Positions 1-64,000 of a stretch of DNA of 64,000 nt are shown one piece after another. Source of the stretch: Selaginella moellendorffii (Eukaryota > Plantae > Lycopodiophyta); the NCBI RefSeq assembly GCF_000143415.4, contig NW_003314293.1, positions 713,763-777,762 on the forward strand, read 5' to 3'. The notes beneath the pieces were generated by a model. The model was given only the letters and a program-made list of their open reading frames with translations. It ran no database searches and had not been told where the DNA came from. Every line of letters begins with the position of its first letter. Position 1 is the stretch's first letter. Made by a program: the position numbers and the translations under genes.

Positions 1-879
1 ATGGAGGCCGTGGTGGAGCTACAATTCCGGTTTGATTTTCTAGATCCACCAATTTCATTAACTGAGACCTTTTTATTCCTTTATTCTTTTTTCTCTCGCT
101 TGCTTGCAGATCGAGTACAAGGATCTGATCAGCGGGATCAAGTCAACTGAGCGTTTGCGAACCTCAGAATCGGTGGAAAGTACGTTGATTTCCCCAAAAT
201 TCCATTGTGATACTAAACGTCCTAGTGCGCAGGAGTGGCTGTCGATTCGAAAACCTTTACATATCTGTACGACGAGGGACAAATGGCGATTTTGATGGAG
301 TAAGTGCGCACATGTTTCTTCCAAGATGTAGCTGACGCGTTTGCAGTCCAAAAACGTTCGACCAGGTTACAGTGGACAAAGAGCTCTTTGGAACTGGAGC
401 TTCATATCTTTCAGGTGTGTCGTTTTGCGATTCCAAATCTCAGGAAAAAATGAGTTGTGTGTGATTTTGTTCTAGATGGAATGTCTGTGACGGTGCAAAT
501 GCACGAGGGTAAACCAGTGACTGCTTCGGTACCAGTTTCTCTGACATGCAAAGTGGTCGAAGCTGAGCCTTTTATGAAAGGCCAGACCCAAGCTGCAGCG
601 TAAGTTGCTATTTTCAAGCATCCTTTTGACTCCTGGCCACAGGTACAAGCACATCACGCTAGAAAATGGCAAAATAATCATGGTGAGTTTTGAGTTTTCT
701 CCTTCCGCATTCTACAATGGTGAACTCTCGTCTTTGCAGGCCCCTTGCTTCATCGTTAGTGGAGACCAGATAGTTGTCAACACAGTGGAAGACACTTACG
801 TGACAAGGTTAGGATGCATTCTCTTTTATGCCGAACAGTGGTCTTCATGTTCTGCTTCTACAGAGCTTCCAAAGAATAA
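1..879 (+). CDS. Organellar elongation factor P (EF-P) family protein, 3' part, multi-exon, 5' end outside window
   Basis: Manual splicing over short GT-AG introns gives GGRGGATIP-IEYKDLISGIKSTERLRTSESVE...DGMSVTVQMHEGKPVTASVPVSLTCKVVEAEPFMKGQTQAAA-YKHITLENGKIIM-APCFIVSGDQIVVNTVEDTYVTR-ASKE*. This matches the EF-P KOW/OB layout; stop TAA at 877-879. Confidence 0.85.
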
Positions 880-1227
880 CAAACACGACTCTCTTCCAAG
901 GAAGAGTAATCTCGGGGAGTTTAAAGAGTATCAAACAAAAGGTACTTTGCGGCGTTCAGTTTCAGTCCTAATTGCCTTACATCCTCCCGACAAAGCTTCC
1001 CTGGCTTTTAAGGATTTCTAGAGGGCGAGACTTCTTCTCTGGCCGGTGTGAAGAGACCGGGGAGGGGACCATTTCAAGCCAGATCTATTTCACGTGGTAT
1101 CCGACGGAATAACTTGTGCCAATGGTTCTCCGTCCGTCGCCGTGTTGGGTTCCTTTTGACGCGCTAGAGGAGTAGACATATAGACTTTCTGGGATCTGGA
1201 AGAAGAGCAGTGCTTCTCTAGAGCAAG

Positions 1228-2442
1228 ATGGGGGATAGTGAGCAGCACAGGCATTGGGAATGGTCCAGGCTTCCAGCTGAGCTCCGACACAGGATTCTTC
1301 ATCTTCTTCCGCTCTCTTCGGCTCTCGTCGCCCGAGCGGTATGCAAGGATTGGAAAGACTCGCTCTCGACGTGGTCTGGGCGGAAGTCGTGGTTTCTGGT
1401 GAAGGACGAGCAAGTCGAGCAAGAAGGCAGCTTGAAGTGGTCAATGGTTGATGCGGAGACAGGCAGCTGGATTCGTCTCGGTGGCCTCTCGCGCTTTGCG
1501 ACTTCCGTGGCTGCCGGGGACGGCCTGGTGTGCCTGTGCGTGGGGAATTCCGCGAGGCCCGAGTTTTACGTGGGGAATCCATTGTTTGAGAAGTCATGGC
1601 AGAAGCTACCGGAGCTCCCTCCGCTCAAGACTTTGACACTGGCGAGGCTGGTGCTGAGTGCCTCGGCGCTTACATGCGTCCTGGGCATTGTTTCCGAGGA
1701 GCCACCGGGTGTTACTGTCAGCGCCAGTGTCACTAGCAACAGCGGCAGTGGATCTTCAGGCTTCAAGGTCCTGGTTGGACGCTGCGGGTACATCGTTGTG
1801 TACGAGTCGCGAGCTGGAAAGTGGCGAGAGGTACAGGGAGACACGCCGGCGCTGGCTCTTCAGCTTCTCCAGGAGTCGGACGAGCGCAGCATTGTGCCGG
1901 TGAGACGAGGATCCCAGCTGCTGTGGTCGCCGCTCCGATCCAGCGGAGGTATAGTTGGTTTCGATTTCGCAGCTCTCACTTGGTTTGTCTTGGAAGCAAC
2001 GCTGTTTGAGCGCCTCAGCGCGGCTAGCTTGACTCGAGATCCCAGCTCCGGATCCGTCCTGCTCGTAGGAGCTCACCGGAGCAGCGGCTCTCACCACTAC
2101 AGGCACCTCAAAGTGTGGAGGCTGGACGAGGACGACGAGCTCGGCCAGGAGTGGAAGCCCGTGAACAGGATGAGAGACTACATGGTCCAGGAGATCTCGC
2201 CAAAGGGCTTCTTCGCGGCTCACTGGTGCTTGCGCGAAGCCAAGCTCATGCTGCTCACTTGCACGCTCGAGAAGTTCTCGCCCCAGCTCCGCGACTGGGG
2301 ATTCAAGCGATTGGTGCTGTGGTCGTTTGATCCTCACGCAGCAAAGTGGTCGTCGAATCCTCTGAGAAGACCTCTTCGAGATGTGGATCTGAGCAGCAGC
2401 GTGGTCTACTCTTTCCAGCCGAGGCTGGATTTCAGCCAGTGA
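1228..2442 (+). CDS. F-box protein (intronless) with degenerate kelch/FBA-like C-terminus
   Basis: 404-aa ORF. N-terminal F-box motif WSRLPAELRHRILHLLPLSSALVARAVCKDWK; 'GDGLVCL...VGNPL..SWQKLP' and terminal 'FQPRLD' are typical of plant F-box/kelch proteins. Confidence 0.9.
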   Translation: MGDSEQHRHWEWSRLPAELRHRILHLLPLSSALVARAVCKDWKDSLSTWSGRKSWFLVKDEQVEQEGSLKWSMVDAETGSWIRLGGLSRFATSVAAGDGLVCLCVGNSARPEFYVGNPLFEKSWQKLPELPPLKTLTLARLVLSASALTCVLGIVSEEPPGVTVSASVTSNSGSGSSGFKVLVGRCGYIVVYESRAGKWREVQGDTPALALQLLQESDERSIVPVRRGSQLLWSPLRSSGGIVGFDFAALTWFVLEATLFERLSAASLTRDPSSGSVLLVGAHRSSGSHHYRHLKVWRLDEDDELGQEWKPVNRMRDYMVQEISPKGFFAAHWCLREAKLMLLTCTLEKFSPQLRDWGFKRLVLWSFDPHAAKWSSNPLRRPLRDVDLSSSVVYSFQPRLDFSQ

Positions 2443-2459
2443 TCGACGGCTAGAAGCTT

Positions 2460-2593
2460 GCCACGTGCGACATCGGACGGCGGAGGTTTTTCTACGTGGC
2501 TAGCAGTCTGCCACGTAACTATGTGATCAGTCTGCCACGTGTAACATCAAACCGGGCTGCTAGATGATGGAACGGCTTGATTCGGCCACGTGT
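2460..2593. promoter_or_regulatory. Cluster of five G-box/ABRE-like ACGT elements upstream of the thioredoxin
   Basis: GCCACGTG, CTACGTGGC, GCCACGTA, GCCACGTG and GCCACGTG within ~135 bp, ending ~40 bp before the ATG at 2634. Confidence 0.6.
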
Positions 2594-2633
2594 ATTGTGA
2601 CTAGTGTCTAGAAAGTTTTCAAACACCTTGGAT

Positions 2634-3407
2634 ATGGCGGCCACGAGCTTCGCGAATGTGGCGGGGGTTCTCGGCGCGCCTGGCGCCAATCCGCCGATTT
2701 CTCGCTCTTCCGCAGCTGTTGTGAGGATGAATGCGAGCGGCGCGGCTGGAGAGAGGAGCGTGGCGCTTAGGGTTTCGTCGCCGGGCAGGGAAGGCAGGGC
2801 GGAGCTGGCGGTGATCTCCGGGGAAGCGGAACTTGATGAGGTTTTGCAGCGAGCGCAGGAGGACGATTCAATCGTTCTCATCGAATGGTCTCTTCTTTTC
2901 TCCTTTTGATTTGATTTTACATGGATTTGGAACAGGATGGCAGCGTGGTGTAGGAAATGCATCTACTTGAAGCCTCAATTGGAGAAGCTGGCTTTGGAAT
3001 TCCAGCACGGGTAAATTCCTTTCTATGATTCTTTCCTTTCCTTCTTTGTTGCCTCCCTTCGCTGACCTTTCTTCTGTCTTTGCTTTGCAGAGCAAAATTC
3101 TTTTGTGTGGACGTCAATGCCGTTCCACACGCATTGATTAAACGCGTTGGTGTTTCGGTATGTTCTCTCAATTGCGTGTTTGATTTGGTTTGTTCATCTT
3201 TTTTCCTTTTCCAGAGAATGCCAACTATTCAGGTCAGTCCATATCCATTTTGCTTGCATTCAAGTCGTGTGGTTGTTAACTTTTCCTGTTTTTCCTTATC
3301 CGTAGCTGTGGAAGAACAAGGAAAAGAAAGCAGAGATCATTGGAGGTCAAAAGGCCGAGCTGGTTGTGGAAGAAGTCCGGCAAATGTTGCAGACCCTCGA
3401 AAAGTGA
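2634..3407 (+). CDS. WCRKC: Chloroplast atypical thioredoxin, WCRKC type (5 exons)
   Basis: Transit-peptide-like N-terminus. Spliced core [27 protein letters not shown]...[59 protein letters not shown]; stop at 3405-3407. Confidence 0.88.
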
Positions 3408-3535
3408 CTCGTTCGTTGGTATTCTTCAGAAAGTCGATTTCTTCAGAAACCAATGTGCTGTTGTTTCGCTGAAACAGGAACTCGAGGACGATATTCCACC
3501 AACATTTTTATCCCTCGGACTAAAAGTGCCTGTAT

Positions 3536-6439
3536 ATGGTGGTATGTCTTTGTTTTTTCTACAGACTTGTAAATGAAAAGCTGAATCTCTACTTCAAGGT
3601 CTACTCGACGAGCCAAAGCAAAAAAACTTTGGTCAGAGATTTCCATGAGATCCATCAGAATAGAAACAAGGAGATCAGAGATTTGTCGCGCTTGATTGCG
3701 GCTATAAAGACGTGCATCAAGAGCAGGGATCTGGAAATGGGGTACAAACTTCACGCGGAGGCAGCTCAAAGTGGAGACGACTCAAACATTTANNNNNNNN
3801 NNNNNNNNNNNNNNNNNNNNNNNNNNNNNNNNNNNNNNNNNNNNNNNNNNNNNNNNNNNNNNNNNNNNNNNNNNNNNNNNNNNNNNNNNNNNATGTACGC
3901 CAGGTGTGGGAGCTTGACAGACGCTCGCAGGCTTTTCGACAGGATGGATCGCCATGACCTTGTGTCATGGAATGTTATGGTGCTGGGATACGCTGACAGT
4001 GGCTACGCAGAACTGGCACTGGACCTCTTTCAACTCATGCAAGCTGATGGCTTTGGTCCAAACTCTCGAAGCTTTGTAGCCGCCTTCAAAGCTTGTGCTT
4101 GTCTAGCAAAGCAAGAAGACACGGCGCTGATCGATGGGAAGCTTGTGAAGCTCAGGGCTCTCGAGAAAGGCATGGCTCTTCACTCCCAAGCTGCAAGTTT
4201 CGGCTGTGACATGGACAGATTCGTAGCAAACGTGTTGGTGGACTGTTATGCAAACTGTGGTAGCATGGAGGATTCAAGCAGGGTCTTCTACGGGATCCAG
4301 AGTCCGACGGTGGTTTCATGGACTGCATTGGTTCTCGGATATGCTGAAAACGGGCAGGGAGAGATGGCCTTGGAAGTGTTTTCACAGATGCAACACGAGG
4401 ATGCTGAGATGGATTTTCTAAGTTTTGTGGCGGCACTCAAGGCTTGCAGTGTTTTGGCCGTGAAGGAAAAGGCAGCAAAACGAGCCAATGGCTCCTTGGT
4501 GAAGATCATTTCTCTGGAAAGAGCCATGAAAATCCACTCCGAGACGTCAAGGAAGAAGTGCGATTCGGACTTATATGTGGCGAGCTGCCTGGTGGATACT
4601 TACGTCAAGTGTGGGAGCATGCTAGACGCGCGTAGGATTTTTGACAGGATGACGCAGCGGAATGTGGTCTCCTGGAATTCGTTAATCTTGGGGTATGCCG
4701 AGAATGGAGAAGAGGAAGTGGCTTTAGAACTGTTCGGGCGGATGAACAGCGAAGTCTTTAAGCCAGACGCTCAAACTTACGTTGCAGCGTTGAGCGCTTG
4801 CACTCGACTGGCGACTAAAGAAGTACCAAGGGACGCAGAAGATGCCTTTCAGATTTGGGCGAACTTTGTGGACCTGGAGAAGGGAATGGCTGTTCATGCA
4901 CGGGCTGCTACCGATGGCTTCGACTCCAACGTCTACGTTGCAAGCAGTTTGATCGACATGTATTCCAAGTACGGTGTCCCAGACGAAGCTCGAAAGGTGT
5001 TTGACGAGCTCCATCCTCCCAGGAACAACATCGTGACTTGGAATGTCATGATCCAGGGATACGTAGAGAATGGAGAAGCTGAGCTTGCTATTGAGCTGTT
5101 CACGTTGATGCTGCTTGAGGGGACGTGCTCGCCTAATGCTCGAACTTTCGTAGCTGCGTTCAAGGCGTGTACTCTACAAGCAGAGAAGGAACAGGAAGGA
5201 AGCAATCTTCCCAAAGTTATGGCCTTGGAGAAAGGAATGGCTCTTCACCGTTTAGCTTCGGACATGAGGCTAGACTCCGAAGCGTTCGTGGCAAGCTCTT
5301 TGATAGATCTGTACGCGAAGTGCGGCACTATGGACGATGCCTGGAAAGTTTTCGAGAAGACACCAAGGCGGGATATGGTTTTATGGACGGCACTTCTGCT
5401 TGGCTACGTCTCGAATGGTGATGAAGAGCGAGCTCTAGAGCTTGTCAAGTTCGTGGAGCTTGGCGATGATGCTGATCGATCGAGCATTCTCTCGGGACTC
5501 AATCTCTGCGCGTGCTTGGGATCCAGAGGGGAAGTGGACGCAAAGATGGTGTGCCTGGAGAGAGGCATGGCGTTCCACATTCAAGCTTACCATGCCGGCT
5601 GGAATGACTACGAGGTGGCTCGCGGACTTGTGGCGATGTACGCCAAGTGTGGGAGCATGGGGGATGCTCGACGAGTTTTCGACACGATGCCGAGAGACGA
5701 CGTCGCAGCATGGAACTCGATGGTCCTGGGCTATGCCGAGAACAAGCAAGCAGCGCTGGGCTTGGAGCTCTTTCGAGAGATTCCTCCTCGAGTTTTGGAC
5801 GCTCACAGCTTGGCTGCTGCTCTCAAGGCTAGTGGAAGCCTGGCCTCTCTGGGACGGGGCAAAGCCACTCATGCTCTAGCTTGCCGCCTGGGGATGGAAG
5901 AATCTCTCATCGTTGGGACTAGTTTGGTCGACTTCTATGGCAAGTGTGGAAGCATGGTGGACGCTCGACTGGTTTTTGATAAGATCTTTGCCAAGGAGCT
6001 AGCGGCCTGGACAGCTCTCGTGGAAGGCTATGGCCGTCAAGGAAGCTCCAAGCTTGTGATGGAGCTTCTTTGTGGAATGGACGAGGAGGGGTTTCGACCA
6101 GACGCTAAAACTCTGGCTAGCGTTATCACTGCTTGTAGCCACGGTGGCGAGCTAGAGGCCGCCAGGAAACTCTTTGCAGAAGTGATTCCTTCGCAGGATT
6201 ATTTCGTGCGCATGGTGGATCTTCTAGGTAGAGCCAATGAGCTAAATGCCGCAGTAGACATGGTTAGCTCGGTGGAAAGTGTTAGCAACGCTAAGTTGGT
6301 GGTGTTGTGGAGAATTATCCTAGATGCTTGTAGAAGGTGGAAGAATCTTGAGGTGGGAAAGGTGGCATTCAAGCGTTTGATGGATTTGGATGAGTTTGAT
6401 TCAGCGGCTTATGTACTATTCGCATCCAGCTATGATTAA
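3536..6439 (+). CDS. PLS-class pentatricopeptide repeat protein (truncated E domain, no DYW); start uncertain, spans an assembly gap
   Basis: Repeated 'MYAKCGSMxDARRVFD...VSWN..ILGYAENG..ALELF' P-L-S triplets with long 'ALEKGMALH' inserts; ends in E-like 'WRIILDACRRWKNLEVGKVAF...DSAAYVL'. Confidence 0.9.
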   Translation: MVVCLCFFYRLVNEKLNLYFKVYSTSQSKKTLVRDFHEIHQNRNKEIRDLSRLIAAIKTCIKSRDLEMGYKLHAEAAQSGDDSNIXXXXXXXXXXXXXXXXXXXXXXXXXXXXXXXXXXMYARCGSLTDARRLFDRMDRHDLVSWNVMVLGYADSGYAELALDLFQLMQADGFGPNSRSFVAAFKACACLAKQEDTALIDGKLVKLRALEKGMALHSQAASFGCDMDRFVANVLVDCYANCGSMEDSSRVFYGIQSPTVVSWTALVLGYAENGQGEMALEVFSQMQHEDAEMDFLSFVAALKACSVLAVKEKAAKRANGSLVKIISLERAMKIHSETSRKKCDSDLYVASCLVDTYVKCGSMLDARRIFDRMTQRNVVSWNSLILGYAENGEEEVALELFGRMNSEVFKPDAQTYVAALSACTRLATKEVPRDAEDAFQIWANFVDLEKGMAVHARAATDGFDSNVYVASSLIDMYSKYGVPDEARKVFDELHPPRNNIVTWNVMIQGYVENGEAELAIELFTLMLLEGTCSPNARTFVAAFKACTLQAEKEQEGSNLPKVMALEKGMALHRLASDMRLDSEAFVASSLIDLYAKCGTMDDAWKVFEKTPRRDMVLWTALLLGYVSNGDEERALELVKFVELGDDADRSSILSGLNLCACLGSRGEVDAKMVCLERGMAFHIQAYHAGWNDYEVARGLVAMYAKCGSMGDARRVFDTMPRDDVAAWNSMVLGYAENKQAALGLELFREIPPRVLDAHSLAAALKASGSLASLGRGKATHALACRLGMEESLIVGTSLVDFYGKCGSMVDARLVFDKIFAKELAAWTALVEGYGRQGSSKLVMELLCGMDEEGFRPDAKTLASVITACSHGGELEAARKLFAEVIPSQDYFVRMVDLLGRANELNAAVDMVSSVESVSNAKLVVLWRIILDACRRWKNLEVGKVAFKRLMDLDEFDSAAYVLFASSYD
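3793..3892. other. Assembly gap (100 N)
   Basis: Run of 100 N inside the PPR ORF. Confidence 1.
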
Positions 6440-6488
6440 GTGCAAATAATTCACTTGATTATTCTTTCTTTGTAAGAATGCGGCTGCT

Positions 6489-7457
6489 CTAAATGGAGCG
6501 AGCGGCAAAGGCTAGAGCTCCAATACCAATGGTGATAGCAATGGGGCCTCCATACTTGGTGCCAGAGTCTGCCACATTCACGCAAGAATCGAGCATGGAG
6601 TAGCCAGCCGAGTAGAGCTTGCTTCCCGCGATGTTGTAAAGAGCACGAACTGGAGCGAGCAGTGACTGGTATGCATATGGGAGGTATTCGCTTGCACCAA
6701 GGGCATCGAACAGAGAATCTAAGAACCATTCGCTGTGAACAGAGGCCACCACGTTATTGACAAGAATGTTGCCCGACAGTGTCAAGGGGTTGTAGAGTCC
6801 CAGCTTGTCAACCTTTGAGATCTCTGCGTATATCAAGATTGTGTTATTACAGAGCATTAAGAGGTGTGGTTTCTTGTACCTGTGATTGGTGAGGCTCCAG
6901 AGATTGTGGACAGGCTATCGCCAACTTTGAGATCAGCAGCTCGCTTGTAAATTATCTCTCCTTTGGTGTTAACTGGGACAAAGTGACCGGCTGTAAGCTC
7001 CAAGGTGTTGGCTTCGGTCTTGACTTGCACGAATTCAGAGACAACATCTAGATCCTTGTGACCAAACGCGTAGATATCCGAAAATGAATTCTTCCCAACA
7101 GCAACCTGTAGAAACTCATTAATCATGTGAAGCAAAGTGGATTACTAGCTAGGATCTTGCCTTATCTCCAATCTTAAGTTCCTTCATGGTCTTCATTTCT
7201 CCACTGTACATATGAACCATTGCATCACCTAGATAGATATTGCATGGTTACATAGCACAGTGTAATTTGTAGAGAATAACTTTATTACCTGGAAAGCATC
7301 CAGGGTTTTGACATATTCCATTGTTACATGTGAATCCAGTTAGCCCCGCTGTTGTGCAATCAGCAGTAGTAGTGCAACTCACTATATTAGTAGCAAATAC
7401 AGTGGAAAACAATCCAAGAAGAGAGACCACAGCAAACACAGCAGCTAGAGAAGCCAT
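6489..7457 (-). CDS. Hog/Hint-domain precursor copy 1: signal peptide + 4-Cys peptide + Hedgehog-type Hint + SRR-like region + hydrophobic tail (265 aa)
   Basis: Exons 7457-7289, 7228-7161, 7105-6880, 6823-6489 total 798 nt and stay in frame; intron 2 is GC-AG. Protein motifs: NPG|CFPGDAMV, MKELKIGDKV, IYAFGHKD, LELTAGHFV, AADLKVGD, GLYNPLTLSGNILVNNVVASVHS, LLAPVRALY, PIAITIGIGALAFAARSI*. Confidence 0.9.
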
Positions 7458-7964
7458 TGCCTTTCAAATATACTTAAGAAGACACTAAGCATATGAAGCA
7501 TCATTGGCCATGCACTGCTTAAATAGGATGAACTTAAACGTAATTACATGTGATATGATTTTCTGGGGAAGAATATGGGTGAGTGAGCGAAACATCTTAG
7601 CTATATCAATTGTCAAACATCTAGTACATATATTGTCTACCTAGTTCTATATTTTTAAGCAGGTGATGCTTTGGTACACCTGTATAATGCGATGGACTTT
7701 AAAATTGGATAATTCCAGTCTTCAACTATAGTAATTGCACTATTATGAACTAATAAAACCTTGTAATAAATTTTTTAATAAAGTTCTTTAAATGTTAGAA
7801 ATATATGTAAAGCTTTTTGCAATTGCCATAAATTACTTAGAATAATGAGTTTTGATATCATCAATTGAGAATTTATTTACATTTAGAAGGATTATATTAT
7901 TATTATAGTACACACAAACATTTACATGTGTTTACTTGCTCTTGAATATGAACTATTTCATTTC

Positions 7965-8120
7965 ATTTTTCTTTTTTGCCTTTTCATTTTCTTTTCTTTC
8001 ATTTTCATGGCTGGACAAACTCCTTATTTGATTCTAAAGTAACAATTGGTGCAATTTGTGTAATTGCTTGATGCTATATAGTTGCAATTGATCAATCAAA
8101 CTTAGTTGGTAATGACATTC
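7965..8120 (+). mobile_element. Short remnant of the Gypsy family 5' internal/gag-start region
   Basis: Reverse-complement similarity to 24190-24340 (aattgcttgatgc.atat..ttgcaattga...tgacattc). Confidence 0.6.
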
Positions 8121-8467
8121 ATGTCCAAATTAAAATAATCATATGACTAACTACACAAATATTAATATATGGCATTGTAACTGTACACCTCGAACTCACA
8201 CGTATAACTAAAAAAATTAATAAAAAAAACTCCACACATGTGTAAATATATAATGTATGCATACATAATCACATATTCATTGTTTTGTGTTGTAAACTTT
8301 AGTTTCCTCAAGGAAAAAATCCTTACTTTATACTTTTGACATCTATCTTTTTATGATGTTTTAATAAAATATCTTAAGTTCAATATAGTTGGTTAGAAAA
8401 ACCAAGATTAAAATGCTATGACGATAAACATGACAACAGTAATTCTTCATAAAAAAATTTGGCGGCT

Positions 8468-9439
8468 CTAAATGGAGCGAGCTGCAAAGGCTAGAGCTCC
8501 AAGACCAATGGTGACCGCAATGGTGGCTCCATACTTGGTGCCAGAGTCTGCCACATTCACGCAAGAATCGAGCATGGAGTAGCCAGCCGAGTAGAGCTTG
8601 CTTCCAGCGATGTTGTAAAGAGCACGAACTGGAGCGAGCAGTGACTGGTATGCATATGGGAGGTATTCGCTTGCACCAAGGGCATCGAACAGAGAATCTA
8701 AGAACCATTCGCTGTGAACAGAGGCCACTACGTTATTGACAAGAATGTCGCCCGACAGTGTCAAGGGGTTGTAGAGTCCCAGCTTGTCAACCTTTGAGAT
8801 CTCTGCGTATATCAAGATTGTGTTATTACAGAGCATTAAGAGGTGTGGTTTCTTGTACCTGTGATTGGTGAGGCTCCAGAGATTGTGGACAGGCTATCGC
8901 CAACTTTGAGATCAGCAGCTCGCTTGTAAATTATCTCTCCTTTGGTGTTAACTGGGACAAAGTGACCGGCTGTAAGCTCCAAGGTGTTGGCTTCGGCCTT
9001 GACTTGCACGAATTCAGAGACAACGTCTAGATCCTTGTGACCAAATGCGTAGATATCCGAAAATGAATTCTTCCCAACAGCAACCTGTGGAAGCTCATTA
9101 ATCATGTGAAGCAAAGTGGATTACTAGCTAGGATCTTGCCTTATCTCCAATCTTAAGTTCCTTCATGGTCTTCATTTCTCCACTGTACATATGAACCATT
9201 GCATCACCTAGATAGATATTGCATGGTTACATAGCACAGTGTAATTTCTAGAGAATAACTTTATTACCTGGAAAGCATCCAGTGTTGTTTTGACATATTC
9301 CATTGTTACATGTGAATCCAGTTAGCCCCGCTGCTGTGCAATCAGCAGCAGTATTGCACCTCACTATATTGGTAGCAAACACAGTGGAAAACAATCCAAG
9401 AAAAGAGATCACAGCAAACACAGCAGCTAGAGAAGCCAT
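8468..9439 (-). CDS. Hog/Hint-domain precursor copy 2 (266 aa; variant N-terminal peptide)
   Basis: Same 4-exon structure and splice sites as copy 1. Peptide TNIVRCNTAADCTAAGLTGFTCNNGICQNNTG|CFPG; no stops seen. Confidence 0.9.
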
Positions 9440-10970
9440 TGTCTTTCAAATATACTTAAGCAGACACTAAGCTTATGAAGAATCATTGGCCATGCACTGC
9501 TTAAATAGGATGAACTTAAACGTAATTACATGTGATATGATTTTCTGGGGAAGAATATGGGTGAGTGAGCGAAACATCCTTTAGCTATATCAATTGTCAA
9601 ACATCTAGTACATATATTGTCTACCTAGTTCTAGACACTCAGCCGGCACAACAAAATAACTAGTGAAAAAATCCCACTTGGAAAGTGGCATTTTAATCTG
9701 CGAAATGCCCCTTCTGTTCATTGGCAGAGCTTCTGGAACCTGACTGATTCGACCAATTTGCTGCTGCTGCAGCTAGGGCTAGAGTCAAGGTTTCTAAGAG
9801 TATTTTTTATTTTTATTTTGTAAGGGGAAGGGGGGGAGCGGGGGTGTGGGTGAGTGGGCTGGTAAAAAATTGTAAAAGATTAACATAAATGTGCATATAT
9901 ATGCTCAAATTATTGTAATATATATGTGTCACTTACAAAACTATATCTTCAGTTATCCATATTACATTTACATTCTTCTTTAATCACTTTTAACATTTAA
10001 AATGAAGTTAAAATATTAACATAAAAAATGATATGGAAAATCAAGTTGTAAGGAAAATTCTTTATCAATTGACATAATAATGACACACATTTTCCATCTA
10101 ACAATTTAGTAAGTGCAATTTAAATGCCTGAAAATATTGTTTCATGATCAAATTTTGGGTATTCATTGGTATTTGCGGATATCATTGTCAAATGTTATAT
10201 ATATGGGTATGATATTGGACTCTTAGGCATATTGTTGAGTCATAAAAATTTAAGTTGAAATGAATATATATGAAATTGTAAATAAGAGGAAGTTGGTTGA
10301 GTATTAAAAATTTACATTCTTGGATTAAAAGTTATTCTTTTTGTAGTAAAGAAAATTTTCCACAAATTTTCTTAATGGTTGATTTGTTGATTATTTTGCC
10401 CAAAAACCATTTCATTTTTGAAAGCCATTTAGTGAAAGGGTTAAAGTTGACTAAAATTAAAGTAAAAAAGTGGTTGTTGTTTTTTTCCCTTAGGCTTTTC
10501 TTATGTAACATTATATTTGTTGGTAGATTACATCTTATATTTAGTTAAATTTAATGAGAGTAGTTAACTCTAATTAAACTTGACTTAGTTTAAGATAGTG
10601 ATATTTAGCTTAGTTGTTTGCAGTTAAAGTAATAACAGTTTTAGGTATATAAATCCATCTCATAGTCTTCCCTTTAGTTTCAACTAAATGTTAATCATTT
10701 GTGGCTAACCTCTTCATTTGTACTTAGAGTTATTTGTTAAAGATGTTAGTAGGGTTATTGTTGTATGATTGGATTTAAGTAGTCATTTTGTCTGTAATTA
10801 TTTATGTTTCTATATGTTGTATTTAGAGTGTTACTTTTATGTTGGACAAATATATAACTCAATGATGTAAATTTAGTGTTTGAGCCTTATGACAACAAAT
10901 TTAAGAGTGATTGTTAGTTATTTTGTAACTAATGATTATTTATAAATTTCATTATTTTAGAGCTTTGATT

Positions 10971-13080
10971 GTGTATATCAATTACCCTAGCTTATATACA
11001 GGAGCGAGTGGTCCGGATTGAAACCAATCCGACGGCTACCAAAATCCCACTATACTAATATTAGTATATGGCATCATAGCCATACACTTGGCCTTCACAT
11101 CATTCCCTCCTTTCAGAATAATGGAACACCATCAAGGTTCTTTTGTAGATGGGCCGGGATCTGGAAGAACGTTAGGAGGAGGCATTGGCAGATCTGTAAG
11201 TGGTATTAATTGCTTCTGATCCCTTTGTATGAAGCATTTTAACCACTACACATGCGCAATATCTAGAAGATCATTCTGCTAAACATTATTGCAAACTTCA
11301 TAAACTTGTGGTCCAACTTGCCACAACACCCAATACGGTCCTTTCCATTGAGCAATAAACCCCTTAGATAAACCACGTACCTTAAAATGGGGAAAATGGA
11401 CTAACACTAAGTCATCCACTTTGTACTCCGCAAGTGAACGATGATGGGAGTTGTAGCGCCATTGTTGTCACATTTATACATGACTTAAGTGTTCGAAAGA
11501 ATCCACTATGAACGAGAATGCTAGAACACTGTTCGATTGAGGAGGAAGTATCTAACAAAAGTTGCAGAGGCACTAACAAGAGCACCAACTTTCACTCAAC
11601 AAGTCAAGTAATCAAGTAATCAGAAGCAATAATAACATACTCATTACCAGCAGTCGACTATGGAAAAAGTTCTATAAGATCAAATGCCACCAACTCAAAC
11701 GAATGGGAAATTGCAATTGACTCTAATCGTCCTTCCATAGCACGAGGGGGAGTATTACGAACTTGGCACCAAACACAGCTACGCACATACTAGATAATAT
11801 CACGTCGCATCTCCGGCCAATAGAAAGATCTGCGTAGCTTCTTAGTTACACTACAATGCCCTATATACCTACCTAGAAGAGGAGAATCATGATAGCCATG
11901 GAGAAACCATGGAATAAAGATAGAAGGCACCATCAGCCGTAAATGATCATCAAAATAAAGAAGGCTGTCTTCAAGGTATCAGCAAGTGATGCAAGATTCT
12001 CAAACCCATCTTGAAGCCTTTGAATCCACGACTCAATCTTTTGACCTTTGCGAACCTCATCAAAAGAGGGTAGATTTTGCTATGCGCCTTGTGGACACTG
12101 AACATCAAGTGTAGCAACCGCCGACGGCACAGAATCCTCGTCTAAAAAATCCACAGATGCTAGAACAACAAGCTCGTTAAAAACATGAGAAGAGAGTGCA
12201 GAAGGAAGAGGAGCTATAGAAATGCCATCAGCATTAGCTATAAAACTCCCTAGGTGATGAAAAACATCAAAATTATATATCTAAAGCTTCAAAGCCCACC
12301 GAACAGTACGACCAACCAAGTTTTTTCGTTTCAATAATGAAGTAATATTAACATAATCATCTTCAACTAACGTCCGAAAACCATGTAAATATGCATGAAG
12401 TTTCTCAAAACCCTAGACTGCTGCTAAACACTCCTTCTGTAATTCACCTCCACTGATTGCAATGTACGGTTTATATATGCAATGAGATGGCACTGATCAA
12501 GCACACTCGGGCTCATCGCAAAGAACTTCGTCCATCATCCGCTAGAAAGTTGCTAGAGCATTGTTTAAACTAAACGGCATCACCAAAAACTCATACAAAC
12601 TAAATAGTGTATGAAAAGTAGTTTTAAAAATATCTTTTTCGGCCATTGGTACTTGCCAATACCTAGAAGCAAGATCTAGTTTGGTGAACTAATGACTTCG
12701 CCCCAGACGATCTAAAAGATCAACAATATGAGGAAGAGGGTACACATCTTGGCTCATCACTTTGTTTAATGAATGATAGTCAATGTAGAAATGAATACTC
12801 CCATCAGGCTTCGTCATAAGATGAGGTTCACATGCCCAAGGACTTTGCAACTTCCTAATAACACCCTTCTTCAACATCTTCTTGACATTTGCACATAAAA
12901 TCTTAATCTCTTTGGGTGACCAACGACGAATAAAAACCTTGATTGGACGAGCATCCCCGGTTGAAATCGGATGATGTGTAGCAATCTTGGCCCCAGGCGA
13001 TAGATCAAATTCAAAGAGATCAAAATACTCCTTCATGAGCCGGTCAACCACTGCAACACAAAGATTATCGAAGGGATCAG
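10971..13080 (-). mobile_element. Degenerate Ty3/Gypsy fragment (partial 3' LTR 10971-11099, PPT, integrase/RNaseH/RT remnants)
   Basis: RT remnant 'PWACEPHLMTKPDGSIHFYIDYHSLNKV..DVYPLPHI.DLLDRLG'. PPT-like TTCTGAAAGGAGGGAATGA (minus strand) abuts an LTR shared with 24515-24667 and 51505-51681. Confidence 0.88.
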
Positions 13081-13874
13081 AGTGTGGGAGCATGGGGGAT
13101 GCTCGATGAATTTTCGACACGATGCCGAGAGACGATGTCGCAGCATGGAACTCGATGGTCCTGGGCTATGCCGAGAACAAGCAAGCAGCACTAGGCTTGG
13201 AGCTCTTTCAAGAGATTCCTCCTTGAGTTTTGGACGCTCACAGCTTGGCTGCTGCTCTCAAGGCTTGTGGAAGCCTGGCCTCTCTGGGACAGGGCAAAGC
13301 CACTCATGCTCTAGCTTGCCGCATGGGGATGGAAGAATCTCTCACCGTTGGGACTAGTTTGGTCGACTTCTATTGCAAGTGTGGAAACATGGTGGACACT
13401 CGACTGGTTTTTGATAAGATCTTTGCCAAGGAGCTAGCGGCCTGGACAGCTCTCGTGGAAGGCTATGGCCGTCAAGGAAGCTCCAAGCTTGTGATGGAGT
13501 TTCTTTGTGGAATGGAAGAGGAGGGGTTTCGACCAGACGCTAAAACTCTGGCTAGCGTTATCACTGCTTGTAGCCACGGTGGCGAGCTAGAGGCCGCCAG
13601 GAAACTCTTTGCAGAAGTGATTCCTTCGCAGGATTATTTCGTGCGCATGGTGGATCTTCTAGGTAGAGCCAATGAGCTAAATGCCGCAGTAGACATGGTT
13701 AGCTCGGTGGAAAGTGTTAGCAACGCTAAGTTGGTGGTGTTGTGGAGAATTATCCTAGATGCTTGTAGAAGGTGGAAGAATCTTGAGGTGGGAAAGGTGG
13801 CATTCAAGCGTTTGATGGATTTGGATGAGTTTGATTCAGCGGCTTATGTACTATTCGCATCCAGCTATGATTAA
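13081..13874 (+). pseudogene. 5'-truncated duplicate of the PPR gene
   Basis: Copy of 5646-6439 starting mid-repeat, fused to Gypsy RT; two CGA>TGA stops near 13106 and 13224. Confidence 0.88.
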
Positions 13875-13923
13875 GTGCAAATAATTCACTTGATTATTCT
13901 TTCTTTGTAAGAATGCGGCTGCT

Positions 13924-14892
13924 CTAAATGGAGCGAGCGGCAAAGGCTAGAGCTCCAATACCAATGGTGATAGCAATGGGGCCTCCATACTTGGTGCCAA
14001 AGTCTGCCACATTCACGCAAGAATCGAGCATGGAGTAGCCAGCCGAGTAGAGCGTGCTTCCGGCGATGTTGTAAAGAGCACGAACTGGGGCGAGCAGTGA
14101 CTGGTATGCATATGGGAGGTATCCGCTTGCATCAAGGGCATCGAACAGAGAATCTAAGAACCATTCGCTGTGAACAGAGGCCACCACGTTATTGACAAGA
14201 ATGTTGCCCGACAGTGTCAAGGGGTTGTAGAGTCCCAGCTTGTCAACCTTTGAGATCTCTGCGTATATCAAGATTGTGTTATTACAGAGCATTAAGAGGT
14301 GTGGTTTCTTGTACCTGTGATTGGTGAGGCTCCAGAGATTGTGGACAGGCTATCGCCAACTTTGAGATCAGCAGCTCGCTTGTAAATTATCTCTCCTTTG
14401 GTGTTAACTGGGACAAAGTGACCGGCTGTAAGCTCCAAGGTGTTGGCTTCGGTCTTGACTTGCACGAATTCAGAGACAACATCTAGATCCTTGTGACCAA
14501 ACGCGTAGATATCCGAAAATGAATTCTTCCCAACAGCAACCTGTAGAAACTCATTAATCATGTGAAGCAAAGTGGATTACTAGCTAGGATCTTGCCTTAT
14601 CTCCAATCTTAAGTTCCTTCATGGTCTTCATTTCTCCACTGTACATATGAACCATTGCATCACCTAGATAGATATTGCATGGTTACATAGCACAGTGTAA
14701 TTTGTAGAGAATAACTTTATTACCTGGAAAGCATCCAGGGTTTTGACATATTCCATTGTTACATGTGAATCCAGTTAGCCCCGCTGTTGTGCAATCAGCA
14801 GTAGTAGTGCAACTCACTATATTAGTAGCAAATACAGTGGAAAACAATCCAAGAAGAGAGACCACAGCAAACACAGCAGCTAGAGAAGCCAT
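13924..14892 (-). CDS. Hog/Hint-domain precursor copy 3 (duplicate of copy 1, 265 aa)
   Basis: Exons 1-3 appear identical to copy 1; four amino-acid changes in the post-Hint region (DALDASGY, STL, DFG). Confidence 0.88.
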
Positions 14893-16432
14893 TGCCTTTC
14901 AAATATACTTAAGAAGACACTAAGCATATGAAGCATCATTGGCCATGCACTGCTTAAATAGGATGAACTTAAACGTAATTACATGTGATATGATTTTCTG
15001 GGGAAGAATATGGGTGAGTGAGCGAAACATCTTAGCTATATCAATTGTCAAACATCTAGTACATATATTGTCTACCTAGTTCTATATTTTTAAGCAGGGC
15101 ATGCTTTGGTACACCTGTATAATGCGATGGACTTTAAAATTGGAACATTCCAGTCTTCAACTATAGTAATTGCACTATTATGAACTAATAAAACCTTGTA
15201 ATACATTTTTTAATAAAGTTCTTTACATGTTAGAAATATATGTAAAGCTTTTTAGAATTGCCATAAATTACTTAGAATAATGAGTTTTGATATCATCAAT
15301 TGAGGGTGTGGGTGAGTGGGCTGGTAAAAAATTGTAAAAGATTAACATAAATGTGCATATATATGCTCAAATTATTGTAATATATATGTGTCACTTACAA
15401 AACTATATCTTCAGTTATCCATATTACATTTACATTCTTCTTTAATCACTTTTAACATTTAAAATGAAGTTAAAATATTAACATAAAAAATGATATGGAA
15501 AATCAAGTTGTAAGGAAAATTCTTTATCAATTGACATAATAATGACACACATTTTCCATCTAACAATTTAGTAAGTGCAATTTAAATGCCTGAAAATATT
15601 GTTTCATGATCAAATTTTGGGTATTCATTGGTATTTGCGGATATCATTGTCAAATGTTATATATATGGGTATGATATTGGACTCTTAGGCATATTGTTGA
15701 GTCATAAAAATTTAAGTTGAAATGAATATATATGAAATTGTAAATAAGAGGAAGTTGGTTGAGTATTAAAAATTTACATTCTTGGATTAAAAGTTATTCT
15801 TTTTGTAGTAAAGAAAATTTTCCACAAATTTTCTTAATGGTTGATTTGTTGATTATTTTGCCCAAAAACCATTTCATTTTTGAAAGCCATTTAGTGAAAG
15901 GGTTAAAGTTGACTAAAATTAAAGTAAAAAAGTGGTTGTTGTTTTTTTCCCTTAGGCTTTTCTTATGTAACATTATATTTGTTGGTAGATTACATCTTAT
16001 ATTTAGTTAAATTTAATGAGAGTAGTTAACTCTAATTAAACTTGACTTAGTTTAAGATAGTGATATTTAGCTTAGTTGTTTGCAGTTAAAGTAATAACAG
16101 TTTTAGGTATATAAATCCATCTCATAGTCTTCCCTTTAGTTTCAACTAAATGTTAATCATTTGTGGCTAACCTCTTCATTTGTACTTAGAGTTATTTGTT
16201 AAAGATGTTAGTAGGGTTATTGTTGTATGATTGGATTTAAGTAGTCATTTTGTCTGTAATTATTTATGTTTCTATATGTTGTATTTAGAGTGTTACTTTT
16301 ATGTTGGACAAATATATAACTCAATGATGTAAATTTAGTGTTTGAGCCTTATGACAACAAATTTAAGAGTGATTGTTAGTTATTTCGTAACTAATGATTA
16401 TTTATAAATTTCATTATTTTAGAGCTTTGATT

Positions 16433-19400
16433 GTGTATATCAATTACCCTAGCTTATATACAGGAGCGAGTGGTCCGGATTGAAACCAATCCGACGGCTA
16501 CCAAAATCCCACTATACTAATATTAGTATATGGCATCATAGCCATACACTTGGCCTTCACATCATTCCCTCCTTTCAGAATAATGGAACACCATCAAGGT
16601 TCTTTTGTAGATGGGCCGGGATCTGGAAGAACGTTAGGAGGAGGCATTGGCAGATCTGTAAGTGGTATTAATTGCTTCTGATCCCTTTGTATGAAGCATT
16701 TTAACCACTACACATGCACAATATCTAGAAGATCATTCTGCTAAACATTATTGCAAACTTCATAAACTTGTGGTCCAACTTGCCACAACACCTAATACGG
16801 TCCTTTCCATTGAGCAATAAACCCCTTAGATAAACCACGTACCTTAAAATGGGGAAAATGGACTAACACTAAGTCATCCACTTTGTACTCCGCAAGTGAA
16901 CGATGATGGGAGTTGTAGCGCCATTGTTGTCACATTTATACATGACTTAAGTGTTCGAAAGAATCCACTATGAACGAGAATGCTAGAACACTGTTCGATT
17001 GAGGAGGAAGTATCTAACAAAAGTTGCAGAGGCACTAACAAGAGCACCAACTTTCACTCAACAAGTCAAGTAATCAAGTAATCAGAAGCAATAATAACAT
17101 ACTCATTACCAGCAGTCGACTATGGAAAAAGTTCTATAAGATCAAATGCCACCAACTCAAACGAATGGGAAATTGCAATTGACTCTAATCGTCCTTCCAT
17201 AGCACGAGGGGGAGTATTACGAGCTTGGCACCAAACACAGCTACGCACATACTAGATAATATCACGTCGCATCTCCGGCCAATAGAAAGATCTGCGTAGC
17301 TTCTTGGTTACACTACAATGCCCTATATACCTACCTAGAAGAGGAAAATCATGATAGCCATGGAGAAACCATGGAATAAAGATAGAAGGCACCATCAGCC
17401 GTAAATGATCATCAAAATAAAGAAGGCCGTCTTCAAGGTATCAGCAAGTGATGCAAGATTCTCAAACCCATCTTGAAGCCTTTGAATCCACGACTCAATC
17501 TTTTGACCTTTGCGAACCTCATCAAAAGAGGGTAGATTTTGCTATGCGCCTTGTGGACACTGAACATCAAGTGCAGCAACCGCCGACGGCACAGAATCCT
17601 CATCTAAAAAATCCACAGATGCTAGAACAACAAGCTCGTTAAAAACATGAGAAGAGAGTGGAGAAGGAAGAGGAGCTATAGAAATGCCATCAGCATCAGC
17701 TATAAAACTCCCTAGGTGATGAAAAACATCAAAATTATATATCTAAAGCTTCAAAGCCCACCGAACAGTACGACCAACCAAGTTTTTTCGTTTCAATAAT
17801 GAAGTAATATTAACATAATCATCTTCAACTAACGTCCGAAAACCATATAGATATGCATGAAGTTTTGTCGCGCAAAACACGACCCCAACAAGAGCAAGCG
17901 TGAATCTATTGCTCAGCGACGATCTCCGCTAGCACCTCCCTAAGAAAACGAACCCAAGGCTGGCCGCATGTCGGACAGCTAGTCTGCACCCTCTGTTCCC
18001 TTGCCATATGATCCGAGAACCGTCGTTCAATCTCCCTCATTCTCCTTCGCATGATCAGCCTCTGTTCCACTCAAATCACTGCTGGTGGCCTTGCCATGCT
18101 TTTGGACTCCTCTCTTATTGCCAAGGGTTACATTCTACGCCTCTTCACCACCTTATATCTCTCCCAACCCCAAGAGGCACTAGAATATACTGTGCCAGCT
18201 AAGCTAACCCCCTTAACTGATAGCTAAAACCGCAAAAAGATGAAAAATCAGGCTAAGTACTAACCAAGGGCGACTCCAGGCCCTCGACATCATACCGGCA
18301 ACGATAGCACCACGTCCCCGTGTGCCTCAGATGGATAGTATTGCTTCAGGCGAGCTCCGTTGACTGGAGTAGGTAACGGATTACCACTGAAGTCTTCCAG
18401 CTCAGCTGAACCGTTGATGTTCACAGCCTTAACCCGATAAGGCCCGATCCACCGGATTTTCAGCTTTCCAGGACGCTTCCAGTACTTACTCTCGTAAAGC
18501 AAGACCAGATCTCCCACAGAAAAAGTCTTATGGCGTAAATGGCGATCATACCATTTTTTCCGCTGGAACTGCAGAGCTCGGCAAGCTTGGAATGCCTGAA
18601 GATGGTGCTCATCCAACCGGTCCAAAGCTGCTAAACGAGCTTCCACAACCCCATCCCAGTCATAGCTGTGCTCCACAGCCGTCCTCATCGAGTGCACCTC
18701 GAGCTCAAGAGGCAGGATCGCTTCCTGTCCATATACTAGCCGAAAAGGAGTAAATCGGGTGGTTACCTTGTAAGCAATGCGATAAGCCTAGAGAGCGTCC
18801 AAGAGCTTCAAATCCCAGTCACTGGCACTGGCGTTGCAAATCTTCGTCATGGTGTCACACAGCGTCTTGTTAGTCCGCTCAACCTGGCCATTGGCTCTCG
18901 GATGGTAAGGCGTTGAGTGACGATGGGAGATGCCATACTTGGCGGTCAACACCGCAATGACCTCGTTGATGAAGTGAGAACCTCAGTCACTCACCAGCTC
19001 AAGCGGGCAGCCGAACCTCGTGATGATATTCTTGTACAAGAATCCTGCCACCTTCTCCGCTGTATCCACTGGAAAAGCCTCGGCTTCCACCCACTTGGTC
19101 ACGTACTCCGTGCAAACAAGAATGTAGCGATTCCTCCTGGTACGAGTCGGCTTGAACGGTCCCATGAAGTCAATTCCCCACTTCTCAAAGGGAATGGCCG
19201 GAATAATGGGATGCAAAGGCATGCTATCCCGCTTAGTCGGCCGGCCTACACGCTGACAGGGATCACAGCGTTTAACGAAATCCGCCACTTTCCCTGTTTG
19301 CCCTAACTGGTCAAGTTGAGCCCCTTGCTTCGACCGGCGACGATTTTCGCGGGCAATTCCCTCCGGATCGGCAAAAGGAACCGGCGCTTGCACTCCCAGC

Positions 19401-22400
19401 TGCCGAGCAGCAAATCTGGTTTGCACTTGGTAAGCCGTACGCTCCGCGCGGCCTTGTGTCAAATTTGAAATCGAATCCTCTGTTTTGGAATTAGGATTGG
19501 CGCCCACGGCCAAATCAGGAACCATGGCGCTCCGATCCCGCCGGCGTGAAGCACATCGCCTCTGCACTTGAACCTGCTCGTCCTCCTTCTCAGCGTCCTC
19601 ATAAATTTCCTGCAAGTTCGCGGCAACGGGGGACTGAATTGGCCCTGCCGGATCTTGTAAGTTCCACTCCCTTGGCTGAATGAAAACGGCTTGGGAGTCC
19701 ACCACAATCTTCTCTTTGCCTTTCTGCAGCTTGTGAGGGCATTTATCCTGCTCATGAAGCCCTTGAGTTTGGCAAATTCCGCAAATTGGCTGATAACCAA
19801 TCTCCTTGCGTGGATGTGGGCAATTTGGAGAAATATGCCCCAGCTCATTGCAATTCCAGCAAGTGACAGGTCCTCTCCTCTAGCCTCCGCGACCTCGTCC
19901 TGCCGGTGCTACTCCCGCTGCGTAGACTGGCACCATCTGTGGTGCATAATTTGGATAAACTGGTGCATACGTGATATGTGGTGGAGGAGAAAACGGCCTC
20001 TGAATCATCATCTGTGGCGGAGACATTGATGTTGGTGAAGCTGGTGCTGTTTGTATGTATGCGGCCTGTACTTCTGATCCTGGTTTGTAGAAGCAATCCT
20101 CCGATTTATGGTTAGTACGCCGGCAGTATAAGCACCTCGGAGCCACAGCCCCCCCGCTCGGACACTCGTTAGGATAGTGCCCATATGCGTTGCAGCACAC
20201 ACACCAGATATTTTCTCTCGTCTTTTGTTGTCTTCCTGGATTCTGTACTCCCTTGATCCAATTGATTTGCATATCAGCCATCTTCTTCGTCAAGGTCTCC
20301 ACCAGGCTCTCTTGAACCTTCTTCATTTCCGCTTGCATATCCGGTACTGTCGGCTGCTGGGGATACCCACCATAGGGCATCTGCGGCTGGTTCCCCATCG
20401 GCTGCACCATCTGCCCCGGTACCGCGGCTGGATGCGCCATTCTGCTATAATCCAATGTTTCGAGTACTGGAGGCTGGATGCCTCCATACATAGGATACAT
20501 TGATGGATTCGTATGTGCCATATTTGCCGGTACTGAGTTTGCCATAATATTTCCGCTCATGATCCCTTATCTAGTTTGTCTGGCTGTTCCGTAATGGGCT
20601 TGTTCCCAGTTTCCCGCCAATCCTATGGCTGCCTCCAAAGTGGCTGGGTTCTGACACTTGACATGCACCTTCAGTGTTATGGGCAATCCTCCCACGAAAT
20701 ATCTAACTTGCTCCTCCGCTGTCGGCTGCGGCACTCGTTTCAGCAGAAGGCCTTTGAATCTCAAAGTATAGCTCTGCAAGCTCTCTCCTGGTAGCATCTG
20801 AAAATCATAAAGGCTGTCCATGATCCTCTGGTTGAATCCGACCGGCCGGAAGGCTGTCAGGAATGCTAATCTCAGATCTGCCCATACTGTCGCTGCTGGT
20901 ATGGTGGTCATCCACTCGGCTGCAATGCCTTGCAGTGTGGCTGGAAATAATTTTCTCCTCTCGGCGTCTGTATCTTCATCATTTGCGGTGGTGGTGTTCT
21001 CCAATGCCATTATATGAGCATCCGGATCTCCACTGCCCGTAAAGAAAGAGTATTTCATCTTCGTCGTCATGATTGCTGGTCGTCTCGGTGGTCCTTGCGG
21101 TGTAGGCGGTGTACTGGTTCCGCTACTACTGCTCAAACTCGAAGTTGCTGGTACTAGTGGTGAGGATTGATATTCTCCCCACTCCTCTAAGTCTTCTTGA
21201 TCGGGCTACTCCCCTTCTCCAGGATACTTTACCGGCGATGTCCTCGGCGTGACCTCTGGAGGTGTAATACTCGGCGTTACCAGAGGTGTTGTTGTCAACC
21301 CTCTGCGCTGTCTTCTATCTGCTCTACTCTGATTCTGAGTCTCCCTTCTAGCTGCTGCGTCCAATCTTTCCTCAAGCAGCTCCTGATACTCTAGCAAGGA
21401 TTGGCGCATACACAATCTTTGTTGATGCAATCTCCGGCTTTCGTGAGAGGCTTCTGACTTGATGGAGGTAGCCCGGTTCTCTCGGCGCTCCCTCTCCACC
21501 AATCTCCACGCTCACTCCTCGTTTCCCGGGCAGTGCACCAAAGATGTCGCGCAAAACATGACCCCAACAAGAGCAAGCGTGAATCTACTGCTCAGTGACG
21601 ATCTCCGCTAGCACCTCCCTAAGCAAACAAACCCAAGGCTGGCCGCATGTCGGACAGCTAGTCTGCACCCTCTGTTCCCTTGCCATACGATCCGAGAACC
21701 GTCATTCAATCTCCCTCATTCTCCTTCGCATGATCAGCCTCTGTTCCACTCAAATCACTGCTGGTGGCCTTGCCATGCTTTTGGACTCCTCTCTTATTGC
21801 CAAGGGTTACATTCTACGCCTCTTCGCCACCTTATATCTCTCCCAACCCCAAGAGGCACTAGAATATACTATGCCAGCTAAGCTAACCCCCTTAACTGAC
21901 AGCTAAAACCGCAAAAAGATGAAAAATCAAGCTAAGTACTAACCAAGGGCGACTCCAGGCCCTCGACAAGTTTCTCAAAACCCTAGACTGCTGCTAAACA
22001 CTCCTTCTGTGTCATGGAGTAGTTCACCTCCACTGGTTGCAATGTATGGTTTATATATGCAATGAAATGGCATTGACCAAGCACACTCGGGCTTATCGCA
22101 AAGAATTTCGTCCATCATCCACTAGAAAGTTGCTGGAGCATTGTTTAAACTAAACAGCATCACCAAAACCTTATACAAACCAAATGGTGTACGAAAAGTA
22201 GTTTTAAAAATATCTTTTTCGGCCATCGGTACTTGCCAATACCCAGAAGCAAGATCTAGTTTGGTGAACTAATGACTTCGCCCCAGACGATATAAAAGAT
22301 CAGCAATATGAGGAAAAGGGTACACATCTTGGCTCATCACTTCGTTTAATGAATGATAGTCAATGCAGAAACGAATACTCCTATCAGGCTTCGTCACAAG

Positions 22401-24667
22401 ATGAGGTTCACATGCCCAAGGACTTTGCAACTTCCGAATAACACCCTTCTTTAATATCTTCTTGACATTTACACATAAAATCTTAATCTCTTTGGGTGAC
22501 CGACGACGAATAAAAACCTTGATTGGACGAGCATCCCCGGTTGGAATCGGATGACGTGTAGCAATCTTGGCCCTAGGCGATAGGTCAAATTCAAAAACAT
22601 CAAAATACTCCCTCATGAGCCGGTCAACCACTGCAACACAAAGATTATCGAAGGGATCAGAAAAGGGAAGAGCAAAACAAGACAAAAACATAGGAGGAAA
22701 TAGTGGGGGGACAAAAGTAATGGAAACAGAGGTAGAAGTAGAGGGCCGAAAAGGTATGGAAGTGAAAGGAATAGAAGAAATATAAGGAAGTATTAAACAA
22801 GGGGGAGAAGCCTCAAAGTCACACTTGGCATGATTGCGCTGCAACCAATCCATACCAAGGATAAAGTCAAAAACTTGATTCAACACCACCTGTAATGATT
22901 GCAACTCAAGCTTAAGATTGCCCACATGCACAACTAAATCCACCTCATCCCGTGCACATGCATGTGTACACCTGTTGCCATAAAGAATGAAAACTAGTTA
23001 TGCAAGTGTAGACGGCAACATGTGGCAACAGGTCGAGCAATAGAAGATAAATTCGAACCTTTATCAACCAACATGGAGAGAATAATAGAAGACCTCTTGT
23101 TATAAAAATGAGTTTGGAAAGTAAACATTGGATGAACTGGTGCTAAGTAAACCCTTTGATGATACTCCTGAAAGAAAGATGAAGGGGTCACTGACTTATT
23201 CGCGTAGGGTCCCTCCATTACTCGTGTGACTCCTCATTTTTCAAATGCATCTTGGTGTCGAGACCTTCCACTGTAGCAGCACCAACAAAATGTTATTAAC
23301 ACCAAAGTCTCCACCCAGGAAATGGAGGTCACCAATCCGAAAAATGCCGACAATGCCGATAAGTGTGATCAACTTTATCATATGCCCAATAGCAAATGTC
23401 ACAGCCACAACCACGTCCTCGCCCTTGTCCTTGGACACGAGCAGCAACAGCATCAACCTCCATTAAAACAGGACCATCACCCATAGAAAGTGGAGCAGAA
23501 GGATGGGCAATGAGAAGTGAAAGAAGCAATGTCTCATAATGTTGTGCCAAGTGAAAAACATCTGACTCTCAGTACCTCCTCAACACCTCTTGCTTTTCTC
23601 TGGAGGAGGAGGAGGAGGAGAAAAGAAATGCTGGCACAGGAGCAAGGAGCACAAGGGAGTGCCATGTGAGAGGTTGAGCGTGGAGGAGCAATGAGAATAA
23701 AGAAATAATGGAGAGTGGAGCTGTCACGTGGTACAACTCCTCTTACTTTTGGTGCCAATCCTCGTGTTCGGTCAGAGTTTTTTTGCGGAAATCTTGGGGA
23801 TGATGTGTACTATTGGTTTGATCACTTCACGGTGATTGCCATATATCATTCTTAGGATGATGCTTGACGTTTGCGTGAGTTTCTCACGTGTCTCCAAGGG
23901 ACAATAATGGTTTGAGTGTAGCCACTCGTGGGGTTGGAGTGTTCTCCCGGACATCTTTAAACGCGCATTCGGACATGCTCACGATTGTGATGATGCCTTT
24001 TAGCAATTGCATTGTCTTCGTCAAGGGTCATATGAGTCGATGATGCAATTTGGCGTTCGTTTCCGAAGCCTCTTGCTTTATGCAGAGCCAAATATGTCAA
24101 AGCGAATCAAGCTAGGAATGTTATGGCCAGCACTTCGTCAAAATCTTGTCGAACTTGTGCATGCATTTACTCCAGCCACCCTTAAGAATGTCACCATCAA
24201 TTGAGTTTAGTTGTTCAATTGCAATCATATGGCATCAAGCAATTGCACTAACTATTGCTCCAAAGTCAAAGGAGGAAACTACTATTCTACCATGAAGATG
24301 AATGGAAAGGAAAGAGCAAAAGAAGAGAAATGAGAAGAAAACTAGAAGGAAAGGGAAATCTAGACAATGGAAAAGTTAAATTTAAACCAAAATTCTAAAA
24401 GGAAAGAACAAAAGAAAGGAAATGGAAAAATCTAGATCTAAATGATGCAAAAGCTAAATTTAAACTAAAATCCTAAATCCAAGAACAATCAAAGGTGCCC
24501 CTCACCTCCACCAATGTAAGTGCTTAGAATATGGAAAGGGATTACAAAAAATGTGTATATCAATTAGCTTAAAAACTTTAACTTATATACAGGAGTGAAC
24601 AGGAGTGAGTGGTCCGAATTTAAATCAATCAGATGGCTACTAAAATCCCACTATGCTAATATTAATA
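16433..24667 (-). mobile_element. Degenerate Ty3/Gypsy LTR retrotransposon (host of the nested element); 5' LTR ~24515-24667
   Basis: PBS-like TGGTGGAGGTGAGGGG (tRNA-Ala type) next to the LTR; gag zinc-knuckle remnant; protease 'MLVDKGS...DFILGMDWL'; RT remnant in ORF 22269-22943; integrase remnant; PPT and partial 3' LTR 16433-16561. Confidence 0.88.
17866..21968 (-). mobile_element. Nested LTR retrotransposon (Gypsy-like gag + integrase, no RT/RNaseH), 424-bp LTRs, TSD AGTTT
   Basis: LTRs 17866-18289 and 21545-21968 both TG...CA; AGTTT at 17861-17865 and 21969-21973; PBS TGGTGCACTGCCCGGG (tRNA-Gly-like). Retrotrans_gag ORF 20567-21136; two CCHC knuckles (CVCCNAYGHYPNEC, CLYCRRTNHKSEDC); integrase 'RCDPCQR...FEKWGIDFMGPF...ELVSD' and GPY motif 'WIGPYRV'. 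Confidence 0.95.
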
Positions 24668-25107
24668 TAACAAAGCAAAATTAAAGGAAATAAATTGATG
24701 CAGCAATACTAATATAATAAATAAATGAGAAATGATAAATAAATGATTTAGTAATAGATTTCCAAAAGAATGCTGTTAAATGGAACTGGATCGTGATAAA
24801 CTTTATACAAATTAAATCCACTTTATCAATGCACATAAAAATCCTTATACTTTATGACTTGTTCTTCCCAGTCTTTGGGAAACGAAATTTCTCTTCTTGA
24901 AAATCATACAAGCCAGCTGATTTGATTAAGCAAAATCATTGCTTCGAAGAAAGCAAAAGGGAGAGGAGTAATCTGTATACACGAGGTTGGATCTACTGAA
25001 GTCCATAGTAGCTCGTACAAGGTTCCTGCCACAAAAAAAAAAAAGGAATAAGAAAAAATCACCACCAAAAACAATAAGTGAAAAGATGATGAAGTACCTC
25101 TAAGTGG

Positions 25108-27605
25108 CTATCTCGGCCCAGACAGCTCCACCGCGTGAAGATTGTCCGTGGAGTCGATGATCCAGTCTGATGCTCTCTGGGGGACGAAATCCATCTCTTG
25201 GTTGCGGACAACCTCCACCTTTTGCCATTCTTCCCATCGCTCGGCAAGGCCGTCGCCTTCGAGCATCCGGACGACGTCTGCCATCTTTGGCCTGTCGTTG
25301 GGAGAGACTTGCGTGCAGAGCAAAGCCACCTGGATGAGTTCCTCGACTTCACCCAAGTCGTACGTGTTGTGAAGATCGGAATCGACGAGCTGGACGACTT
25401 TTTTCTCCCGGAGAAGTCCTTTCACCTGAGCAAAATAGCAGCCAAGCCAACGCAACGCATAAGAAGCCTGAGAGAAGTAAAATAAAGCGCGCACGTACCC
25501 AGTCGAGAAGCATCACATCGTCGTCATTCGCCAATCGTGCAAGATCGAAGGCCCTTTGCCCGGTGATGAGCTCCAGAAGCATGATACCGTACCCGAAGAC
25601 GTCTGTTTTCTCGGACGACTTGCCGGTGGACAAGTACTCTGGCGCGATGTGACCAATGGTACCACGAACGGCAGTTGTTACGTGCGTGTCTTTGTAATCC
25701 ATGAGCTTTGCCAGTCCAAAATCACCAACCACTGCTTCGTATTCCTCGTCTAGCAGGATGTTTGCCGCTTTTACATCGCGATGGATGATTTTGGGATCAC
25801 AATGGTCGTGCAGGTAAGACAAGCCTCTTGCTGATCCCAAAGCAATGCGCTTTCGGGTAGGCCAATCAAGTGATGGCTCCCCTGGATTTCGTTCTGAAAC
25901 AACACAAGTGTTAGAAAGTGAGGAAGAAAATGAAAGAATAAAAAAACTCACTCACCTCTTAGCCGAGATGCTACACTTCCATTCGCCATATATGGATATA
26001 CGAGTAAGCGTTCGGTGGGAGTCATGCAGAAACCTCGTAGGCGAAGAAGGTTTCGATGAACAGCCATACTGATCATTTCCACTTCTGTTTGAAATTGCAG
26101 CTCTCCACCCGGACTGCGTTCTTCTTTAAGCCTTTTAACGGCTACTAGTGAGCCATCCGACAATCTCCCCTTGTACACTTTGCCAAAACCACCTCTCCCA
26201 AGGATGTTTTTGTTACTAAAACCATCGGTAGCCACTTGCAGTTCTCGCAGAGAGAATCTTTTTAGTTGTCCTAAATGAACTTCGGGGTCTTCTTCAGCTG
26301 GTCATTAGAACGGTACAAAGGGTAAGAACAAACAAATAGCACCCAATAAACTTACCAGGAACGTCAAAGTAAGCTTCCGGTGGCCTCCGTCTTCTCCACC
26401 AAGCAAATCCAATGGCCGGAGCAGCAAAAAGAAGAGCAGCGCCAGCAGCAACTCCACCAGCAATAGCTCCAGTGTTTGACGAGCTTGATGACTGTGTTCT
26501 CCCTAAGAAGAATTTTAAGTTCTTAAGTTAGAAAAAATTGAAGTTCCAAAGCTAAGACATTGCAGTACCATTGTTTGCTCCAGATGGCGGTGCTAAATAT
26601 TGAGGTGCAGGAGTCAAAGGTGGGCCGTTGGGACATCGTTTATTGACTGCTTGTCCACAAAGATCTCTATTATTGTTGAAACTGAAGACATTCTGGTTAG
26701 TTATAGGACAAAGAATGCTGTTGCTTCATATCTACCTGATAGGAGTGAACAGGGAGAAGGATCCATTCGTAGGAACTGGCCCAGATAGATCATTGTTAGA
26801 AAGATCACTGCAAAAGTGTCAATAAGTTAAACGTCAAAAAGAACAGGCAGACCAAGCGTTACTCACAGTACTTGCAAGCCGTTTATATTTGTAAGCGACA
26901 TGGGAATACTCCCAGACAGAGAATTGTTGTTGAGACGACTGCATAAGATCCTGCGTGAGACGATAAGCGTGCGAAAAGTGCTAGCTTACAGGAATCTAAG
27001 CTTAGTCAGACGCCCAATTGTATCTGGTATCGAAGATGTAAAATTGTTCTGGTACAAATCTAGGCTCACCAGGTTGGATAAGTTGCCTAGCTCAGGTGGA
27101 ATTTCTCCAGTGATGTTATTACTGTACAGTTCCCTGCAAATCAAAGACAAAACCAAGCAAGTGCTTTTAGTTGGTACTTTGATCTTTTGATTAGAACTCA
27201 CAAGTACTGTAAGTGGCTTAGACGACCAAGTGATGGAACTAGCGTTCCCGACAGAGCTGCATTACCGAGATCTCTGAAAAGAGCCAAAAGAGCGTCAGTC
27301 TAAAAGCCCACCACCACTGTTCTTCTGGTCAAAACTTACACTCTAGTGACGAAATTATCATTGTCGCAAGTAACATGGAACCAAGTACAGGGATTCACCA
27401 GCGTCGAGTCCCAGCTCTGGAGAACACTGCTCGGGTCCGTGAGCGAGGTCTTCAAATCGTGGAGAGCATCACCTGGAAGCAAGAAATTTCGCCTCTATAG
27501 CCTCGGACTCGCGAACAAAGGAATCTCAATACCTTCGGCGTTGCCATAGACGCGAATCACGGCGCGGAGCAGCAGCGCCAGCACCAAGATCCCGATATTT
27601 GCCAT
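25108..27605 (-). CDS. SERK: Somatic embryogenesis receptor kinase (LRR-RLK II), multi-exon
   Basis: Signal [21 protein letters not shown], '[17 protein letters not shown]', LRR exons, SPP region, TM, kinase '[48 protein letters not shown]', '[23 protein letters not shown]', C-terminus '[10 protein letters not shown]'. Confidence 0.96.
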
Positions 27606-28122
27606 CGCCCCGGCTCGCCGTGGCCGCACAGCAATCAGATCCACCGCCGCCCCGTCGCCGCTACGGCATTTCGAGACCTCGGCAAATCACCTGGTAGCGA
27701 GCGCCAGCGATCGCCAGGGCGCGATCAAAATACCGCGCCGCGAGCTCGAATTGTGTCTAGAACCGCGCTGCCGCCTCGCATTGCTCCATCCTGGCGCATC
27801 GACGGCCCCGCATTCCTCCCAAAACCCAACCCTCAATCGCGGAATCCACTGTACAGTCACTTGGACGGGCTGTCACACGTCCGCCTATGTCAGCCGTTGG
27901 ATCTGCCACGTCTGCGCGATGCCGATGGCATCGGAGGAATTTTCTTTTCACTCCCGGTCAAAGCTTCGACAAACTGGCGGGTACATTTGGAAATTTATTC
28001 AGAGTCACCACGCATGTGAAAATTGACCGGCGATTTCCACTGGCGAGATGTCGACCGTCCACGTGGCCGCCATCGCACAAGCGCTATATGTACATACGGA
28101 TAGATGCCCCCGGCATATTGTA

Positions 28123-29968
28123 TTATGCGGCGTATCGCTGGTGAGCTAGCATTCGTTTCGTCCGGGGGCTCTCGCTGCTGTGGCTTTGCGCTTGGAGCTC
28201 TCTCGAGAGGCTCTGGACGAGCCTCTTTTGCGTCTGGCTCTCGATGAGCTTGGACAATCCCATCTCCTTCACTGCTCTCCAGCTCTGCGAGAGAGATCAA
28301 ACAAATCTTTTTAGAAACTTTGGCAGGAAACGAAGAACCAAAAAGAGTGTTTTTGTACATCTGGAAGCTGGAAGTTCTCGGCCTCTAGCAAGTGAACGAC
28401 GTGTCCCATTGTTGGTCGCTTGCGTACGTCCGGATGGACGCACTGGAACGCTGTGATGAGCGCCTTCTTTAGAGCTCTAGGCGATGGCTTCTCTTCGAGC
28501 CTGGGATCGGCAATATCGTCCATGCGTCTCGTAGCGAGCATGAGCTTCAGCCAATCCACTAGATTAACCTGTTGAGAAGTTCGCTAGAGCTAAAGCATGG
28601 TTTTTTTTTTCAAGAGTAAAGAGCTAACCTCCCCAGGTGGTCTTGAGTAATCAACGGGATCTCGTCCAGTGACAACTTCCATGAGAAGGACGCCAAAGCT
28701 GTAAACGTCGCTCCGTTCGTTGAGGAGTCCCGTGTTCGCGTACTCGGGAGCAACATATCTGCCAAAAAAAAATATATGTCGGCTTCACAAACTTAAAAAC
28801 AGCATCTGCAATGCGCGTACCCAAAAGTACCCATGACTCTAGTCATCACGTGTGTTTTCTCGCAACCAAGGAACTTAGCAAGGCCAAAATCGGAGACTTT
28901 GGCGTTCCAGTGACTATCGAGGAGAATGTTACTCGCTTTTATGTCTCTGTGAACGATCTTCGGTTCTATAGCTTCGTGCATGTAGGCCAGTCTAGTTAAC
29001 AGCGGTGAGAAAGAAAACGTTAGTTGTTTGCTTCGATAAAAACAAGAGCAAGAGCGCGCACCCTTTCGCTGTTCCAAGGATGATTTTCATGCGTGAATCC
29101 CAGCTAGGTGTTTTAAACCGAGAAGTTTTGCCGTGAAGCCACTCGTCCAAGTTACCATTGTTGACATATTCATAAACCAATATTCTGCGTGTCAAGGCAT
29201 GAGAAAGAATCCGATGAGGAAAAAACTTCACCTGTGATCGCCTTCCGCACAGAAACCGAGCAACTTCACGAGATTCTTGTGCCGCACTCGACCGATTGTC
29301 TCAACTTCGACGAGGAATTCTTTCTCCGCTTGATCTCTGAAAAGAGGATTTTAGTGGTGAGCTGCTTTGAAAGGAAAAGAAATGGTTCCTTACTTGTTGG
29401 TGAGGTACTTGCAAGCCACCATCGTTCCATCTGAGACGGCTCCCTTGTAAACTATACCATAGCCACCTTCACCAATTATGTTTCTCTCCGAGAATCCACC
29501 AGTGGCGATCTCAAGTTCCTCCAAACAGTACCAATTGCCCCAACCGAGATATGACGAAACTTGCTGCTGGGGAGTGAACGAGACTGTCGTTCCTGAATTG
29601 CTCTCACTGTCCTGGGACACAGCCATCTCGGTGTCTGTCACTGGCGGGGAGTAATCTAAGCTGCTGCTCTCCACCACATCCCCGTGCTTGAAAATCCTGA
29701 AACTGCTCGAATTCCTCCGGACAGAGTACTCAAACGTATCGAAGCTCGGAGGTCTGCGAGAAATTCTCGCGCTCGGTTCTGTCCTGACTTCCGGGATGTC
29801 TTTCGGAGTGCTGGGTATGTCGTGCACGCTTCTAGACTTCCCCTTCCTGGATTTTCTCCTCCAACGTATAGGCCACACCGCTAGAAAGAATAATGAAACC
29901 ATAAGACCTCTTGCCTCGTCAAGTGTTGTTCCAGATTTCGGAGCACTGCGTGTAGACTCCGAGGCCAT
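28123..29968 (-). CDS. Receptor-like kinase, RLCK-V subfamily (membrane-anchored), multi-exon; termini approximate
   Basis: '[38 protein letters not shown]', '[22 protein letters not shown]', '[19 protein letters not shown]', '[18 protein letters not shown]', '[16 protein letters not shown]'. Confidence 0.88.
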
Positions 29969-31023
29969 CTTCTTCCAGGCTCACCATGCTGCTGCTACTG
30001 CTGGGGGGATTGTTCTCTGTCAAGCCTGTCGAGTAAACAAAGAGACAAAACCACCTGAGAGACCGGATTTTCAAAGAAAAACAAAGCACGCAGGAAAAGC
30101 TCGCTGCTAAAAAGGCGCATACTTCCGGCCAACATTGAAAAGCATTAAAGCCTTGCAGGGAGCGAGTCAGAGGACCAAAATAACATACCTGGCAAGAGCT
30201 CTTCAAACTGTTGGTGGCGATGGCGAGGAAGAGGAGGAGGAGAGCAGGGCATTGGAATGCTTCGCTCTCGCCCCTTACTTCCATTCTTAAAACCATAACC
30301 AAGCGAGGAGGAGGAGCTACCTTCGCTACCTTCTTCTTGGATGGTGTTTGCTCGCGACAATGACATCCAGCCTGACTAGAAAGGAACGTAAGCTGCTGCT
30401 TCCATCGCATCCAAATCCATGACAAAGACCTGCTAAAAACACCCACACGGTCCATGGAAAAGTTTAGTCGAAACAACAAAGGCGCACCAGTTAACCGACA
30501 AAAAGAAGGCTCTCCAGTCGTCTCGAGCATCATGGAGGGATTTGAGTGTAAGGAAAGAAGCCAAGTAGCTACCAAAAAGAAAGAGAGAGAAAACAAATGT
30601 GTGAAGCGCGATAGAATCTAGAAAGGGAGCTCAACAATCAAGCAATGCTGGTGTGCTTTCAAGTCTAGCGCAAGAAAGAACAGTATACCAACCAGGAGGA
30701 AACTTTCCACAAGAACAGTGGACTAGATTATATCAAAGGAATTCTTTAGACTTACCTTGGAATGGACGATGTTGAGAGGTGATCGATCGGGGCGGCCCCA
30801 TCGCCCTCGCACCGAACGATTCGCGCCATGGATCTGAGCAGCGCGCCGCTCTAAATTGCGGAAAGGATAACGGATCTCTCCTCGCATTCAATGCGCGGGC
30901 GATGAGGAAAAAGTATTTTAGGGTTCTTGGGAGATTTAGCCCATGGGCAGCTGGCACTGGCGATGGCGAAGCGCCAGCTTCAGTGGCAGTGGCGCTGGCA
31001 GCGGCGGCAAGGATCTGAGGAGA

Positions 31024-32728
31024 ATGCGCAGCGAGATTGGCAGATTTATGCACAGGAAGAGCTTGGTGAGAGCGATGTTTGCCGTGGGCGTGGCCTGGGC
31101 GCTGTTCGTGCTTGTGATTTGGGGAATGCTGCTGGTCGCTTGTGGATCTGTGTCGATCACGGTGGAATCTGCCGGTATGAGCTCACGCACGGAGTTTTTC
31201 CGGTGATTTTTATTTGGTTTTGCATTGTCTCAGGCCAATGCAAGAAGAAGAGCCAGACTTTCCAGTTTTTGGACGCGTGGGGATTCATTCCAAAGCCAAT
31301 TCACCGTAAGAATCGATGCACATTCATCGTAGTTTCTTCGTCCTTGATTCTTGACAGAACTTCTTCGGTTTCTTTTTTTTCTTTTTTTCACGCAGGATGC
31401 TCTATACCGGTTGCTAGAAATCCACAGTTCGTGCAAATTCCATCGTTCCGGCATGACAGTTCTATACTCCGAAAGCTCACATACATCACAAACGATAGAG
31501 TTGCCGAGGCTGATCAAAGCAAGCGTCCACTATTTGGCGGCTATCAGACATGGAAGGAGAGAGACGAGAGTTTTAAGATCAAACCAGCAATGCAGGTGAG
31601 TGAGCTCTTCTACTGCTTCGATTCCGTTTTTTGATGCATTTTTGCGTGGTAGTGCTTGATAGAATCGTCCTGTCTCTTTGGAAACTTTGTAGGTTCATTG
31701 TGGATTCATGAATAATTCTGGGGGTGACATTCATCCACGGGACAAGACATATCTCAAGAGGTGTGAATTTGTGGTTGCCTCAGGAATTTTTGACGGCTAC
31801 GACATGCCTCACCAGCCTTCCAACCTGAGCGACGCCTCTCGATCGCTCTTTTGCTTCGCCATGGTGGTGGACGAGATCTCTCTGGACAGCATCAAGGCCG
31901 AGGGCTTGCTCACCGAGGACGACAAAGGAGGGAGGTGGTCAGGCATCTGGCGGCTAGTTCTTCTCAAGAACTTGCCGTATGACGAGCCTCGCCGGAACGG
32001 CAAGGTACCCAAGCTCCTCACTCACAGGATCTTTCCAGCGGCGAAGTATAGCATCTGGATCGATGGAAAGATGGAGCTGGTCGTGGACCCAATTCTCATA
32101 CTTGAGAGGTTTGGAACCTCCAGCGTCTCTCTCACTCTTGTTTCTAACTCGTTTGTTCGTTCGTTGCATAGATATCTCTGGCGAGGCGGGCATAAGTTCG
32201 CCATCGCTCGACACAAACACCACAAGAGCATTTACGAAGAGGCCGATGCCAACAAGCGGAGGAAGAGATACGCGAGGCCGCTGATAGACAAACACATGGA
32301 GATCTACAAGCGCGAAGGCATGCAACCATGGAGCAAAGCCAAGCTCCCAGTTCTTAGCGGTAAGTCAGCTCCAATTCTTCCAACGTTCCTCGGAGCAAAG
32401 TTCGATTTTTCCAGATGTTCCAGAGGGAGCAGTGATCATCCGCGAGCACACTCCACTCACGAACTTGTTCTGCTGCCTGTGGTTCAACGAGGTGAACCGA
32501 TTCACGCCGCGCGACCAGCTGAGCTTCGGCTACGTTGTCCACCGATTGAACGGCTCCTTCCCCTTGTTCATGTTCCCAAACTGCGAGTACAACGCGCTCT
32601 TCGTCCTCCACAAGCACACGCGCGAGCACTCGTCCAAGGTGGAATGGGTGAAGACGCTGGACGAGCTCAAGGACGAGAGCATCGCGTTCGAGACGAGGGC
32701 CGGGCTGGGCTTGCTCGGGGATCGTTGA
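31024..32728 (+). CDS. DUF616 family putative glycosyltransferase (MUCI70-like), multi-exon type II membrane protein
   Basis: N-terminal TM; 'PLFGGYQTWKERDESF', 'VHCGF', 'VVASGIFDGYD', 'LPYDEPRRNGKVPKLLTHRIFP..KYSIWIDGK', 'NLFCCLWFNEVNRFTPRDQLSF'. Confidence 0.9.
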
Positions 32729-32825
32729 CCGCCCGTTGGCCGACCGTTAATCGCAGCCGGAATCCAACGGCTGCGATAACCATATAAAATCGTCTAGGGG
32801 GGGATTTCTAGGGTTCTAACACAAA

Positions 32826-34628
32826 ATGGAAGAGGAGGTAAATGACGCTCGTGACAGGAGAGAGAGAGTGATGAGAGATCCATTCTTTCTGTCAGAGCTA
32901 GATGTCATAGTACAAAAGCCTAGATCACGCGTGTTGGATGGAGGAGCGAGGCTAGCGCTTGAAAATGTGCCCAGGTCTAGGCATATGCAAACGGATTCAC
33001 AGTACATCACACGAGTTCTTCGGATGGCAGCAGCACGCCAGTGCTCAATCTTTCCGTAATATCCAGTCCAAGCGCTTCCGGGGAGGTTTCTAGCAGCTCT
33101 GGGGCGAGCGCGATCGAGGATTCAACCGATTCAGAAGATTCCAGTGAAGACTCTAGCGATTCCGGCACTGTACTATCGACTCAGGGCAGCGATCCGGGCT
33201 CGTCCAGTGCCACGCCTTGGATTTCAGGGTATCCGCCGACGGTCGCGAGCTCAAGCGGCGAAGATCCGGACTCCTCCAGCGTAATCTCAGCTCTACGCTC
33301 TCGCGGGGAGGAGCCGATGGCGATATCGATTCCAAGGTCTTCCGGGGAGGGTCCTAGCAGCTCCGGCGCCGTAACATCGAAAGGTTTAGGCTCGTCACCG
33401 AGCGCCAAAATATCGTCTCCAGGCGATCCGAGCTCGTCCAGTGCCACTGCAAGCGGTGTTCTTCCAGGTCCGCGCTCATCGAGCACCGCCTCGATTCCAG
33501 AGGATCCGAGCTCATCCAGCGCCGTAATATCGTCTCCAGGGAAGGATCCGAGCTCGTCCGCCGCAGCAAGCTTCCATCTTCCAGGTCCGAGCTCATCGAG
33601 CGGGGCAGCCTCGATTCCAGAGGATCCGAGCTCATCCAGCGCCATAATATCGTCTCTAGGCATGGATCGGAGCTCGTCCGTTGCCACAGCACCAGGTCCG
33701 AGCTCATCGAGCGCCGCAACCGCGATTCCGAAGGATCCAAGCTCATCCAGCGCGTCTCCAGGCAAGGATCCGAGCTCGTCCATTGCCGCAAGCTATGGTC
33801 TTCCGGGTCCGAGCTCATCGAACGCCGCAGCCTCGTATCCAAAGGATCCAAGCTCATCCAGCGCTATAATATCGTCTCCAGGCAAGGATCCGAGCTCGTC
33901 CATTGCCGCAGCAATTCCTGGTCCCAGTTCATCCAGCGGCAATCTTCCAGGGAGCGCCTCGACTCCAAGCTCATCCAACGCCATAATAAATCTTCCAGGC
34001 CTGAGCGCCGCAACCTCGCCTCCAGGTTAGGATCCGAGCTCGTTCCAAGCTCTAATCATGACATCTTCCAGGTCTGAGCTTATCCAGGGCCGCAACCTCC
34101 GATCCAAGTTCATCTAGCTCCTCTCCAGGTAACGAACCTAGCCCACAGCAAGCTCTAATCGTGAGCTTTCCAGGTCCGAGCTCCTCTCCCACAGCAAGCT
34201 TTGGTCTTCCCTCATGGAGCGCTACGTCGACTCCAAAGGCGAGTTCATCATCAAGCGGCTGGGATATCGAGCGGAGCTCCTCCAGCGCGATTCCAAGCTC
34301 CTCCGGCACGGCTACTCCAAGTAGCATCATCCCGGGTGGATTCGGCCATGGTCCGTCACGCCCTGGCCCGATCGCGAACGGCGCCAAAGGCAACTGGATA
34401 CTGATCGCCAGCAAATCATCCACCGGCGTTTCCAGGATCACCACCCGCGTCGCCACCACCCCATCAGTGCCAGAAGCGCTGTACGTGCTCGAGCGGCTGT
34501 ACCATCCTCTAGACATCTTTCGTTCTTTTTGTTTTCCCGGTATGTTCTTCGTCCTCGTTCCCTCGATTGGTCGTTCGCAAGCTCTACCATCAATTGATTG
34601 CTGCTATACGCGACGACCAGCCCGGTAA
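32826..34628 (+). pseudogene. Disrupted Ser/Pro/Gly-rich tandem-repeat ORF of unknown family
   Basis: Three offset ORFs (32826-33059, 33041-34030, 34161-34628). Repeats SSPGKDPSSS/PGPSSSS/PEDPSSSS; the TAG at 34028-34030 sits where other repeats have AAG (GKDP). Confidence 0.5.
33400..34200 (+). repeat. Coding minisatellite built on GATCCGAGCTCRTCC / GGTCCGAGCTCATCG cores
   Basis: More than 15 degenerate cores spaced ~33-45 bp apart, with a higher-order period of ~120 bp. Confidence 0.85.
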
Positions 34629-35510
34629 GCTTGAATTGAAGCATTCCTGATTGTTTTTTGACGCGTTCTTTCGTTCTTCAGTTTCAGCGACCTTTTTCCT
34701 CTTTACCATGGTATTCGTTTGCTATGGTAGCTGGACGGCTTATTTTTCAGCTCCAGGTAAGCTCGGAATGTTTAAATCGCCCCTAGATTTACAGTTTTTT
34801 CATTCTTTTCAGTTTTTACAGTTTTTTCGTTACCAATCACTCAATCAACCTCCTACAAACAAACCAAGAGAACTACTGTTCCAGGGAGAGCTTTCTACCA
34901 TCAGCTCCCAATCCCATCTCAGGATTGTTCATCCGAGGCCTACGGTCCACGTCCTGGTGCTCGCTCCTCTAGATCTTTTGTTCTCTTTCTTTCGTCGCCT
35001 TCTTCGTCCTCGCTCTCTCGTTCCGTCGATTGGTCGTTCGCAAGCTCTTCTATCGATTGATTGGCTATAAACGCGACGACCACCCCGGTAAGCCTGACTC
35101 TTTGGTTGTGTTTTGACACACGTTCTTCCCTTGGACAGCTCTTTGATCTTGGCCATCATTTTCGTTTCTATTTGTTTTTTCCGTTTTCGAGAGTACGTTA
35201 CTAAAGAGCAGCTTTTTTCCATCTCATGGCAGCTGGGATGGACCTTCGTCTTCAGCTCCAGGTAAGCTCTTCCGATTTTAAAGCCTCCCGTCGATTTACA
35301 GTCTGTCAGATTAGTCAAGTGCTCGCGCCCTCAACGAACCTAAAGAGAGAACTATTGTTCCTGCGAAGGCAAATCGTTCACTCGACCTGCCTCATGATCG
35401 AGAGTACTGTTCCTGCGAAGGCAAATCGTTTGTAAGTAGCCATTTACAAATTCGTTTCAAACATTTACAAGGCAGGCCAGTAGCGTGACAATCTCCTCAA
35501 ACTTGACTGC

Positions 35511-47860: not shown

Positions 47861-50800
47861 AGGGGGAGTATTACAAATTTAGCATCAAACGCAGCTATGC
47901 ACATATTAGATAACATCACATTGCATCTTTGGCCAATAGAAAGACTTGCGTAGCTTCTCAATTACACAACAATATCCTATATGCCCATCTAGAACAGAAG
48001 AATTATGGTAATTATGGAGAAATCGCGGAATAAAGACAGAAGACACCACCAGCTATAAATAATCATCAGGATCTGTCCCCACAAAATAAAGAAGGCCGTC
48101 TTCAAGGTGATATTAAGAATGTAAATGCTGGAAAGGCAAGTTATCAGCAAGTAATGCAAGATTCTCAAACCCCTCTCGAAACCTTCGAATCCATGGCTCA
48201 AGCTTTTGAGCTTTGTGAACCTCATCAAGAGAAGGTAGATTTTGCTCTGTGCCTTGTGGACACTGAACATCAAGTACAATAACCACTGATAGTATAGAAT
48301 CCTCATCTAGAAAATCTACAGATGTTGGAACAACAAGCTCATTAGAAACATGAGAAGAGAGTGGAGAAGGAAGAAGAGCTCGAGAAAGGGCATCAGCATC
48401 AGCCATAAAACTCTTTGGGCGATGAACAACATCAAAATCATATATCTGAAGCTTCAAAGCTCACTGAGTAGTATGACCAACCAGGTTTTTCTGCTTCAAT
48501 AATGAAGTAACGGCAGCATGGTCATCTTCAAGTAACATTCGAGAACCATGTAGATATGCATGAAGTTTTTCGAAACCCTAGACTGCTACTAAACACTCAT
48601 TCTCTGTTATGGAGTAATTCATTTCCGCTGGTTGTAATGTACAACTTATTTACGCAATGGGATGGCACTAACCAAGCACACTCCTTTCTTGCATCAACAC
48701 TCCTCTAAGACCAATGTCAAAAGCATTTATGTGCAAAATAAAAGGTTGAGTGTAGTTAGGATATGCTAAAATCGGAGGAGTCGTCAATAACTCTTTGAGA
48801 TCCATGAATGCCCACTCACAATCCGGAAACCAGATGAAAGATGACATTGATGACTTCAACAACACTCACAATGGTGTAGTGCGATCAGAAAGATGATCCA
48901 TAAAGCGACTGAGATACTACACATTGCTTAAAAAGTACTACACATCATTTACACATTTCGGAGTAGGGAACTTTAGAATAGCGACAAGTTTATCAAGATT
49001 AACTTGCAAACCCTCACGAGAAATACAATACCCAAGATAAGTTGTGTTCTTGGACCCAAACATGCACTTCGACCGCTTCAGCTTTAAACCAATGTCCCGT
49101 AGCCGATCCAACACTTTACGAACATCACGAACGTGCTCCTCCTATGTCCCCTTCGAGTGGATCAAGATATCATCAATGAAGTCAACAGTCACCTCTGACA
49201 TATCGCAAAAAACCTTGTCCATCATCCTCTAGAAAGTTGTTGGAGCATTGTTCAAACCAAATGGCATCACCAAGAACTCGTACAATCCAAATGATGTACG
49301 AAAAGCAGTTTTAGGAATATCTTCTTCGGCCATCAGTACTTGCTAGTACCCAAAAGCAAGATCTAGCTTGGTGAAATAACGATTTCGCCCTAGACAATCC
49401 AAGAGATCAACAGTGTGAGGAACAGGGTACACATCTGGGATCATCACTTTGTTTAATGGACGATAATTGATGCAGAAATGAATACTCCCACCAGGCTTCA
49501 TCACAAGATGAGGTTCATATGCCCAAGGATTCCGTGACTTCCGAATAACACCCTTTTCCAACATCTCTTTAATGTTTGCATGTAAAATCTTGATCTCTTT
49601 GGGTGACCGACGACGAATAAGAACCTTGATTATAAGCATCCTCGGTTGGAATCGGATGATGTGCGGCAATCTTAGCCCTAGATGATATGTCAAAGTCAAA
49701 GAGATCAGAATACCCCTTCATGAGCCAGTCAACTGCTACAACATAAAAATTGTCGAAGGGATCGGAAAAGGGAAGAGCAGAATAAGATGGAAACATAAGA
49801 GGAAATAGTGGGGGACAAAAGTAATGGAAGTAGAGGTAGAAGTAGAGAGACGAAGAGGTATAAAAGTGAGAGGAATGGATGAAACATAAAGAAGTATGAG
49901 ACAGAGGGGAGAAGCCTCAAAGTCACACTTGGCATGATTGTGCTGCAACCAATTCATACCAAAGATGAGGTCAAAAACTTAACTCGACACCACCTATAAG
50001 GACTGCAACTCAAGCTCAAGATCACCCACACGCACAACCAGATCCGCCTCATCCCGTGCATATGCATGTGTACAGCCGTTGCCATAAAGAATGAAAATTG
50101 GTTCTGCCACACGACGCAAGTGTAAATGGCAACGTGTGGCAACAGGTCGAGCAATAGAAAATAAACTTGAACCTGTATCAACCAACATAGAGAGAATAAT
50201 AGAAGACCTCTTATTATAAAAACGAGCTTGGAAAGTAGACACTAGATGAATCAGTGCCGAGTGAACCCCTTGATGATACTCTCGAAAGAAAGATGGAAGG
50301 GTCACTAACTTATTTGCACAAGGTCCCTCCGTTACTCGCATAACTTCTCATTTTCTGGATGCATCATAGTATCTAGACTTTCCACTGTAGCAGCACCAAC
50401 AAAACGTTGTTGATGCCAAAGTCTCCACCCAGGAAATGGAGGTCACCAATCTAGAAAATGCTGACAACGCGCCAATAAGTGTGCCCAACTTCATCACATG
50501 CCCAACATCGAACGTCACAGCCACGACCACGTCCTTGCCCTTATCCTTGGACTCAAGTAGCAATAGCATCAACCTCCATTGAAACAGGACTATCGCCTAC
50601 AGGAAGAGGAACAAAAGGACAAGCAGTGAGAAGTGGAAGAAGCAACGTCTCATAATGTTGCACCAAGCGAAGAGCATCTTCAAGGGTGGTTGGAGCAAGT
50701 GCACACACAAGTCCGACAAGATCTTGATGAAGTGCTGGCTACAATATTCCTTGCTTGATTTGCTCCGACATATTTGGCTCGCCGAAGCAAAAGACTTTGG

Positions 50801-51681
50801 AAACGAACACCAAATTGCATCACCTACTCAGATGGCCCTTAGCGAAGACAATGTAATTGTTAGAAGGCATCATCACAATCATCGGCATGTCCGAATGCAC
50901 ATTTGAAGACATCTAGGAGAACACTGTAATCCCCACGAGTGGCTGTGCTCAAAGCATTGTACCACTGCAACGCCGTCCCTTAGAGACACGTGGGAAACTC
51001 ACGCAAACATCGACCATCATCTCAAGAATGACATGTGGCAATCACCATGAAGTGATCGAACCAATGGTACACATCATCCCTAGGATTCCCACGAAAAAGC
51101 TCCGGCCAAACGCAAGGATTGGCACAAAGAGTAGAAGGAGTTATACCACATGTTGTGAACGCTGCTATCAATTGAATTTGGTTGTTCAATTGCAAGCTCA
51201 TAGCATCAAACAATTGTACCAACTGCTGCTCCAGAGTCAAAGGAGGAGATTGCTGATCTGCCATGAAGATGAACAAAAAGGAAAAAGCGAAAGAAGAGGA
51301 ATGACAAAAGTTAGAAGGAAATGGAGATCTAAACAATGCAAAAAGCTAGATTTAAACCAAAATTCTAAAGGGAAAGAACAAAATAAAGGAAATAGAAAAA
51401 GCTAGATCTAGATGATACAAAAGTTATATCTAAACCAAAATCCCAAATCCAAACACTCCTCAGGGATAAAGGTGCCGGGAAAAAGGTGCCCCTCATCTCC
51501 ACTAATATAAGTGCATGGAATATGAAAAAGGAATATAGAAAATATGTATATCAATTAGCCCAAAAACCCTAGCTTATATACAAAAGTGAGTGGTCCGAAT
51601 TGAAACCAATCTGATAGCTACCAAAATCCCACTATGCTAATATTAGTATACGGCATCGTAGTCGTATATTTGGCACTCACA
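47861..51681 (-). mobile_element. Degenerate Ty3/Gypsy element, same family as 16433-24667 (5' LTR ~51505-51681, gag, PR, RT, RNaseH, integrase N-terminus)
   Basis: 'MLVDTGS', RT 'PWAYEPHLVMKPGGSIHFCINYRPLNKV..YFTKLDLAFGY', 'LKELLTTPPILAYPNYTQPFILHINAFDIGLRGVLMQ', 'LQIYDFDVVHRP...ADALSR'; many stops. Confidence 0.92.
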
Positions 51682-53504
51682 ATACTATTTTAATAAATTT
51701 TAATTATTTTTATAATTTGCTATATATATATTCTAAAATATTCTAGCATCTAATGATTGTTATTCGTTTTAGTTTATAAATATGTTTAAATCTTCCTAAA
51801 CACTTTCTAGTATATTATTCTATCATTTAATATTTGGTATGCAATAAGATTAATCTTGATTTATAAATTATAAACATGTTTATAATGATCGATAAATTGG
51901 ATTATTTATTAATCTAAAAAAATAACACTAAACCAAGAATATGCTTTGGTTAATCATTCAGATTAATCTTATTATGTATCAACCACAGCTAGCATCTATT
52001 TTCTTGTTCTAAGAAGTGTTTAGGAAATCTTATTAATTATAATTTTTTAAAAATTATCAGTACAAGATTAGTCTAAATGAATAACAACAGTAGAATATCC
52101 TAGAATATCCAATCATATTCTACACAGGTTTGCTTAAGTAAACCTAAAGTTTTAAACATTAATATTTTACAATTAAGGATGGTTAATCTGTATAGTTTAT
52201 TATATTTGAAGGTTATAAATAAAACTTGGTAAACTAGCATTTTACTTTAAAATCTATATTTGTTTATCTTGTGAAAACTATTTGAAGTTTTGTCATCATC
52301 TCAACTTACTTTATTAGGCTTCTTGGCATTATGCTTCCCTTCCACTTCAACAGTATATTTAACTATAAAAATTAGAAACATTTTGGTTTCACACAAAAAA
52401 TATTATAAGAAAAAATATTGACCTACCTTTTGAAGATATTTGGTTGTTCTTTCAACCATATAATTTTATTCACAAAGTTGGGAGAAGATAATTTTCCTTA
52501 ATTTGATAAATTAAACTTGCATTTTAAATTTTTCAAAACCATTTCTTACTAGGGCTAGGGTTTAAGGTAGGACAAACTTGCAATTACATATGCAATCTAT
52601 AATATTAAGAAATAATAGAAATCTATAGAAATGGTAGGGATTTTAAAGTTGGATTCCCTTCTTAGATTTGGTCTCAAGTGTTTTTAAAGGTTACTCAACC
52701 CAATAATACTCAAGCCAAACTCAAATTCTATCTCAATTGTTTTTGAAGTCACTTAACCCAATAGTATGCAAACTTAATGATATTTAACCCCTTAACCAAT
52801 TAGAAAAAAAGGGTACATTCTTATTTATATTTTTCTTTATATTTGAACCCTTTTAAGTTGTTTTCTTTAATTGCTTACATTTGGTCTCGAATTCAATCTT
52901 TGTCTATATTTTTGACTTGGTTTTGAATTTGGTCTCAAATATATCAAGTCCTAGATACATTTAACCCCAAATATATCTAGTCAAACTTTTTATTATTTGG
53001 ATCTTAATTTTAGGATCCTCTAGCCAATGATATCGTAGAGAGTTTATTTCTTATAATCATCTTGTATGTACATAACTTTATTTAGTGCTAAGCTTATAAC
53101 ACTTAATTCTGTGTGTTTGTAATTTCTTATCTATTTGAGCTTGTGGCATTTAATATAAGAGGCATTTTCCATGATTAACTGTCAATAATGAATATGTCAT
53201 TATTGTTTTTGGTCTCCTGACTTGTTAAGTGGAAGTTATTAATGCATCTATAATTGCTATTGGATATTCCCTCTTTAATTGAATGATATTTTAGCATTCT
53301 TGTTAAGAGTGGAGACTCTTAGATAATGGTTTTGCATTTATAGTTAAAGTATTTTACATCTTGATATCTTAATCAGTGATATACTACATTTTTGTGAGTG
53401 CTTAATATCCATAAATGGATGGTTTGGTAGAATTGCTCATGTAAACTTTCAAAGGGATAACCAATGTGCTCTTTGAAGTTGCTCTAGATAAGATACAAAC
53501 TAAC

Positions 53505-54263
53505 AAATGCCACTCTCACCAATCTCAACCACGACATAACAGTATGTATCTCCTGAATCCATCTCATCTCCGAAAGATCTCCATCTAATTATGGCTCGGG
53601 CCCCTTGTTTTTCTTTTCTCTGTTTGCGCAATAGCTCGAGTTTGGCAATACTTCATTGGGATCACTCATCATTGATGGCACCTTGTACAGTGTGAGCAAG
53701 TATCACATCCATGCTCCCAGTGAGCACACTGTGAATGGGAAGCATCTTGCAGTCAAGGGGCATCTCGTCCACAGGAGTGAAGACAACAGGCTTGCAGTCG
53801 TCGCTGTCATGTACACAATTGGATCGATCAGGTAAACAGAGATCTGGGTTTTCTTTGTGATTTCTGAGAATTGTTTCACTGTCTTTTTGGTAAGGTTGAG
53901 CATTTTCTACCTGAGCTGAGTGGCTAGCAAGATGTTTAAGTGGTGGATCCCTCGCTGCTCAATGTTGGAGGGAAGTGATTCTTCAGATATGTTGGATCAC
54001 TGACATCACTGCCCTGCACCGAGCAAGTGACATGGAGCGTGTTGAGAAGAGTAAACAAAATTATTTCCTTAATCTTTTGTTTCTTTTCCGCTGACCATGG
54101 TTCTGATGTTGCAGTCACGAACGATCTCGAAAACCCCATACTGGCTTTTGATGAATGCCCTCAATATAAGAATTAATTCACGCGCTAATAAAGCTTCTAA
54201 CATTCTGTACAGGGTGATAACAACAGATCGATACAAGGCTTGTTTGGAAAATATTATAAATAG
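53505..54263 (+). pseudogene. Carbonic anhydrase pseudogene (copy 3, 5'-truncated)
   Basis: Colinear with 42260-43039; internal deletion near 53825, in-frame TAG/TGA stops and altered splice sites. Confidence 0.9.
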
Positions 54264-55059
54264 AAGATTCGTTTTGCCCGGGAGCCCTAAAATTTGCCGT
54301 ATTAGGGCACGCGGTTTTTTAACCTACTATGTGGAAGTCTATATTTCTCTTGCTTGTAGTAGATGCAGACCAGCTCAAAATACATCCAGATTACCATCTC
54401 AAAGTGTTCCAGATTCCAGAACCCGAGAATATTACGCTCTATGTGGAATTGCTCGATATGCTTCCTGGCCCAGTGCGTCCTGTCTACTTGGATCCCGTCC
54501 ATTCCTTTTATGCTTTGATGATGGAAAGACAAGCAAGCATCTTGAGGAGTAAGTCTTAAAGTTGTTTTTTTTTTGTTTCTTTTTAATACCTTATCGTTTT
54601 TTCAAGCGAGGGCAAACGTTTCTGTGATTCTTAGAAGTGAATATGCTGTGCTGCTCTAAATTTTGCAAGATTAACTAGGATTCAACCTATCAATATGAAA
54701 TCTATGTTTGTTTTTGCTTGAAGCAAACTACAAATCTTTTGAGGACGCCTTATGTCCCAGCCAAGGGCTTTTGGAGAACGTCGTCATTTATTTGATTATC
54801 TCATAGGTTAACAATAAATTTATGTCCCTATAATTCTCTTTCTCTTCTTTTTGAAGCCAGAGGAAACGTTTCAGTAATTCTTGTAGCTGTGTTGAAACAT
54901 GTAAAATTGATCAAGCCGTCAATTGATTATTCATTGAACTGTACAATGGAAGTTACCACCACCCAGAATGATCGACTTCCAAGTTTCATGGGGTTAGGTG
55001 CGGAGGAGGAGGGGAGCTTGGCTCGGAAGGACAGCTACTGCTGCTACTGCTGCTGTTGT

Positions 55060-55320
55060 GTGGCGACACTTTCTTCCCGAGGGGCGCCGGATCTCATAAC
55101 GCCATGTACTGGATCTCCGACGGGGTCTCGGGGTTGAATCGCGCCTCGTGTGGGAGTTCCTTGAACGGGACCTCCACGGTGCCGATGGACTTGTCGTGGA
55201 TGTGGCCGCGGGGAAGATCGATGGTGAATTTGCCCGCAGCGCTGATGACAAGCTTCTGGTTCCAGACGGGGTTCTTGGCCCCCTCTTGGTCGACGTGGGT
55301 GTAGACCTTTTTGGAGGGAT
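55060..55320 (-). pseudogene. Frameshifted SRC2/BAP-like C2-domain fragment
   Basis: Joining frames gives YTHVDQEG.KNPVWNQKLVI...FTID...GHIHDKSIGTVEVPFKEL...QYMA.EIRRPSGRK, resembling the plant SRC2-type C2 domain. Confidence 0.65.
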
Positions 55321-58300
55321 GGACACGAATATGTCAGAGTTTAATCCGCTCATCACAGCTCCAGCGTGGTGCAGGGTGAGAGCTTGACAAGCCTTCCTCA
55401 AGCGCTTTGATCGCTGCCAGATAAGTCACTCAATTCGGAGCAAGGCCCTCGACGTCCTTGGGAGAGACCACTTCACAGTCTCCATTCTCCACATAATGGT
55501 GGAATTGTTTGCTTAAGTTGCACTTACAGGTGTAGTGCATTCCGTGGCACCATTCTGTTTTGGATCTCCGCCTACATTCATCTGGCAACTAGCTAGATAG
55601 CGCCCGGAGGCTTCAAATCTCCAGGTCAGAGAAACATCCAGGGAAATAGGCCGGCTGCATTTAATGTAGTTTGCGATTTGCGATCAAGAACAAAAAGGAG
55701 TGATCTCGATTCACAGATGAAAACATTACAACGAGTGGCGAGTTGACAGAGAAAGAAAGTCTCTTTCTTTTCCAGATGAGCTATGGCTACCACCACGTAA
55801 ATGATGGGAAGCTCTACTTCGCAGCGAGAACATGACTTTCACATACTCCAGTATAAACTATCTTCGTAAGTTACTGAATCCTCAGAAGTTCTTCTGGTAC
55901 ATGCGGGGCTTTGCTGGGATTCCTTTGTCTTGAATGCATGACGTTGAGCTTCTGAGGGATCCAGCAGGTTCGTACCAAATTTGACCGGCCTTATTATGGA
56001 GGATGAAACGTCTGGAAAGGGGAGTCATCTTTGATGATTAAATCTGAGATGTCTTCGTCCCCGGCCGATCACAAAGTAGGATTAAACTTTTTAGTTTGTC
56101 CGGGCAACGTATACGTCCGGTACAGGGAGAGGCGATGGACTGGGGCCTTCGAGCTCAAGAGCTTCGCTGGACTACTCTCGACGGGGAAGATCAAAATTCA
56201 ATACGTCAACAATTACCAGGCCAGATCTGGAGGTGTTATGCACATCCTGGGTATAATGTTTGCATCCCCTTCGTTGTCAAAACTTCATAAATAAAAATTC
56301 TACTACAGAAGCGACCCAAATAGCCTCTGGTCGGTGACAGTAATGTCATGGAGAGAGAAAGTGATGGATGTAGTTACTATCCTCTGCCCTTCCTCTAGGT
56401 CGAAAGACATATAGCGTAATGCGTCCACGTTAAGCTCAGGAGGAATGTCATGTTTTAAGAAGTGATATAACAGGTAATCCTTGGGTAAAGGTGCCTCTTA
56501 GTCAAGTTTCAAGTGGCTTTCAAAAAGTAGGGTCTTTGATTTATTAAAAAGGAAAGATATTGATTCATCTGTGACTGTGTTAGAGATTTCCATTCGAGGG
56601 AGCATAATGTTCTGCGCCTAGCTTTTGCTCACGGAATTCAGGGAGGTAAGCTTTTGTTGGAGACATAAGTTCAAGCTTCTAAGATTTTTAGTATTCTTCC
56701 AGTTTCATCTTAAGTTCATCTAGCACCAACTTGTTATTTCTTGCCAAGCCACTCTATATGACTTCGTCTCCAACAAGTTCACCAAGTTCACCAAGTACTA
56801 AGTACAAGTAGTATGGAGCTCACCAAGTTCCATATCTTATTTTCGCAGGTACTTAGCTTTCGATTGATTCTCTTTGCGTTTTTCTCGAAGTGCCTCGTAT
56901 ACTTCTCCTCTTGATAAATTCTTGGTGTGGTTCTTTATCTTAGTAAATTTACATATTGTCTTCATCCACTCATTGCAGGCTTGATACAAGTTCTTTCATG
57001 CAATTGGCAAATGCATTTTACCCCAGAGCTGCCAACTCGAGCACTCTACCTCACTCTCAGCAATCTTAGCTTCGGGATTAGTGTGGCAAGTCGAGTGGGA
57101 GCTCCACCAGGGAGCTGAAAATGCTCATTTTGTGTCTGGGAGCTAACGATAGGGCAGCATCTCGAGCCTCCAGTCTGCTGGCCAAAACCATAACCATTTT
57201 CTCGTTCCTCAGAAAAAAAATCGGGGGTTGCATTGTAGGGGATCGCTGCCAAGGTTGAGAATGACAAGGATCAGCCAGGAAATGCAAAAGCATGACATAA
57301 TAGGCTGTCACACAGATGACAAAGCCCACTCTGTCCAAGTTTGAATGGAGTTTGATAGTATACTACGAGCCACTAATTAGTAGCTCCCATTATACTATCA
57401 AACTCCTCATCATTCTACCTCAGCCTCTCCAAGGCTGGCTCACCTTGGGCTTCTTTTAACTAATGCAACCTCTTCAATTTATGAAGTTGGCCACAAGCAT
57501 CTAAATCGTTCTAATTTGTTAAATGCTTCTTGATATTTTCATTTTGCATGGTTTTTTTTTCCAAAATATTTTAAATTCCCAAAGCAAACCAAGAATTTTT
57601 ATAGCACAGTAAATTATTTAATGGTCCAGAAATTCGTTTAAAGGTGTTTTAGTAGTTATGGTGTTATTGATTTTCTTTGAGATCTGGCCAAAAAATTTGC
57701 TTTAAAAAGTGTGAGTGCTGTATTGGGATTAGATCCCTCCTTGTGTGTGTTTGAGGTGCATTGCTGGGTTTTGCAGTTAAGACATCATAACTTATTTGAC
57801 GCTAAATAATTCATTAAGCTATGTACTTTTTGAAATTATTATCCACCAGAAATTAGCCTTAAGATAGCTTTTTTACTATTGAAAAACACATTAACTTCGA
57901 AATGGACCAAGGACAAACCGCTGAGCTCTAGTAATTTTCGTTGGTGTAAAACCAACAGCTGCGATATGTTACCTTTGGACGGCTCGAGACGCGTTCAAGT
58001 AGACGGTTGCGATAAGCCATGCAACCAACGGCTGCGATAATTGCACCCCTCTATTCCTTTTGTCGCTTCCAAGTTAGGTCACCCTAATGCCCAGAGGGAT
58101 TGATTGGAGGGAGCGGTGCGGAGCGAGCGAAGATCTTGTCGCCGCCTGTTGGGAATGATCCATGCCCGGGTAGGCGCCGCTGGCCAGTGTGATGAGATCG
58201 TATGGACGAGGCAAAGGAATCGCAGCGGTCACTGAGCCGCTGGATTGATGACGGGACTTGTCCATGGAAATTGTGGGGTTTAGGTGCAATGGCTGGAGCG

Positions 58301-58480
58301 ATGCCCCGATCTGTCAAAATTCTCGGCGATTGCTGTGCTGCTGCGGCTCATTCCTTAGACAATCCGATTATGGAGCCCATTTTTCCTCAGATTTTACGGC
58401 GGTGTATACCACGGAGTGACTTGATGCTAGCTCTTTTGGGGTGAAAGGAAGAAGAACGCAATGCAGAGGTATATCACAAA

Positions 58481-60437
58481 ACTTTCTCACTCTCAGAGTT
58501 TTTTTCTTCCTTTTTTCTCCTTTAAAAGGTACCAAGTCATCAAACAAGTTGGAGATGGAACGTATGGCAGTGTGTGGAAGGCAATTGATCGATGTACGAA
58601 TGAATTTGTAAGTCGAGCGCTTTTTTCTGGTCCAGTTTTACTTAATCTTGTACGTTTTGCGTTTCAGGTTGCAATCAAGAAAATGAAAACCAAGTTTCAC
58701 GGATGGGAAGAATGCATGAATTTGCGTGAAGTGAAGGTCAGTTTCCTTGCTTTTTGTTTTGCATCGTGAATCTTATGCGGAAGTTTTGGCTTCAGTGTCT
58801 TCAACGCTTAGATCATCCCAATATTGTCCAGCTAAAGGAGGTGATCTGGGAACATGGAGAGCTGTTTCTTGTCTTCGAGTATATGGTAAAACAAACCTAT
58901 TGATGGTTTCGTGACACGAACTTGTTTTTCCAATTTGTTTTTCCTTTTTTTTTTTTCCAATTTGTAGGAATGCAACTTGTATCAAGTCATGAAGGACCGA
59001 TCCAAGATGCTGTCGGAAGAGCGAATTAGGATCTGGAGTTTCCAGGTGCTTCGAGCATTGGACTACATGCACCAACATGGAATATTTCACAGAGATCTCA
59101 AACCAGGTTTGGTATTTTCATCTTTAGGCTCTCATGAGTTTGTAATGTATTCCGTTCCAACAGAAAACCTTTTAGTTTCCGATGAGGCTATCAAAGTGGC
59201 TGATTTTGGACTCGCTCGAGAAGTATACTCAGTGGCACCATATACTGATTACGTTGCTACGAGATGGTAGTCCGTTTTTTTATAAGTCACTTCTAGATTA
59301 ACGTTATCTTTTCAGGTATCGGGCGCCAGAGGTGCTTCTTCAGGCACCTTCTTACAGTTACGCAATTGGTATGTCCGCTATAAAGCTTGAGTTCCGTTAT
59401 TCACCGTTATTGTTTGGCAGACATATGGGCAATGGGAGCCATTATGGCCGAGCTTTTCAATTTGCAACCTTTGTTCCCAGGAGCCAGGTGTGTAACTTGT
59501 GAAGCTTAGTCTGAGATTCTTAAAGTCCTGCTTTTGCAGTGAAGCAGACGAGATTTACAAAATATGTTCTGTTCTTGGCTCTCCGAACTATCACACTTGG
59601 CCGGATGGGATGCAACTCGCTGTTCGTAAAGGCTTTCGATTTCCTCAGGTGATGTTCAGCTCTTTCACGATTAGTTTTTGACGATTCCTTCGGCAGTTTG
59701 CGCCGGCGGGGCTGCAAAGTTTAATACCTTCGGCTAGCCCAGCTGCGGTGGACATGATATCTGTAAGTTTGTTTGAAGATAGATCCACCAGAGCTAATGT
59801 AAATTGCTTTCCTTGCAGGCTATGCTGTGCTGGGATCCAAACAGGCGACCGACGGCGTATCAACTGCGACAGCATCCTTTCTTTTACCAGTTTGGCTTAT
59901 GCATTCCTCCTCCGATTGAAAGGCCATACGTCATCACCATCGACCCAGACGAGCAAGGTAAAATTTTTTGAAACCAAACTCAAAACTCACGACGAGCTCT
60001 GGCAGCTGATTATAACTACTACCGCCGAGGGCAGATTCACAATACAGGCTACAGCCAACCACTGCAAGAGCTAAGCTTATTCCCTTCTGGCAAGCTGAGA
60101 AACCAGCAGCATTCGAGTCTGGCTTCCAAAGGTAAGTTTGCGCTTTTGGTTTTTTGGCTTGGAACTTAGCTAAAGTGACAACTTTGCAGCTTTCTCGTAT
60201 GGTTTTCCTGATGTCATACCTTGCATCAAGCGGCCTGTGGCTGGACTTGGCATCAGCAGCAAGTAAGCAGAACTATGGATAAAATATCAAAAGGATGCTT
60301 GACGTGTTTGCTTCAGGCATGTTTGCTCGGGTGAGGATCTAAGCTTGAGCACGGCAAGTGGTGGAGGTAGGAATCCAATGCTACAATTTGGGGAGAATGA
60401 CTACTTGGCTCTTCAAGTATACCAGGGATACCCGTGA
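58481..60437 (+). CDS. MAK/MHK-like (RCK family) Ser/Thr kinase, many short exons; 3' end approximate
   Basis: [53 protein letters not shown], '[31 protein letters not shown]' with TDY activation motif. Confidence 0.92.
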
Positions 60438-60520
60438 TGATCTTCTCAGCTTCTAGCAAAGGTTTCAGAGATATTAATGTTATTCCTAACAGATGACACA
60501 GAAAGAAGACTATAGTATCT

Positions 60521-62218
60521 ATGGATCAAACAGAATGCCTTCGTCTAATCAATTCTTGTGGCAATCTTTCACGAGTTCGTGAAGTTCACTCGATCTTGAA
60601 ACGCTCCCATGGAAACGCTCTTTTTGGAGATTCTTTTGTTTGTAACAAGCTCATCGAGATATATGGCAAGTGTGGGAGCCCTGGCGATGCCAAGTCCGTG
60701 TTTGACGAGATGGGCTTCTCGAATTCCATCTCCTGGGGCGTGCTTCTCCTGGCATACACTCGAAATGGCCTCCTGCGCGATGCCAAACTCCTCTTCGACT
60801 CCATGCCTCGCAAGAACATCGTCTGCGCCACGACGATCCTCACTGCGTTTGCGCAATCTGGAGACGTTGCCAGAGCCAAGGAGGCCTTTGATTCCATGCC
60901 TTTGCACAATTTGGTGGCTTGGAATGCGATTCTAAGTGCCTTTGCCAGACATAGGCATTTGGAAATCGCGAAGGCGGTGTTTGATTCTATGCCGGAGCAC
61001 GATCTCATATCGTGGACTACACTACTCACAGCTTATACACAAGATTCCTTTCTTCTTCACGCAGTGAAAACGTTTGAAACAATGCCAGAACGAGATATAG
61101 TTTCGTGGACGGCAATGTTAACTGCATATGCCATATCCGGGCATCTTGAATCTGCGCATGATACTTTTCAAAACATGCCGGAGCGGAATCTCGTCTCGTG
61201 GAACGCCATGTTGGCGGCATATTCGCAAAGCGGGAATCTTAAAGAAGCTAGGAATCTTTTTAGGGATGTCCCCGAGACGGATCTTGTGACCTGGAATCTC
61301 TTGCTCACTCTAGATGCTCAAAGCGGGAATCTGTCAGTGGTAAAAGAAACTTTTGACGTGAAAATGCCCCAGCACAATCTGGTCTCCTGGAACGTAATAC
61401 TGTCGTCATACTGTCAAGCTACGCGTATCGAAGACGCCAAATGTATTTTTGATTCTATACCATCACTCAACCTCATTTCTTGGAACACAATGTTGGCAGC
61501 ATATACTAGAGCAGGGCATCTTGATGATGCTAAGTTCTTGTTTGAGAGAATGCCGCAGAAAGACATTCTATCCTGGACATCTATTCTGACTTCTGTTTCT
61601 CAAGAAGGTGATTTAGAATGCTTTGAGTCTGTTTTCTATCGCATGCCAGCCAGAGATTCCTTCGCCTGGGCCACCATGGTTATGGCGTACACCCAAAACG
61701 GGCATCTTCGCAAAGCAAAATCTTGCTTTGATCGAATTCCAGAGTGGGATATCATCTCCTGGACTTCTGTTCTTGCGAGTTTTACTCACAAAAGAAACCC
61801 CGCAGAGTCTCTACACCTCTTTGGATCGATGGAGATGCTGGATCCTCCAGACCAAGCTTGCTTCACGTCAGTTTTGATCTCTTGCAGCCACGGAGGCAAG
61901 GTTGAGTCGGGAAGATCCTGTTTCCTTTCCATGAGAATGAACTATGGGATCCAACCCACAAGGCAGCATTTTTGCTGCATGGTGGATCTTCTAGCCAGAG
62001 CTGGGCATCTGGTGGAAGCCCAAGAACTCATCACAAACATGCCCTTTGTTCCTGATGCTTTCGACTGGACTTGCTTGCTCTCGAGCTGTAGAAGCTACAG
62101 AGACTTTGATCAAGGTGGCGAGGCTGCGAAACAAGCGATCTCCATGTTTCCAACCGGAGAAGCTGCATATGTTCTGCTGGCAGCGAATAATACCATTCAA
62201 GCTCTTCATCCCGGATGA
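60521..62218 (+). CDS. PLS-class PPR protein rich in 31-aa S/SS repeats with partial E domain
   Basis: 565-aa ORF of tandem 'FDSMPExDLVSWNAMLxAYxQxGHL' repeats; E domain 'MPFVPDAFDWTCLLSSCR'. Confidence 0.93.
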   Translation: MDQTECLRLINSCGNLSRVREVHSILKRSHGNALFGDSFVCNKLIEIYGKCGSPGDAKSVFDEMGFSNSISWGVLLLAYTRNGLLRDAKLLFDSMPRKNIVCATTILTAFAQSGDVARAKEAFDSMPLHNLVAWNAILSAFARHRHLEIAKAVFDSMPEHDLISWTTLLTAYTQDSFLLHAVKTFETMPERDIVSWTAMLTAYAISGHLESAHDTFQNMPERNLVSWNAMLAAYSQSGNLKEARNLFRDVPETDLVTWNLLLTLDAQSGNLSVVKETFDVKMPQHNLVSWNVILSSYCQATRIEDAKCIFDSIPSLNLISWNTMLAAYTRAGHLDDAKFLFERMPQKDILSWTSILTSVSQEGDLECFESVFYRMPARDSFAWATMVMAYTQNGHLRKAKSCFDRIPEWDIISWTSVLASFTHKRNPAESLHLFGSMEMLDPPDQACFTSVLISCSHGGKVESGRSCFLSMRMNYGIQPTRQHFCCMVDLLARAGHLVEAQELITNMPFVPDAFDWTCLLSSCRSYRDFDQGGEAAKQAISMFPTGEAAYVLLAANNTIQALHPG

Positions 62219-62244
62219 ATCACTTTGGCAAGAGTGTGAAATTT

Positions 62245-64000
62245 CTACCAGTACTCACCACAGGAGCAAGTTCCATCCCTGTAAACATGGAGCCTGCTTG
62301 CGTCCCGGCAGACGATGCTCCGCCCCTCCACCCTCGAGATAAACCCAAGAACTTCATGACACTCGTCGCAAACTCTCAGATTCTTACTGATCCGGATCGT
62401 CGTGCCAGGAGCCGTGTTGACGAGCGCGCAAGCCACAGCGATCCTCTCGCAGTGCCCGCACAGCGACGCCATCTTCTCGCCACCGCCACCCTCGAAACCC
62501 CGAAGAACATCCCGCAACTTCGCCGCGATCTCCAGACTTTGGGGATGGTTCTCGAGATCCCCGGCCATGAAGCAGTGAACTATACCAGATCTGTCGCTCC
62601 ACCAGCATCGCCCAGCTTGTTTCCAGTCGCCGCAATCCCTCCGGAGCCACTCCACTCGAAGCTGCTCGCTCCACATCCCTGTGCCCGCGTACAAGCTCGA
62701 CATCAAGAGATAGACCGCCGTGTCTCGCCGATCCAACCGAATCAAGCTCTCAAACGCGATCCTTCCCACGGCCACATTTTTCCACTTCTTACACGCCGCC
62801 AGGAGCGTCCTCCAAGTCACCGTGCTTGGCTCGAAAGGCATGGCTTGGATCAAAGCGAGAGCGTCGTCCAGCCGGTTTGCTCTGCCGCGGATATCAACCA
62901 TGCAGTGGTAGTGCTCGATGCTTGGAGTGACCGCAAACTTGGAGCTCATCGATCCAAACCAAGCCTCGCCAGTCTCCACTAAACCAGCGTGGCTGCAAGC
63001 GCTGAGTATGCACAGCAGCGTGATCCCGTCAACTTCCAACCCCTCGTCCACCATTCCATGGAAGAGATCAAACACTCCTTTGGTATCGCCCTGGCGGCCA
63101 TAGCCAAAGAGAAGCGCCGTCCAAGTTACCGAGTCTCGGGACGAGAGTGACTCAAAGATCCGGTGTGATTCATCCATGCTTCCACAGCGAGAGTGGAAAT
63201 CAAGCACGCAGCTCGCGAGCCCTGCCTCGTTTTCCAAACCAGTCCGGCAAACTTCCGCGTATATCTTCTTCCCCGCGTCGAGAGCTACGAGGATCTCGCA
63301 AGCTTTGAGCCCCGCGGCGAAAGTTCTTGCGTCTGGAGCGTATCCTTCGAGCTTCATGCGCGAGAAGAGCTCAAGGGCGGCATCGCCATGGCCGTTCTCG
63401 GCGTAGCCGAGGATGAGAGCGTTCCATGAGACCAAACTTCTCGAAGCCATCCTCTCGAAGACACCCCGAGCATCGATCACGCTCCCACACTTGCAGTACA
63501 TATCCACCACCGTGTTGGAGACGAAGGTGGTCATCTCCCTGCCGAGGATCATCTCGGCCTTGCGGTGGACCTCTCTTCCTCTATCGAGGCTCAAAACTTT
63601 CACGACTCTCCCGTCGATCTGCTCGCCGGTTTCCTTCTCGGCCAGATTCGTGCAAGCCTTGAGCGCCGCCAGGAAAGTTCTAGCGTTTGAAACGCAGCCT
63701 CTTTGTTCCAATCCTTTCAGCAAATCCATAGCCGCGACTTCTTCTCCATTTTCGGCAAGCACCAGCATCAAAGCGTTGCAAGAGACCAGATCGTGCTGAG
63801 GCATGCTCGCGAAAACTCTCCGAGCGTCGCCCAAGCTCCCACACTTGGAGTAGAAGGTGACGAGAGCGCTCGCCAAGAACAAGCTCGAGCATCCATCCTT
63901 CACAGCCCCGTCATGGACCTCCATCCCCTTCTCCAGAGCTCTAACTTTCACGATCCTTCCATCGGCCAGCTTCTTCCCAGGCTCTCTAGCAGCCAGGCTC
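62245..64000 (-). CDS. PLS-PPR-E-DYW RNA editing factor, 5' end outside window
   Basis: PLS repeats, E domain, PG-box-like 'KQAGRCWW', deaminase 'GHCERIA...KNLRVCDECH', end 'HVYRDGTCSCGEYW*'. Confidence 0.93.
   Translation of the reverse strand, partial: SLAAREPGKKLADGRIVKVRALEKGMEVHDGAVKDGCSSLFLASALVTFYSKCGSLGDARRVFASMPQHDLVSCNALMLVLAENGEEVAAMDLLKGLEQRGCVSNARTFLAALKACTNLAEKETGEQIDGRVVKVLSLDRGREVHRKAEMILGREMTTFVSNTVVDMYCKCGSVIDARGVFERMASRSLVSWNALILGYAENGHGDAALELFSRMKLEGYAPDARTFAAGLKACEILVALDAGKKIYAEVCRTGLENEAGLASCVLDFHSRCGSMDESHRIFESLSSRDSVTWTALLFGYGRQGDTKGVFDLFHGMVDEGLEVDGITLLCILSACSHAGLVETGEAWFGSMSSKFAVTPSIEHYHCMVDIRGRANRLDDALALIQAMPFEPSTVTWRTLLAACKKWKNVAVGRIAFESLIRLDRRDTAVYLLMSSLYAGTGMWSEQLRVEWLRRDCGDWKQAGRCWWSDRSGIVHCFMAGDLENHPQSLEIAAKLRDVLRGFEGGGGEKMASLCGHCERIAVACALVNTAPGTTIRISKNLRVCDECHEVLGFISRVEGRSIVCRDASRLHVYRDGTCSCGEYW

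What the first reader, a model, noticed from the sequence alone, without database searches (positions are those of the whole stretch)
6489..14892. Three Hedgehog-style autoprocessing (Hog/Hint) precursors carrying a small secreted four-Cys peptide in a land plant
Seen in sequence: manual splicing yields an intact 265-aa protein with a 22-aa signal peptide, the 31-aa peptide TNIVSCTTTADCTTAGLTGFTCNNGICQNPG (C-x5-C-x9-C-x4-C), then G53|C54-F-P-G. It continues with MKELKIGDKV, T117-x-x-H120 (LELTAGHFV), AADLKVGD, GLYNPLTLSGNILVNNVVAS, an amphipathic 'YQSLLAPVRALY' and a hydrophobic C-tail. Established: these motifs match the Hedgehog Hog domain (G|CF cleavage site, TxxH block, GxYAPLT..G.I.VN.V.AS, FAP.R sterol-recognition helix), which self-cleaves by N-S acyl shift and couples cholesterol to the released N-fragment. 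Seed plants are not known to have Hedgehog. Inference: a secretory precursor that releases a ~3-kDa disulfide-bonded peptide, possibly sterol-modified, i.e. a candidate lipidated signalling or defence peptide system. Caveat: I recall Hog domains being noted in some non-seed plants, algae and protists, so the domain itself may not be new. I know of no functional description of this cargo or array.
Basis: partly seen in the sequence, partly recalled or inferred. Interest (0 to 1): 0.92.

Follow-up and report, generated by a model that had tools for sequence, protein, structure and literature searches.

The report
Spikemoss Hog genes with mini-peptide cargo
Three intact, transcribed spikemoss (Selaginella moellendorffii) genes each join a small secreted four-cysteine peptide to a Hedgehog-type self-cleaving domain. 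The gene family has been published since 2008 and these genes are already in RefSeq, so only the small cargo, some catalytic differences and the untested function are new.

Summary
Three 4-exon genes lie on the minus strand at 6489-7457, 8468-9439 and 13924-14892. They encode 265/266-aa proteins made of a signal peptide, a 31-32-aa four-Cys peptide, G|CFPG, a Hint domain, a conserved helical region and a C-terminal hydrophobic anchor.

- **Splicing:** RNA-derived contigs from four studies skip exactly the three predicted introns.
- **Domain:** the full protein scores 93 bits on Pfam Hint. Its model superposes on Drosophila Hedgehog-C (TM 0.86).
- **Already annotated:** the window is S. moellendorffii scaffold GL377597.1. 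Copy 1 is identical to RefSeq XP_024537580.1 ('warthog protein 6').
- **Already published:** Bürglin (2008) reported Hog proteins in Selaginella and moss. This scan has noted other paralogs in the same genome.

Points not found in the papers I could search:
- The mini-cargo subfamily appears restricted to Selaginella. Its cargos are four-Cys peptides, Pro-rich modules or only 4-6 residues.
- Histidine is invariant at the animal general-base Asp position.
- The Cys143 that animal Hedgehog requires is absent.
- The post-Hint region shows no detectable homology to the animal sterol-recognition region.

Self-cleavage is likely. Sterol attachment is unproven. Verdict: new member of a known kind, moderate interest.

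The parts
6489..7457 (-). Copy 1, a Hog precursor gene of 4 exons (7457-7289, 7228-7161, 7105-6880, 6823-6489), 265 aa. It is identical to RefSeq XP_024537580.1.
   Evidence: Splice model. Identity to P0151. RNA contigs skip all three introns. Pfam Hint 93.3 bits.
7392..7457 (-). Signal peptide, residues 1-22, ending VFA|T.
   Evidence: Hydrophobic N-terminal segment with Kyte-Doolittle score above 2 and a predicted helix at 2-22. The cleavage site is inferred from the -3/-1 rule only. No signal-peptide predictor was available.
7299..7391 (-). Cargo, the 31-aa peptide T23-G53 with Cys spacing C-x5-C-x9-C-x4-C.
   Evidence: Translation. The four Cys are conserved in all alleles, while positions 27, 29, 31, 36 and 52 vary. 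Model confidence is low, pLDDT 50-60. The late-nodulin hit is sub-threshold.
7296..7298 (-). Codon of Cys54, the predicted nucleophile (Cys1 of the Hint module). The scissile bond is G53|C54.
   Evidence: Cys is present in 45 of 46 ungapped family members. It aligns with Cys1 of 6TYY/1AT0.
6738..7298 (-). Hint module, residues 54-183, interrupted by three introns. It contains H95 (7060-7058), T117 (6994-6992), H120 (6985-6983) and V183 (6740-6738).
   Evidence: Pfam residues 49-186. Foldseek match to 6TYY/1AT0 at TM 0.86, rmsd 2.1 A. Residue mapping.
6552..6737 (-). Post-Hint helical region, residues 184-245 (candidate adduct-recognition region), with the family motif HSxWFLD...LPxxYQxxLxPxRxLY.
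   Evidence: Five predicted helices between residues 190 and 244, with pLDDT mostly above 90. S185, D190 and R214 are invariant. H184, W187, P203, Q207 and P212 are at least 90% conserved. The region is not aligned to the animal SRR.
6492..6548 (-). C-terminal hydrophobic tail, residues 247-265, a probable membrane anchor.
   Evidence: Hydropathy 1.54 over 19 residues and a predicted helix at 249-264. Relatives end in short basic tails after the hydrophobic stretch, which favours a transmembrane anchor over a GPI signal. This is an inference.
8468..9439 (-). Copy 2, a Hog precursor gene of 4 exons (9439-9268, 9207-9140, 9084-8859, 8802-8468), 266 aa. The cargo differs at 5 residues and has one extra codon (..QNNTG|CF).
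   Evidence: RefSeq models it without exon 1 (P0177, 206 aa), but exon 1 and its splice donor are intact here. One copy-2-specific base (6627 C>A) appears in RNA contigs.
13924..14892 (-). Copy 3, a Hog precursor gene of 4 exons (14892-14724, 14663-14596, 14540-14315, 14258-13924), 265 aa. It is identical to RefSeq XP_024537579.1.
   Evidence: Six copy-3-specific bases in exon 4 are seen in RNA contigs.
13081..15304 (.). Segmental duplicate of 5646-7869 (98.7% identical). It carries copy 3 and a truncated copy of the neighbouring PPR gene.
   Evidence: Self-BLAST. ORF 13230-13874 matches the 3' end of the PPR ORF 3536-6439.

Best explanation
These are three expressed paralogs of the Hog (Hint plus adduct-recognition region) protein family of non-seed plants. 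They belong to a mini-cargo subfamily seen here only in Selaginella.

Proposed mechanism:
1. Each protein enters the ER through its signal peptide.
2. It stays tethered by a C-terminal hydrophobic anchor, and the cargo's four Cys form two disulfides.
3. The Hint module self-cleaves at G53|C54. Cys54 attacks the Gly53 carbonyl (N-to-S acyl shift), helped by T117/H120.
4. His95 stands where animal Hedgehog has the general-base Asp.
5. The thioester is then resolved by a nucleophile held by the strongly conserved helical region after the Hint fold. That nucleophile could be a membrane sterol or other lipid hydroxyl, or else water.
6. This releases a 31-32-residue peptide whose C-terminal Gly may carry a lipid ester.

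Shown here: gene structure, transcription, Hint fold and family membership, conservation of the catalytic residues, and fast evolution of the cargo.

Inferred: secretion, cleavage, disulfides, the nature of any adduct, and the peptide's role (signalling or defence).
For: - **Gene models and RNA:**
- **Domain:** Pfam Hint 93.3 bits. The AF2 model has pLDDT above 90 over residues 54-240. Foldseek best hits are Drosophila Hedgehog-C 6TYY and 1AT0. The family profile scores E 5.8e-33 against 6TYY.
- **Catalytic columns in 53 relatives:** Cys1 45/46, His at the D46 position 50/50, Thr/Ser69 52/52, His72 52/52.
- **His as general base:** the engineered Asp-to-His Hedgehog-C mutant keeps its structure and cholesterolysis activity (PMC9163320, citing Zhao et al. 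2019). PDB 6TYY is that mutant and is the best match.
- **Post-Hint region:** S185, D190 and R214 are invariant, which argues for a constrained function beyond the fold.
- **Selection:** the Hint part is under purifying selection, with dN 0.006 against dS 0.032. Over the whole non-cargo part dN is about 0.012-0.017, while cargo dN is about 0.07 with all four Cys kept.
- **Cargo diversity:** paralogs and relatives place very different cargos in front of the same CFPG junction, as expected for a cargo-releasing module. Examples are Pro-rich modules, a hevein chitin-binding domain, Cys-rich domains and a ~220-aa domain.
Against: - No biochemical data exist for any plant Hog.
- The position of Hedgehog Cys143 is Val here, and A/S/V/T in most relatives. 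C143A and C143D block processing of human SHH in cells (PMC12054796).
- The animal sterol-recognition region is not detectably homologous, so sterol transfer has no direct support.
- Some paralogs have cargos of only 4-6 residues. This questions whether the cargo is the functional product.
- The cargo fold is predicted with low confidence.
Confidence: 0.6

Rival explanations
1. The protein self-cleaves but attaches no lipid. The thioester is simply hydrolysed, and the Hog part acts as a self-removing, membrane-anchored pro-domain that times the release of a soluble secreted peptide.
For: No homology to the animal SRR was detected. Cys143 is absent. The C-terminal anchor on the Hog part would already hold the precursor at the membrane until cleavage.
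Against: The post-Hint helical region is as conserved as the active site, with invariant S185, D190 and R214. That is hard to explain if water is the nucleophile. His at the general-base position is invariant, and in Hedgehog this residue serves the second, nucleophile-activating step (PMC9163320).
Confidence: 0.25
2. The Hint module is catalytically dead. The protein is an uncleaved type I membrane protein that displays a small Cys-knotted tip.
For: Cys143 is reported as required in animal Hedgehog (PMC12054796) and is Val here.
Against: Cys1, TxxH and His95 are nearly invariant across 53 diverse relatives that all lack a fixed Cys143. Inteins and bacterial intein-like domains, the next-best structural matches, cleave without a Cys143 equivalent (general knowledge of inteins, not tested here). 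The Hint part is under purifying selection.
Confidence: 0.08
3. The cargo is an unconstrained linker, and the functional unit is the membrane-anchored Hog domain itself.
For: Sister paralogs carry only TNTTG or TNTNNS before the CFPG junction. Cargo dN/dS is about 1 or higher. No other protein shares the cargo.
Against: All four Cys and the AGLTGFTCNNGICQN core are identical in every allele, while changes cluster in the first loops. The second four-Cys type groups with this one on the tree and lies next to it on the other scaffold. This suggests the Cys peptide has been retained since an older duplication.
Confidence: 0.07

Closest known systems
pSm Hog and pPp Hog of Bürglin 2008 (BMC Genomics 9:127, PMC2362128)
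   Same: Same species and same Hog family: a signal peptide, the CFPGDA junction, the YAFGHKD and LELTxGHF motifs, motifs J and K, and a hydrophobic C-terminus. The published pSm Hog is 60-65% identical in the Hog part.
   Different: The published pSm Hog has a cargo of about 4 residues (TNTS|CFPG). pPp and pSl Hog carry a ~220-aa upstream domain. The four-Cys cargo and this gene array are not in that paper.
RefSeq XP_024537580.1 / XP_024537579.1 'warthog protein 6' (S. moellendorffii)
   Same: Identical to copies 1 and 3.
   Different: The name is automatic and comes from the Hog domain. The 31-aa cargo gave no above-threshold Pfam family hit. Copy 2 is modelled in RefSeq without exon 1.
Animal Hedgehog C-terminal autoprocessing domain (Drosophila Hh-C, PDB 1AT0; human SHH-C)
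   Same: The Hint fold (TM 0.86), the G|CFPG junction, Cys1 and TxxH.
   Different: There is no HhN signalling domain. His replaces the general-base Asp46/303. Val replaces Cys143/400. The SRR does not align. This protein has a C-terminal membrane anchor. No Patched/Smoothened pathway is implied.
Engineered Hedgehog-C D46H mutant (PDB 6TYY)
   Same: His at the general-base position. It is the best sequence and structure match. It is reported to keep activity and to accept more sterols (PMC9163320).
   Different: It is an engineered animal protein. Here the His is the natural, invariant state of a whole plant and protist clade.
Nematode Hog proteins (warthog, groundhog, quahog) and choanoflagellate Hoglet
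   Same: The same principle: unrelated secreted cargos placed in front of a Hog domain (PMC2362128).
   Different: The cargos are unrelated. The adduct is unknown in these proteins too.
Legume NCR / late-nodulin peptides (Pfam PF07127)
   Same: A signal peptide followed by a short peptide with C-x5-C ... C-x4-C spacing. The hit is weak, at 16-24 bits.
   Different: The score is below the 30.4-bit cut-off. NCRs are free-standing precursors of one legume clade. The resemblance is in Cys spacing only.

Membership tests
Hint module / Hog domain (Pfam PF01079) | Profile score above the curated cut-off | tested here: met
   93.3 bits, E 2.1e-26, against a cut-off of 29.7. The exon pieces hit collinearly.
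Hint module / Hog domain (Pfam PF01079) | Hint fold | tested here: met
   The AF2 model has pLDDT above 90 over residues 54-240. Foldseek gives 6TYY at E 7e-14 and 1AT0 at E 1e-12, with TM 0.86 and rmsd 2.1-2.2 A.
Hint module / Hog domain (Pfam PF01079) | Nucleophilic Cys1 after a small residue (G|CF) | tested here: met
   G53|C54-F-P-G. Cys is present in 45/46 relatives.
Hint module / Hog domain (Pfam PF01079) | TxxH motif (block B) | tested here: met
   T117 and H120. Thr/Ser in 52/52 and His in 52/52 relatives.
Hedgehog-type cholesterolysis domain (animal HhC) | General-base Asp46 (Drosophila D303) | tested here: not met
   His95 aligns with it, and His is present in 50/50 relatives. The D46H mutant of fly HhC is reported active (PMC9163320), so the function may be kept.
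Hedgehog-type cholesterolysis domain (animal HhC) | Cys143 of the SCYA motif (branched intermediate; disulfide with Cys1) | tested here: not met
   Val183 in all three copies. Relatives have A16, S13, V10, T7 and C7.
Hedgehog-type cholesterolysis domain (animal HhC) | Sterol-recognition region (helix-loop-helix, motifs K and L, HWY) | tested here: inconclusive
   The Pfam match ends at profile position 162/213. The family profile stops at motif J on full-length fly and human Hedgehog chains. Even so, helices are confidently predicted at 190-244, and there is an 'AP.R' motif that Bürglin calls motif K (PMC2362128). No HWY motif is present.
Hedgehog-type cholesterolysis domain (animal HhC) | Demonstrated self-cleavage with a sterol ester on the released fragment | not testable with these tools
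   This needs protein expression and mass spectrometry.
Hedgehog ligand proper | N-terminal HhN (Hedge) signalling domain | tested here: not met
   The cargo is 31 aa, and no HhN-type family appeared in the Pfam scan.
Intein | C-terminal splice junction and a C-extein that is ligated | tested here: not met
   Intein_splicing scores 15.2 bits against a cut-off of 35.8. The Hint fold is followed by a helical region and an anchor, not by an extein.
Late nodulin / NCR peptides (PF07127) | Profile score above the cut-off | tested here: not met
   23.6, 18.9 and 16.4 bits against a cut-off of 30.4.

The most novel reading that the evidence does not exclude
The plant and protist Hog clade is defined by an invariant His general base, no Cys143, a conserved HSxWFLD...LPxxYQxxLxPxR helical region and a membrane anchor. 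On this reading it is a working lipid-transfer device that esterifies a phytosterol or another membrane lipid onto the C-terminal Gly of small secreted cargos. In Selaginella it would then supply lipid-anchored mini-peptides (four-Cys peptides, AGP/extensin-like glycomodules, tiny glycopeptides). That would be a protein-lipidation route in land plants parallel to GPI anchoring, and one lost in seed plants.
Probability: 0.22. Interest if true: 0.85.

Novelty: new member of a known kind. Interest (0 to 1): 0.42.

Why it matters
Covalent attachment of a sterol to a protein is so far known only for animal Hedgehog ligands. The papers searchable here show no functional study of the homologous Hog domains of bryophytes, lycophytes, ferns and algae since they were catalogued in 2008.

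These Selaginella genes are a compact test case. They have a 31-residue cargo, clear catalytic residues and good expression.

Showing that the natural His-type Hog domain cleaves, and identifying what it attaches, would tell two things:
- whether protein sterylation exists in plants;
- how the chemistry works without Cys143.

The rapidly changing four-Cys cargo would also be a candidate new class of plant signalling or defence peptide.

As it stands, the finding mainly re-discovers annotated members of a published family.

Tried and rejected
1. **NCR/late-nodulin membership of the cargo.** Rejected. The hits are below threshold and reflect the signal peptide plus Cys spacing.
2. **Search for the cargo in other proteins.** A search restricted to residues 20-60 of P0151 found only its own cluster. 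It covers proteins of 146-464 aa only, so shorter free-standing peptides were not examined.
3. **Homology of the post-Hint region to the animal SRR.** Not found by Pfam or by the family profile against full-length Hedgehog chains. A single-sequence phmmer alignment to SHH residues 341-394 was insignificant, at E 0.84.
4. **Horizontal origin.** Not supported. Relatives occur in moss (Ceratodon), liverwort (Marchantia paleacea), lycophyte (Diphasiastrum), fern (Adiantum) and green algae (Coccomyxa, Myrmecia). Deep branches of the tree are unresolved, so no formal test was made.
5. **Assembly artefact as the source of the three copies.** Unlikely. Copy-specific bases of copies 2 and 3 occur in RNA contigs. 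RNA depth cannot rank the copies.
6. **Literature.** Searches for later functional work on plant Hog proteins returned only Bürglin 2008 and papers citing it.
7. **GPI signal versus transmembrane tail.** No predictor was available, so the choice rests on inspection only.
Full report
**What is there**

The minus strand carries three near-identical 4-exon genes at 6489-7457, 8468-9439 and 13924-14892.
- Splicing the four exons gives open frames of 265, 266 and 265 codons. The exons of copy 1 are 7457-7289, 7228-7161, 7105-6880 and 6823-6489.
- The introns are 60, 55 and 56 nt, and the second has a GC-AG donor in every copy.
- The protein has six parts, in order:
  1. a hydrophobic N-terminal signal sequence;
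  2. a 31-residue peptide with four Cys (C-x5-C-x9-C-x4-C);
  3. the junction G53|C54-F-P-G;
  4. a Hint domain with H95, T117 and H120;
  5. a helical region;
  6. a hydrophobic C-terminal tail.

**Is the gene real and expressed?**

Contigs of four sequencing runs from four studies were laid on 6300-7700.
- They skip 6823>6880, 7104>7160 (position free by 3 nt) and 7226>7287 (cut 2 nt further). These are exactly the three predicted introns.
- Single contigs in X1 and X2 join exon 1 to the Hint exons. Loose ends in X7 and X9 read into the end of exon 1.
- Intron-less contigs are spliced RNA, so the refuting condition 'transcripts not joining exon 1 to the Hint exons' is not met.
- Bases specific to copy 3 (six sites in exon 4) and one base specific to copy 2 also occur in these contigs. 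More than one copy is therefore probably transcribed.
- Two further variants (6579, 6603) match none of the three copies and point to another allele or copy.

**Identity of the organism and annotation status**

- The spliced copy 1 protein is identical to P0151 = XP_024537580.1. Copy 3 is identical to P0172 = XP_024537579.1. Both are named 'warthog protein 6 [Selaginella moellendorffii]'.
- The locus is scaffold GL377597.1 of assembly GCA_000143415.2, where three Hint genes are called.
- RefSeq models copy 2 without exon 1 (206 aa), although exon 1 is intact in the window.
- The 2011 models (211 aa) skipped the cargo and the catalytic Cys.

**Domain evidence**

- Each Hint exon alone hits Pfam PF01079 collinearly. 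The whole protein scores 93.3 bits, E 2e-26, against a cut-off of 29.7.
- An AlphaFold model built with a 53-sequence alignment has pLDDT above 90 over residues 54-240.
- Its best PDB matches are the Drosophila Hedgehog autoprocessing domain: 6TYY at E 7e-14 and 1AT0, with TM 0.86 and rmsd 2.1 A. Bacterial intein-like domains and inteins follow.
- A profile of the family finds 6TYY at E 5.8e-33.

**How it resembles and differs from Hedgehog-C**

Similarities, across 53 relatives:
- the nucleophile Cys1 is kept in 45/46;
- the TxxH Thr/Ser is kept in 52/52 and the His in 52/52.

Differences:
1. The general-base Asp (D46 in Hint numbering, D303 in fly) is His in 50/50 relatives.
   - The review PMC9163320 reports that the engineered D303H mutant keeps structure and activity and accepts more sterols.
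   - 6TYY is that mutant and is the best match here.
2. The Cys of the SCYA motif (C143) is Val in these copies and A/S/V/T in most relatives. PMC12054796 reports that C143A and C143D block SHH processing in cells and that C143 forms a branched intermediate. This clade must work without that step.
3. The animal sterol-recognition region does not align.
   - The Pfam match stops at profile position 162 of 213.
   - The family profile stops at motif J on full-length fly and human Hedgehog.
   - Instead there is a confidently predicted helical region (residues 190-244) with invariant S185, D190 and R214 and near-invariant H184, W187, P203, Q207 and P212.
4. The proteins end in a hydrophobic helix, usually followed by a few basic residues. 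I read this as a membrane anchor. That is an inference.

**The family and its cargos**

- Bürglin (2008, PMC2362128) reported Hog proteins in S. moellendorffii, S. lepidophylla and Physcomitrella.
- His supplement shows that pSm Hog is the short-cargo paralog (TNTS|CFPG). It also shows that the moss protein and the S. lepidophylla EST share a ~220-aa upstream domain. The four-Cys cargo is not in that paper.
- In the databases S. moellendorffii has more than ten Hint genes, with five kinds of cargo:
  1. four-Cys type A (this window);
  2. four-Cys type B (P0004);
  3. Pro-rich AGP/extensin-like modules;
  4. 5-6 residues only;
  5. the long domain.
- On a maximum-likelihood tree the mini-cargo Selaginella genes form one clade (support 82/99). 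The two four-Cys types group together (82/91).
- On scaffold GL377610.1, which has the same flanking genes, one type A gene lies head to head with a type B gene.
- Relatives with other cargos occur in Ceratodon, Marchantia paleacea, Diphasiastrum, Adiantum, Coccomyxa and Myrmecia. One relative of unknown origin carries a hevein chitin-binding cargo.
- The distribution fits vertical descent with loss in seed plants, as Bürglin proposed.

**Evolution of the cargo**

- Between alleles and copies, the cargo has 5 nonsynonymous against 0-1 synonymous changes, giving dN of about 0.07.
- The rest of the protein has dN of about 0.012-0.017 at similar dS.
- All changes lie in the first loops and the spacer before the cleavage site. 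The four Cys and the AGLTGFTCNNGICQN core are invariant.
- The counts are small. This is suggestive, not proof, of diversifying evolution.
- The cargo gives only sub-threshold hits to late-nodulin peptides. No other protein in the searched length range shares it.

**Mechanism proposed**

1. ER entry, with tethering by the C-terminal anchor.
2. N-to-S acyl shift at G53|C54.
3. Resolution of the thioester by a nucleophile positioned by the conserved helical region, activated by or electrostatically helped by His95.
4. Release of a two-disulfide 31-32-residue peptide.

I put cleavage at roughly 0.7 and a lipid or sterol adduct at roughly 0.3. Neither can be tested with these tools.

**Genomic context**

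- The three copies lie in a segmental duplication. 5646-7869 matches 13081-15304 at 98.7%, and 9842-12403 matches 15304-17865 at 99.5%. The duplication also copied the 3' end of a PPR gene and retroelement fragments.
- The rest of the window holds ordinary plant genes: F-box, PPR including a DYW type, TOD1/MUCI70, TCP and ABC.

**Earlier notes of this scan**

- One note had already named the genome. I confirmed the name independently.
- Other notes had flagged seven other Hog paralogs on other pieces of this genome. Follow-up verdicts there agree with mine: a known family with untested function.

**Verdict**

The Hint/Hog precursor is real, but SRR homology and a sterol adduct are unsupported.
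- Novelty is limited to a new cargo subtype and to catalytic peculiarities of a known, annotated family.

Noticed in passing
window 9268-9439 (copy 2, exon 1): RefSeq models copy 2 as a 206-aa protein starting at MVHMYSGE. That model lacks the signal peptide, the cargo and the catalytic Cys. Yet an intact exon 1 with ATG and a GT donor is present, and its counterpart on the other scaffold is modelled in full (266 aa).
   Followed up: partly
L002 8806-9729 (-) and 10001-10972 (+), scaffold GL377610.1: The syntenic scaffold, probably the other haplotype, has only one type A gene. Next to it, head to head, lies a type B four-Cys Hog gene that is absent from this window. The array therefore varies in structure between the two scaffolds.
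   Followed up: partly
window 6579 and 6603: RNA contigs of two runs carry C>T and G>T variants that match none of the three window copies. This suggests a further allele or copy elsewhere.
   Followed up: no
window 7161, 9140 and 14596 (intron 2 donors): The second intron of all three copies uses a GC-AG donor (AAG|GCAAGA). RNA contigs confirm it is spliced.
   Followed up: yes
window 13230-13874 and 11000-13100: A truncated duplicate of the 3' end of the PPR gene (3536-6439) lies beside copy 3. Retroelement-like ORFs lie between the copies, with weaker repeats at 44-48 kb.
   Followed up: partly
protein P0020 (Logan assembly, organism unknown): This Hog protein has a hevein-type chitin-binding domain as cargo (PF00187, 36 bits). 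It hints at defence-related cargos in this clade.
   Followed up: no
paralogs P0152, P0155 and P0156 (other scaffolds): These Selaginella Hog proteins would have mature cargos of only 5-6 residues (TNTTG, TNTNNS) that contain N-glycosylation sequons. Copy 2 here also gains a sequon (NNT) just before the cleavage site.
   Followed up: no
window 3793-3892: A 100-N assembly gap lies inside the PPR gene upstream of copy 1.
   Followed up: no
window 1228-2442, 31708-32787, 39448-40605, 60521-63951: Ordinary neighbours: an F-box/beta-propeller gene, a TOD1/MUCI70 glycosyltransferase-like gene, a TCP transcription factor and two PPR genes, one with a DYW deaminase domain.
   Followed up: partly
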